From Glaucostegus cemiculus (Eukaryota), in assembly GCA_976551045.1 (NCBI GenBank), contig CDPCPM010000370.1:1426001-1490000 (forward strand): a stretch of 64,000 nt of DNA. The letters run 5' to 3'. The translations under genes were made by a program, and so were the position numbers. Below the pieces are notes generated by a model, which had not been told where the DNA came from, searched no databases, and saw only the letters and a program-made list of their open reading frames with translations. Positions within the stretch are counted from its first letter, which is position 1; each line of letters opens with the position of its first letter. Shown one piece after another: positions 1 through 64,000 of this stretch.

Positions 1-2869
1 AGTCAGTGATGTTGAGAAAACGCCCGACTGTCCTGCGCTATGAGCAAAATATCTCTCGCCTACTCGCCACGCGCAATTCAGACAGAATATTGTCTATCAG
101 AGATTGATATATGTTCCAATCTCTAACTGTAAACCTGCTGATTTTCTCAGCCTGAATGCCGCCAAATGAAGACCCTGCCTGGACTGAGTACAACACGCAT
201 CCTCAACGAGCAATAAATAAGAAGGTCGAACTGCAAGTCAAACTGCATCGAATAACTATGAAGAAGATAAATCGCTATCAGTTCAGGAGAGTGAAATCAG
301 ATTCTCCACCAGTAAGAAGTAGCGCGGAAACAAACAAGCACAGAGGTGTAAAATCGGCAAATAATCCGCGGAAACTGCCACTTTCAGATTTGTAGATTTC
401 TATTTATGATCCAATAATCTGAATGCGGCAGACTGGTTCGCTGGAAGCTGCGATATATTTGTAGAGACTGTCCTGAACATTCAGCAATATCCCTTCACTG
501 TCATTGGATGTGAACACCCACAGAATCACAATCCCTGGAAATATCAATACCCTGCAATTCACACCCATAAAAATTTGCTGCCGTGTCGCCGAACTCATGG
601 ACATACTGCGGGTTTAAGATTCAGGGGGTGAATAAATTAGAAGCTGTTAAACAAAGAACCGGTGACTAAAATCACATATTCAAATCAGGCAATTACTTCG
701 CTTCGAACAACAGTAACACTTCATGCAATTGAACGCAACATATACATGGACAGCTGTGTCAATTGAGATAACTTTGAATGTGTTCTCTCACCCTTGATAT
801 TTAGCAGAGTGAAGTTCTATCCGGTGAGAATCATGAGTGTCAAAAATCACAGAATCACAGAACACTCGAGCACAAAAACAGGTCTTTCGGCCCATCTGGT
901 CCTTGTCGATCTGAACAATATGCTTTCATTATGAATTAATATTCATACAGATAAACGGTTATGTCACATGGTCTAAGTTTAACATCTGTTTCAGACTTTG
1001 CAGTCTGAACATTGGAACATATTTGGTTATGAAAATATCAATCGTTAAGTCAATACATTATTCGTTTTAGAACGATATAATATAAAAATAATTTAACATG
1101 TCTTGAAACATTTATCTGCCTTCTTTCTAAATGCAAATCGATACTCTGTGATTCCGTTTCAACTTAATTTCAATCAATTGTCGAGTATTTTTCGTTTGAT
1201 ATATGCAGGTGTTGGTAACTAAAAATCTGGCGTGGTCAAATCGGTGAAGGCATCAAAAATTGGGAATGGCCGCAATTGTGGATTGTAGTTCTTGGCCATA
1301 ATTTGGGAGCGGCCAAAAATTTAGCTATCACAATTTTGTTCCAAAGCATCCCCAAGACTGTTGATCATACGAAGTGGATTCACAACATACGGACATTGAG
1401 TGGGAACTCCGTTTCTAGATGAATTATAACATGATACTTTACTCCCGTTATTTAGAAAGAAGTAATGCTTCGTTATATCCTGAGAGTAGCTGCAAGTAAA
1501 CACAGGAAATATCAATGGAAATTGGAGGGGAAAGTTTTATTCACATCATTTAGCAAGGGGGAGAGATTATCTCAGTGAAGATTAAAAGAACTCTCTCACT
1601 ATAATATGTAAACCAATATATATTATGCAATGCAACTGTCAGAAAACAGAAGTAGAGAATAAATTCTGAGATCACATTAATCCTTCTCAAATAAAGTGCA
1701 AGGCCTGTGTACAACATTTCAATGGGATGCACACAGTTTACATTTGATAACAATCAAAGGAAAAAATGATTTCATGTCAATGACGTTTTCTTATGTTTCG
1801 AAGAGGTGTGGAACTACCTCTAAAATGATGGATTGGTTACTTAACAGCAAATAAAAATATGTTACATCTTTTAATTTCCATTACAATAAATGCAAGGACA
1901 GTTGGGACCTGAGTGAAACCCCGCTCCATCCCACCCTCTATTTCCCCAATCCCATTATTCATGGAATAGTGGGAGACTATTGACATAACGTTGAAACAAC
2001 AGAAAAAAATGCATTTCTTGCATTGACAGAATACTGTAGTCTGATGACCAGAACGATGTTTAATGTTGCCAATCTGTTGATGATAGCCATCGGAAAGGGA
2101 GCAACATTTCACGTGTGAAAGATATCGAAATCCATGGATCAATAGTTGTAAATCAAATTTTCATTTCAATAAGTGAATGAATTCAAATGTCTTTAAATTA
2201 TATTTGCGTTCCGAAAACGGCACATTTTCTCGTCAGCCTATTAAAACAGAAAAAGCAGCCGACATTCAACCGTTCAGGCAGCATCTGGGGAAGAGAACCA
2301 GAGTTTAAATACTAAGCCGAAGACCCTGCGAAGAATAGCCCAGTTATTGGATCCTGAATCTGAATCATCAACATCGTTTGTCTTACTGCACATGCTGCCT
2401 GACCTTCTGAGTATTTGTAAAATGGACTTTTTACATTTCAGATTTCTACCATCTACAGTTTTATAAAATCTTCTTATTCAAACACAATCTTTTTTGGCTT
2501 TGTTCAAGTAATCTGATCTGGCATTTCGTAAAACAGCAACATGTGCTACCATTCAGATTCAACGATCGGAAGCCCCTGACAGCACCACAAATATAGAATA
2601 CATATTGTTTCTCGCAAACAATCACTAAACGATACCTCTGATGGGCGGAATCACATAACAGAAATTATAGAAATTATTTCACGAAAATCAGCTTGCAAAA
2701 ATCCCTCTGTACAATGTCCACCGAATCTGATTCACGTTGAACCAATCAAAGTTTAATTAACCCTGAATATTTAATGACAAATGGATTTGATTACATGGAC
2801 CATGATTAACAGATCGTGATTTCGTTGCATTGCAGTGAAATCGGTTCAATTCACTACTTCACAGCAATA

Positions 2870-3815
2870 CACAGAACATAGATCGTAGAACAGGACAGCA
2901 CAGGTAATGGCACTTCGGCCCACAATGTTTTGGCAAAATTATTAAACGAATAATTAAATGTCCAACTAAACTAGTCGCTTGTGCCTGCATATTGCCAATA
3001 TCCATCCATTCTCTGCTCACGTACCTATCGAAATGCCTTTCAAATGACCCTATCGGACTTGCCTCCACTACCACAACTGTCAGAGCATTCCAGGCACCCA
3101 CTTCCTTTGTGAAAAACTTGCCCCATATATCTCATTTGAACTTACACCCTTTCACCTGAAATGTATGCCCTCTAGTTTTAGACATTTGGAACCTGCGTGA
3201 ACGATGCAAGCTGTCTACTCTGATCTGCCTCTCATAATCTTCTAAATTACTATGAGTTCTCCCCTCAGCCTCCACCGCTCCAGATAAAACAACCCATGTT
3301 TGTCTAACCTCTCCTCATGACACATTCATTACTCCAGGCAGCATCATTAGAAACTTCTTTTCTGTCCTCTCCAATGCTTTGACATCCTTCCTAAAATACT
3401 CCATATGCGGCCAAACTAGAGTATTGTAAAGATGCAACTTAACTTCCCGACTCTTGAACACAGCACCCCGAGTGATAAAGGGCAGCATGTCATATGCCTT
3501 TTTAATACCAGACTATTAACCTGTGCAGTCAATTTAAGGGGGCTCTGGACTTGGACCCCCAAGGACACTCTGTACATCAGCACTGTTGAGGACATTGCCA
3601 TTACCAGTGTGCTGTCTCTTTTATGTGTGATTCCGCCAGAGTGCAGCAGCTCACATTTGGCAGCTCACATCTGCCGTTTATCCTCCCATACGTGCAGCTT
3701 ATCTATATCCCGCTGTACCCTTTGGCAGTCTGCAACGCAATCACAAAACCACCCACCTTTGTATCGTCGTCGAATTTTGCATAACTATCTATCCCTATTT
3801 TCTTCAAGGTTATCA
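2870..3815 (-). mobile_element. Decayed CR1-type LINE 3' fragment in the J-C intron of cluster A
   Basis: AGAACATAG-type tail at about 2871. The sequence resembles the other decayed copies at 35.9-36.7, 42.7-43.7 and 49.8-50.6 kb. No intact ORF. Confidence 0.6.
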
Positions 3816-4421
3816 ATGCAAATTCAAATTATGTAAGTCTGCAACTCTCCCCAATTCGTGATCCTTGTATGTTTGCCGTTTTTTTAAAATAAGTAAATCT
3901 TGCTTTTCCATGCAAGCTAACCTGGGGATGGGATAAGTGGGTGCCAATGCGATTCCACGAATTAACACGTATTCAAAACCGTGACTGTGTTTCACTCAAA
4001 ATTCACGTATTCTTGCTCCACTTCACTAACTGAACACTTATCAAAAACAGAATGTATAAACTAGGTATGTTGTTTGTTACGGAAAAGAGTCCAATTTTTC
4101 CTATGTTCAGGATTGCAATAGTGTCCAACAATTTAAAAGCATCAATGCATTCAAAGGAACGAGGCTACACATTTTCCTGAGCAAATAAACACGAAATCAC
4201 ACGTGTCACAGACCCTGTGCATCTGAAGCACTTATCTCGAAGAAGAGTTTAATTCACGAATACATAAATGCAGTCGAATCACAAAACACTTTTCAAAACA
4301 ACATTACAATGGAATTGCACTGAAAACAACATTGAAACACAAGGACTTATTTCCAAAATAGCCCGAGAGATGGAGTAAAACCACAGTTGGTACAACTGTT
4401 CAATAAAGACCAGTTTCTTAC

Positions 4422-4463
4422 CGTCAGTCACCGTCACCATGGTGCCCCGTCCCCACTATGTGT
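4422..4463 (-). other. IGHJ: IgH joining segment of cluster A, short, with in-frame TAG before WGxG
   Basis: Minus strand reads ac aca TAG tgg gga cgg ggc acc atg gtg acg gtg act gac g|gtaag (WGRGTMVTVTD, phase-1 donor at 4421). Confidence 0.93.
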
Positions 4464-4502
4464 CACGGTGTTACATTCTATGGACTGCATCACACAATAA
4501 CA
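4464..4502 (+). other. 23-bp-spacer RSS of J (cluster A)
   Basis: CACGGTG (4464-4470), 23-nt spacer, ACAATAACA (4494-4502). Confidence 0.9.
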
Positions 4503-4829
4503 AGATTTGTAAACTGCAGGCAAAAACCTAGCATTGGTGTAAATGCACATATTTCAAAACGACTGTGAAACAGACATTGGTCTTTATAAACGAATAATAT
4601 GTTAAAATAGCGTTTCAACGGACACCAAATGCCATGATACTGTACATCAGACATGTTTGCAACGTTGCGATTATTGTTAATTTATTGGTAAATGATGAAT
4701 GACTCTTCGTGATGCATACGCTAAATTGTTCTGAGGCCGTGCTGGGCATAATTAGGACTTCACTATATAAGTAATTGGATCGTCATATAGATATTGACCC
4801 AAAAAAAAGTAATTGACGGCTGAGGAGTT

Positions 4830-4896
4830 ATTTTTTCTATTGAAGTGAACCGCTGTGCCATCCGTATGCACAGTGAGACAAGCCATGTCAAATACC
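4830..4896 (-). other. IGHD: IgH D2 segment (4858-4868, CATACGGATGG) with 12/12 RSSs
   Basis: V-side RSS on +: CACAGTG 4869-4875, 12 nt, TCAAATACC. J-side RSS on -: CACAGCG 4857-4851, 12 nt, AGAAAAAAT. Confidence 0.88.
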
Positions 4897-5209
4897 ACGC
4901 AGGTTTGTTTGATGCAGAATGGTGAGTTTGAATTCCACCTGCCCCTAAGAATCCTCATCCAGGCATCAGAGATCAGCTGACGGAGTACACCAGTGGCATA
5001 TATCGCTGTGCATTGCTCACTGACACATACGAAGCGAAATGTTGTTCCTTACAGGCACATATAAATCGACAAAAAATATGTGAAGTACGGATATAATTCG
5101 TTTTAACTGATCTATGTAACTCCAGATAATTAACATTTCTGCGAATCGCTTTCCTCAACCTTTCCTGCTGTGCGGGCAAGGTCAAGCAGGAGAAAACCAG
5201 TTGACGGTT

Positions 5210-5296
5210 TTTTTTTGTCCGGGGAGCTCTATGTTTGCTGCACCGTGTCTGATGTCCCACTGTCGTACCACAGTGAAGCAGAACCGAACAAAAACG
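5210..5296 (-). other. IGHD: IgH D1 segment (5248-5268, GTACGACAGTGGGACATCAGA) with 12/22 RSSs
   Basis: V-side RSS on +: CACAGTG 5269-5275, 12 nt, ACAAAAACG. J-side RSS on -: CACGGTG 5247-5241, 22 nt, ACAAAAAAA. This is the usual elasmobranch V-D1-D2-J layout. Confidence 0.88.
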
Positions 5297-5643
5297 ACAC
5301 AAACTGCTCAGGGTTATAGCTCAATTAAAATTGACATCACAGATGTTTCAAAATGATCCATCAGTTCATAACGAACATAGAAAATGAACACAAACCTCAT
5401 CACCTCTCTGAATATACCGTTCGTATTGAACAGGGCAAGGTATCCTGAGCTTGAATTGTAAATATAGGTGGTGGAAAACGGAAGGAAACGAACACATATC
5501 ATATCCGTGCACTGGATAGTATATGGAATGTCGTGTTAAGTTATTGAAAGGTGGTTTGTGCTCCGTTTTCAGAATGTTACCATTGTTTTAAATAATTACT
5601 CACTGTCAGTTTATGATTGAACGCTTTGGTCTTACCATCAAGC

Positions 5644-5682
5644 TATTCCTGTCCAGGTCCAGCCCCGCACTTTGTCATCGTG
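5644..5682 (-). other. Non-canonical 23-bp-spacer RSS of V (cluster A)
   Basis: CACGATG, 23 nt, ACAGGAATA directly after YYCGRY. Confidence 0.8.
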
Positions 5683-5987
5683 GTACCTCCCACAGTAATA
5701 GACAGCGGTGTCTTCAGACTTCAAGTCATTAATTTGCAGGGCGAAGATGCTGTTTGAAGTGTCTTTGGACGGAGTAAATCTGTTCTGGTATCCCGGGGCG
5801 AAGGTGTTGCTCGATGCACTTTTATATTCCATCATCCACTCCAGCCCCCGCCCGGGGACCTGGCGGACCCAGTTCATCCAGTTGTCATTAAGATCGAACC
5901 CGCTGGTTTTACACGTCAGTCTGATAGTGGATCCGGGTTTGGCGGTCTCTGCCTCAGGCTGAGTCAGCACAATATCAGAATGGACAC
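5683..5987 (-). CDS. IGHV: IgH variable exon of cluster A, intact, elasmobranch IgM VH type
   Basis: Acceptor tttcag|gt at 5988. [30 protein letters not shown]...[12 protein letters not shown]...RFTPSKD...[13 protein letters not shown], with both canonical Cys and the FR2 Trp present. Confidence 0.97.
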
Positions 5988-6156
5988 CTGAAAGTTGAAT
6001 AAAAAAGACAAAACTTTTGAGGATTAATCTTGGGACAATAGTTCCTAGGGGGGAGGGGGAGAGGGAGAGAAGGGGGGCTGGAGGGGAAGGGAGAGAGAGA
6101 CCTTAGAAACAAGTTGGTCAGTGACCTTGAGAATGTTATCCAGCAAAATCACTCAC

Positions 6157-6202
6157 GGGATATGAAAGCCAAAAATATGCCCAATGATGTCAACGACTTC
6201 AT
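6157..6202 (-). CDS. IGHV: IgH leader exon of cluster A (MKSLTSLGIFLAFIS)
   Basis: ATG at 6202, 46-nt hydrophobic exon, phase-1 donor c|gtgagt in frame with the V exon. Confidence 0.93.
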
Positions 6203-6279
6203 CCTGCTGGAAAACGAGGATTGTTTCTGTGCAGAATATTGCAACAAACCGACTGCGGGGAAGGTTGATTGTGGACCCC

Positions 6280-6345
6280 GTGAAAATGGTTTAAATACTT
6301 GGCTGAAGGGTACGTGGTTATAGCCGGCGTCTGCAGATTGGGCGC
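6280..6345 (-). promoter_or_regulatory. Probable VH core promoter with TATA-like and CCAAT-like motifs
   Basis: Minus-strand TATTTAAA about 90 nt upstream of the ATG and CCAATC at about 6340. The region is homologous to 55.38-55.46 kb. Confidence 0.4.
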
Positions 6346-8367
6346 AACAGTTCCCGGAGCTAAATTGCCCCTCCCACATCGCAGCAACATTGAGACATTC
6401 CTTGATACTTAGCAACTTGTGCAGATGGACTGTACATCTCTGCACTTAACATTAGCAGGGACCCACTGCTCCTTTCACGAAGTGTCATCATTGCCATCAT
6501 CGTTATCGTTATCAACCAGGGCACATGCAGATGTCACAGAGTATCAGAATAAAAATTATGATTCAGAAGTAGCTCATGTTCGGTCCATTGCCCTGCTCCC
6601 GGGAGCCCACATTTGAGTACGATTGTTAATGAAACCGATTCAGAGCAAAACACAATGAACAGTGGCAGATAGTCAATGATGGAAAATCCCTTGGTTGATA
6701 ATGGGCACGCAGACAAGAAAGAAAACAAAACAGAAAGAGTTGCTTCCAGTCAGTTCCACATCATGTTATTATTTTCGTGATCCATGTATCTTCAAACGTT
6801 TTGGCTCTGGGAGGGTGTTGCAGTTTGCAAATTCGTTATATCCCTTTGTTTGACCTTCCTGAGTTAGTTGGTATCATAGTTAATAAGACGACAAATGGTT
6901 CGATTGAATTTCGCTGTTTCTATTGCGCAATAATGTGCTTACAATTATTCAAATTCATTCTCTCTGTCGCAGAACGCTAGACATTGATAATATGTTGAAA
7001 TGCTGCTGAAGAAATACTACGGATTAAATAGATGTCAAAGATTCCGCTTCAATTGTGTCAACCCACTTTACATGAAAATTGGCAGCAAATCAATGACTTG
7101 TGTGATCTCAGCTCTAGAAATATACAGCAGTTACAGGAAACATATAGAGTTCGGTTAGAAAAAAACAAGACCTGCAAAATTCTTTGGCGAAAAGCCAGGT
7201 CAAACCGTAACAAGGTCTAATTCAATCAAATCTACAAAGCGAGATGCATGGATATGTTTCCATTGTCCACATCTGTTAAACTGCTTGATAATCCCAGGAT
7301 GAAAAGAGCATGACACAGGCCCACAGCTGCTGACGGAAGTAACTGGACTATATGACCAGCATTCACATGAACAGATGGGAACAGGTAGAGACACAAGGGC
7401 ATACCGAAACATAGAGAGGAACAAAGATTGACTTATTGATTGACAGATTGATAGATTGATCTAAATGCCCCATCCGCCTTCGCAGCTTTAATGTCTGTCA
7501 AGTTGATACACACACCTACTGCTCCGCCACACTCTTCCCCTCCCCACGCTGCATCGGCAGTGGTGAATATCAATATCCGTTGTTCCACCCATACTCGAGT
7601 CCTGCCCAGTCTAATGTCCAGAGAGCTTGCAGTGATGATCTGCAGGAGAAATTAAAACAAATGAAAATACAAATTAATGATTGATAGTTTACTGACGCCT
7701 CGGAAGGAGATAACTGAGTAAAAAGGTGAAGGAGTGAGGCAATTCAGTTCTGTAGCGTGACGACTGGTGTTTGGTCCACCATTACTGAATACTAAAGAGA
7801 ATATTAACGTTCAGCATTAGGAAGATTTCCAATAATGTTCACGGTCAGATGGTGCTTCCATTGGCAGAAAATTCTGTAAAATGAGGAGAGTCAATCAACA
7901 TACTTCACAAAATTCTGAAGGGTAATGTGGGTGCTGGGCAGCGTGCTTTAATGATTTGGATTTCACTGGCTAAGAGGACGGTCCGGGCGAATCCTACAGA
8001 ATTATGTAAAGATGAAAAATGGGAAAAGGAACAACTGGCCTGGTTGTGACGAAAACACTGAGGAATGGGGAAAACGTACAACTCCTTAAAGAGCAGGAAA
8101 GAGTCTCATAAAATTCCCCTACGTTCTGTAATTTCATTAATCTGTGACGTGCATTTCAATTTATCAGTTGATGTTAGCATGTTCTTTTTGAAGTTGTCAT
8201 TTGTTGCTTTGATATGCAGACACGGGATTCCACTGACACCAAACATTGTTATCCTGAAGGTTGGAATATATTTTTCCTCTGATTGTATCCAACATTTCAG
8301 GAAAACATTGACCAAAATGAACAGGGATACAATCTTTGTTTATTTGGCAAAACGAAGAGAATAAAGG

Positions 8368-8369
<2 letters not shown>

Positions 8370-8405
<36 letters not shown>

Positions 8406-8418
8406 TATATATATATAT
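8370..8418. repeat. (AT)n microsatellite
   Basis: Direct reading. Confidence 0.95.
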
Positions 8419-8955
8419 CACCGAAGGCAGCTGCATAGGGATTTGCATTTCTCTCTCGTTATTTCTGTCTGAGGTGTTCGGGAAATATTGATTCTATTTT
8501 TGAACTTCAGTGAACTAATCTAGGCCTGGAGCTGGTGAATTCAGTGCGTACGTAAATTAACTCATCAGTGTTTCCTCCCTGTTTTCAGAACATTTGAAAC
8601 AGGTCAGTGAAGGCACGTCGATTAGACTCAGCCCGGAACATATGTATTTTCCATGCACTTACAGTTGGTACAAAACGAACTGAATTCTCTCGGAGATAAA
8701 ATTTTATATTTAATTAAGTAAAATTGATGTCATTTGCCAAAAGACAGAAGGTTTAAAGTAACAAATCAATTCTGAATAGCCTGCAGTTGAAAGAAATCAG
8801 ACATTTCTGAATGTACCGAAATTAATATCCACTTACAGGAAGGTTTTGCAGATGTGGACTGAATGAGAGCCGACATGAGCAGAGAGGCCGCGGCCCCTTC
8901 GATATGTCGAGACACACAGAGAGAAACACACAGTCAGGCGTGCGCGCGCACACAG

Positions 8956-8959
<4 letters not shown>

Positions 8960-9011
<52 letters not shown>
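8960..9011. repeat. (CA)n microsatellite
   Basis: Direct reading. Confidence 0.95.
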
Positions 9012-9014
<3 letters not shown>

Positions 9015-9379
9015 GTATCTATGTCTCTCGCTCTCCTCTGCATTCCCCCTTTCTGAAGTACACGCCATATCTTTCTATCCATGTGTGAAGACCGCTCTTT
9101 GCCTCTACATTGGTGATCACTGGCACTGAATAAAAAAAAACACGCTTTGACTCCAACCATTCCACTGGGCCCTGCCTAGTACATTGCACAAGAGAGCTAG
9201 TCGCAAAGCGTGGTCTTTCCTCTATGTACCTAAAATTGCGCACTGCTTCTTTTAATATTGCAATCCACCCTGTGACGGTCCATATCACAGGAACTCGGAA
9301 CTGCGGTTCCACAGTGTTTAACCAAATTTGGGAGGGAAATGGGACTCAAGACTGATATACTTTCGTGGGAGTAAGGAAC

Positions 9380-12300
9380 CAGTTCAATTAAATACGTAGG
9401 AAAACGAAGTCAAATCGGCGTGGATGATTAACCTCGACATGAGAGGGGATGTTGGGGAAACACACGGCGAAACGTCATATATTGCATAATAAAGGCGTCT
9501 GTCTGGGAATGCAGATAATCATTGAGCATTTATCAGCACAAAGGAATAGAATTATGCGGCTTTTCAGTGATATGTTTGACATAAATTCAGAATTCGCCAG
9601 TCATCAAACTGAGTAATGAGACATTCCATTGTGTCTTAGTGCTTTAAGACTGCCGGTGGCAGTTTAATATTCATTAAGGGGATCATTATTGTGGTAATAA
9701 GGGAGAACATCCTGTAAGGATTTTCAAATGAGCCGAATGGGCACAGATAAGGAACAAAAGGGGAATGAATATTTTACCGAGGGACAGAACAGGCCTTGTT
9801 GCATTGTGCAGGATATAGAATTGCAGATAGATAGGCATATCATAGAGCCATTTTAAAGTAACAGAGTAACACTAGCTGGGCCCATCCGGCCCAAGACAAA
9901 CTGCGATCTCTTCAGTGTGAGATTCCGAGAGGGAATGGGATTTTTATATAGCTTTCAGAAGATATTTTTGCGCCAGTGTGTTGATAGACTACCAGAGTAG
10001 GGACAGAACTGGACACTGTCCTAAGGAACGCAACCGATAATAAAGTGTCGCTGCGGGAACATTTTGGAGTCAATATCCACAACTCATTACATTTCAAGGT
10101 GGTTGTCGGAAGTGATCAGTATGATTCGGAGATGGAAGTTCTGAATTACCCGAAGGTTCATGACAATATCTTGAGTGAGGACGTGACAAAGGACTACTGG
10201 AGGAATTACTTGCAGAGAGGGTTACATCTGACATTGGAGTCATTTTAAAGAGAAGCTGTGAAAATTCAGGGTTAAGATCTGCCAACAACTGCGAAAGCTA
10301 AAGAAAGGAACTCCATGGTACACTGCATGTTAAGGGGTGTCGTGGATCGGATACAAAAGAAAGTCAGGCAAGTATGTCAGAGTTGTCGAGAATTTGCAAC
10401 TGGGAGTCACTTCCGTAATAGGAAAGGTGTCGGGTGTGTTCTTAAAAAGAAGCTGGGACGAGAAAGAAGCCACGAGCAGCGTCACTGGTGGACAAAATTA
10501 AAGGAAGTCCCAAAGCATTAGAAAGGATATTGAATGCAAGAGCGTAACCAAGAACAAAATAAGATCCTTAGTACAAGAAAATCTTTCTTTGCTGATCCAC
10601 ATTAGCCCCTGTTTAATGTCCGCCAAACCATATTCATATTTATGATTGCACAGTGCCGTGTCTTTTTAGGTATCAAAATTTGACTGAAATCTCGAAATGT
10701 TGTACTGGATGCGTGGTAAAGTAATATTCAGTAAATGCTTTGGTGGGTCCCAAAACAATAGTGTAATAGGTAACAGGTTGAAGAAATTATGCAGTGTTTA
10801 AGAAGAACAAGTCCATTAGCAAGGTCAGGCTGTTGCATGGCAGGAATAGGAGAAGGTTTCTTACCCAACCCGAATTTAGTTTGACACTGGATGCTTGACA
10901 GGACAGGGAGATTAACTCGGGGCATGGATCTGTTTTTGTGAATATGATATGACGTCTATTACAGAACATGGTCGATGGATGGTCAGGACAGGCAACTCAA
11001 TGTCCTGGGGTACAAATGCTTCCGGTATGAGAGGTGAGGTAAGAGATGATGAGGTGAGGTGGATTAGAACATTGAATTGGAAGAACGTCATAGCAGCACC
11101 AAGAAAGCATATTCCAGGGGAAATGTCCAGCAAGGTTACGTAAGTCCAATTTAGAAATATGAAAGGGTTGGTCACTTTGATGTGATAATACAACAGCCTC
11201 TCAGCCCCCAGTAACTAATGTCCATAAGTTCCTAACATGCACGTCTTTGGAATGCAGGAGGAAACCGGAGCACCCAGTGCAAACCCACACAGACACGTAC
11301 AACGTATAAACGTACGAGAACGTACAAACTCCTTGCCGACTGTGGGCGGATTTGAACCCGGGTCGCTGGCTCTGTAAGCAGTATGCAAACCAATATGCTA
11401 CCGGCCCTGTATCTACCGGCACTACGATAAAAGGTGAATTTAACTTTCATAGTATTGACTTGGAATGCCATACTATTATTTAACGGGAAGAACCAAATTT
11501 TATTCGGTGTGCATGAGAAGCGTTTCGGAAGACCGTCCTTCTGGAAAAGGGGCCTCATGGAGGCCTTCTGTTCGGAAATAAAACTGGGAAAGTTGCTGAA
11601 ATGTGAGTGGGAGTGCACGCTGGGACCAGTGATTACAAATTCTATTTGATTGAAGATAATTCTGTGTCAGGATAGGACTGGTCCACGAGTTTAAGTCCCA
11701 AATGGATGCAAATGTAACTTCGATGGCATTGGAGAGAAAGTTGAAAAAGTTAGTTGGGGAACGTTGTTGGCAGGTAATGGTACATCTGACAAGAGGGAGG
11801 CTTTGAATGGTGAGCCTGGAATATTTCTGTTTGAGTGGAGAAGGCTGTCGGAGAACATTGGCTAATGAGGAATCTTTTGGCTCTGGACAAGAGGAAAGAA
11901 GGAACCGCATGTCAGCTGTTGGCATCTGGGATTAAGAGAATCGGCTGAGTGGTATAAGGGATGTAAGAATACATTTAAGTCGGAAATTAATATGGCTAAT
12001 ACAAGCAGGAAATATCGTTAGCAGAAAAGGTAAAATAAAATCTTAATAGATTATCTGAATCTTAAAAGCAAAAGTATAAGCACGAAGTGCCTTTGTCCAC
12101 TTGAGTCGCAGTGTGGAGATAGAGGTGAGGTCTTCAATGAACATTTCTGTCTGTACTTACTCTGAAGAATATTATGTAAGTTCCTGACTTCAGGAAAGAA
12201 AACAATGATGTCGGAAAACATATCGACATTAAGAAGGCGGGGATGTTGGCGTTCCTGAAGCATATAAAGGTGAGTAAACCCCTGGCGTCTGACCAGGTGT

Positions 12301-13800
12301 CAATAGGGAGTTGTGGAAAACAGCAGAGAAGATTCCTGGGCCCCTGGAAAGATTTTGTTTCTTGATTAGCCACGGGTGTGGCAGCAGATGACTGGAAGAT
12401 AGCTGATGTTGCGTCTTTTATTTGAGAAAGTCTGCAACGTCAAGGAAGGGAATTACAGAAACGCAGAAAAAGCCGGAGAATTTCAATGGTTCAGGCAGCA
12501 TCCATGGAGGGAAATGAACGATCGACGGTTCGATAATTAACTCAAGTAAAACCTGTTATCACATCTGTTATTTGGGAAAGAAATAATGGAAAACGGAAAT
12601 AGATTATCTTGTTTCGCATCCGAAATAAAACGTGTAATATTAGGGAGCTGTATGGAACCATCAAACTGTCTTCCTGAAATAAAGGCAGTCGTCAAATCAA
12701 TGAAACTAAACACCGACAAGTACCCTGGATCAGAGACCCTGAATACGAGTGCCCTGAAGGAAATGACTGCTGACACAGAAAGTCTGTGGATTATAATCTG
12801 TGAAAATACCTCGATGTTCTGCATAGTGTCCAGAAGAGATTCCAATCTACATTGAGAGCTTCAAAAAAAGCAACCAGGATTCGGAGAGGACAGGCAACAT
12901 CTGTTCTGGGGAAAATACTGTAATCCATGAGTGAGGACATTTATTCCCTGTGGTTATATGAAAGGGAACACATGTGCCGAACACATTTGACGGAATTCAA
13001 CCAGCAGATAGTGGAGCTGAATTTGCTTTCTAATCTGCGTTTGGTTTTGCAAACCCATTCGGCAGATTGCGCAACAGGGCTGACTGTTCAAGGTAACAGT
13101 TTGCAGGGTTGTGGGATTCACCGGTGTGGATTTGGGATTTTTTTTTTTAAAAGAGAAAAATAGAATCCTGACGTTTGCTGACTGGAAATCATTATCATGT
13201 GGTGCACAGCAATGTCAGTCGTAATATCTCAACTAATTGCAACCCGTATTCATGACCATGAGGTGCACAAATATTGGGAATTGTTACATGGCCCTGATGC
13301 AACCGTATTGTGAGATGGTTTTGATCCCCATATGCAGAGGATGGTATTCTTTATTTCCAGACAGTACAGAGGTTCACCAAGTTGATTCCTGCGCCAATGG
13401 GTTGACATATAAAATAAGCTTTTAAATTCGTGCACAAAACTCACAAGAGTTTAGAAGACGAAGAGATGATCTGATTGAAATATGTCCGATTCTGAAAAGG
13501 ATTAACGACGCACGTGCTGAGAGGAAGTCTCCTCAAGTGAATACACAGAACCAAGGGCGTTGTTTCAGAAAAGGCATCGACGATGAAGGCGAAGATAAGG
13601 CAGGATTCTGTCACTGAGCGTGACACTTTGGACTTCTGTACTCTCGGGAAATATGGATGTGGAAGCATTCAACACATACAAGTTAGAGTCTAATGGAAAT
13701 TTGAATCACAAGGCAGGCAAGGAGTAGGTGGACTAAGACGGTAGGTGGAACTGAGGCCAAGAGGCAGTGGTCTGTTCGAGGCGTGGAGTAGCCCGGAGAG
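9380..13800 (+). mobile_element. Patchwork of highly decayed CR1-type LINE fragments
   Basis: Endonuclease- and RT-like remnants around 10.9-12.4 kb and 12.6-13.8 kb, similar to the reverse complement of the minus-strand CR1 copies. Many stops. Confidence 0.5.
11205..11420 (-). mobile_element. tRNA-derived V-SINE/HE1-like SINE
   Basis: B-box-like GGGTTCAAATCC followed by GGAGTTTGTACGTTCTC and GGGTGCTCCGGTTTCCTCC core on the minus strand. Confidence 0.75.
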
Positions 13801-14339
13801 GTGCACTAATCTCTTCTACACTAAAGTAAATTTTCCTATTGTTTGTTTTCCATCTCATGACGCTCTATACAGATGTATGACCAGTTCATCTCCCACGGTC
13901 TTCTGCAAAAATCTGCCAGCACTTAACATTAAATGAGAGAACGTCGCCGTTCTTTTTTTTTATTTCCTTCTTAAGTTCGGTCCCTTATAATTTGGTGCCC
14001 TTTGTATGAGACGTGACATGCACAAATGCCATATTTTAATGAGATTCAATGTCAGAATTATGATGAACGAAATAATGTTTCATGGAACGGCTCCAGAGAA
14101 ACGGGGGGAAATGCTAATTTCGCCCGTCAAGCCTGCCCCACAATTCAATTTGACCATCGGTGGTCGTCAATTTCTGGCCCCTGACCCTGCTATTACTTCT
14201 GAGCTCAAGATCGAAAACTGACACTTTTCTAAATATAATTAATGATTTGGTGATTGATTTCACTCCTATTCCCACAGCGTCCATCCAGTCAGCACTGGCC
14301 TTCTCTCCACACTCTCGGAACAGTATCATGAAATTGTTC

Positions 14340-15330
14340 ATAAAAATGTTCCTTCGGGTAACCAGTAGGAACACGTGTTGACGAATGAGAGTTGTGTCTC
14401 TGGGCAGATTTTGGAGTCACTGCTTCGAAATCACCATCGCTGGCCTTCTCTCCCTGCGCAGCGGACTGGAAGCAGCTCATTAATTTCTCTGCACGGAATC
14501 CACAGGTGTTTCCGTTCAGTTACAATGTGAGGTCCTGCTCGTGTCGGACTGTGAAATGTTGGAGTCTGGCCACAGAACATGACAAAAGGGTGAGCTGAGT
14601 GAGAATTAAAATAAAATTAAATACTAAGTATTGAAGTATGTTTGTAAAATTGTAAGTTGTATTACCAGTGGCCAAACGGATCAAGAGACATGTGGAGTTA
14701 GCACGAGGGATCGAATTTGGAGATCCGCCATGTATAAGTTAAATGGGGAAATAGGTTCTAGGTGTCGATTGGCCATTCTCATTATGTTTCGTATGTTCCT
14801 AACCGTTATTGATATCAATGACATCTCTGTAGATTTGAGACCAATCAACTCCCAATGCGTTCTGCGAAAGATAAATGGAACAAAACATTAAACAAGACTA
14901 AAATTGTCTTTCATTTATTGACAACACATATTTCTTCGAAACTTTTATTATTGCACGGATCTGTACATCGAATTATCAATAGTAAAGCTTTATAAATATG
15001 ATTCCATGAGAACTGCATTGTGAAAAATTTGATGGCTAATGGAATTATGTATATCATTCTCTATCCAGCGAAATTCTGCAGCTCTCCTTTAAATTACGTG
15101 GCCGGAGAACAACATGTCACTGTCAGCTCAGAATGTAACTGAAAGGAAACACCTGTGGATTCTGTGCAAAGAAATCACTGTGTTGTTTCCAGCCCGCTTC
15201 TCACAGAGCGAAAGTCAATGTTAGTGAAAAGTACACCTCAAGATAAAACTCTGCCCAGCAACAGATCTCTCATACTGCCGGAGCTGGTTCTAATTGGTTA
15301 CCTTGTGCGTCATTCTGATTGAAGTTTTAA
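14340..15330. repeat. Inverted-repeat pair with arms at about 14340-14575 and 15095-15330
   Basis: Reverse complement of 14458-14524 matches 15134-15200 at about 57/67 by hand count. A paralogous pair lies at 62.76-63.71 kb. Confidence 0.85.
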
Positions 15331-16708
15331 TGTTATAAATTCTGAGCAAGTGGACCCTGGTGGTTGGGATTGCTTGGGATGTGACGTCACGACTACAATG
15401 GGTTTCAAAGACTCTAAAATTCTAGATTAGGCCCAAATTTAGTGATTACCTGACCCATAAACACCAAGGAACTCGGGTGCTGGGAATGACTGAGAGTCAT
15501 ACACAACTTAGTTTTCTTTCCTGCTAAGCGAAGTCCGGATGTGTCCACAATCGTCTGTCATCCTCACATTAAACCTGTGTTAATGGAGTGAACTCCCCTT
15601 TGTGAAAGTTACTGGCTGAATGCAAGCAGATCAATGTCAACATTTTAAACATCACTGGAATGAACACAGGAGCGTGTGTTCCTGATCATGAGGACATAGG
15701 AATTATACTCACCGACCAATGTTGAGTTCCGGGTGACACGATGTGACTTCCTGAACTAAACATCTCTTCCCCACCCATGACTGTTAATTTGACGGGAATG
15801 TTTCCTTTTCCCATATTCTGTTTTATGTCCGTACCTGTATTGCTATTAAGTGTTAACAATTTCATTGTCTCCAGGAATTACAAATTACGTTGCATTCTGG
15901 GTCCATTTTATCATTTAGTTGATTTTTAAAATTAAAATATACTATTTTCTGCCCATGATACCTATTGAAACATGGTCACGAATTCATGTTTGAGCTTACG
16001 TGGAATTCCCTCTTTAGTCACTCCGAATGCAGTGACATCACAGGTGAGGTACAAAGCGATCTGCATTAACACTGTTCCTTGAAATACTCCACAGCAAAAG
16101 AAACAGTTGATATCAGCAGAGAAAAGAGTTCACGATGCGAATTCATTGGATATGTCCAGGGCTGGGTATGTCTATTCTGGACACAGAGCCAAATTCCCTT
16201 GAATCGTTTCCATCAGATACGCAGGGACAGCGTCACGGAGCTCCCACAACTCCCCGTTGAGTTCTCCCGGGCAATGGTTAACACATTCTGTTCAGAGTAA
16301 GCCTACTGCACATGCACTATAACACAATAGACGATGTGGCATAGATACCGAAAAGCAGTTCTTCCAAATTGTCCTATGAATCATCTGCAAGAATTGCCTA
16401 CATGGTAAACCTCCAACACTGTGCTCCTAAAAACATTCCCAGGGCAGGGAGAAAAGCTTCATCTATCCGCCTCATCAAACTCTCCTTGGGCAATTGCAAT
16501 ATGGGTCTGATTCACAGTTTTCTTAATTCTGAGCACTGCATGCACGCTTTACATATTACTGCATAACTCATGCCGTATACTCCGATCAACTCTGCACAAG
16601 ACCCGAAATTCAGGCCGAGACTTCACTTCCTTAGACATAGACATCCAAGTACTGCGTGGTAACGTTGATCAGAAACATGGCATGTAGGCGATCAAATGGG
16701 GGGAGTGA

Positions 16709-16739
16709 AAGAGATAGAGATAGAGAGAGAGAGAGAGAG
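16709..16739. repeat. (AG)n microsatellite
   Basis: Direct reading. Confidence 0.85.
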
Positions 16740-17544
16740 CTGTAGAAAAAATCTCCCTGCACCCCATTTGTTGTGTTTCCATTCCCGATGACTGCTAGGG
16801 ACCTTTACTCAATCTGAGACCAGATTGAATGCCCATTTTATTTCCCGCTGACTGATAGAAGACCATCTAAAACATTCACCATTGTTGCTGGATAGTCTGA
16901 AGATTTGCATCTCGCCCTTTCTAAATCTGTTCTGCGTTCGCGGGGACAATTTTATTCTGTTTCTGACTCTTGTGTTCTAATTTGGGACTTATATTTCTGA
17001 GATTAGATACACCAATGCCGACGTCTCGTCCAGCTGTGTCCCGGGTTTAGCGAGATACATTCTCAAAAGTTAATTATTGATTTTCCGCAAATGACCAGAG
17101 AGGTTATTTCAAGAATATTGGCAGCTGGTACAAAATGAACTGAAGTTGCTCGGACAGTAACATCAGACTTTATCTTCTGCAAACAGACAAGCTGTGATTT
17201 ACATCCAATAGGAGAACAGGGAACATTAAGATGGCTGTAATGCGAGTTGCCCAGATTGCAGCAGTATGGAGCCACTGTGGTGTGCTGAAATACGTCGGTG
17301 ATCAGAATGCAGTGAAATATGCGGCAATGAATGCCCAACAAGCGCTCAACTCCAAATCATATATTTTTCATTGAGGAACATTGTTGAATAAATATAAACG
17401 TGATCTGGTAACGAATGACACAAGTGCACATATTGGAGTCCATTAATTCAATATTTTCATATGACGTAGATTCCCTTTCAATAACCTGCCAACTTAGGGG
17501 AACGGATTTGACGACATTATATCGCTATGTTTATACTGAGAACT

Positions 17545-17856
17545 TTTAGTCCAGTTTTTTCTTCATGTTGTTTTTTTTTTCCCAAATGTTTCTGTTTCGT
17601 TTACTTTATTAGATATATTGTTATATTTTTCTTATTGATTTGAGTTTTTCTCTTTCTTTTTTTTTCAAATTTAAATAATAAATCGTTTTCATTCCTTCCA
17701 TTCATATTATATTCATTTACAAAGAGACCGTTGGATCTACATTTTTTAAAATATTTTATTGTTCTTTATGAGTACCTATGCTATGATTACTATCCTGATA
17801 TTTGTATTACAGGTACAAATACTGATGCTATGTATTAATCTGTATTAATAAAAAGA
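17545..17856 (+). mobile_element. L1/Tx1-like 3' UTR fragment
   Basis: T-rich tract ending AATAAAAAG, similar to the reverse complement of 36.75-37.05 kb and 63.7-64.0 kb. Confidence 0.45.
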
Positions 17857-20800
17857 ACAGAAAGGCAAGTGCACATGTCAATATGGCGAGGGTTTAGAAC
17901 AATGTAAACAGCGGAACTATCCAAACCAGGGCCCTGCTTCAATATGACTTAACAAGTCTGTGTCCCAGTTACAGTTAAATTAGGCCTGACTTAACATGTC
18001 GCTGCAGGAGACCATGCACTTTGTCTTCTCTGAGTTAAGATTCAACGAGAGCACTTGTGCTTTACATTACTCCTGACGATTTCTGTTTCATTACGGTTGT
18101 TCACCTTCCACTGTCAATGATATCTGGGGCTTTGGCTGAATTTTCCTTGGCAAAACTGAGTTCTGTCTTCGTTTATTTATTTTTATTACACCAGTCCTTA
18201 ATTCAGTTACCAATGCACCTCGCCACTATTAACCTAATACTCTCTCTGAATATGCCACTGCACACCAAATACCCCCCTCTACTAACAATACCCGGCTTTT
18301 GTTTAAACCATGCTTCTGGTCACGTTGCATTTGACTCTTTTCATATTATTGCATCAGTCCATGCCACAGCCTATATTTCTCAAGGTCCAGTCTGTGTGGT
18401 TATCAACCTATCTCTGTCCAAGCCCTGTCTCTGTTAGCAAGTCATCATTTTTTTTTCATTTGTATTACCTTAGGCGCACTTAATATAAATTGCACAAAGT
18501 CTTGTGTTTGTTAAATTCACTGTACTCGAACTCTGTCAATGTTGCCTTGTCTCTGACTATATTTGCATTGTTATAACTATTCCATCATTTGTTTCATCAT
18601 GTGTCTCAGCTGGTTAAATAGGTATGAAGAAACTTCATGCGAGAACAGACTAGCTTTCTTTTAAATATGCATTTTGTTTCAATTACACCATATCTTCACT
18701 CCTATTACAGGTCACCTTCACCAACATTCTGTAATAAAAGTGCCTGTCTGTACATATCACAGAGAATCAAAGAGGGCACCAGGTAACACCTCATCGGCAA
18801 AGCTCCAATTTCCTTGGGGCACGGTTCAGCAGTAGACTCTGAGGCATCAGGTGGTTTCCGTGCTTCCATTCCTGGAAATGAAACCCAAGATAGCCCACTG
18901 AGCTAAGACTGATTCAATTCATCTTTATCTCCCATTTCCTTCACCGTTCCTGAGTCAGTTCACTAAATACTTCTATTTCTCTTGAAGTTGGGCTCAGCAG
19001 TGTTGTTGCGCATCTTTCATAAGCAGTTCCATCAACGGTCCCCGATCCTCACCCATAATTATAGTATCCCCGATTCCTGTTTATTTCCTTCTATTGATAC
19101 TGCATGTGTTGTCAACAGGAGCCGGCATTATGTCAAAGTTATAGGAGAGCATCACTGTGGCAGACACTGGCTTTGTTATTCACTCAGTAGATATCGCCTC
19201 TGTTTTCTATCACTCTTTGTCCTGATTTGACTCTGTCCACGTTGGTTCCTGTTTCTGTCCAAACAGCACTGAATTTGGCCTCTGGGATTGTTGGAAAATA
19301 TCATGCGATTCCGATCCCAGGTCTTGTATATTCTGCAGTTGAGCCATACCCTGCCCCTGCTGCTGTTGCTATTCAATTACCGAATATTCCCAGGACTACC
19401 CCTGTCTCTACCGACTTCCACAACAAATTTTCACATTCCATAAACGTGTATTTTCTTCCTTTAGTACATAAACTAACAATCAGAGTATCCTGGAGTGACA
19501 TAAGCTGTTTGTATCAAACGAGGAATATATATATATTTTTATTTTATTAGGCCATGGATTGCATGTGGGCATCACACAGGATCATCAGTAACCTCTTGCA
19601 GATCCAGCCTTTATTGAAGTAAAATAGGTGGTTTCTCAATTTCCAGGCACTGTGTTGGTTTTTATGACATTTACACCATTTTTGTATTCACACTGGTTTT
19701 GGATAGTTTTGCGGATTTGTCTCAACTTGCAATGGTTCTTTTGTAATGAATGCAATCAAACCAATTCCCTTCTTTAATTTTAAATACTCGCAACATTTCA
19801 GTCGAGTGTTGGAGCAGGTGTTTGCGGTCCCACGGGCGAAGGAAACAAGCGACGTTCCTTGAATAGTCCAATATCCACGAATTCAGTCAGCAGCGTTGGG
19901 ACTTCATCACTTTTTTGATACTCAGAAACTGCGTCCTTCAACACACCCGTGCTGTGGGCGCGCTATCTAGTCAGGAAGCAAACATTAGGACCCTGCGGAT
20001 TCTCAGTATTTTGTGCAACGAGGAGAGCTTCTCCTCACACATGAGGCACCTCGACTGTGTATCTGCTGCCCTCTCGTGCTGCTTAATGTTCATTGCAGGA
20101 TTTTGAATTAGGATGAAGTTCGGAAAACATAATGTCTCTTTGTACATTGTCATGGTCTTACTTTCCAATTATAATGTTTGGGGCACTGAATATACGAATA
20201 CCACAGCGACCTTCAGATGTTACATTACACTTTTTCTCTCTGTGCATTAAGCAGAGACCCGCAATTCCTTTCATCACAAGAAACCTTGTCTTTCCTTGTA
20301 CTCCACTTGACCCTGCTTGAATCTGTATGTCAGTCCCCCAACCGGTTAAGTCCTGTTTCTGTATATGTTTATAATGGTCTCTTTCTCTGTTATACTTGCA
20401 CAACGCTCTGTCCCAATTGATATCACTTGTTGCCGTAATTTCGTTGATATTCCACTGGACTCTTGTCTCTGTTCACAATCTCTTCTACCCATTCATGTCA
20501 CACTCGGTGAAACCAACATTATTCTGGAGCACTTTCCTTCTTTCAAAATTGAAGACCATGAACATAAGATCAAGACTTTTGTGCCTGCTTTTAATATTGA
20601 CCCATTATCTTGATGGGCCGAAGGGCCTGTTCTGTGCTGTATTGTTCTATTGTTCTATTGTTCTATTGTCTATTTTTCACAAGGCCCTCGAACATTTTAT
20701 ATCAGATGGGTGCTGGCCTGTGCAATATTTTACCATACCCTGCCCCTGAATATATTAATTAATCGATGTCTTTTTTTTAATCTCTTTAGGATTTTATTTG

Positions 20801-21099
20801 TTTCTTCCACTTTTCTCCCGAACTACGTGCTTGTTGATGCCTGACCCTGGCTCTCTAATGGCTCACAAGGCCTTTTGATAATCGAGAATTTACAAGATTT
20901 TTTTTCTGAGGGGGCTAATCTCTGACTCATGTATTACCCGTCCGAAATGGCTCTTCAGAAGTTGGGGCTGATCTGACTCCTTGAGAAGCTGCAATCACTC
21001 TGGTGAAGCGGCTTCCAGGAGCGCTGCTGGAGAGGGAGTTCCAGTATTGAGACCCAGCGATGGTGAAGGGCAAGCGATATATTTCCATGTCATGACTTA

Positions 21100-22700
21100 A
21101 GTGTTATAAAGCACAGAAACAGACCCTTTGGCGCAACAGGTTCATGCTGACCAAGATGCCCATCGAAGCTAGTCCCATTGGCTAGTGTTTGGCCCACGTC
21201 CTCTCTCAACCTTTCGGATCTATGTACCTGTTAAACTGTTTTTTAAAAAATTGTTGTTGTATCTGTTTGAACCACTTCCTCAGGCAGTTCATTCCATATA
21301 TATCCCAACCTTCGTGTAAAAAAGTTGCCCCTCGAGTTCCTATTAAATATTTCCCCTCTCACCTTAATCATCTATGTATTTTTTTTAAATTCCCCAACCC
21401 TGGAAAAGAGACTGGTGCATTCACCCTTCCTAAGCCCCTCAAGATTTCATACACAGTGATTACACAAATACTAATTAAATGCTAGAGGACTGCTATCCTC
21501 CTCAGGAAACTGCCCTTTCAGTGGAAGTATTCTTCATCAGATCCCCTCTAATTCTCCTCCTACCCCTTACCTTAAACATCTGCCGTCTGATTATAGGCAT
21601 TTCTGCAAAGGGGAAACATTTCCAATTATCTCCCCTGTCTATACCCCTCATCATTCTGTACAACTCATTCAGGTCGCTCCTCAGCTCCTATGTTCCATGC
21701 CCTGGCTAATGAAGTCAAGTAGCCGAATTCTTAACTATTTGTGCTGTTGCCTACAGGAATCCTTCGACTTGCACATCACTGTCTCTCCGTTCCTCATTAC
21801 TTCTGACAGTCCCACCATTTATTGTGCATTACGTACCATCTTCAGTGCTCCCAAAATTCATTGGAAATAAGATTTCTTTATTAGTCACATGTACATCAAA
21901 ACACACAGTGAAATACATCTTTTTTGCGTAGAATGTTTGGGGTCAGCCAGCAGGTGTCGCCAAGCTTCCGGAAGCAACATTGCATGCACACGACTTCCGA
22001 ACCAGTTGTGTCTTTGGAATGTGGGATGAAACCGGAGCGCCCGGAGGAAACCCACGCAGTCACAGGAAGAACGTATAATCTCCTTACAAACAGCAGCTGT
22101 ATTTGAACCAGGGTTGTTGGCACTGTACTAGTGTTATGATAAAAGCTGCGCTACCGTGCCTCACATTTTTGAAGAATGAATTCCATCTGACATTACTCTT
22201 TTCATCTTGCCAACTGATCAATATTGTTCTGTAGCCAAAGACTGACCTTCTCCATAGCGACAAACCACAAATCTTCATATCATCTGGAACTTACTGATCA
22301 TACCTCCTACATTCACATACAGACTGTAAATGTGTATATCCACATGCAAAAGTCCCAGCTCCAGTTCCTGTGATACACCACCGGGCACAGACTTCTAATC
22401 ACAAAAGAACAACATTCTATCCTCTGCCTCTTATGAACAAGCAAATATTGGATCCAGTTTGTCAAGTTGACTTGAATCCCATGAGATTTTACCTTTAAAC
22501 CAATCTTCGATATGGCACCTTTTCAAAGGTCTCACTGAAGTCCATGTAGACTTCATCAACTGCACTACGCTCGATGAATCAAAATAGACAGACACGATTT
22601 CCCCGAACCAGACCACGCTAACAAACTCTGATCAATCCCTGTCTCTCCAAGAGCAGATTAATCCTGTCTTTAGAATTATTCTTATAATTTAGCTACCCTT
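21100..22700 (-). mobile_element. Decayed CR1-type LINE fragments interrupted by a SINE
   Basis: Similarity to the other CR1 3' and RT remnants in the window. Confidence 0.5.
21865..22160 (-). mobile_element. V-SINE/HE1-like SINE
   Basis: Minus strand has GGCACGGTAGCGC...GGTTCAAAT...GGGCGCTCCGGTTTCATCCCACATTCCAAAGAC...CATGTGACTAATAAAG. Same family as 26281-26577. Confidence 0.8.
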
Positions 22701-24429
22701 GTTGTGAAAGATGTGAATGCTACAGTAGCCTGAAGACCCATATTCAACCTTTTAGGAACAGTTTCTTCACCTCCGCCATCTGATTTCCGAATGGTCCACG
22801 AGCACATGAACACTGCCTCCTTATTCTTTGTCTTGCACTATTTACTTATGTTCCGATTTACAGTAATTCTTATCTCTTTGGACTTTACTGCTGCTGCAAA
22901 ACAGCAGATTTCCTGTCATACAACTCTGTGATAATAAACCTGATTCTGTTTCTGATAGTGTCATGGTTAATTTACGTGCTGAGCAGCCAGGGTTTCAGAC
23001 TCTTTGCTGCAGGCATGAGTTTGAGACCTGCCTTGGCAGCTGCTGAATTTATATTCAAGTAATTAAAAAGGCTACTGCTGTATTTTGAGGGCAACCAGTG
23101 GGTCGTGGTTTTCACATGTATGGCCTTTTCTTCTTGCCGGTTGCGGGTTCAGGTGGTGGCATATGCTATGAATATCTCAAAAGATCTCGCCTCTGAATCA
23201 CACAAGGCCTTGCGATCAGTTCTGAGTCATTGGATTTTGCCACTGTATAGATCAGAATCTCCTCTTTGTCAGTCTTGACTTCTTAGGATCCTGCAACTTT
23301 TTCTCTGTTTGACCTCGTCAATCCATATGTCACTGTCCATATGTCTATCTATTCTACTGTAAGTCATGCAGTTGATTTTGTTTGATTTTGTCTTTTCCAT
23401 GCAAGTATTACACTGCTCGCTTCCCCTCGTCATACTGATCCGGACATTGTCCTCTTTGGTATCACAAAAGGCCTTGAGTTTGTGCGGCTCACACTGAATC
23501 TTTATTTCTCTCTGTATTGCGCCAGGCTCTGTGCATGTTTATGTCACAAAGACCTTCGATTTTTGCTATATCATAATGCACACTCCTTCTATTTGTCCCA
23601 CGCAAGGTCATGGAACAGTTGATTTCATTCCAGATCTTGTCCCGCCGATTGTCTGCCGTTTGCCGTTTATTTATTCAGTTCTTGCCGATTTGTACGTCCC
23701 AGGTCAGTGAATGACAGCAGATGAATACGTGGACCACTATTGCCAAACGGTGTCATGTTCCATATTTGAGTTTTCCAATGCTCCTTCTCAGGTGCCTTCG
23801 CGAAGTGTATACTAACCCCATTCCCCACTCTTTGCAGAGATCGGTTTGTGAAATATGAATTCAGTTTTGCCTTTCAGCACATGAAGCGTGCTTACAAGTT
23901 CATTCTCTTTAGAAGAATAGCAGACACTTTGTGTTGCAGAATATCCTTCTGTCTCGTGTCGTGTGCAATGTTCTCCCGTTCTAATCCTTCGAATGAAATT
24001 ACATTTTCTTGCAATTCGTTGATTCTTGACAGATCCATATGCCTGTCTTAAAGATATGTCCGCCTTAATGTCGATTCTGTCAATATCCTTTGTGAAAGCT
24101 GTGCGGAAAAGCTTTCTAAAATGATCTGCAAAAAATTATATAATAGCACGGTGTCACATTACAGTAAATTTTGGTGCTGTTGAACTAACCAGTAATATAT
24201 TTTCTGTTTCATTTTCTGTTTATTCTTCACAGATGCCTCTCCTCTGTTGCATTTTTTTCTGCGCCAATCGTTTCAAATGAACGTGTTTACTTTTCACGTT
24301 AGTTATTAACCACGTTATTCTTTCGACTCTACTCTATTGGTAAACAGGTTTGTTATTTTCACATTTTCCCAGGAAGACTGGAAATCTTGTCTTGCATATC
24401 GCCCATACAGATCAATTTATTGCTGATCT

Positions 24430-24925
24430 GCATTGAGATAACACGAAATTAAACAATTAAAGAATATCGAATGAAGTGTTACAATTGCAGAAAAAAGTGC
24501 AATGCAGGTTGACAATAAGATGCAATGTCATAATGAGGTAGATTGTGAGGTCCATGTTATCGTACAGAGGAACCGTTCAATAGTCTTATTGCAGCGGGAT
24601 AGAAGCTGTCCTTGACCCTAATGGCACATTTTCTTAGCCTTTTTTACCTTCTGACCGATGGGAGAGGTGAGAACAGACAACGTCCGTGCATGTGATACTT
24701 AATTACGTTCGTTGCTTTACGGAGGCAGAGAGAAAATTAGACAGAGTCCTTGGAGTAGTGGCTGGTTTCCGTATTGTGTTAATCTGTGTCCAAAACTCAC
24801 TGGAGTTTCTTGCTGTCACGGGCAGAGTGGATGCCATACGAAGCCTTGGTGTTTTTGAACAGGTTGCATTCTGTGCTGATTTGATAAAATTGTTCAGGTC
24901 AATGGCGGTTTTAACTCGCTGACCA
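24430..24925 (-). mobile_element. Rex1/Babar-like LINE 3' fragment
   Basis: Homologous to 57.9-58.4 kb (GAACCGTTCAAT...TAGAAGCTGTCCT). Confidence 0.6.
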
Positions 24926-26280
24926 CCACAGTATCCAACAAATAATTATCTATGATAACTAAATCTGCAACTAAACATGTCTATGCAAAGATATGTAAGA
25001 GTGCGAGTGTACAGTTCATATATTTTCAGCTACAGACGATGTTTACGCTCCAAATATGCTTGCTGCCCTGTGGAGTACCTCCATTTATTTTTAAAACATT
25101 CAATTTCTGACGGTTTGATATGCCAAGGCTTTTGCAATGCCATGCAATGAACGTTTATCAAATCGTCAACTCTCCATTCCTGCCCTAATTCAGGGTAAAA
25201 TGCAGAGATAGATATATTTCCTTCAGCAGGGCATACAGTTACTTTTTCCACCTGTTGCAAGAAAATCAGACGGCAAAACTCACCTTCCTCTTCACAGCAG
25301 CTGTGTGTGCTGAAAGACATTGGCAAATCATTGCTTTCGTTCCAGACATCATGGTTTTGGTATTCCTGAACAGGAACCCAGTGCAACAGAACGGAGTGTG
25401 TGTCTTTTTCTTGATATGCCACATGGAAAAAGGTTTCTTTTCTTTTACAGGAAAAGAACACAATTCGTTCCTGTGTAAAATCTGATCTTCCGAGAAATAT
25501 AGAATCATTGGAACATAGGACCAGGCATATGGCATTGGGCCCGTTCCCTCTGTTTAAAAATTCTGCTAATCCTGGAATATTCTGATCTCTGTAACATTCC
25601 ACTGCTCCCCATGTCTAACCCCATTCATTTCCTGCCAATAAATATTTCCAACTATGTATTGAATATTTCCGGTAAATTGACTACCGACACTTCTTTTCGG
25701 TCTCCACCTGTTTTTTTTTCCTCCTCTTTTGAATATTAAATACATTTTCCCAGAGTTTGAGAGAGCAACCACACAGAAAATATCCTCACTGTATCCAGTA
25801 CGCCGAATCCCGAAAGAATGTTGCAGGCTTTAATAAGGTATTCATTTATTCTTGTAAACTAAAATGAATGCAAATGTCGTCGACCGAATCCTCCACATCC
25901 ACCATCTAACAAATCGGCCTGTGAACCATCGTGGAAAGTGTATCCGTTCTCAGGTAAGTTGCGTAAAATTGCACACTATACCCCATGTGTAATCTCTATT
26001 GTATCTTGTGCATCTGCAGTAGGAACTGCTTTTCTCTTTACCCAAAGCCTCTTGCAATGAAAGTCGATCTGTCGATTGCCTTTACAGGTGTTTGCTGCAC
26101 CTGTATGTTTGCTTTCAGTGACTGGTGTACAAGGGACATTATTCCGTGAATCGTCAATCACTCAAACAACGCAACAGTAACTATGACAACTGCACTAGCG
26201 GGTATTCCTTGCTCTTTTGGGGAAGATGGCTGTCGCTGACCCTCCTTTCATGGCTCCTTTCATAGCTCCTTTCATACCAT

Positions 26281-26577
26281 GGACGGCACGGTAGCATAGT
26301 CGTTAGCACAAAGCATTGCAGCACCAGCAACCCGGGTTCAATTCCCGCCGCTGGCTGTAAGGAGTTTCTACGTTCTTCCAGTGGGGGCTCCGGTTTCCTC
26401 CCATATTCCAAAGACGTACATGTTAGGAAGTTATGGGCATGCTATATTGGCGCCGGAAAGGTGGCGACACTTGCGGGTGCCCCCTCTCCCCCTACCCAAT
26501 CACTATGTGAAAGATGCATTTCACTGTGTGTTTCGATATACATGTGACTAATAAAAATCTTATCTTATCTTATCTTA
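26281..26577 (+). mobile_element. V-SINE/HE1-like SINE, near full length
   Basis: A-box-like GGCACGGTAGCATAG, B-box GGGTTCAATTCCC, core GGCTCCGGTTTCCTCCC, and (TCTTA)n tail. Confidence 0.8.
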
Positions 26578-28987
26578 CAGCTGCAAACAATCTCCTGAAC
26601 TTCCTTGATCTATATTCATTGGTGACTCACACTTCCTGCACAAATGTCATTTGAAGAGAGTTTCTTGTCTATTGGCTGTTTTAATATTTGTTTTCACGCT
26701 GATTAGAATATTGTAAAAGCTCTTATTGGTCCTGGATCTTGAGGATCTTCCGGATTTAAGTCAACGCATGGATTTTCCTGTTTGCCATAATGTCCAATAG
26801 TCATGCAGCATAGAAACATACCATTTGGCTCACCGTGCCCAAGTCGATCAGTGCGAACCCATTAACCCCATCTTGCTGCACTTGGCCTATAACCTTCAAC
26901 GCCTGGATCATTCATGTGATCAAAATCAAGGTTTGCACTGGACAGCAGAGAGTAGATTCATTTCGAGGTCGTTTGCAATAGATAACCTGATTCCAGAGTG
27001 GCTTTGATGGACCACCTGTGCATATACTTCAAGAGGTAAGTTACATAATTCGATGAAGAAAGGGCGACGTGGGCTGTGTATCCCTCGGCAGATGTTTTAT
27101 TCACTTTATTCACTTGAACAGCGGGGGTGGTAAACAGCAACATTCGCCTCTTAAGCGATTCACCCGCTCCTTCAGCAAAACTACTAAGACTACCGAGCTA
27201 ATGATTGGAAAAAAATGTATCTGATTTCGCCTTATATTTACATGCAATTAGCTCCCCACTGCTGCAGGGATATAATGCATCCCGATATTCATTCACCAGA
27301 TGACGCTTTCAACTGAAACAAATCAGAGAAACTCCCCAGAATCCCCCGATAGAAATGCAACCTGTCTGAAGAACAACTGCCCATTGGCCCACTCTTTCTC
27401 ACCGCAATACTACAATCTAAATCTCGTTACTCTGTTTAAACTGTCTTTCTGGAAATGTTTGTCTAATCTGGCGATGATAAAACACTGAAACAATCAAACT
27501 GATTATTCTTATTTTGTATTGTTGCAAGAAGAGCTATTTATACAGGGTCGCACTCTTGTGATTGCCTCTGACTGTCCCAGATGCCACTCATTCCGCCAAA
27601 TTTCTGTATCCCCGTTGGCCTTGTCCCATTCCGGAGGCACTTTGAATGCCTCTCCGTCCGCTGAATTTAAAGAGGGTGCCCGCTATTGTGGGTGAGGTGG
27701 ATAGATTTCACTTTTATTTCTGTTTGTTCCTGGGATAATTGGTTGTCTCGCAGGGGATCCAATTCGTTCAGCATGTAATCGGCAGAGTGCGATTAACTCA
27801 GATTTGTTTGTGACTTCCTGAGACTGTTTAAACGAGTGGATGCGAGGAGAACGTCCTCTGTATGGAAGCTGTACAATGATGGGGAATACAGGCGGAATCA
27901 GGATTTTATCATGCGCATTTTACATGGCGATCCCCAAACTGGATCGTGCTGTACTCTACATAAAAGTTGCTGCCTCAGATATGAAATCACGGGCAATCCA
28001 GACTGTTGCACATTACTTAAAATTGTGACGATTACCATAATCGCTCGGAAGTGGAGAAACTAAACAAAATAAATAAAAACACGCAGACGCCTGAAATCTA
28101 AAATAAAATGTGAAATACTAGACGCAATCAGTATGGGAAAGAACAACTATGGGAAGTACAACAGTGTTAAGGTTTCAGATGGAAGACCCTTTGTCAGAAT
28201 TGGGAAGATGACAAAGGAATCTCGCTAAAATGCAGGGTTTAAAATTAGCTGGATGTCTTCAACCCCACTTTCAAGCTGTCAGAGACGCTCCAGTCCCTCA
28301 CCCGCCCTGGAGGTAAACGAGCCTGTTTTCCCTCCTTGCTAATGCTGACAAAGGGTATACTGTAGAGAGTTTTTGTTTGGGCTCAGCCCCGCTCCCTTTC
28401 TCTGTGGGCCGCCGAGTGCCGCCTTTTTTCTCCCAGATGTGCTTCAGACACAGTCAGCTGGGTGGTTCCCTTCGAATCGTCGAGAATATCTGCGTCTCGT
28501 TCACCCGCCCTCCAACCCCCCCCCCCCCCCCCGTCGCCACTGCTCGCTCTTGCTGCATCTGTTTTGCTACAGCACTAAATCTATGAGTACGCGGTAAGAT
28601 CCCAACTTGGAATTTACGGGAGAAATCTCCAGCAGGATGCCAGACGGCTTAGGGCAAAAAGAGAAGTCTGAAGTGTGGGCGAAGCGGATTGGTGTTTGTA
28701 CGAACTGGCGGAACTTATGAAGTTCTGCTCAGTTGGACATGGGGTTTGAAGGAACTTGCAGGAGTGCGGAGGTTGTGACCCAACTGTTATCATCGGGTGA
28801 ATGGAAGCAGCCAAATGGGGAGGATGTAAGGCATTCCACAGCATCTGGAGTAATATCCGGATTCACTCCCGTCCGTACTAAATATCTAACCCACAATATC
28901 AGGCAAAACGATGATTTGATACATTAACCAATACATCTTAAAACACTTCACAATCCGCACTTATATTTCGGTAATCTGAGAGGAGAA

Positions 28988-29780
28988 TGTCAGATTCAGA
29001 TTTAATCTTATTGTCACTTCCATACACACATTCAGCATGCATGGAGGCGAAATAACGTCCTCCACAGGACCAGGTGCAAATCACATTCCGGACAATAGAA
29101 GACAAAAAGACAGAAGAAAATATCAAGACATTGAATCTAACTTCGGCCGTTACAACGTGACACCCCTCCTCGGCCAGAGTGGCCTCCCCAAAGGCGCCTC
29201 AGGCCAGCGACCGTGGTGATATCGACCACCTTCGGCTCGACGACTTGACCACCTCCAGCCCCCCTTCGGCTCGACTAAACGGCCCGCCTCGACTCGAGTA
29301 CCTCCGGCCATCGGCTCGCCTCGCCTAGAACATCTCCGCACCTCCTCCGGCTCGAATAACCGGCCCGATCACCTCCGGCCCACATCCGGCTCAACCGACC
29401 AGCTCGCCTCGACTCGACCACTTCCGGCCACCTGCCGCCTCGACTTGACCACCCCCGGCTCCACCGACTACCACCTCCGGTCTCGCCACCAGCCCGCCTC
29501 GCTGCATCTCCTCGGACAGCTGGCCAGCACCTGGAGGTTGTAGTACATCGCCTCCGAAGCCCGCCTCCAGGGCCCTGTGCTGTCTCCGACGAGCTATCGG
29601 TGGCGTCACAGCAGCCCGAAGCCATAGCACATAACACAAACGCACAAACACAAAACACAACATAACATAAACGCACAAAAGATTACAAAAAAGCACAAAA
29701 CACAAAAAAATACTAACAAAAACCACAAAGCACCACAGACCAGGGAAATGGAGCCGCAACCGTGTGCGCCGCCATTTTCA
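28988..29780 (-). mobile_element. Short non-autonomous retroposon-like element with internal GC-rich tandem repeats
   Basis: Minus-strand 5' end AAAATGGCGGCGCACACGGTTGCGG, then a TG-rich tract, degenerate CTCGAC/CGGCC repeats at 29225-29500, and a (TCTGAA)-type tail at about 28990. Confidence 0.5.
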
Positions 29781-31760
29781 TCGTGCTGCAATAATTCAGA
29801 ATAAAACGAAATATTTCTGCCCTTAACCCCCCAACCGAATAACAATTTCTCCCCTGTTCTAGTTTGATCTGAAAAGCAATTGAGCTGATAATATTCGCTC
29901 TATTTTGTTTTTAACTTCCAGATGATATCAGCAGTTCCTTTGCCTGAAAACTCCATAAAGGAAAAATCCTTTTTATTCATTCTAGAGTTTAACTTCCACA
30001 TTATGTGTAGCGTATCACTTAGCTCCCATATACACTCTCCGTAACAAGCCTGTTACTATACTTCCCGCTGTCTCTATTTATTTCTTAATTATGAAGTTGC
30101 TTTAAAATTGAACATTTGATGAGATAATTGTTTTTGTTTCTCCCTGACCTCAGCAATTCTTTCCAAATTAATGGTAAAATAACACTTCATGCTGATAACA
30201 AAAAAAAACTGTAATGGAGCTGAGTGAGAATAAAAGCAAGTCAGTCTGCCTTGCACAGAATCAAATGTGAACATTTCAGTTAATTGGACTTCAACTTTTC
30301 ATTTTCTCAGCTCTTCCTTTGTCGATGTGTTGTGTCCTTGATGACATTATTCCCAGGAGATGCATTGAGAAATGTTGAAATAATTTGCTGTTATTGTTTC
30401 AAGAGGATTTATCTCCAGCATTGTATGGACCAATTTGATTGATCATGGATATGAAGTATGGCGGAATCATTGGCTGGAATATCGGAAGTAAGTCTACCAA
30501 TCTACTATTTGTCTTCGATATATTCTCATGGGATCTCCTCCGTCCACTGAAATACCAGGAAATGGACACAAGTTATTTATCTCGGTTGACTTTTTCTCCA
30601 GAAATCCCGCCTGCATTTTGTGTTGAAAGTTATGCTGATATCGGCATGATTCTTAGATTTGCCTCTTTACACGAACGCAGCCTCAAGGGACAGATCAAAT
30701 GGGATTTTCCAATATTGCATCAAAATGTAACTGTTCAGCCGTCTGCTGCATTTCGAAATTCCTCTGATCCACATTGTCGGATGCGTTTGATTCGAAAGCA
30801 GACTAATAATATGGTTTGTCATTGCTGAACCTCAGTGTCCATTTTCTGCTGTAGTAAACTCGTTCCTGGTTGCGTGGCTCATGGAATAAGAAATCAGTGA
30901 TTCAATAGAAAATGCCAGTTTGTCCGAAACAGGGAAGATGAAATGCAGAAACTAATCCGGAAGAACGACAGTGGTGGACATCGGATTTTATGTTTTATTT
31001 TATATTCCTCAGCACTACAGATGAATGGGTATTACCGCAAATAGCTTATAATGATCAACTTCTAACCTTCAAACTCTCACACCTAAGCAGCGTAATGTTG
31101 ATCGTCCAGCACATTTTCCTCAACATTAATGGTCTCCTGATGCCCCTTCAGCCATTGCATCAGGATATTCATATATATATTTGAAATCCATCAGTGTCCT
31201 TACAGTAAATTACACCATACTTTTTTTCGCTTATACATTTCTGAATTGAGCACCGTATCAATTCAAACATGAATAAATATTCAGAGAAATTATCGCTTCC
31301 AGTCCAGACGTTTGAAATACTCAACTGAAGAATTCCTGAACATCTGAAAATAGAAATCTTAGTGTGTGTTTACCGATCTATTGCTGCAATGGTTCTTCTC
31401 CTTCGGTCCAAGCGACCCAAGTTTTGCAAGTCAGTCCATTCTGTAGACAGGCTATTGGAAGTGCATATTTCCTGCACTGTCGTCGCCAAGTACATCAACA
31501 TCTCGCATGTTAACTTCTGATCATAAACTAATTGCTTCATATTTCATCCCAGCAGCGACTGCCATTCAATCTGAAACCAGCGTGCACGTGGAATTAAGTG
31601 CATTTGAGCTTATTGCCTTGATGTATTTTCCCGGAGTATTACAGAAAACAACGACGATGATGCAATCGTATTGCCACTCCAGAGATTACCATGAGATATA
31701 AATATCTGTGAGACGGTACTGATTTCAGAGGCTGCAGCTCAGCAAATTGTCTCAGGGAAA

Positions 31761-31830
31761 ATGCACGCGCCTGGAAATGGGCCGGTCTTCGCTATTTATT
31801 ATTCTATTCTCGCGGCTTTCGGTGTTCCAG
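31761..31830 (+). CDS. GPR139/GPR142-like class A GPCR, exon 1 (MHAPGNGPVFAIYYSILAAFGVP)
   Basis: ATG at 31761, TATAAAT at 31697-31703, phase-1 donor cag|gtaac. Encodes the first half of TM1. Confidence 0.85.
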
Positions 31831-33529
31831 GTAACATAGAGTATGTGATGAACAAGCAGTCAATGAATGTTTATCTGCGCTTCGTTTCAAAAATATATTC
31901 TCAATAGATTTGTTAATTCTCATATTCAGCCGGTTGACAATGCAATCTCTACAGCGCTCCAGTTTCGCACTGTTCGGTCCTTTTGGTTAAAAATACGGAT
32001 TATGCTAAGATCAATTAGGCAAGAACGTAGGTTCTGAAATTTAGATTATATTGTTTTAAAGGCTAGTTTTTTAATGTTATGGTCTGATGTCGACGTGTTT
32101 CTTTCAATTATTGTTCTGTCTAACATCCCTGTAAATGCCATTGTTAGTTTGTTTGTTCCTTAAACTTCTTGGATTTTCAGTGCATTGCAAGGATAGGTCT
32201 GCATTTTGCATAGTTTGTTCTATTGTGCTCGTTAAGCGGAAAACAATGCCACCTAACATAAGAAAATAACATAAATTCCCTTACTATACTGAACTCTGTG
32301 ACTGTGAATGTTGATCTCATCACCTAATATTATTTTCAGACTCAGCTTCTTTTTCCGTTTGTCTCTCCGCCCATGTTCACTGGCCTGCATTTACGGTACC
32401 CACCACTGCCAGTGAATTAATGTTCTATTATTGCCTTTTGCTGCCCATCTATAATATCATTATCTGTTGTAATTAATTATGCATGCCTGATTATTTAACC
32501 GATATAGGCATTTATTACTGTTGTATATTCATTTTTTATATCAGTTTACATGTTATTGAATTTGCACTGAGTTTGACGGTCATTGCTTGTCACCAATGAG
32601 AGGAACGATAGAAACTATAATACGTACACTTTACTCCCTTATCAAGTGCAGTTAAATGTCGGAGTCAGTGCTGGTAATGAGCTGACATATTTTTACTTGG
32701 GGAGGTAAGATCGGCAGTACTCATCAACAGCGACTTCATTTGGTGAAACCCATTGTGACACAACCACAGTCGTTCAGAAATTCGTGTCTCCTTCTCAGAC
32801 CTGGATACTTCATAATCCCAGTGCAATACAGTGCTGTTCGCTTTTCCAGTCAGCTGTTCATCTGTATCTTTGAACGAGCTATTCATTCTGTATCTTTGAG
32901 CGAAGAATAATCTATTATTGGATGTAGTGACCTAATTACCCTCCGTCAAAATCGACAGTCCTCCGAAACAACGCAGGGAAAATTAACAGCTCTGGGAATC
33001 AATGGATGTTTCCTCATGTTGACCAGGTGTCGCCAGCCGCCGCAATTTCCCTAATCGCAGGGTTCAATGCAAATCAGCATCTGAGCCGATTAGTCCTGTG
33101 TCCACTGTCATGGACATGTTGTGTGATACTGTTCGTTCAAGGTTTTCCGTGTATCTTTATTGCTCCTGGTAATTGTTTCGAAGTAGTTTCCGTAATATCT
33201 TTCTTTCTGTACACATTTTCTCTGCTCCGGAATTCCTTCTTGCAACTTTACGAACTGGTAAGTTTTCCCTCCATAATTAATATTGTTATGCCAGATTTTG
33301 GTACATCAGTTGTTCAGTAATTGTACCATGCATGGGGATAAACATTGTATATTATTCTACATCAGACAATCGCTTATGTTTGTTAAAAGCAGAAATGCAT
33401 ATCCATAAAAAATGATTAGATTAAGGCCCGAAATTTATTGTCATTCAGTGAGATTTCATATGTAGCTCATCGAAGCAGATAAAGTAGCAGGTCGATTATT
33501 ATTTGCTTCATCTCTCCTGTTCCTTGCAG

Positions 33530-34437
33530 CCAACGTGGTGACAATTGCGATTCTGTACAAGGGAAGGTGTGGTCTCTCGTCATGTATCACTCGCTACCTG
33601 GTATTCATGGCAGTGGCGGATTTTCTGGTCATCATCATGGCTGTGATATTAAGTCGGCTTCGGGCTATTTATTTCCGGTTTACTTTATTATCCACGACTC
33701 CGGGCTGCAGTCTGGTAATTGCGCTAAGCTCCGCCTCCAAAGACATATCCGTGTGGTTAACGGTTGCTTTCACCTTCGATCGTTTCGTTGCCATTTGTTG
33801 CCAGAGGCTGAAACTCAAATACTGCACCGAGAAAACCGCGGGTGTCGTTACTGGAACAGTCTGCTTGCTCGCCTGCTTGAGAAACGTTCCCTTTTACTTT
33901 GAATTTGAACCGATGTACGTTATTGATAAGGTGCCCTGGTTCTGCAACATTAAAGATATCTTCTATACCGCAGTCGCTTGGAGAGTGTATGAATGGCTGC
34001 ACCGGATGTTAAACCCATGCGTTCCCTTCCTCCTGATTTTGCTGCTCAACATTCTGACCGTTAGACACATTCTGGCGGCGAGCAGAGCCCGCAGGAGGCT
34101 GCGGGCCCAGACCAATGGAGACAAGCAGAGTGATCCGGAGTTGCAGAGTCGGAGAAAATCCATCATTTTACTCTTCGCCATCTCGGGTAGCTTTATCCTG
34201 CTCTGGTCGACGGATGTTGCAAATTTTCTCTATGTACAAATAACCGCCAATAACTATGTCAGTGGTTCTAATTTCTACGACCCAAAGTTTATCTTCCAAG
34301 AAGGCGGATATATGTTGCAGCTGCTCAGTTCCTGCACGAACACATTTATCTATGCGGGCACGCAGACTAAATTCAGAGAACAGTTAAAGAATACGGTTAA
34401 ATATCCTTTCAATATCATCAGTAAATGGTTTAAATAA
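33530..34437 (+). CDS. GPR139/GPR142-like class A GPCR, exon 2 (spliced product about 325 aa)
   Basis: Acceptor ttgcag|cc gives GVP-A-N in TM1. Motifs YLVFMAVAD (TM2), SVWLTVAFTFDRFVAIC (TM3 DRF), PCVPF (TM5), RRKSIILLFAISGSF (TM6) and SSCTNTFIY (TM7). Open to TAA at 34437. Confidence 0.93.
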
Positions 34438-35864
34438 TAGGTAATACCAATGCGATTTGATTCAGATCATTTAAAAAAAACCCGAGAGGTGTAATCACCA
34501 TTCGAACTGAAGACGATCTGGCCAATGTGCCTTCAGTGACATTAATATTATTGCTACTCCGACCGAAACATTTCAGCCGTATTTAAAAGGTTAAAACATT
34601 AGGTTTTCAGGCCAGAGTTTCAATCTCCGCGAAGGATGTTGCGAAATAAAATTCCACCAATTTAACTCGATATTCCCTGTTTTGTATTTCGACGAATTCT
34701 GGGCGTTATTGGCCAGGGAAGCTTTCATTTTTCACCGTTCATTGGCCTTGACGAGATGGGTTTCTGATTAATATCAACAGTACGTGAATGTCGGTAAAGT
34801 GTTATGTGTCTCGAGTCGCGTAGAAGTAAACAAAATGCATGGTGTTCAACGTCATTACGCAAATGTTGTTATTGTCCAAATCACATTGGCGTCAGTCGTT
34901 CGTAATCGAATCACTGGTCGTGCCAGTCAGCGGGTCATTGATTTTCCTGCCTGCGCATCTCAACATGGAAGGGAAATGCATATCTTTGGTTCTAACTCCT
35001 GGTAATCTGCTCAGTTCGTCAGCTCATGTCCGCTGTCGTGACATGCTCTGCCGGATTCTGTGTGTGTTTTCTACCTTGACATCTCCCCTCATAAATAACA
35101 AAGCAAGGACATGTTAGTATTCATTTTTAATCTTTACTCTTGTATGTGTGTTATAATGAACTGATCAAACGATGGATCCTACGATCTCAATTTGTCTGTC
35201 CGTTGTACACGCAGTCACTGACGGAATCTCACGCGAATGTGGTGTTGAAATCTGTGGCACATTAAACAGGTGTGCCAGGCAAATGGAAATACAGCAGTTG
35301 GAGGTGTTAGGTAACGTCCCTTTGATAAATATCTGAATACAGAAATTGTTGCAGACGCTTGCATATAAATCTCTGAAAGCGTTGTCTACAGTCTTGAGAT
35401 GTTAGTTAGTATCATTTGCCTGCTACCGATACAAGAATCCAATTTCGTTTCTGTTTCTGATATTCTTGTATTTTTCCGGATAAGTGCACCTCTGGTGAAC
35501 AATGATGGGCTCTATGGTTGTCCTTCTATTCAGTACGCTATCTATCCGCAACATCTTGTTGTTCCTGGCACAGAGATACACGGCGGAGCCTGTGGTGGGA
35601 GACCCTCCAGTTGTTCATTCAGTAACTCTGGTGCTTTTATTCGACGTGGAAGTAAATCGGCCTGTGATGAGTGTGCTATTTTTCCGATTCCCTGACATAA
35701 ATCGAGACAAGTATTTCGAAGTTTGCCCGGATCGCTAACTATTCCAGAAGACCATCGTGTTTTCCTTTGGCTGATTTTGAGGGAACAGATTCGCGTGATG
35801 TCCTATTGCTTTTCAGTCGTGATTTCCGTAACCAGCTGCACAGTTGAGCCTTTGCAACTGGATT

Positions 35865-36720
35865 AACGGAACATGGAACAATACAGCCCAGGAACAGGCT
35901 TCGGCCCACAATATTTTGCTGATTCAATTACATCAGTAAAAAATGCACAACTCGACAATTCCTTTCCAACCGCACAGTGCCTCTCAACGATCTTCAACAC
36001 CCTTGTCATATTTGCCTCCAGCACCACCCCATGCAGCACATTCCAGGCACCCACCACTCTGTGTAAAAAAATTGACCCGCAAAAATCCTTTGAACTTTCC
36101 CTCATCACGTTAAATGCATGATCTCTGGTATTAGATATTTCAACCCTGAGGAGAAAGATACTGGCCGTCTCCTTTATCTGTACCGGTCATAATCTTAACA
36201 ATCTCTATCAGATATCCACTAAGCCTCCATCGCTACAGAGAGAACAACCCAGCTTTGTTCAACGTATCCTCATAGCGCATGCCCTCTAAGCTAGGCACTA
36301 TCTTGGCAAACCTCTTCTGCACCCTCTCCAAATCCTCGACGTCTTCCCCATAATGGAACGACGAGAGCTGAATTCACCACTGCAGATGCGACCTACCTGC
36401 AGTTCAATCAAGCAGCAGTATATCCTCTGGACTCTTGAACTCAATGCATAGAGTAATGAAGGCAAGCATGCCCTATGTCTTCTTTTCTGCCCTATCGACG
36501 TGTGTAGCCACTTGCACGGAGCTGTGAAGTTGGACCCCAAGATCTCCCTGCTCATCAATACTGTTCAGGGTCCTGCCATTAACGGTGTACTGTCTCTTCT
36601 TATTTGATCTTCAAAATGAAACGCTTCCAATTTGGCCGGATTGAACTCCATCTGCCATTTTTTTCCGGGCACATATGCAGTTGCTCTGTGCAGCGCCATG
36701 CCTTTTGCCAGTGTTCGAGG
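35865..36720 (-). mobile_element. Decayed CR1-type LINE 3' end
   Basis: Remnant ORF '...RVVGAWNVL...VVLEA' typical of the CR1 ORF2 C-terminus. Confidence 0.7.
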
Positions 36721-36739
36721 TAATCAAGAACACTATCAA

Positions 36740-37560
36740 TTATCTTTCTTTCTTTCTCAATCATTTTATTAGTTACAAAACAACACAGGTTAATATATAG
36801 CATCAATGTTCACACATGTATTACAAAGTGATCAGGAAAACAATCATAGCATAGGTGATCATAAGAAACAATAAAGTATAATATATACAAAATAAATCCA
36901 ACGGTCTCTTGGTTGATGAATATAGTAGAAAAGATAAGAAAAAATTTATTATATAAATGAGAAAACAAAGAGAAAATCTCAAATCAATAAACGTATTGTA
37001 ACAATATAAACTAAACTAAACAGAAAATGTTTGAAAAAAAAAACAAAAATGAAAGACAGCTATCTTTTTTCAATAGAAATGGAGCAACATTATATCGTCA
37101 GCTACGTTTCTTTAAATAAAAAAAAACGGATATTGAAAGGGAGTATACATCATGTGAAAATATTGAATATATGGACTTTCAAACATCTTCAAATTTAAGC
37201 GAAGGATCAACAATACCACTCCTAATTTTTTCCAAGTTCAAACATGATATAATTTGAGAGAAACATTGAAATGTAGTAGGGGGTATTGGATCCTTCTATT
37301 TAAGCAGAATGGTTCGCTTGGCCATTAATGTAACAAAGGCCATCATACGGTTAGCAGAAGCACATAAATGACCAGACCTTATCCACGGTAATCCAAAAAT
37401 TGCAGTTATAGGATGGGATTGTAAACCAATCGTTAGTACATTTGAAATAATATTTAAAAATGTCTTTCCAGTATTTTTCCAAAAGAGAACAGGACCAGAA
37501 CATATGTATCAAAGAGGCCTCATTCGATTTACATCTATCGCATATAGGATTTCTATGGTC
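36740..37560 (-). mobile_element. L1/Tx1-type LINE 3' fragment
   Basis: Minus strand encodes PICDRCKSNEASLIHMFWSCSLLEKYW (ORF2 C-terminal CCHC knuckle), then a T-rich UTR and A-rich tail. Confidence 0.75.
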
Positions 37561-38024
37561 ACATTAACGAGCTATCTCACCAACATGTCGATAGTCTAAC
37601 GAGAGGAGGGTTCGTACTGGACCTGAAGTTTGACAACGAGCCTGACCAGGTGACTGAACTTTCAGTGGGAGAACAGTAAGCTAACAGTGCCCACATTATC
37701 ACAACTTATAAGAAAGAGTATCTTAAGGATACGTATGTACCTTGCGGTAGAGTATAACATTGGAGCAGGGCAAATTACGAGAGAATTAGGCAGGACCTTG
37801 TGAGAATTAATTGAAATTGGTTGTTTGGGGCAAGTCCATATCTGATATGTTGATTCAAGAAAACTTCCTGGATGCGCCAAGCAAATTCTGATCCACCTAA
37901 TCCTCTTGTAATCAGGATGTCCCAGTTTATGCTGCAGAAGTTGAAGTCCCCTCCGACAACAACCCTATTAGTTTTACACCATTCTCCATCTGTCTGCAAA
38001 TCAGTTCCTCAATACCCGTTCATT

Positions 38025-39099
38025 ATTTGGGGAATCCAGTCTCTTTTCATCTTCAGCTGTTTTACAGATAATGTGATATTTGCTTCCAGAATTTGCTGGT
38101 ATTTCATTGAATTCATTCTTCCCTCTACCAGTGTAATGCTCCCCGTGTCACTAACTGCAGCACAACGCAAAGCCATGATCAATCCAGCCCCGGTCTTAAC
38201 TGTCAGAATGCTGTTCTTTTCATGAAATGCTGAACCTATTTTTCTCCAAAGTGTCCTGCGCCCACACCACAAAAATCAACGTCAGAAGGAACAGCTAAAC
38301 AAGCCTAATGCATTTTGCAAACAAGTGCTGAAGAATGATGCCGTTAAAATATAATATTTTGGCAGCAATACGAAAATGTATGTTTGGAGAAAATACGGGC
38401 AAATTTCGTGAAAAGAATAGTTCACCAACTGTTAAGCACGGGTTTGGATCTATTATGCAGTGGGTTTATTTTGCAGCCAGTGGCACGGGAAATGAATTCA
38501 ACCAAATACCAGAAGATTCTGGAAGCAAACAGCACACCATCTGTAAAAAAAAGATGAAGGTGAAAAGATGGTATCTTCTAGAACAGGATAACGATTCTAA
38601 ATACACCTCAAGATCCATAGTGGACTGCCTAAAGAGGCACAAGCTGAAGGTTTTGCGATGGCCCTCAAAGTTCCCTGGCATAAACATCATCGAAAATCTG
38701 TGGATAGACCTCAAAAGACCAGTGCATGCAATACGGCCCAAGAATCTGACAGAACTCGAAGCCTGTTGCAAGGAAGAATAGGCTAACATCCCCCAAACAA
38801 GAGTTGAAAGACTGTTATCTGGCAGCAGAAAACGTTTGCAAGTTGTGATACTTGACAAAATGGGTGTTACTAATTCCTGACTCTGCTGAGTGTCCAAACT
38901 AATGCTTCGGGCCCTTTTCATTTTCTTGTTATTTTGAAACTGTAGCTGATGGAAATAAAACAGTAATATTTCTTAAAATATTAAATAAATGTGTCATCTT
39001 TAACTTTATACCTTTTGGAAATCAGGTCATTGTTTTCGCTCAGCTATTCACAGTAAAAGAAATATTTACCAACGGTGCTCAAACTTCTGCATGCTACTG
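38025..39099. mobile_element. Degenerate Tc1/mariner transposon with an inverted internal duplication
   Basis: + ORF has PTVKHGFGSIM...QDNDSK...WPSKFPGINIIENLW...LTELE (DDE domain). The - ORF at 38009-38272 repeats TVK.G.G.IM...GRMNSMKYQQIL. A TIR-like end ...GCTACTG|TA sits at 39099. Confidence 0.85.
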
Positions 39100-39310
39100 T
39101 ATGTATACATGGCGTCTAGTTTTAAAGGGTATGTAATCAGGTACATAAAGGTTCTAGCAAACACATTTGACCCAATAATATACAATTCAGACTCAGTGAC
39201 TGAAATCCTGTTCAGTACATTGGCCACTTCATGTTGCGATATTTCCAGTCATGCCAACTGAGATGTCAATGGACCGATGAAGAAAACATCCACGGGTTTG
39301 GTTCACACCA

Positions 39311-39319
39311 TCATTTGAC
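39311..39319 (-). CDS. IGHM: IgM membrane exon TM2 (VK-stop), cluster B
   Basis: ttcctccacag|gtc aaa tga. Confidence 0.88.
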   Translation of the reverse strand, partial: VK

Positions 39320-39453
39320 CTGTGGAGGAAGGATAGAGAATACTGAATTACATTAATGTTCTGTGATTTTAATGCGAAGACTTTTAAGAACAAATAAATC
39401 GATGATTTTCCGTTATCTTCAGTCAAGTGGAAGAGTGCTTTGGCTAAACTCAC

Positions 39454-39578
39454 CTTCAGCAGGGTTAGGGCAGCGCCGTAGGAAATACTCAGGAAGAACA
39501 GGACGATGAACGTGGAAGCCGTTGTCCAGATGTTATCTCTGTCTTCTTCATAGTTTTCAATCAGGATGTTGGCGAAAT
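39454..39578 (-). CDS. IGHM: IgM membrane exon TM1, cluster B, intact
   Basis: ttccgtag|at ... DFANILIENYEEDRDNIWTTASTFIVLFFLSISYGAALTLLK|gtgagt. Conserved antigen-receptor TM motif, giving the KVK tail with TM2. Confidence 0.95.
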
Positions 39579-41172
39579 CTACGGAAAGCAGGAAGCGAAA
39601 TCATTACCATTATTGTCCAGTCCGGGATCTGCTTTCTTTCTTGTTTTCTTTTCGTATTATATTCCGCCAATATATACTTCCATTTTTCTGTTCAATTTTC
39701 AGTGTATTTTCTCTGTTAATATAAATAGTATTTTTCAACAATCAATCCCTGTCCTTGCAACAGCTGCTCGTGAATTTGATTTATATCTACAAGTTGTTTA
39801 CTCTATCAATGTGTAGTTCTTGAATATTATGATTCGTTAATCGTCGTGGAGTACCAGTTGATGTTGGTTGTTAGTGCAACACGCACAACATACTGGAGGA
39901 ACTCAGCATTCTGTCTGCACTGCTGATATCCCCCAGTATTTTCTGTGTTCTCCAGATTTCGGCATTTGTATTGTATCTTGTGTCTTGGTTATTCGTGCAC
40001 TGTCCTTGAAAAAGTTGTTTGGAAGTGGTCAATGCTGTTGAAACCCAACGGACGCAGTATAATTTTATCATCAAACAAGCTAAGACGGTTGCTGCGTAAT
40101 ATGCAGGGTCAGAGTAGAGAAAGATATGAGGTAGGGCATTAACAATATGGGGTTATCATAAGTTTTAGAATATTTGTCTCTGTGATTATGTAATTTGGGT
40201 CATGTATTACTTTAATCTATTTTATTAAAATTTCGATGTTGCTGTCGCGAACTTCCGTATCCATTATGAGTATCAATTGTTTGTGTGAGTGTTGTTTTTT
40301 TTTCATGTGGATACATGGTTGCAAGTTTCTGTATCTGCGTGAGCGCGCGTGTGTCCGTGTGTGCGTGTAATTGTCTGTTCGATGGTGTTTATGTGCACTT
40401 TTACGTTCACGTGTGTTTGAGACAGTGAGGCGTTCGTTGTAGCGTCAGTCAGCATTATCTTGTGAGTAATTGAATTACTTGCGTCAATATGTCTGTCGAT
40501 TTGCAATTGTTGTGAGGATGTTGTCGTGCGTTTGTATTGGTGTCCAAGTGTGTGCGTGCATACTTTGTCACTCCAAGCTTTAAGTGCAAATTCGTCTGTA
40601 TTACAATCCTTTCTGCGTGTTATTTTCAGGTTTCAGCGAGTGCGTTAGCGTTTTGATTCAATTTCATGCATTAATGTGTATTAATATTTGTTTTTTGTGT
40701 AAAAGTGTATTTTTGCGGAGCGAGTTGATATTTTAAACGCCTCCATATTTTTGTTGACATATTCCTCATGGTCTGCATTTTGTATGTGTGTGTGCGAGAG
40801 CTGGGCAGAAACAACTAAAGCCAAGCTGGGTACAGACACACGAATAAAATATCTTGGCTCACCTAATATTTGGCCCTTGCTCCATGTTCCTACTTGACCC
40901 TCATACTCATGACCATCTCAATCGTGTAAACACTCCATCACAGACTGAAGTACATGGGATAACTGGAATACTCTCTTCCAGAGACTTCTCAAGTAACGTG
41001 GCCTACTTAGTGTTTTGATATTTTGGTATCAGATTTCGACACCCTATCCTTCTTCTATACATCCTGGCCTGGATACCCTGACATTTATTGATATCACCAA
41101 ATTGGTGGAGGCTTTCTCTGCTCCAAACTTTCAAAAATATTAGAAAAAACTGCTACACACACATACACGCAC

Positions 41173-41309
41173 NNNNNNNNNNNNNNNNNNNNNNNNNNNN
41201 NNNNNNNNNNNNNNNNNNNNNNNNNNNNNNNNNNNNNNNNNNNNNNNNNNNNNNNNNNNNNNNNNNNNNNNNNNNNNNNNNNNNNNNNNNNNNNNNNNNN
41301 NNNNNNNNN
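41173..41309. other. Assembly gap (137 N) next to a CA-rich repeat
   Basis: Direct reading. Confidence 1.
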
Positions 41310-42013
41310 TATATGCCCGGCTATGAAAATGTAAGCCCCCGCCTGGCATGTTCTGCATATTTTACGTGATTGATGCAAAGCTTGAAATTGTTTAGCAAAA
41401 AGGGAATGGACGGCACAACTTGGATGGCCGAAAGGCCTGTTTTGTGCTGTATTGTTCTATGGTTGTATGGCTCCCAAGAACACAGAGTTAGCTTGATATC
41501 TCTCACCATAATCACATCGGGATTATATTTATTCTGATTGCTTCAATGTGTTTACACAAAGGTGGTGGGCACTTGCATTTCAGAACATATGCAATAATCT
41601 AACACCCCTTCCTGTAGAAACGTGTGCAGTTGTCGGAGAGCTGTTGCTCTTTCGTCCCCCTCTTGTGTGGCAGTGTGAATTCCTAATTTTTCTCAGCAAC
41701 GGCACAACCTGCCACGATCAGTGCATGACATCCTCCTACAATTCTGGATAGATGGGGAATAGGGGTAAAGAGGACTCGGAACTCCAGAAGATTGGATGCG
41801 AATCCCTCGAACAGAACACTGGTGTTCAAGTGTGTCTGCGAATTCTACAGTGATGGATTTTAAACATATTTCTGAGCCCTCTGTGCGTTTGAACCCCAGG
41901 TGCGGGTTTCACAAGCTTCCACACCCTCAAGTAAATCGCTGTTGCTTTGGCAATTTTAGAAAACAATCAATTAAGCGATCTTGTGATAACTTCAAGACTG
42001 GAAAGAAAACTTA

Positions 42014-42019
42014 TTTATT
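42014..42019 (-). terminator. Polyadenylation signal of the secretory mu transcript
   Basis: AATAAA on the minus strand about 35 nt after the secretory stop codon. Confidence 0.8.
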
Positions 42020-42054
42020 GTGTATTTTAAAAACTAAATGCGTTTGAGTGATTC

Positions 42055-42452
42055 TCATTGACAAGAATTTAGAGTGTCCATCAGTACAAGAGAAACTTTG
42101 ACGAAGCTCGGTTTACCGCTGGACCGATTGACCGTTCTGGTGATGATCCTCATGGGCAGGGCTTCGTGTCCCACCACACAGGAGAATGAAGCGCCGCTGG
42201 CCCACTGCTCCTTCCCGATGGATAATAGACTGTACATGAAGTAGGGGCTGTTGCCCTTCTCCGCCAGCACTTCAGTGTTCCTGTATTTGTGCGAATCAAC
42301 GTGCTTGTGCTTGTCATCGACCGTCCATCTGACGAATATTCGGCGAGGGGAGAAACCTCTCACAAAGCAAGTGAGGGTTACGGTGGTCTTGGTGGAGACT
42401 TCATCTGTCGGCGGAAATAGGACAGAAACGGACGGTTCCCGCTGGAGTGGAT
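42055..42452 (-). CDS. IGHM: IgM Cmu4 exon plus secretory tailpiece, cluster B, open frame
   Basis: ttccgcag|at. [12 protein letters not shown]...[10 protein letters not shown]...W...[11 protein letters not shown]...[24 protein letters not shown]. Internal donor agc g|gtaaa after 42117 for splicing to TM1. Confidence 0.96.
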
Positions 42453-42719
42453 CTGCGGAAAAAATGAGAGATCGCCTGTAACACCTCGTCTGCCACATCT
42501 CCACATATCGCTCTCTGAAATTCTTGATTGGACCACTGTCACATTCTCTTGTCAATATCCACGAAATTACATTCTATCATTGCTCCGAGGGTGCAGTTTC
42601 TGGAACAACCACAGTGATTATCTGTGTGTTTCGTTCTGGAATATGAACTAAGCCTCTAAGAAGCTAACGTAAAAAAATACGTGCTGCTGGATATCTAAAA
42701 TAAAAAAGAAATATGAAAT

Positions 42720-44330
42720 TCAACATACAGCATAGAACAAGACAATACAATTCCGTTCTTGGTGTGTTGCGAACTCTTTTAACTAATGATACTGAATTAC
42801 TCTCATGAATTCTTTCTAATAATGGTCCATATCCCTCCATTCTCTTCATATTCGTATGCTTGTGTATGAGCCTTTTGGACGCCTTGGTCGTATCTGCCTG
42901 CAGTACAACCCGGGCAGCGAATTGCAGGCACCCACCGTTGTCTGTGTGAAAATCTTGTCTTGCGTATGTCTGTTGAAATTTCTCCCTGTCATCTTCAATC
43001 CATACCTTCTGGTATCAGACACTTCGACCCTGGGAAATTCATGTTGGCTCCCTACTCTATCTATGCCTCACCTAATTTTATACACTTTTGTCGGGTCTCC
43101 ACTCAGCGTCCTCCGCGCCAGCGAAAACAACCCCGCATTACCTCCTCTCTCTGCCCAGCATTTGCATCCTGGTAACCTTCTTCTCCACGCTCTCCATAGC
43201 CTTCCCACAATGGAGCAACCAGAACTGAATGCAATACTCCAGTCGAAACCCAACCAGAGTTTTATAAAGCTGCAACATCACATCCTGAATCTTGAACTCA
43301 GTGCTTTGACTATTGAAACAGAAATGCCATGAGCTTCTTTACCACACTATCAACTTGTTCCAGCACTTTCACGGTGCTATGGACTACAAGATACACCTTT
43401 ACATCAATGATTCGAAGGTTCCTGCCATTAACTATATACTTCAGGATATCATTTGATGCCCGATTTCTAAAACCTAATACTTGGATGGATTAAAAACTGG
43501 CTGCAATTTCGCCGGCAATATGTGCAAAATGGTCAACATCCTGTCGTACTCTTTGCCGCTCAACTGCACAATCGACAACGCCACAAGTCTGTATCACCTA
43601 CAAACTTACTGCGCTGCCCATCCACGTCTTCGTCCATTTCTTTGATAAATATTATAAATAACAGAGTTCTCAGAACTGTCCCTGCGGAAGGTGGTTCGTC
43701 TTTGACCTCCATCCTTAAAAATACCCATAGACCACCACGCCCTGTGTTCTACGCGGACACTATTTCCGAGTCCAAACATTGAACCCTCCGTTTATCCCAT
43801 GCATATCAATCATCTTGATGAGCCGACAATGAGAGACAAATAACTGACAGAAGTCCATATGGACAGCATCGACTGATACATCCGTTACCTTCATCAGCTG
43901 CTCAAAAAGATGAAATAAGTTTGAAATGCAGGGTGTGCCCCGTACAAAGCCACGCTGACTCTCCTGAACTAGGCCATTACTTTCGAAGTGCTCATGAATC
44001 CTACCCATAAGAATCCTCTCCAACAGCTTCCACACCAGCGATGCGAGAGTCGTTGGTCTGTAATTTCCAGGATTAAGCATATTTATCTTCATGGCAAAAA
44101 CAACAACCTTAGCTGATTGGCTGTCCAGCGGACCTCGTCTGTCGTTGGAAATGACTTAAACATCTTGCTCAAAGTTCCAGGAATATCATCACTTGCCTCT
44201 CCCAATAATCTGGCGTGTATGCATCAGGCACTGAAAACCTGCCACGTCAATGTTTTTCAAGAGACACGACACCATTCTTTTATTATACCAAAATGCCCCG
44301 GCATACTCGGATGTTCCACACTGATTTCAT
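42720..44330 (-). mobile_element. Decayed CR1-type LINE (RT region to 3' end) in the Cmu3-Cmu4 intron
   Basis: ORF remnant NPGNYRPTTLASLVWKLLERIL...SQRGFVRG..CISNL...VDAVHMDF. Confidence 0.85.
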
Positions 44331-44879
44331 TATCGCGAAATTTGAGAAAACACCAGGCACGTCAGGCACCATGTGTGCAAAGTGAAGGAGAGAGCTGACG
44401 TTGTAGGGAGAAGACCCTTCCGACAACTGGTAAGGAAGAAGAGGAATCAGCATTAAGTTGCCGAAATAGTAGCGAGGAATTAGTAGGAGCAGGGGATGTT
44501 TCAGTTGGGCATTCACAGAGTAATGATCAAAGAAAGTACAAATAAACAACGACCACGATGATGTGTCTATCTCTGGCCTCATGGACTGTCAAATCGTGTC
44601 CCGTTTCAAACTTGCAGAAAAAAGACACCTAATTTTCCGACTGCGGAGGTTGAAGGTTCCTAGAGTTAATATCGGATTCTCCACCTTCATATGATTTATT
44701 TCAGAAAACGGGTGTCTGCTGGTTCTTTCAGAGCTCCATGTACCACACTGCTCTACCTATCTCAGAAGTGGCCACTTGTGCTGCACATGAAACTGGCTCA
44801 GCTTCTCTCTCAGTCTCTCTCTCTCCATTACAGCTACCTGATCTGCTGGGCGCACCCAACGGACCTGCTGCAGACCATA

Positions 44880-46150
44880 AAATGCTACACATAGGAACAG
44901 GCTCTTCGGTCCACGGTGTTGTGTCGAACTAATTCAACTGGTAATTATCCACTTAACTAAACTTTTCAATTTTGGCGACACGATGTCAATATCCCTCCCA
45001 TTCTCTGCACGTTCAGGTGCCAATCTAAAAGTCTCATAAACCCCTGTATCGTATTCTCCTCCACCAAAACAACAGGAAACGCATTCGTGGCACACATCAC
45101 TCTCCACATTAAAAAAAGTGCGCTGCACAATTCATTTGAACCTACCCTGTCAACCCTTAAATGCGTGCCCTCTGATGTTAGACACTTCCATCCTCGGGGA
45201 CAATAGACAGGCTGTCTACTCCAGCTGTGCCTCTCCATGTCGTAGAAACTTCTATCAGGTATTTCCTCATCCTTCTTCAATCCAGAGAAACCAAGAAAAG
45301 ATTTAACAACCTCTCTTTCTTGTAGATAGCCTCTGCAAAGCAGCATGCTGGTAAAACTCTCCTAAACTCTTTGTAAATGGGGAGATCTGAATAAATTGCA
45401 AAATTCCCGATGTTGCCATCGGAATGTTATGAATCTGCAACATAAACTCCTGACTCTTGATCTCAATGCTCCAAGAATCAAGACAAACTATCATACACCT
45501 TCTTTACCACCCCATCTTTTCTGGTCACACTCAGGGAGCTATCGACATTGACCCTAAGATCCTGCTGTACAACAACGCTGGAAAGGAGACGTTCCAATAA
45601 CTGTGTAAATCTCCGTTTATATTTTATCTTCCAATCTGTGTTACTTCACACTTGGCAGTATTATGGTCCATCTGCCATTTCTCCACCCATATCTGCAATT
45701 AATCAAAATTCCGCTCTATTCTTTGGCACTTTTCCACACGATCCACAGTACAAACTTTGTGCAACATGGAAACTTCCGTAATTACCCATCCGAATTTTCC
45801 TCCAGGTGCTTAGATACAACACAAACAGCAGATATCCCATTCAGATACCCAAGGAACACCACGACTCACGGACCTGCAACCAGACATTTACCTATTGACA
45901 AATACACTCTGTCTTCTTTACGAAGGCAAATCCGAATCCAAATGCAAATCACGGTGGATCTCACGCATCGAAATCCTCTGGATGAACCGACGACGAGGCA
46001 CTATGTCAAACATCTTACTAAAATCAGTGCATAAAACATCCACATTTACACCCTCATTGGTCACCTTCGTCTCTTCCCCGAAACACATAATCGTTAATAA
46101 GATGATATTCGGACAACAAAACCATGCTGACTATCCGGATTTCGGCCATG
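44880..46150 (-). mobile_element. Second decayed CR1-type LINE fragment
   Basis: Same family pattern as 42.7-44.3 kb, more diverged. Confidence 0.6.
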
Positions 46151-46561
46151 CTTTTCCAACGACTAATCAATACTACCCCGAGAAATAACCTCCAGTAGTT
46201 TCGCCACCACTGACGTGAGCCAGTGGCAACATATTCTGCTTAATTCTTTTTTTCATCTTCTGAATTACCTCATTAACACATTTCACCGAACCTCCACGCA
46301 TCTTATCCCCATGGTAACCTTGATCTCACACTATTACCGACATTCAATTTGTCCTCTCCTTCAAATTCCCAACCTTCCGGCAACTTTCCCCGTTGTTTCC
46401 CTCTTCAACATACCTGACGAACACGTTTCCTTGAGCATTGCACACGAACTTCTTTCCACAGGTTTTGCCGAAGTTGCTCACCATTCTCAACTATTTGATT
46501 TTGTAAAACTAAAGAAAAGTGTAACCGTCCAACTCACTATACCCGGTCCACCAGCCCTCAC

Positions 46562-46870
46562 CTTTTTCATTGCGGATTAAAGCCCTCTTCGGAGTGGGCA
46601 TTTCATCGTGACTCACAACGCAATAAAACACATCCCCAATCAGCCAAGCTTTCGTCGAGATGTTCAGGTTGCTGATCACGCTGTCGAGAGCCTGTCCAGG
46701 CCGGAAGGTAATCTCTATTTTCAACTCCTTCATTCCTTTCATCCATGTTACTTGGACACCATAAGGTGCATGAGAGATGACGCAGGTTAAGGTCACGGTC
46801 GCCTCCAGTAAGACCTGTTCTAGTGGTGGTGGCTGAATTTTAATCTCTTCCTCTTCGCAATGGCGAACAT
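46562..46870 (-). CDS. IGHM: IgM Cmu3 exon, cluster B, intact (309 nt)
   Basis: tttcacag|at ... [30 protein letters not shown]...[24 protein letters not shown]...NEK g|gtgag. Confidence 0.95.
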
Positions 46871-47130
46871 CTGTGAAACATAAATGAAAATCAGGGCCGC
46901 TTCATCAACAGGAACAGAAATGGAGATGTTTCTTTTCGGCTCTAAATAGCATAGGATACATTCCTGGTATGGAGTGTTTGGTGTTTAACCACTTTCTCTC
47001 TCTGACCAAAGACTAACACCAAAGGTGGAAGGAGAAGCTGTGCCGTGGGTTGTCCTGCTGTCAGTGAACGTCTACCTTGTACTGTATTGGGCACTTATAG
47101 TGAGATATGAAACAGAAATGAGTCTCTTAC

Positions 47131-47440
47131 CTTGAGTGATGCTGATGTTTCGGCTTTGCATGTCCTCTTTATGAACGACCTGACAGGTGAAGACTGAACC
47201 TGCGAACCACTCTCCGGCTGCGAATGTTACCTGGCTTGTCGCGCAGAATCTCCCGTTCACCTCAAAGGAGGGATAAGTGACGACACCTGAATTCAGCGGC
47301 CGTCCATTCTTCAGCCAGTTTACAGTGAGTTGTGCTGGCCGGAATCGGCCATCGAACACACGGCTGTCCTTTCTTGCTCCTTTTTTCTTCCTCATGGGAA
47401 TTCACAGTGATGATGACGTTTGGAGGAAGCACCACTCGAT
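47131..47440 (-). pseudogene. IGHM: IgM Cmu2 exon, cluster B, with two 1-nt deletions
   Basis: 310 nt. DRVVLPPNVIITVNSHEEEKRSKK / TAVCSMAD / RPAQLTVNWLKNG...FTCQVVH...SRNISITQ occupy three different frames. Donor g|gtaag. Confidence 0.9.
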
Positions 47441-48376
47441 CTTGATGAAAATAAAGAATTAAAATTTCTCTTGAAATGCAACCGATTGTTAAGGAATAAA
47501 GCGATTTGTTTGCAGAGAATTCACTCCGGAAACAAAGAGAAAATTAATTGAACTTTCCTTTCCCTTAAAGTAACTTCTCTCCATTTCAGTTCAGTCATGC
47601 AGCTTGCAACTCACTTCACCGTCATGGACCTATGAAGCTGCAACGCAACTGTTGACCTACCAAGGTGCTTCAAAAAGTGCTGGTAAATGGATGTACTTTA
47701 GTTAAGTATTATATTGTCGGCATGGAAATGATGGGCCGAAGGTTCTCTTCGTTAACTGTACATCCCCCGGTTCATATAATTCTAAGGGTCCCTAGTAGCT
47801 CTTAATAAGGTAGTTTCAACGGCTCACTGTGTTGGCCAGATCATTGATCTGATTTATCGTTGGATGGATAGGATTCTCCCGAATTATTATGGATGTGTCT
47901 GTAATGATATTACACATGCTCACTTTTTGAACTTACTGCCAGAAAAAAAAACAAACAACATGTTTGCTCTTTATCAAACCCGGTCAGTGTCTTACACAAT
48001 TCATGGATCACTTCTCCTAAAATCGCAAGAATTGAGGTCAGTTACTAAATAATCCTGGGTCTCTTATCCATCTGCACTGGAATAAAATTTGACTGTTCTA
48101 TCTTCTATTTCCACTGCTTCTTTAAGGCACATGTCGTTATAACTGTGAACAATGTCCCAGATGCCATATTAATGTTCGCTGTGTGTCCTTCACTTTGCCA
48201 GTTATATGTAAATGACATCTGCGCGTGTTTCACTGAATGGTGTCAGCTCAATCTGCAATAAAAGAGGAAACTTAACGATGCATTAGGTCAAATACGAATA
48301 TTTTTCTTTCGAATTTGAGAAAACCCCACACTCTCTGCAAAACACGCGGCCTTTCTTGAAGTACCCAGACACTCAC

Positions 48377-48613
48377 CGGGCATTTGGACTTCGTTGACTG
48401 TGTCACCGGACTGAACCACACAGTAGATATCGCTGCTCTCCGTTGCTGACTTGCTGACTGTCAATTGGCTGCTGCGGGTGTAAATTCCCTTCCAGGAAAT
48501 AATGATGCCCGACGGAGAGTAGTCTATCGCCAAATATCCGAAGGTGACCGAGTCGGCGGGGCTGGGTTGCTCACAGGAGAGGAGAGGGTAGAGAGTGGGG
48601 GCCGCTGCTGCCG
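48377..48613 (-). pseudogene. IGHM: IgM Cmu1 exon, cluster B, in frame but internally deleted and lacking the B-strand Cys
   Basis: 237 nt. APTLYPLLSCEQPSPADSVTFGYLAIDYSP...SWK/GIYTRSSQLTV...IYCVVQ. Splice sites cttccag| and g|gtgagt are intact. Confidence 0.9.
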
Positions 48614-49829
48614 CTGGAAGAGAAGAGCCATGTCAATTATCTAAACTTGCTATTCTGACTTGCAGGACATTCAAATAAGTGGCCGATTCAAAATATTCTT
48701 ATTCATTTCGCAGTATGTCGTTAAATGAAGTTGTCATAACTGTCTTATGTAAAGTCGCTTCAACATTGACCTGGTCTGATCAGAGCAAGATTATTTCCAC
48801 AACACACAATTGCAAATGCATGAAACGGAAGGCCAAATTCTGCTTGAATTCTAACGGACCTGGAAAGCCCAAATTCCTTGAAAGCAGCACATTGTGAAAT
48901 GTCTCGGAAGGAACAAATCTGACCAGCCCCATAAACAAGATGGAACTGCAAAGAATTTCCGACTACCCGACACAATGGATCTACACAGTGTACTTCAATA
49001 ATGTGCCAAGGATTTCTCAAAACCAGACGAACGCGCAAATTCTCCCGTCTTGAAGCACATTGGTGCAGGTTTCTTGGGATTTCACTGTCGGCAAGTTACA
49101 GTTAAAGTCATACGCCTTTCTGAATTGCTCATACAGCGCTGGGCTTCGAAATGTAACCACTGTTAACTTTACAAGGACAAAATAGTAATGTGTGATGTCC
49201 TGCAGCTATCATTAGAATTGGATTAAGGGTCAAAGTTCCACAACAGCACCATGGTGTGCGTTACAAGCCAATCAGAGGAAAGGGCAGGTGTTAAATACTG
49301 CTGTTATTTTATTTAGAGGTTCATGCAGAAAACGGTCTCCCCTCAACTGCCCAGCCTGGCATCGCCGGACAATAAGGAAAGTTGGAAATTGTGAATAAAC
49401 ATTCAACGAAATGTTTTCTTGTCAACCATCAATCCGCCATCCTCAATTCAGACACAGCATTGCCTATCCACAGGTTGAACTTCGTTTCAAGCTCCGACTA
49501 ATTACAATGGCTTCCTCCGGCTGAATGTCACCAGCTGGGTTATTTCTCGGAGACAACCCAGTCCAAGGGAAAAATCGTCCCCCAATCACAGATAATAATA
49601 AACATACTTGCGATTCAAATTACAGCAAAGTGCCACAGAGGACCATAAAAGGTTGACACCGGGAAACTAGACAGTTTATTCTTCCGTGGTGTAAAGTTGC
49701 GCCCCAACAGGCAGCACAAACCGTGGAAAAAATCGTCAGCTCAACAAAAAGTTCACTGAGAGAACCTTGGATTTCCATTTCTTATCCGAACACCTCAACC
49801 GGCAGAATCTTTCGAAATTAACTGCGATT

Positions 49830-50990
49830 TAGAACATACAATATAGAACATTGCAGCACCGGCCATCCCTTCGGTCCACAATGTTGTGCCGATACTTTTT
49901 CCTGCTAAAAGATCTACCTAACCCTGCCCTTCCACAGAGCCCTCCAGTGGTTATTTCAGTCTTTTAAATATCCCGAATACATTTCACACCACAATCTCTG
50001 CGTGCGTGCGATCCACGCACACAGTAATCTCCGTGTAAAGCTACTTACTTCTGACATCCAATGCGTATCTTCCTCAAATCACCATAAAATTACTTCCAAG
50101 CAGCATCCTGTTAAATCTCTTCTGCCCTCTCTCTAAAGCTTCGTGAAATGAGGTGAGTAAAACTGATCAGAATATTCCAAGCGTGTTCCAACCAGAGTGC
50201 TATACAGGCGCAACATTAATTCTCGGGCTTTTGAGCTCAATGCCCCACATAAGAAGGCCAACACACCGTAAACATTCTTATCTACCCTGTCGACCTGGAC
50301 GGAAAACATGAAGGATATATGGACGTTGACCCAAGGATCCCTCTGTTCCTCCACATTGCTGAGACTCCTGCCATTAATCTTGCATTCTGCTTTCAAATTT
50401 AACTTCCAGAAGTGGATCACTTCACTAGTGACCGGCTTGAACACCATCTGCCACCTCTCAGCCCAGATCTACGATCTATCAATATCCTGTTACAGTTTAT
50501 AGCAACGTCCACACTATCCACATCGCCATCATGCTTTGTATCATCAGCAAAGTTACTAACTCACCCTTCCACAACCTCACCCAACTCATTTATAAAATCA
50601 CAAAGAACAGCGGACACAGGATAGATCCTTGCGGAACACCACAGGCCACCGACCTAGAGGCAGAATACGCTCCATCTTTCACCACTCTTCGTCTTCCGTG
50701 AGCAAGCCAATTCTGAATCCGCATCGCCAGGTTTCTCTGGACCCCAGGCTTGCTGACATAGTGAACGATCTTTCCATGAGGCAGCTTATCAAATGGCTTA
50801 CTAAAACCTATGTTCACCATATCCACGGCTCTGCTTCATCAATGTGATTGGTCACCTACTCAAAGGCTTCAGTCAGGCCAGGAGGCACGAACTGCCCCTC
50901 AGAAAGCTGTGCTGAGTGTCCCAAGTCAACCTGTGATTCTCCAAATGGCCATAAACCATGTCTCTAAGAATCTTCGACAATACTTTTCAT
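49830..50990 (-). mobile_element. Decayed CR1-type LINE in the J-Cmu1 intron
   Basis: ORF remnants FSKPFDKLPHG...IQNWL...GVPQGSILCPLFF and LYSTLVGTRLEY. Confidence 0.85.
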
Positions 50991-53900
50991 AATTTGGTGA
51001 TAAAAGCTCCTTTTGAAATCATGAGGGCAAATCTGGAAATTATGTCAATGTGATCTACTGCGACGCTGTATAACTGAGCGCAGAAGAACAAGGAAATAGA
51101 ATGTCGTCTCGGCATAGATAGCATTAAAGCATTTTTTGGCAGCCATTGATATTTCACACACTGCAATATGATCCTGTCAGTCGGATGAGTGTCAAGAAAA
51201 AGTGAGGCTTGATCTGTTTTCATGGCGAATTAATATTCACGTTGATTCAGTGTTGTACACAACGACATAAATTTTACATCTGTTTCTCCCTGGTGAGTGA
51301 AGTATTACAACACATGAAATAGGAATGCAAGTTCACATTCAAACAAACAATAATTGCATGACTAAATGACTACCTTAGGGACAATATGTCTCAAATAAAA
51401 CATACTTGACTTTATCTTTCACTGTCTGTCTGTCTTCATTCCAAATCAATATTGATGTTTCGGATTTAATTTAATTTCGATTCTTGCGCAGAATATATAT
51501 CGTCTGATCATTCTTCGTGTCGTTACTCCAAATAAGCAGAGATAGGAAGGAAAAGATCGTACTAATTGTGCTGTGGTGCAAGACTGTGATTTTTCTTTCT
51601 ACCAATGTGAGGATCGCGACAATAAAATGGGAGAATCTGGAAATAAATGATCACATTGCTGTCGCTGGAAATTGCCCCAAAATATCCATCGGACCAAGTG
51701 GTCTCGGAGAATGAGTGGAATTTGAATGGAAGCTCCGTTACTTTATGACAAATAAAACATCTTTAGTTCCGTGCATCCCATTATTCACGAGAAAAAGTTG
51801 ACCCTTATTTATGTACTGATAATTATTGCAAGAAAATTAGAGAATGATCGGTGAAAACTTCACAAGAATTTTCCATTCACATTGCTTACCAAGATTTAAT
51901 ACGTGAGAATTAAAGAGAACTCTGTCAATGTCATGCCTGAATAAAAATACATTACTCACCATAACTGTCAGAATCTTAATGCAACAAATGCGTTCTAAGT
52001 TCATGTTACTCCTTCGGAATTAAAGGGATAGGTATCAGTTATGAATATCTTTCTATGTGCCACGATACAATAGGTTGCACTCCAGCTGAATTTAATAACA
52101 ATCAACTGAGAAAAATTGTTGATTGCAGTGACGATTAATTGTGTTTCCTACTGTTTTAAGACCACTTTAGTTTTATAATAATAACTTCCTCACTCAACAG
52201 CAAATGACATATACGACTGACATCGCATCACTGTGAACAAATCATTGTTTTTTTCTATAATTAGCAACTGTAATTTGTTGAAGAGAACCTAGTTTAATTC
52301 GTCGTTTTCACAAGTCGTCTGCCTTCCCTTGGCATGGAGGGACACTAATTTTACGGTTAAAATGCATTTACATTAAATCTACGTTTCTTGCCAGCTGAAT
52401 ACAACACTACTTTAAAGACTGCCCGAAACCTCCATTGTTCCATAATATTCATTCTTTTCAGCGTTCACAGAGTCGGGTTGAAATGTTAACGTGTAAATCA
52501 CACAATAAGGGGAAAGCATTTGCGAATTTCCATAGCATTTCCTCAATGCTAGTCTTCAATTACTATAAGTATGCTTTGATTTTTTAATTATGAACCACTC
52601 ATATGGAGGAACATTTTATGTGTGAAGGGCAATGACTGCCAAAACGAATATATGAAATCCAAATTGTCATTCCGATAAATGGATGCATTAAGAGGAAAAT
52701 ACATTATATTTATGATCCGAAATCTGCTCATTTTCAGGCCAAATTATTTTCAGATCTTTTTAAAATGTGTATTGAAACAGAACATACAGTACACGTCCAG
52801 GATGTTAGGCGGCATCTGCAGAACGAGAAACAGATTTCAACCCGAAGACACTTCGAGGACGAGTTCTTTCAAAGGTTCTTCAAGCAGAACGTGAACTCGG
52901 TTTCTCTTTCCGCACACGCTGCGTGACATGCAGAGTGACTGCAGAATTGACTGGTTTGATATCAGCAATGTGATCTTTAGCATCTACATCTTTTTTTAAT
53001 TTCTCGTTTTAAAACAGATTTCTTGTTTGTCTTTCCTCATTTAATCTAATCCGACGATTCGTGAAACAGCGACAGTCTCTGCCACTCGACTGAAATGTTC
53101 AGAAGAGGCAACCAGAGCTACAGATCTAAAATACACATGATCTCCATCAGAAAAAGAAACGTTGATACCACTGATGGGCTGCCTCACAAAACAGAGCTGT
53201 TCGAATCCATTTCACCATAATCAACATCAAAAAATATCTCCATTCAAAGGCATAAAACTTTTCTCACATTAGATAAACATTGTCAAATTAACCCAACTGT
53301 CAAAAAGGGAACATGGTTAGTTATTACATGGATCGTGTGTAACCGATCGTAATTTTATCGCACAACGGTAATAATGGTTCTCCTTGCTGCTTCTTGGGAA
53401 ATCCAGCTATATTGGTGAAAATTCTTCCAGCGTGCAAACTTTGAACTTCTGTTGCTTTTAATTACAGGAAAATGTCACTTCTACCATTCAAATTTTGCCG
53501 GAGATAAGATCAACAGGCGGCAATGTGATTCTACGAGTTGACACATACATTTCAGAAAACACGGATGTTCTGCCCGCGCCATTTACCCGGCTTTATTTTG
53601 TCTTATGCCCTTTTCCCTCATATAACACCGGCAGAAAAAATGACGTCTGCATTCTGTCAGGAAAATCTGTTATGTCATTCCCAGGTTAATCATTGCAAAT
53701 CGTTGATCAATTTAAAACTGTCAAGCTGTTGAAAACAACCAAGACAAGTATTTTCTTGAGTAAATTAGCATGAAGTGTTATCTGCCACAGAGCCAATGCA
53801 TCAGCAGTACTTGGAATGAGAAAAGAACAAAAATTCGCGAACCTCTCTTTTGCAGAACCATGACTTTGCAAATCAATATCTGTGCCTAATTCCGGAGCTT

Positions 53901-53996
53901 GCAAAACTGACGAACCTGAACGAATTTCTACAATTACCCGGAAAACAGAGTTAAATCCAAAATAGAACAGATGAAGAATAAGGACTCCTTCCTTAA

Positions 53997-54044
53997 CGTC
54001 GGTCACCGTCAGCTTGGTGCCCTCTCCCCGGTAGTCAAGGTAGT
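53997..54044 (-). pseudogene. IGHJ: IgH J segment of cluster B (Trp to Arg, splice donor lost)
   Basis: YLDYRGEGTKLTVTD followed by g|TTAAG instead of g|GTAAG. Confidence 0.92.
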
Positions 54045-54083
54045 CACAGTGTTACCTTCCACGGGCTGCGTCACACAATAACT
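54045..54083 (+). other. 23-bp-spacer RSS of J (cluster B)
   Basis: CACAGTG, 23 nt, ACAATAACT. Confidence 0.92.
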
Positions 54084-54381
54084 TGATCTGTAACGAACAG
54101 AAAGTAAAATATCCTGCCAAATTTCAAAATTCAAAATTAAGGAGAAGCCAGTATTGGCTGAAGGAAGCATTCCAAACGACATCAATTACGATGATGTGCT
54201 CTATCAGACAGGGCCATGAAATGTGACTTCAATAATTCTTATCGATAAATGATAACTTACCACCCATTACGCATACGAATTGTGCTGAGTTCGCCTGGGC
54301 ATAATTAGGACTTCGTTGCGTGAACAATTGGATTCATATTTTGCACTGTGACCCAGAAACACATAACTAGCAGCTGAACTT

Positions 54382-54458
54382 CTTTTTTGAATTCAGGCGA
54401 ACCGCTGTGCGATCCAGTACACTGGATCAGCACAGTGAAGCGGACCGGAACAAAAACT
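54382..54458 (-). other. IGHD: Single IgH D segment of cluster B (54410-54430) with 12/12 RSSs
   Basis: V-side RSS on +: CACAGTG 54431-54437, 12 nt, ACAAAAACT. J-side RSS on -: CACAGCG 54409-54403, 12 nt, TCAAAAAAG. Confidence 0.9.
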
Positions 54459-54782
54459 ATCCCTTCTGTTTGGGATCAGGCTTTACTCAAAATAAGCACC
54501 ATACAAGTATAGAAATGCTCCAAAGGTTCATAAATATCACTAAATGTGAACACAACCGCAATCTTCTCCCTGTATGCACCGCTTGCATTGAACCGAGAAT
54601 TTTATCCCATTCTGCCATTATAAAACATGTTGGTGTTACAGAGGAGAAAAGGGCAAAATATCACATCAGTGTTGATTTTTATTGTATGAACGTCAGTGCT
54701 CCCTTCTCAGTCGTTCATGCATTTTAAAATAAATATACTCACCTTCAATTTGTGATGGAAAATGATGGTATTACAATCATGA

Positions 54783-54821
54783 TATTCTTGTGCAGATCCA
54801 ACCATGGATCTGCTCACTGTG
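54783..54821 (-). other. 23-bp-spacer RSS of V (cluster B)
   Basis: CACAGTG, 23 nt, ACAAGAATA. Confidence 0.9.
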
Positions 54822-55124
54822 TTTCGCCCACAATAATAGACAGTGGTGTCTTCCGTTCTCAGGTTCTTCACGTCCACGGCGAAAATGTTGTTTAAACTGT
54901 CAGTAGACGGAGTAAATCTGTTCTGAATCTCCGGGGCGTAGTGCCCGTAAGAAGAACTGTGGTATACAAGCAGCCACTCCAGCCCCTTACCGGGGACCTG
55001 ACGAGCCAAGTGCATCCAGTAGTTGCTGAGAGAGAACCCGCTGGTTTTACAGGTCAGTCTCAGAGAGGCCCGGGTCTGCCGGTCTCGGCCTCCGGTTGAG
55101 TCAATCTGACATCAGAATGGACAC
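54822..55124 (-). pseudogene. IGHV: IgH variable exon of cluster B, frameshifted
   Basis: [15 protein letters not shown], then a 1-nt deletion near 55069 relative to the cluster A V, then [23 protein letters not shown]...YYCGR. The FR2 Trp is replaced by Leu. Confidence 0.93.
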
Positions 55125-55285
55125 CTGAAAGTTCAGTGGAAAAGAACCAAAGAACCTGAGGATTAATCTTTCGCCAATGATTCGCCAATGATGTCTAATT
55201 TCTGAGAAAAACAACATGCTGAGAGGAACAGAGTGTGACAACGGATTCAGTGCCGATCCGAAATTTGTCTAACAGAATTACTTAC

Positions 55286-55331
55286 GGGAAAAGAACGCCA
55301 AAAACAGGCTGTGTAAAGTCGCCGACCACAT
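55286..55331 (-). CDS. IGHV: IgH leader exon of cluster B (MWSATLHSLFLAFFS)
   Basis: ATG at 55331, 46 nt, donor c|gtaag. Confidence 0.9.
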
Positions 55332-56504
55332 TCCGCGCAGATCCTTGCAGCAGACCAGCTGCAAGGAAGTTGGATTGTGGAGCATGTGGGAGACCTTTAA
55401 GCACACATCAAAAACGGGCACGGTTGTGGGTAGCGTCTGGTGATTGAGTGGGGCGTCTGCCGCAGCAAAGCGGTCCCTCCTACATAACCAGCAGAATTGA
55501 ATCATACCTTGAAACTTGTTAACAACTGCAGGTTAAATGTGCACCACTTCAGTTAACATTAGCAGGTACCCACAACGTGATTTACGAGCTATGATTATTA
55601 TCATTATAAAGCAGCAGTATACAGATGTCACCCAATGTTAGTAGAATAAGTTTTCTGGAGCAGACCACCGTCATGTGTTCCCAGCAGCAAAGAAACAAAT
55701 CCAATGATGTTTCCCGGTGGATTGAATTTAAATTGGACCCTGCTGACCACATTAACAGGCTGAACTGACTTTCACCTGAAAAGTGAGAAGCGATTGGAAG
55801 AGATTGTTAATGAAATCTATTCAGAGTAAATTCAACTTGATGACTTGCGCTAATTTTCGTTATTAATTTATCTCCCATTTTCGTGACTTTGGGAGCGTCC
55901 TTAATCCTGCAAATCCATCGTATCGGACCATGTGAATTTTCTGAGCTATTTGATGTCATAATTAATACGTTAACATATGGATTGTTTTAAAGGTGCTGAT
56001 CTTGTTAAGCAACGATGCGTTTGGAAAGACACAAGTTCATTTACATTAGTACAGACGACAGGCTGCGAATTCTATGTTGATTTAACAAACCCGACTGGTT
56101 AAATAGTTAATTGTCAAAGGTCCATTTCAATGGTGACAAACCATCTCACATGAAAATTGGCTTCGTCCATGACTGGTGTGGTCTCTGCTCGAGAAACTAA
56201 CACTTACAAGAAACGCATGGACTTCGGCGAACAAAATGAGAACAGCGTTCTCGCTGCTGACTACCAAGTTGAAAGATAGTTTAAACCGTAAATCAGATCA
56301 GCCGCGTCCAATATAAGGCAAATCCACACAACAGCACTTTGGTTTTTTTTTTATTCAATCATTTCCAGATGTGATAAATGGTTTCGAAATCCCAGGAGAA
56401 TGAACCGATCATGGACCAGGAACACTGTGAGTGAAGGAAATAACTTTAGCATATGTCCTGCAGAGCAGAGATGCAGGTTGACACAGGCAGAAAAGAACAC
56501 AGAG

Positions 56505-56633
56505 ACCAATCAGAGAAAGATAAAGAGAGAGAGATGAGGGAGATAGCTAGATACATAGATGGATAGATAGACGAACAGAATGATGTATAGCCAGTCAGAC
56601 ATACAGACAGATAGATAGATAGGTAGACAGACA

Positions 56634-56703
<70 letters not shown>

Positions 56704-56953
56704 GACAGATAGATTGATCAATGGATAAAAAAGACAGACAGAGATAGAGAGAGACAGATAGACAGATGAATAGATCTACAGATAGATAGATAAATAGATA
56801 GATAGATGTAGAGGCAGATGGAGAGATAGAGAGGGAGATAGAGAGATAGAGACAGAGGTTGGAGACGGAGGAGTAGAGAATTTTTTTTTGCAGAGACTGA
56901 GCCAACCGACATATTTAGAAATATTCAGAGAGGAGTAGGAGGAGGAGGAGGAG

Positions 56954-57005
<52 letters not shown>

Positions 57006-57013
57006 GAGAGAGA
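56505..57013. repeat. Compound microsatellite: GATA/GACA, (CA)n 56635-56698, (GGA)n, (GA)n 56956-57013
   Basis: Direct reading. Confidence 0.93.
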
Positions 57014-57849
57014 GCGCAAGCTAGATGAAAAGGTTGAAGCCAGGCAGACATTTCGACAGGCGGACAGAGATCCAGGCAATAAATACAGAGGTAGACAGGT
57101 CGTCATATCGCAATATCATGGTGCCTGCCAAGGTTGAATATTATAATTTGGGCACTCGTGTTTATCACTATGCCATGCTCTTACCCTCCACATACTTCAT
57201 CTGCCGTGACAATAATCAACTTTGGTTGTTCTAAATTACTCGGAGGGCTGCTCAGTGAAATGTCTGTAGGGGTGCAAGGATAAGCAGCCGTCGAAATGAA
57301 ACACAAAGTAAACACAAACAAATAGTTACGAAGTCATTAATACCTTGTAAGTAGATATTTCAATGACATGGTGCAGGATTGACGAACTTAGTATCCGGGC
57401 ATTCACTGGAAAAAAAAAACTCATTGTGTGAGCAAACAGTAGCGGAGAGGAAAGTGGGTTTTAAAGTTCAGTATTAGGAATGTTCCCAGCATCTTTGATG
57501 GTAAGATGACGCTCCCCCGTCAGATGTTTGCTCAGATGAAGAAAGAACGAACAGTTACTTCCAAAGATCATGAAAGACAATGAGGATATTTGATGTCGCG
57601 TGTCGTACCATATTAGGATTGAACTGGGTGAGACTACGATGTCCTGGATGTCACAGAAATATTTAAAGAGATAATTTGGAGAAGGAATAATTGGCTGTCT
57701 GCAAAGAAAACACAGAAGAGTGGGAATTCCTCAATCAGCTGGAAAGAATGCAAAACAAGAGTCATGTGTGTCTGTAATCGTGGAGTTGTCGTTTGTGTCA
57801 TTGGCACGGAATAATGCTGATATCGGTTTTCGTATTGGTTTGTTAATGT

Positions 57850-58975
57850 CACTTGAACCGAGGTAGGGTAAATAACGTGTCTTGCATACCGATTGTACAG
57901 GTAAATGCATTACACAGTGCAGTTACATTCAGTTAGTCCTGAGTGCATTGATGTTGTACAGGTATAAACAATAGCAGTACAAAGTGAAGTGCCACAGCTA
58001 CAGAAAAAGTACAGTGCAAGAAATTGCAATATCACAACAGGTTAAATCGTGAAGTCATAGTTCAGCACATTGTATAAGGGAACCGTTCAATCCTCCTATG
58101 ACTGTGTGGTAGAAGCTGTCCTGAAGGCTGGTGGTACGTGGCCTCGGGGTCCTGTATCTTCTACCTGATGGAAAAGAGGAGAAGAGGCAATATCCTGGGT
58201 GGGTGGGGTCTTCGATTATACCGGCTGCTTCGACAAGACAGTGAGAGGTAAACACAGATGCCAAGGAGGAGAGGTTGATGTCCGTGATGCACTCAGCTGT
58301 GTCCACAAATCTCCGCAGTTTCTTGCAGTCCTTGGCAGAGCAGTTGCCATACCATGCCGTGATCCATCCAGTTCGGATACTTTCTATATTGCAGCGGTAA
58401 AAGTTGGTGAGAGTCAAAGGGAACAAACCAAATTTCTTTAGCCTCATGGGGAGGAAGAAGAGGCGCTGGTGAGCTATCTTGGCCGTGGCATCGACGTGAT
58501 TTGACCAGGACAGGCTGTTTTTCGATTTTCACTCCCAAGACGTTGATGCTCTCAACCCTCTCGACCTCGGTACCATTGATGGAGACAAGTGCAAGTACAC
58601 CGCCCCCTTTGCTGAAATAAATGAGCAGCTCTTTTGTTTTGTTGACATTGAGGGGAAGGTTTCTGTCGTGACACTATTCCACTCAGTCCTCTTTCTCCAT
58701 CTTGTGCCCCGTCTCATCGCTCATTGAGATAGGGCCTGCAAACTTGTAGATGCAGTTTGAGCAGAATTTAGCCACACAGTCATGAGTGTATAGGGAGTAG
58801 AATAGTGGGCTGAGGTCGTAGCCTTGTGCAGCACCAGTGTTGAGAAAAATCCTGCCGGAGGTATTACTGCCGATCCTTACTGGTTGTGGTCTGTTTGTTA
58901 GAAAGTCAATGATGCAGTTGCAGAGGGAGGTGTTGAGACCATGGTCTAGGAGTTTGGTGAAAAACCTGCTTGGGA
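57850..58975 (-). mobile_element. Rex1/Babar-like LINE, RT C-terminal part and 3' end
   Basis: ORF remnant RLKKFG...TLTNFYRCNIESI.TG.ITAWYGNCSA.D.KKL...DPTHPG..LFS..PSGRRYR. Confidence 0.8.
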
Positions 58976-59569
58976 AACGATTTGAAGTATGGAATATGAA
59001 ACATTTTTACGCGAAGTCAACATTATTTGGAAAGAGTCACAAAAATGAACATGGAGTCTATATTTTATTATATGTCTTGTAGAGATAAGATCCATAGAGA
59101 TGGAAAAATGGCACTAATAAATCAAACTGTTGTGTGATTTGCATTTCTGTCTCGTTTATTTGTGTTCTGTTCTGTTGGGGAAGTTTGATTCTGCTTTTAT
59201 CCCTCGGTAATCATATCTGGGCCTGGTGCCAGTAAATTTAGTGTTTATTTAAATCGCCTCTTCACTGTTTTCCATCTATTTTTATAACAACGGAAATTGG
59301 TCAATGAAGGGACATCGATTAGTCCCATCTGGGGAGAGGATTTATTTTAAACCTTATTGATACTTGGTGCAATATGAACTGCATTCTCTGGATGATAATG
59401 TTTTCTTTTTTTGTTCTAATTAACTTATTCTGCTTTATCCCCAAAAGATAAAACGTTCAATAAAAGAATATCTTCCGATTGTTCTGCAGTTAAAATCTGT
59501 GGGGTATTTCTGATATTTCTCGCACTGAAGTGGACAAACTACAGCCCATTCAACTGACTGTAACGTTAC

Positions 59570-60800
59570 CCATCAACTGTCTACCTTTTCTCACAGTCTT
59601 TCTACATTCTGCATCTATTTGTGCATTGAATTAACCAAGCTCTGACCTACCACTCTGTTTCCCATCCCCCTGCCAAACAATTTTAAATCCTTCCCAACAG
59701 TTGTAACAAACCTGCCAGCAAGGATATCACACCCTCTCCAGTTCACGTGTTATCCGTCCCTTTTGTACAGGTCATACCTTCCCCAGAAAAGATCCCAATG
59801 ATCAACAACATGAAACTCTGCCCTCTACACCAATTTCGCAGCCACACATTCATCTGCCAAATCATCCTGTTCTTACCCGCACTGGCAAGTTGCACAGGCA
59901 GTAATCCAGCGATCACTCCCATTGAGGTTCTGCTTTTCAGCTTCCAATCTAACACCCTATATTCACTCTTCAGGACCTCATCTCTTTTCTTAACTCTGTC
60001 ATTGGTACCAATATGCAACACGACATTGGATGTTTTCTCTCCCCCATCGGAATAGCTTGGTCCCGATCTGAGACTTCCCTGACCCTTGCACCAGGGATGC
60101 AACATGCCATCCTGGATTCTCTTTCACGACCAGAGAACCACCTGTCTGCCCGCCCTACTATGCAATCCCCTCTGACGAATGGTATCCTCTTCTCCGCCTT
60201 CCCTTCTGCACCACACGGCCAGACTCAGTGCCAGAAACCTGGTCACTGCAACTTTCCTCTGGTTTTCCTGCCCCCCAACAGTATACAAAGTGGTAATCCT
60301 GTTATTGAGGGGAGCAGCCATAGGGGTAATATGCTCTGTTTGCCTATTCTCCGTCCTTCTCCTGATAGCCACCCACTAGATGCTTCTTGAAGCTTCGGTG
60401 TGACTGCCGCCTTGTTGTTCATGTCTGTGTATTTCCGGGTAACTCGTCGGAGCCGAAGGTTATCCTGCTGCAACTTCAGTTCCCGAACACGGTTTGTAAG
60501 GAACTGCAGCTGGATGCACCTCGGCCAGATGTAGTTAACAGGAAGACTGGACGTCTCCTAGAACTTCCACATCTCACCACCTGAGCTCACAACTGATCCT
60601 GGAGCCATTCGCCCTGCATTGCACTACAGTGAACACCAAATCAATGAATGAAAGAAATGAACTTACCAGACAATTACCTTCGCCTCTTCTGCCCAAAGCC
60701 TCTTGAAACAAAGCCTCAGCTCCCCATTCCAACACTGGCTCATTCACACAATGGCCGCTCCCAAAATGTCCGCTCTGATGATACTTGCCTTGCCTTTATG
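59570..60800 (-). mobile_element. CR1-type LINE 5' region with ORF1 SGNH/GDSL esterase remnant
   Basis: VVLHIGTND...EVLKSEY..L..KLKSRTS...I.GLLPV...MNVWLRNWCRGQ. Confidence 0.8.
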
Positions 60801-61029
60801 TGCTGCTGTTGAGAAGCAAATCAGCAGGTAACCATTTGCAAAAGTGCCTCGTTTATACTCTTGGAAGGAGGAAATCACCAGCTCAAACACAGAGACTCAC
60901 TTCGTTTCAAACGTCCCGCTGTAAATCTCACTCCAACTCCCTACTCCACAAATGAAACTCAATCGAAGTAGTGCAAGCTTTTATTTTCAAGTCAGTCCGG
61001 ATTGGTAGAGCTGTGCAACGAAAAGAGGG

Positions 61030-62190
61030 CGAACATTTTACAAGACGTAAAGTACAGGCCTTCCTCTCGTCTGCAGGAGACAGACGAGAAGATCTGTTGG
61101 CAAATCATGGAATGATGTGTAAGTTACAGGGTTACACCAGCACGGCTTTTAATTGCCCAATTCTAACCGGGATCATATTGGTGTGAGTGGCCCCAGGAGG
61201 ACGGAATTTTAGGGAAGTGTTTCAGGAAACTTTCATGAGCTGGAACACAGATAGTACTACAAGAGAAGAGGCGGTATCCGAATGTATCCAAGGGAAACAG
61301 CCATTCAAATGAGGAGGTGTCACTGCAAGAACATTTTCGAGACAGTGAGCACAGCTCCTTCAATTTGAAGGTAGTTGTCGGCATTGATAAACAGGCTCCA
61401 GAGAAGAAGTTCCTAAATTGGCGGAAGTACGTTGAAAATATCACGAATTGAAATCTGGCAGAGGTATCCAGTGAGCAGCTTCTTGAAAATATGTTTATAT
61501 CAGATGGCAGAGATATTAAAAATAATGCCGAAAAATAAACACATTCACGACATATGTCAGTGAAACTCAACCCGATTCTGAGTGCGATCAGATTTAATGT
61601 CTCAACTAATAACATTCCATGTTAGCGAGAACGAGATGTCATGATATATAAACTTTAGGAAGTTACACATAGTCCTGATGGGACGGCATCTAGAGATAGT
61701 TTTGGTCCCCAAGTGTGAGTTATGGCATTTTTTTTGCAGGAGGCAGTGCTGCAATCCACCGAATTGATTCCTGGGAGCTTGACGAACAAGAAATGGGTTT
61801 TCCAGTCTAGGACAAAACTCGCCGGAGTTCAGAAACAGAGACATGATCTTATTGAAATATGAACGACTCTGTCGAGAATTTATGGAGAAGATTCGGAGAG
61901 GGAGTCTCCACCAGTGAGTGTGAAGAACTTGGCGTGTTCTTTTTCAGAATAAATCGTCGCCGATGATGACGAAGACGTGGAAGATCTTCTTCAGAGAGTT
62001 GTGGCACTTCTCTCCTTCCGAGTTCAATGGATGTGGATTTATTGAATAAATACAAGGTCGAGACTGACTGACAGTTAAATCGTAAGAGAGTCAAGAGACA
62101 CAGGAACTAGACGGAATGTGATACTGAGACCAAGACTGTATCGGCCCTTATCTATCGAAGAGGTTACCCAATCCGAGCGATGGGCTGGTT
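61030..62190 (+). mobile_element. Very old CR1-like remnants
   Basis: Weak similarity to 9.9-13.8 kb. No ORF. Confidence 0.35.
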
Positions 62191-62759
62191 CTCTTCTTTA
62201 TTTTTTAATGTTGTTCCCTTTACATTTTCCATATCATAGTACTCTATGCAGATATGAGACCAGTAAAGCTCTCATTGCCTTCTGAAAGAATCTGGAAGTG
62301 CAGTGTTTCGATAACAGAATGGTATCGTTCTTTCTTTTTCATTTCCCGTCGTAAATTTTGTTCCCTTTAAGTTGTTCCCATATTGTACAACACCGGCCAT
62401 CATTAAATACCATATTTAATATCATTCCATGCGCAAAATTAGTATGAATCGAAAACTGTTCAGTGGAAAGGTTCTCAGAAACATGGGGAAAGCAGGAAAG
62501 TCGGCCATCCGGCCTTTCCAGCCTGTCTCACCCTTCAATTTGATCCTTGTTGACAGTGCAAATTCCGACCTCTGTTCCTGCTTCGTCAAATTATCCCTCT
62601 GGCCCCAGGAACTGAGTCTAACACGTTTATGAATGCACTTAATGATTTGTAATTGACTTCACTTCCATTTCGACTCAGACCATTCAGTCCAGAGTGGTCT
62701 TCAGTCCACAGAGTCAGAGCAGCAGCGTGACATTGTTAATCATAATTATCCATCTGTTC

Positions 62760-63710
62760 ACCAATAGCGACGTTTGCTCACGGTTTGAGAAATGTGTTGC
62801 TGGGCAGACTTTGGAGTCGTTGGCTGGTAATCACGAGCCTGGCTTTCTCCACCTGAGCAACCGGCTGGAAGCAGCTCATTATTTTCTCTGCACAATAGAC
62901 AGAGGTGTTTCCGTTCAGTTCACCGGACCGAACATGAGGGAGAGAGGTGAACTGAGTGAGAAATAAAATAAAATTAAATGAAAAATCATTGAATATCTTT
63001 ACAAAAGAGTTAGAGATGTTTACAGGGGCCAAGGTGATGTGTGGAATTAGCATATGGGACTGAATTTGGACGATCCTCTCTGAATGTTGGATGGTGCACT
63101 AGTTTCGTGAGGCCTATTGGAAATACAGGCCCCTCGAACCCAATCAGAAATTAGATTACCTCACAAAGTTTCTGATGCTCCTTGCCCATATTTACATCAG
63201 CGGCATACCGTATTGGTGTGAAAACAGTCAAACTCGCATTGCCTTGTCCAAAACTGCAATGGGGCACAATATTACACAGGCGAAAACCTGTGTTTCATTT
63301 ATTCACAACTCTTACTTCCCCTGAGCTTTTATTATTGCAGTGCTCTGTCCATATGATTATCAAAGGGGCTTTTGAATGTGGTTGCAAGAGAAATGTATTG
63401 TGAAAGGAGAGGTATTTAATGTTATTATTGCATTTACTTTTCCAGCCTCCCACGCTCAGATCGATATCTACTTAAAATTCTGTGGCCGGAGTCCAAATTT
63501 TCATTGTCAGCTCACAAAGTAACTAAAAGGAAACATCTGTGAATTCTGTGCAATGAAATTAATGGACTGTTTCCAGCCCGCTGCTCAGAGAGAGAGAGAG
63601 CTGCCGTGGGTGTATTGGACCTAACAAGATAAAATATCTGCCCAGCAAAAAATTACTAATATTAGCATTAAAAGTTCTAATTGTTTACCTCGTGCATCAT
63701 TCACATTGAA
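62760..63710. repeat. Inverted-repeat pair paralogous to 14340-15330
   Basis: CTGGAAGCAGCTCATTA...GGTGTTTCCGTTCAGTT is shared with 14466-14521. GTAACT.AAAGGAAACA.CTGTG...TTTCCAGCCCGCT is shared with 15135-15198. Confidence 0.85.
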
Positions 63711-63713
63711 TTG

Positions 63714-64000
63714 TTTTTTTTTCAATATTTTTTTATTGATAACAAATCATTACAGGTTAAGATATATAACAACAATGTTTACACATGTATTATAGAAATA
63801 TCAAGTAAATCGTAGGTAATCATAAAAAAATGCAATAAATTATGATATATATAAAAGAAATAGTTCCAAAAATCTATCGGTTCATAAGTGTAATGTAAAA
63901 GATAGAAAAGAAAAAGATTTGTAATATTATTAGAAAAAAAACCCAAAAAAAACCAAATCAATTTTAAAAAATCATAGCAATATAGAGTAAATTAAACCGA
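63714..64000 (-). mobile_element. L1/Tx1-like 3' tail, continuing beyond the window
   Basis: Poly-T at about 63714 and similarity to 36.75-37.05 kb. Confidence 0.55.

Follow-up and report, generated by a model that had tools for sequence, protein, structure and literature searches.

Introduction

To our knowledge, the IgH enhancers described so far are situated either within the J-C intron or on the 3' side of C, and not 5' of V. The mammalian E-mu is situated in the J-C intron and represents a compact module in which an E-box adjoins ETS sites. The catfish enhancer Emu3' is found directly 3' of the mu gene IGHM1, and its core has two variant octamers and a muE5 site, i.e. it makes use of an E-protein site (PMC1800861). 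The mammalian 3' regulatory region (3'RR) lies 3' of C-alpha; its arms of approximately 3 kb around hs1.2 are reported to be very alike within a species and unlike between species, and mouse and rat carry hs3 once per arm (PMC3068965, PMC9936319). Furthermore, a composite ETS:E-box motif has been described as enriched in mouse endothelial, blood and muscle enhancers, where it drove reporters (PMC5295818). Cartilaginous fish organize their IgH genes according to a V-D-D-J-C cluster plan, and shark B cells are reported to rearrange only one or few of 15-200 IgH clusters, for which the rare assembly of a promoter-enhancer complex at each cluster has been proposed as the cause (PMC2435157). A literature search, made mostly among papers accessible without subscription, revealed no paper naming a shark IgH enhancer of the kind discussed below. 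Term searches of the available texts found the word 'enhancer' absent from PMC12227049, PMC4279169 and PMC5192425, while it occurs once each in PMC3308330 and PMC4034164, in neither case regarding shark IgH.

The element described here was found in a window of 64,000 nt (the whole stretch of DNA analyzed) from Glaucostegus cemiculus. Judged from its sequence, it may work like an IgH enhancer, yet it belongs to neither the Emu3' nor the 3'RR family. With Emu3' it shares an E-protein (muE5-type) site, which reads CAGGTG/CACCTG in two of the four cores and is another E-box in a third. However, unlike Emu3', it is located 7-9 kb 5' of V and about 24 kb past the TM exons of the previous cluster with a GPCR gene in between, it is devoid of a conserved octamer, and it is doubled in inverted orientation. 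The presence of inverted duplicates at an IgH locus is reminiscent of the 3'RR, and the left core is here likewise flanked by old inverted copies (blocks X and X' below). In contrast to the 3'RR, the arms are about 0.24 kb long, 57-79% alike and not homogenized, and the pair lies 5' of V and encloses a spacer that is conserved at background level (69.8%). The compact combination of E-box and ETS sites resembles E-mu, from which the element differs by its position outside the J-C intron. Three of the four cores have the same GGAA-R-CANNTG spacing as the ETS:E-box motif and thereby a putative binding site, but the motif, which PMC5295818 describes in mouse endothelial, blood and muscle enhancers, is not above chance in the window.

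Results

Two IgM clusters and a GPCR gene

The window harbors two IgH clusters, both on the minus strand. Family searches yielded V-set matches for V exons at approximately 5.7-6.0 kb and 54.8-55.1 kb and C1-set matches for exons at 47.2, 46.7 and 42.3 kb. Each V is followed by D and J segments with recombination signals, all less than 2 kb away, and mu chains form the leading group among the solved-structure matches of the last C exon and its tail. The two V genes and the GPCR gene are located as follows:

5668..6202, minus strand: leader and V exon of cluster 1 (leader ATG at 6202), the nearest candidate target
54825..55331, minus strand: leader and V exon of cluster 2 (leader ATG at 55331), a frameshifted pseudogene
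31761..34437, plus strand: two-exon rhodopsin-family GPCR gene (7tm_1 match), an alternative target

The V frame of cluster 1 is open and its V recombination signal (5640-5670) is weak, while the J segment (4420-4465, minus strand) contains an in-frame TAG immediately ahead of the J tryptophan. Cluster 2 is a pseudogene: its damage (53950-55331, 48280-48620 and 47060-47440, minus strand) comprises frameshifts in V and CH2, the J donor is lost and reads TT, and CH1 is shortened and without its first cysteine. Some of the indels in the clusters could be caused by assembly errors. The GPCR gene (exons 31761-31831 and approximately 33530-34437, open frames) is situated between the two IgM clusters and is convergent with cluster 2, about 5 kb beyond the TM exons of the latter (39.3 kb). 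We take it to resemble the GPR139-like genes that are often annotated in shark genomes.

Several other features were noticed in the window. A coding-looking relic is common to both clusters (9988-10254 and 61230-61525, plus strand; 43% amino-acid identity over 46 residues); it has no Pfam match and presumably recalls the end of a GIY-YIG (Penelope-type) endonuclease. An inverted duplication (38042-38117 and 38491-38568, 83% over 78 nt) is found inside a relic of a Tc1-type DDE_3 transposase, and a short interspersed repeat, which we assume to be V-SINE-like, has copies in opposite orientations at 21867-22160 and 26285-26563.

Geometry of the inverted pair

The initial annotation had described two arms that are inverted copies of each other, lie upstream of the leader and recur at the second IgM cluster. 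All of this was borne out by alignments, which delimit the arms, their constrained cores and the surrounding block as follows:

14337..14577, plus strand: left arm of cluster 1 (L1, block A)
15094..15322, minus strand: right arm of cluster 1 (R1, block A', inverted), with weak likeness to approximately 15354
62736..62945, plus strand: left arm of cluster 2 (L2), core at 62854-62920, with lost E-box and inner-side deletions
63478..63709, minus strand: right arm of cluster 2 (R2), core at 63521-63587, truncated by a repeat insertion from approximately 63702
14455..14521, plus strand: constrained core of left arm 1
15137..15203, minus strand: constrained core of right arm 1
13269..15328 versus 61650-63715, no strand assigned: 2.1-kb block common to both clusters (BLAST, 63%)

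In a profile alignment of the two clusters, the arms of cluster 1 cover 229 aligned columns with 516 nt between them and reach a profile score of 93.8, compared to a best score of 16.7 in 25 local shuffles. Single-sequence local alignments recovered the pair in cluster 1 (212/339 columns, score 168 versus at best 44 in 100 shuffles) as well as in cluster 2 (129/201 columns, score 99 versus at best 39 in 100 shuffles). The pair is positioned 8.1-9.1 kb upstream of the leader in cluster 1 and 7.4-8.4 kb upstream in cluster 2, and three shared blocks found by BLAST make it collinear with V in both clusters. The strong likeness that had been claimed for the center of the arms was also recovered, with 15134-15200 aligning to the left arm at 57/65 columns.

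A search with the arm profile revealed no fifth arm copy within the 64-kb window. In metagenome contigs, where shark DNA is not expected, a degenerate core pattern had 0 matches, and of 131 pattern hits obtained with the V exon 0 were confirmed; these blanks carry no information. The next best match (E 0.052), at 6736-6760 near the V1 promoter, is not kept in cluster 2 and was rejected. No RSS was found in the arms by a recombination-signal scan. An inversion running past the outer arm ends was likewise rejected; the flank profile had no match right of R1, and one of the two tests was narrowly passed (38 versus a shuffle best of 35). The DNA outward of R2 is incomparable, because a repeat inserted at approximately 63702 truncates this arm. 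This AT-rich repeat exists in three copies in the window (17437-17846, 36731-37177 and 63702-64000), the third being the one in R2. In cluster 1 there is no fold-back symmetry up to the center of the spacer, 103 of 200 shuffles scoring at least as high, and in cluster 2 such symmetry is marginal (9 of 200).

An old rearranged duplication

As revealed by two-cluster profiles, the 'spacer' enclosed by the arms repeats the DNA to the left of the pair in rearranged form. The following blocks were identified with these profiles:

14115..14286, plus strand: block X, outside the left arm
14588..14772, minus strand: block X', inverted copy of X, first part of the spacer
13843..13990, plus strand: block Y (best local match 13843-13910)
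14796..14950, plus strand: block Y', direct copy of Y in the spacer (best local match 14796-14869)
62505..62685, plus strand: block X of cluster 2
62945-63120, inverted: block X' of cluster 2
62215-62289: block Y of cluster 2
63178-63253: block Y' of cluster 2

The scores of 49.5 for X/X' and 27.5 for Y/Y' exceed the shuffle best of 16.7 (25 shuffles), a null that refers to the inverted orientation only. The blocks are ordered Y X A, then X' (inverted), Y' (direct) and A' (inverted), and the layout is the same in cluster 2. The profile matches thus indicate that the arms are part of one local duplication of approximately 0.7 kb with rearrangement, in which Y X A is followed by X' Y' A'. Template switching in replication would give such a rearranged duplication in a single event.

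Over the four blocks, 51 sites are split by copy, 8 by cluster and 4 crosswise; on the single-sequence arm alignment the corresponding numbers are 21, 2 and 2. The prevalence of copy-split over cluster-split and crosswise sites implies that the local duplication is older than the cluster duplication. It further shows that the arms diverged independently, with no homogenizing conversion since the cluster split. Hence, the initially proposed analogy to the 3'RR is not supported with respect to a maintained palindrome.

The same data bear on the idea of a 1-kb MITE with the arms as its terminal inverted repeats, and on that of a palindrome whose retention would serve to form cruciforms or hairpins, as has been suggested for the 3'RR. 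Arm length and spacing would suit a MITE, and the whole unit, when folded as single-stranded DNA, pairs back onto the cores (-145.7 kcal/mol, z -8.3, reached by 0 of 20 shuffles). This folding, however, only restates the inverted repeat, because any inverted repeat would fold in this way. Moreover, the sequence enclosed by the arms duplicates the left-arm flank in rearranged form. Copies of the host flank would not be contained in an inserted MITE, and the arms can therefore not be its terminal repeats. Likeness is lowest at the outer arm ends (57%), and the independent divergence of the arms is the opposite of the pattern described for the 3'RR (PMC3068965). The arm ends fade out and no target-site duplication was seen by eye, which at the age of the element speaks neither for nor against a MITE. 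We regard this explanation as largely refuted and very improbable. The inverted orientation is probably best read as a by-product of the old rearranged duplication, with the palindromic shape being incidental.

Conservation of the core

The nature of the spacer as a rearranged copy is a new finding, and it supplies an internal control for conservation. Blocks X and Y are 55% and 54% identical between copies, respectively, and both 67% between clusters; the outer arm shows 57% between copies and 69% between clusters, whereas the 67-nt core reaches 79% and 84%. The between-copy baseline with unrelated partners is 36-48%. Invariant columns make up 44/67 in the post hoc chosen core versus 148/424 elsewhere. 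Of 72 non-overlapping 80-column windows covering approximately 7,900 aligned columns, the two cores have the highest values (0.84 and 0.80), the lower of which is equaled by the best V-exon window; this comparison comprised 10 of 12 BLAST pieces, merged to 8 blocks, two short pieces of 76 and 101 columns being excluded. The initial annotation had regarded the arms as conserved elements. This applies to a core of approximately 70-80 nt, which is unusually well kept and more conserved between clusters than the neighboring DNA (84% versus 67-69%), as had been expected for a functional element. It does not apply to the outer arms, which with 68-69% between clusters are no better than the flank (68.5-69.8%), and the spacer equals the background as well (69.8%). 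In the J-C intron, compared over roughly the half distal to C, no window exceeds 0.71. A non-coding window 0.85 kb upstream of the leader (7039-7118 and approximately 56110-56230) shows 75% identity between clusters; it ranks among the best non-coding windows after the cores and is a possible proximal element.

Because the core was chosen post hoc, it was defined on one arm pair and tested on the other. The core from the right arms, tested on the left arms, gave 55/66 (p 0.006), which drops to 55/79 (p 0.13) if the deletion in cluster 2 is scored as mismatch; the core from the left arms, tested on the right arms, gave 66/79 (p 0.0025). Within the 2.1-kb block, permutation resulted in p 0.019 for the best window and p 0.005 for the second best. 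None of the 67 core columns carries a cluster-specific shared change, hence arm-to-arm conversion after the split is not the explanation. The cores are neither CpG-poor nor GC-skewed, so that CpG and GC content do not explain their conservation either. Private changes in the core amount to 3 in L1, 4 in R1, 7 in L2 and 4 in R2, each of 67, numbers too few to show a faster core decay in the pseudogene cluster.

It might be argued that the core is a neutral relic, produced by chance, by an old arm conversion before the split, or by patchy conversion among many IgM clusters. The post hoc choice, the best-window permutation value of 0.019, the one cross-check that is non-significant when gaps count, and the damage in both clusters would fit such an origin. 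However, the same 67 nt changed slowly on both time scales and in both arms, the two cross-checks yielded p 0.006 and 0.0025, and an old conversion cannot raise the identity between clusters. We therefore consider a neutral relic distinctly unlikely.

A further alternative is that block A derives from an ancient dispersed repeat, e.g. as the remnant of an old SINE or DNA transposon whose central domain is well kept, and that it was passed on with the duplications and possibly co-opted. The window is rich in repeats, and the shared block at 8440-8810 (59136-59513 in cluster 2) has a third copy at 16902-17200 (E 1e-9); it is probably an old repeat, and its third copy demonstrates that a block shared by the clusters can be a repeat. 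Against this origin, the 64 kb contain no fifth arm copy while other repeat families have several copies there, and the search for Pol III A and B boxes yielded no ordered pair but scattered one-mismatch matches. Moreover, a repeat origin alone would not explain slower change after insertion. This explanation appears quite unlikely.

Purifying selection on approximately 70 bp in both arms is the simplest reading of these comparisons, which are between two clusters of one genome, and we regard the element as probably under selection. Given the pseudogene state of cluster 2 and, in cluster 1, the stop in J together with the weak V RSS, any constraint may be past.

Coding, RNA and splicing potential

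The element is non-coding and lies 7.4-9.1 kb from the IgM leaders. The 24 read-through frames of the block, its cluster 2 partner and the flanks gave no Pfam match above cut-off, the best sub-threshold match being DUF3778 (E 0.08, 24 frames). Rfam returned no match at gathering level and one bacterial match (E 1.8) outside the arms, and the RNA fold of the cores is not beyond shuffles on any of the 8 strands (z -1.41 to +0.95).

Small exons can show conservation upstream of the acceptor AG, and the core could be a splice acceptor region plus a mini-exon of 21 nt, both belonging to a non-coding or germline transcript that lacks annotation. At the core end, the series CAG, 21 nt, GTGAG is indeed found in L1 (14503, plus strand) and R2 (63539, minus strand), and the conservation reaches approximately 50 nt upstream of the AG. 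However, two of the four arms lack the donor, and L2 has GAG in place of CAG. The pyrimidine tract is interrupted, the two arms are oriented toward opposite strands, and no host gene is evident. A mini-exon is hence scarcely probable.

Motifs in the core

In L1, the invariant parts of the core are CTGGAA (14466-14471), TTTC (14484-14487), TGCAC (14490-14494), TGTTTCC (14507-14513) and AGTT (14518-14521). The individual motif sites are:

14400..14408, plus strand: CTGGGCAGA, a sequence of 9 nt that lies outside the core and is shared unchanged by all four arms
14503..14513, minus strand: ETS:E-box-type site GGAAACACCTG in left arm 1, in the motif form of PMC5295818
15145-15155, plus strand: ETS:E-box-type site GGAAACACCTG in the right arm 1 core
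63529-63539, plus strand: ETS:E-box-type site GGAAACATCTG in the right arm core of cluster 2

In each core, two GGAA cores are invariant; they are located on opposite strands at a distance of 42 bp. The ETS core that had been pointed out in the initial annotation is present as [AC]GGAA[AG] at the same place in all four arms, and GGAA[AG]CA, found in 31 of 955 window tiles, yet occurs twice in every core. The three E-boxes reported earlier were found again at 14503-14508, 15150-15155 and 63534-63539. In these three of the four arms, the inner GGAA runs directly into the E-box with the ETS:E-box spacing GGAA-R-CANNTG, while the E-box of L2 is lost and reads GAGGTG (62902-62907). A second ETS:E-box near-match, one base off, exists in both left arms. 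Across the window, the ETS:E-box pattern shows no enrichment, with 4 matches compared to 1.7 expected and with 13 of 100 shuffles attaining this number; it was chosen after inspection of the sequence, and three of its four window matches are the related arms.

Other binding sites were sought with sequence patterns for RUNX, IRF, EICE, ISRE, octamer and CTCF. The RUNX-like sequence claimed before was not recovered, as TG[TC]GG[TC] is absent from all four cores. Likewise, the suggested PU.1/IRF input found no counterpart, with neither EICE nor ISRE in the four arms and an IRF half-site in one of them. Octamer, EBF and NF-kB sites are absent from the four cores, and an octamer variant ATG.AAAT occurs only in R2, outside the core. 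The additional suggestion of a boundary role gained no support, an exact-match search with a single CTCF core pattern having found none in arms or spacers. A CRE-type sequence TGACGTCA is located at 15383-15390, just outside R1; in cluster 2 the matching place is occupied by a repeat.

Discussion

Starting from the observed geometry, duplication order, excess conservation and motifs of the inverted pair, we propose that it contains a selected, doubled ETS/E-protein enhancer module serving each IgM cluster, a reading that we hold tentatively and at slightly less than an even chance. A double-stranded transcription-factor module of approximately 70 bp would have been doubled when the old local duplication with rearrangement turned Y X A into Y X A X' Y' A', an event preceding the duplication of the IgM cluster, and both copies would then have been retained, presumably by purifying selection. 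Accompanying each IgM cluster, the element would act as its distal enhancer. In B-lineage cells, both cores might be bound by factors of the ETS family and by E-proteins, the doubled module might contact the V promoter 7-9 kb away, and this contact would open that single cluster for transcription and recombination. The inversion need not matter in such a mechanism; two copies would simply double the sites. Where clusters are arrayed in tandem, an element that lies 5' of one of them lies at the same time 3' of its predecessor. The V side is favored here, because the distances are 8 versus 24 kb and the GPCR gene intervenes on the other side.

Some observations speak against a B-lineage enhancer. 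The E-box is lost in one of the four arms, the cores are free of octamer, EBF, RUNX and EICE sites, and PMC5295818 presents the ETS:E-box motif as a mark of endothelial, blood and muscle enhancers, not of B cells. The comparison is, moreover, one of two clusters of one genome. It is conceivable, although unlikely, that the cores were selected as a regulatory element for another target or cell type, namely the GPCR gene, or as a general blood, T-cell or endothelial enhancer that was duplicated with the tandem unit. The evidence from conservation is blind to the target, the open-frame GPCR gene starts at 31761, 16.4 kb from right arm 1, and is transcribed away from the element, and an enrichment of ETS:E-box sites has been described for enhancers of endothelium and blood (PMC5295818). 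Moreover, elasmobranch IgH clusters have been reported near TCR alpha/delta (PMC12227049). On the other hand, the V promoter is half as far from the element as the GPCR gene, and the element is collinear with V in both copies via three shared blocks.

Returning to an enhancer for the IgM clusters, a more general version would be that in cartilaginous fish every IgM cluster carries its own IgH enhancer, in the form of an octamer-free ETS/E-protein module that lies upstream of V and was doubled by an ancient rearranged duplication, with cluster choice limited by its occupancy. We consider this generalization rather doubtful. If true, the one cluster among many that is opened in a B cell would be set by limiting occupancy of the module. 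In this regard, a candidate of approximately 70 bp with specific, mutable sites makes the model of exclusion by rare assembly testable. Finally, if the element is an enhancer, it would show where IgH control was located before the single-locus arrangement with intronic and 3' enhancers.

What the first reader, a model, noticed from the sequence alone, without database searches (positions are those of the whole stretch)
54382..54458. Single D of cluster B looks like a germline D1-D2 join (V-DD-J)
Seen: cluster A has two Ds about 380 nt apart, whereas cluster B has one, with normal V-D (about 390 nt) and D-J (about 365 nt) distances. Its V-side RSS (CACAGTG AAGCGGACCGGA ACAAAAACT) resembles that of cluster A D1 (CACAGTG AAGCAGAACCGA ACAAAAACG). 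Its J-side flank (GAACCGCTGTG, and CTGGGCATAATTAGGACTTC further on) matches cluster A D2. The D1-D2 interval and both inner RSSs are cleanly absent. Known: cartilaginous fish carry germline-joined Ig genes attributed to RAG activity in germ cells. Inference: this is a fixed D1-D2 coding joint with V and J left unjoined, which would be a fossil of the first recombination step.
Basis: partly seen in the sequence, partly recalled or inferred. Interest (0 to 1): 0.8.

Follow-up and report, generated by a model that had tools for sequence, protein, structure and literature searches.

The report
Pre-joined D segments, shark-type antibody gene
In a broken antibody gene of a cartilaginous fish, two small gene pieces that immune cells normally cut and join are already joined in the genome, a known kind of inherited recombination scar that recurs in many neighbouring genes.

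Summary
Observation confirmed. The 21-nt D of cluster B (54410-54430, minus strand) is a chimera: 11 nt of D1 plus 10 nt of D2, 5 nt lost, no N bases. Both outer 12-RSS are intact and the flanks are collinear with seven unjoined paralogs. This is what a RAG coding joint looks like. Cluster B is an IgM pseudogene. The join is not unique: 7 of 17 IgM clusters found are partly joined, 3 of them V-DD-J. Across both heavy-chain families all six partial states occur. So it is one random intermediate, not a fossil of a fixed first step; shark IgH joining has no strict order (PMC2435157). Germline status is inferred, not shown: the only runs (one sample) do not bridge the junction. Nine duplicated clusters of the second family share one junction, which shows that inherited joins exist in this genome. 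Germline D1-D2 fusion is published for nurse shark IgNAR type III. Unexplained: the junction holds an 8-bp perfect inverted repeat. Side find: a nine-copy V-D1 inversion that swaps RSSs (hybrid joints).

The parts
55286..55331 (-). Leader exon of cluster B (ATG to GT donor)
   Evidence: Read from sequence
54822..55124 (-). VH exon; 1-nt frameshift in FR1 near 55069-55071 (short G run, not covered by reads of this locus)
   Evidence: Pfam V-set
54783..54821 (-). V 23-RSS, unrearranged
54431..54458 (-). 12-RSS on the V side of the D, D1 type (identical to that of paralog L003)
54420..54430 (-). D1-derived half of the joined D (first 11 of 14 nt; breakpoint could lie up to 2 nt earlier)
54410..54419 (-). 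D2-derived half of the joined D (last 10 of 11-12 nt)
54411..54428 (.). 8-bp perfect inverted repeat with 2-nt spacer across the junction (unexplained)
54382..54409 (-). 12-RSS on the J side of the D, D2 type
54045..54083 (-). J 23-RSS, unrearranged
53997..54044 (-). JH; conserved Trp codon reads Arg (54028-54030) and splice donor reads TT instead of GT (53995-53996)
   Evidence: Trp-to-Arg site covered without difference by a contig of run X1
48377..48613 (-). C-mu1 exon (approximate ends); first Cys lost and 60-nt deletion at 48488
47117..47456 (-). C-mu2 exon (approximate ends); frameshift between 47370 and 47344
   Evidence: tblastn frame change; Pfam C1-set
46542..46859 (-). C-mu3 exon (approximate ends), open
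42058..42462 (-). C-mu4 plus secretory tailpiece (approximate start), open
5248..5268 (-). Cluster A D1 (reference; 21 nt, 7 nt longer than paralogs)
4858..4868 (-). Cluster A D2 (reference; 11 nt)

Best explanation
An ancestral two-D IgM minicluster (V23 - 12D1-22 - 12D2-12 - 23J) was cut by RAG1/2 in a germ-line or early embryonic cell at the D1 3' 22-RSS and the D2 5' 12-RSS. The interval of about 365 nt left as a signal-joint circle and was lost. The hairpin coding ends were opened, trimmed by 5 nt in all (best fit 3 from D1, 2 from D2) and ligated without N addition. The allele was inherited, leaving V23 - 12DD12 - 23J, which can still undergo the two remaining joins. The cluster is now a pseudogene, so the join is a neutral scar. 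Shown: chimeric D, breakpoints in coding ends, loss of inner RSS, no N needed, pseudogene lesions, unjoined state in the outgroups. Inferred: RAG as the enzyme, germ-line timing, order of join versus decay.
For: Breakpoints inside both coding ends, 11+10 nt, 0 N. A random deletion in the V-J span would land so with chance about 3e-4, or 2.5e-3 if confined between the outer heptamers. Substrate obeys the 12/23 rule: 9 of 10 unjoined IgM clusters show a D1 3' RSS with 22-23 spacer, L005's is damaged. Same geometry recurs in L002 (12 nt D1, 7-10 nt D2, 0-3 N) and L024 (9+12, 0 N). L024's sister L022 (100% support) keeps D1 free and has D2-J joined with 0 N, and the two sisters supply each other's reference segments. 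Outgroups A and L021 and 7 of 9 subfamily members are unjoined. Nine clusters of the second family, 98.8-99.9% identical, on 7 contigs with two contigs carrying two each, share one D2-J join (two differ by a base in D2) and one V-D1 inversion, so those joins preceded duplication. Germline joints with little TdT trace are the published pattern (PMC2193156, passages), whereas somatic joints show N/P additions (PMC2435157, passages).
Against: No read or second animal shows this junction: two runs of one sample cover the flanks but not 54377-54430. The duplication argument is made on other clusters, not on B. B and L002 are not resolved as sisters (AU p 0.074; 21 shared derived sites, background 5-43, true sisters 110-119), so a shared old join is not shown. 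Nurse shark thymocytes carry somatic V-DD-J and other partial states (PMC2435157), and no IgM cluster here is fully joined (0 of 17). The 8-bp inverted repeat is not reproduced by paralog D pairs (0 of 1944 simulated joins reach 8). The L024 halves score weakly on the B-subfamily profiles (p 0.06 and 0.02) and rest on the sister comparison.
Confidence: 0.8

Rival explanations
1. RAG hybrid joint at a cryptic RSS. D1 carries an internal heptamer that lies 23 nt from the D1 5' nonamer and points the same way as the D2 5' 12-RSS. Cutting there and joining that signal end to the D2 coding end deletes the same interval. Still germline RAG, but not a coding joint.
For: The best D1 breakpoint (nt 11) is exactly the edge of that heptamer; 6 of 9 unjoined D1s have CACTGT there with a 23 spacer. 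Hybrid-joint-type inversion exists in this genome and was reported in horn shark (PMC2193153, parts 1-2 of 3 read).
Against: A 3-nt trim is ordinary; the other two V-DD-J joins keep 12 and 9 nt of D1, so breakpoints scatter; a canonical 22/12 pair is available; B's own cryptic heptamer is imperfect.
Confidence: 0.07
2. Somatic V-DD-J from lymphocytes (T-lineage cells carry partial IgH joins) captured by the assembler, or a misassembly.
For: Partial states dominate in nurse shark thymocytes, V-DD-J among them (PMC2435157). Junction not bridged in the available runs. Source tissue unknown.
Against: No N bases; somatic joints differ between cells and should not form a consensus (inference); identical joins in duplicated clusters show inherited joins in this genome; the loose ends at the D in run X2 match paralogs L003 and L008, not an unjoined allele of B; a misassembly would not be expected to stop inside both coding ends three times.
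Confidence: 0.07
3. Coding joint with an unusually long P addition: D1 trimmed to 2 nt, and the next 9 nt are an inverted copy of D2 from an off-centre hairpin opening (or the left half was later made symmetric by template switching).
For: 8-bp perfect inverted repeat, one mismatch from a full palindrome; fold z -5.2 for the 81-nt stretch, part of it owed to the RSS; 0 of 81 same-trim paralog pairs reach even 6 bp.
Against: The left 11 nt already fit D1 in register (p 7e-4); a 10-nt D2 would be needed and the 10 free D2s listed are 11-12 nt; P additions of 9 nt are rare outside repair-deficient cells (recalled); the test was made after seeing the repeat.
Confidence: 0.03
4. RAG-independent deletion or unequal crossover between D1 and D2 (or their heptamers), or an ancestral single-D cluster.
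For: B has other deletions (about 21 nt in D-J, 60 nt in C-mu1). Up to 2 nt of ambiguity at the junction.
Against: Heptamer-to-heptamer crossover would leave a plain D2 (11-12 nt) or D1 (14 nt), not a 21-nt chimera; chance of both ends in coding ends 3e-4 to 2.5e-3; three such clusters; outgroups have two Ds.
Confidence: 0.03

Closest known systems
Nurse shark IgNAR type III cluster with germline D1-D2 fusion (PMC4622739, passages)
   Same: D1 and D2 fused in the germline, V and J left free, one rearrangement fewer.
   Different: IgNAR has three Ds and the cluster is expressed in neonates; here a two-D IgM cluster becomes single-D and is a pseudogene.
Partly or fully germline-joined IgH clusters of horn shark and little skate (PMC2193153, parts 1-2 of 3; PMC5192425 and PMC4279169, passages)
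   Same: Cluster-type IgM with some segments pre-joined, attributed to RAG in germ cells.
   Different: The reviews list VD-J, VD-DJ and VDJ. PMC2193153 prints 'V DD-J', which I read as VDD-J; if it means V-DD-J, this exact state is already in print. The primary paper (Kokubu 1988) was not held.
Nurse shark NS4 germline-joined light chains (PMC2193156, passages)
   Same: RSS fully excised, small trims, little TdT trace, several independent events.
   Different: V-J joins in a light chain, tested in several animals, some expressed in pups.
Somatic 1R intermediate V-DD-J of nurse shark thymocytes (PMC2435157, passages)
   Same: Same configuration.
   Different: Somatic, unique per cell, with N/P additions; absent from red-cell DNA.

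Membership tests
Germline-joined Ig segments (RAG-type coding joint) | Inner RSS and interval completely excised | tested here: met
Germline-joined Ig segments (RAG-type coding joint) | Breakpoints in coding ends with small nucleotide loss | tested here: met
   11 of 14 nt D1 and 10 of 11-12 nt D2
Germline-joined Ig segments (RAG-type coding joint) | Ancestral substrate obeys the 12/23 rule | tested here: met
   22-RSS and 12-RSS face each other in unjoined paralogs
Germline-joined Ig segments (RAG-type coding joint) | Joined form derived from split form | tested here: met
   Outgroups and 7 of 9 subfamily members unjoined
Germline-joined Ig segments (RAG-type coding joint) | Little or no N addition | tested here: met
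   Best model 0 N
Germline-joined Ig segments (RAG-type coding joint) | Present in non-lymphoid DNA of several animals | tested here: inconclusive
   Two runs, one sample, junction not bridged
Germline-joined Ig segments (RAG-type coding joint) | Made by RAG in germ cells | not testable with these tools
   Inferred from junction form and literature
Elasmobranch-type IgM minicluster | Leader-V-D-J followed by four C1-set exons and a mu-type tailpiece | tested here: met
Functional IgM minicluster | Open V, WGxG J with GT donor, intact C exons | tested here: not met
   V frameshift, Trp-to-Arg, TT donor, C-mu1 Cys loss and 60-nt deletion, C-mu2 frameshift
RAG hybrid joint | Precise signal end joined to a coding end | tested here: inconclusive
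   Breakpoint coincides with a cryptic heptamer edge but equals a 3-nt trim

The most novel reading that the evidence does not exclude
This genome keeps a full germline record of shark V(D)J recombination: all six partial states plus full joins, at least two and probably three independent IgM V-DD-J events, and a nine-copy hybrid-joint inversion that swapped RSSs. One D1-D2 join converts the shark two-D cluster into V23-12D12-23J, the single-D layout of bony-vertebrate IgH (layout recalled). L002 has an open V and intact J and may still rearrange and be expressed, giving a living test of how germline RAG activity remodels locus architecture. B's palindromic junction might also record abnormal hairpin opening in germ cells.
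Probability: 0.3. Interest if true: 0.6.

Novelty: new member of a known kind. Interest (0 to 1): 0.35.

Why it matters
For B alone, little: a neutral scar in a pseudogene, of a kind known since 1988. As a set, the clusters let one count which RSS pairs RAG uses in the germ line and compare that with somatic frequencies, measure trimming and N addition at inherited joints, and ask whether a pre-joined D (L002, L024) narrows the CDR3 repertoire. Germline V-DD-J in IgM was not found as an explicit entry in the papers searched, but the library lacks most of the primary shark literature.

Tried and rejected
Reads: no RNA holder listed. Contigs of X1 and X2 (one sample, possibly the assembly's own) cover the flanks, mostly without difference, but leave 54377-54430 uncovered, so no verdict on germline status. 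Sister relation of B and L002: interval trees and a 5367-column tree leave it open and shared derived sites show no excess, also not near the D; a single old join or gene conversion is neither shown nor excluded. Re-integrated excision circle: the D1-D2 interval gave 8 hits of 8 candidates, all inside two-D clusters, no orphan copy; diverged clusters such as A were missed, so sensitivity is limited. Degenerate second D or leftover 22-RSS near B: none. Earlier findings of the scan: none. Somatic junction table of PMC2435157 (supplement.doc) could not be read; it bears on how unusual 0 N is. PMC2191167 held only abstract and references; PMC12227049 and PMC12907318 passages added nothing on this state. 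Loci L060-L067 were fetched but not analysed; L019 and L059 gave no V end; L026-L031 are V segments without D or J nearby and were left out of the counts.

Full report
Setting. The window is G000:C370:1426001-1490000. It holds the V-D-D-J part of cluster A and all of cluster B on the minus strand. B has a leader, V, one D, J and four C1-set exons ending in a mu-type tailpiece, so it is an IgM minicluster of the cartilaginous-fish type.

Observation. The D is the 21-nt minus-strand sequence CTGATCCAGTGTACTGGATCG at 54410-54430. A search of the genome with 54044-54822 gave 19 matches, all on C370; seven close paralogs match in two pieces about 380 nt apart and one (L002) matches in one piece. 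In the multiple alignment B and L002 follow the paralogs up to the D1 5' heptamer and resume at the D2 coding end; the D1 3' 22-RSS, the interval and the D2 5' 12-RSS are gone. No leftover 22-RSS lies in 9.9 kb around B.

Junction. With profiles from 9 unjoined clusters the best model for B is 11 nt of D1, 10 nt of D2 and no N (20.9 bits against 9.6 for D1 alone and 11.4 for D2 alone; null p 7e-4 and 8e-5). The split point can move by up to 2 nt but 5 nt are lost in any case. A heptamer-to-heptamer crossover would leave 11-14 nt of one D, not this chimera. A random deletion would place both ends in the coding ends with chance 3e-4 to 2.5e-3. This is the published signature of germline V(D)J joining: RSS excised, small trims, little TdT trace (PMC2193156, passages).

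Census. C-mu4 gave 17 hits at 71-100% identity, all on C370, then a gap to 43% (150 of 486 candidates scored); each pairs with a V found (150 of 518 scored). Of these 17 IgM clusters 10 are unjoined, 3 are V-DD-J (B, L002, L024), 1 is VD-D-J (L017), 1 is V-D-DJ (L022), 2 are VD-DJ (L020, L023) and none is fully joined. Of 34 loci of a second heavy-chain family (probably IgW; isotype not tested), 8 are unjoined, 9 carry an extra D by duplication, 9 have an inverted V-D1 interval with D2-J joined, 1 is VD-D-J, 2 VDD-J, 1 VD-DJ, 1 V-DDJ, 2 VDDJ, and 1 gave no V end. All six partial states are therefore present. Malecek et al. found all of them somatically and no strict order (PMC2435157, passages). 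'Fossil of the first step' should read 'fossil of one single-join intermediate'.

How many events. L024 belongs to another subfamily; its sister L022 (100% support in the V and V-D trees) has a free D1 and a D2-J join, so the L024 join is independent of B. L024 is 9 nt of the sister's D1 (one mismatch) plus a 12-nt D2, and L022 is the first 9 nt of that D2 plus the full J, both without N. B and L002 are 84% identical, sit in an unresolved radiation (AU p 0.074 for holding them together), share no excess of derived sites and have different junctions (21 and 22 nt). Two events are more likely than one, but this is not settled.

Germline or somatic. The direct test failed: two runs of one sample cover both flanks but not 54377-54430, and their loose ends at the D belong to paralogs L003 and L008. 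Indirect support: no N; and nine duplicated clusters, 98.8-99.9% identical, two pairs lying on one contig each, share one D2-J join and one inversion, which a somatic event cannot give. Some of the nine may be haplotype copies. Against: partial states are typical of thymocytes, and the source tissue is unknown. I put the somatic or artefact reading at about 7%.

Function. B cannot make IgM: V frameshift (in a short G run, unconfirmed by reads), J Trp-to-Arg (covered by an X1 contig without difference), J donor TT, loss of the first C-mu1 Cys, a 60-nt C-mu1 deletion and a C-mu2 frameshift. Its four RSS remain about as good as those of unjoined paralogs. L002 has an open V and an intact J and donor; L024 has an open V with a changed FR2 Trp and an intact J; their C regions were not checked in full.

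Loose ends. The D1 breakpoint of B coincides with the edge of a cryptic heptamer that has a 23 spacer to the D1 5' nonamer (6 of 9 unjoined D1s), so a deletional hybrid joint cannot be excluded; L002 and L024 break elsewhere. The junction also carries an 8-bp perfect inverted repeat that paralog D pairs do not reproduce (0 of 81 reach 6 bp at the same trim; 0 of 1944 reach 8; fold). Chance, later template switching and a long P addition remain open; the test was made after the repeat was seen.

What is known. Germline-joined IgH clusters are long known (PMC2193153, parts 1-2 of 3; PMC5192425 and PMC4279169, passages). D1-D2 fusion with free V and J is published for nurse shark IgNAR type III (PMC4622739, passages). 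A search for 'V-DD-J' with 'germline' and 'shark' gave one paper, on somatic products; other searches gave no explicit germline IgM V-DD-J, but one review's 'V DD-J' is ambiguous and the primary paper was not held.

Verdict. Real, correctly read as a D1-D2 join, probably germline, a new member of a known kind, in a dead cluster. Interest 0.35, most of it from the census and the amplified inversion rather than from B itself.

Noticed in passing
L073-L081 (C97 x2, C117 x2, C868, C628, C900, C969, C615): The whole V-D1 interval with both RSS is inverted, so V now abuts a 12-RSS and D1 a 23-RSS (hybrid-joint pattern); D2-J is joined with a shared junction; D1 3' heptamer is doubled. Nine copies, 98.8-99.9% identical. 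Resembles the D1-D2 inversion described for horn shark.
   Followed up: partly
L054-L058, L082, L085-L087: Nine second-family clusters carry a tandem copy of the V-D1 and D1-D2 intervals, giving an extra D; in L056 the second D looks like a further D1-D2 join. J not reached in 8 of 9.
   Followed up: partly
L002 (C370:984773-985583) and L024 (C370 near 380000-381800): Two more V-DD-J IgM clusters; L002 has open V, intact J and donor and may be functional.
   Followed up: partly
L017, L020, L022, L023, L036-L039, L071, L083, L084: Other germline-type joins: VD-D-J, V-D-DJ, VD-DJ, VDD-J, V-DDJ and two full VDDJ; some junctions fit P nucleotides at untrimmed ends. L071's D2-J junction resembles that of the nine-copy group.
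   Followed up: partly
window 4420-5700 (cluster A): Cluster A looks weakened: degenerate V RSS, D1 7 nt longer than paralogs, J shortened with a stop just before the WG motif in the J frame.
   Followed up: no
L005 D1 3' RSS: Heptamer changed and spacer shortened, so D1-D2 joining in this cluster is probably dead.
   Followed up: no
D1 of 6 of 9 unjoined IgM clusters: An internal heptamer shares the D1 5' nonamer with a 23 spacer, so that RSS could read as 12 or 23.
   Followed up: partly
L026-L031 (C370): V segments with 23-RSS (5 of 6) but no D or J within about 2 kb, lying among the IgM clusters; possibly TCR-delta-associated V segments (label recalled, not tested).
   Followed up: no
window 41173-41309: A 137-nt run of N downstream of C-mu4; transmembrane exons of B were not looked for.
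   Followed up: no
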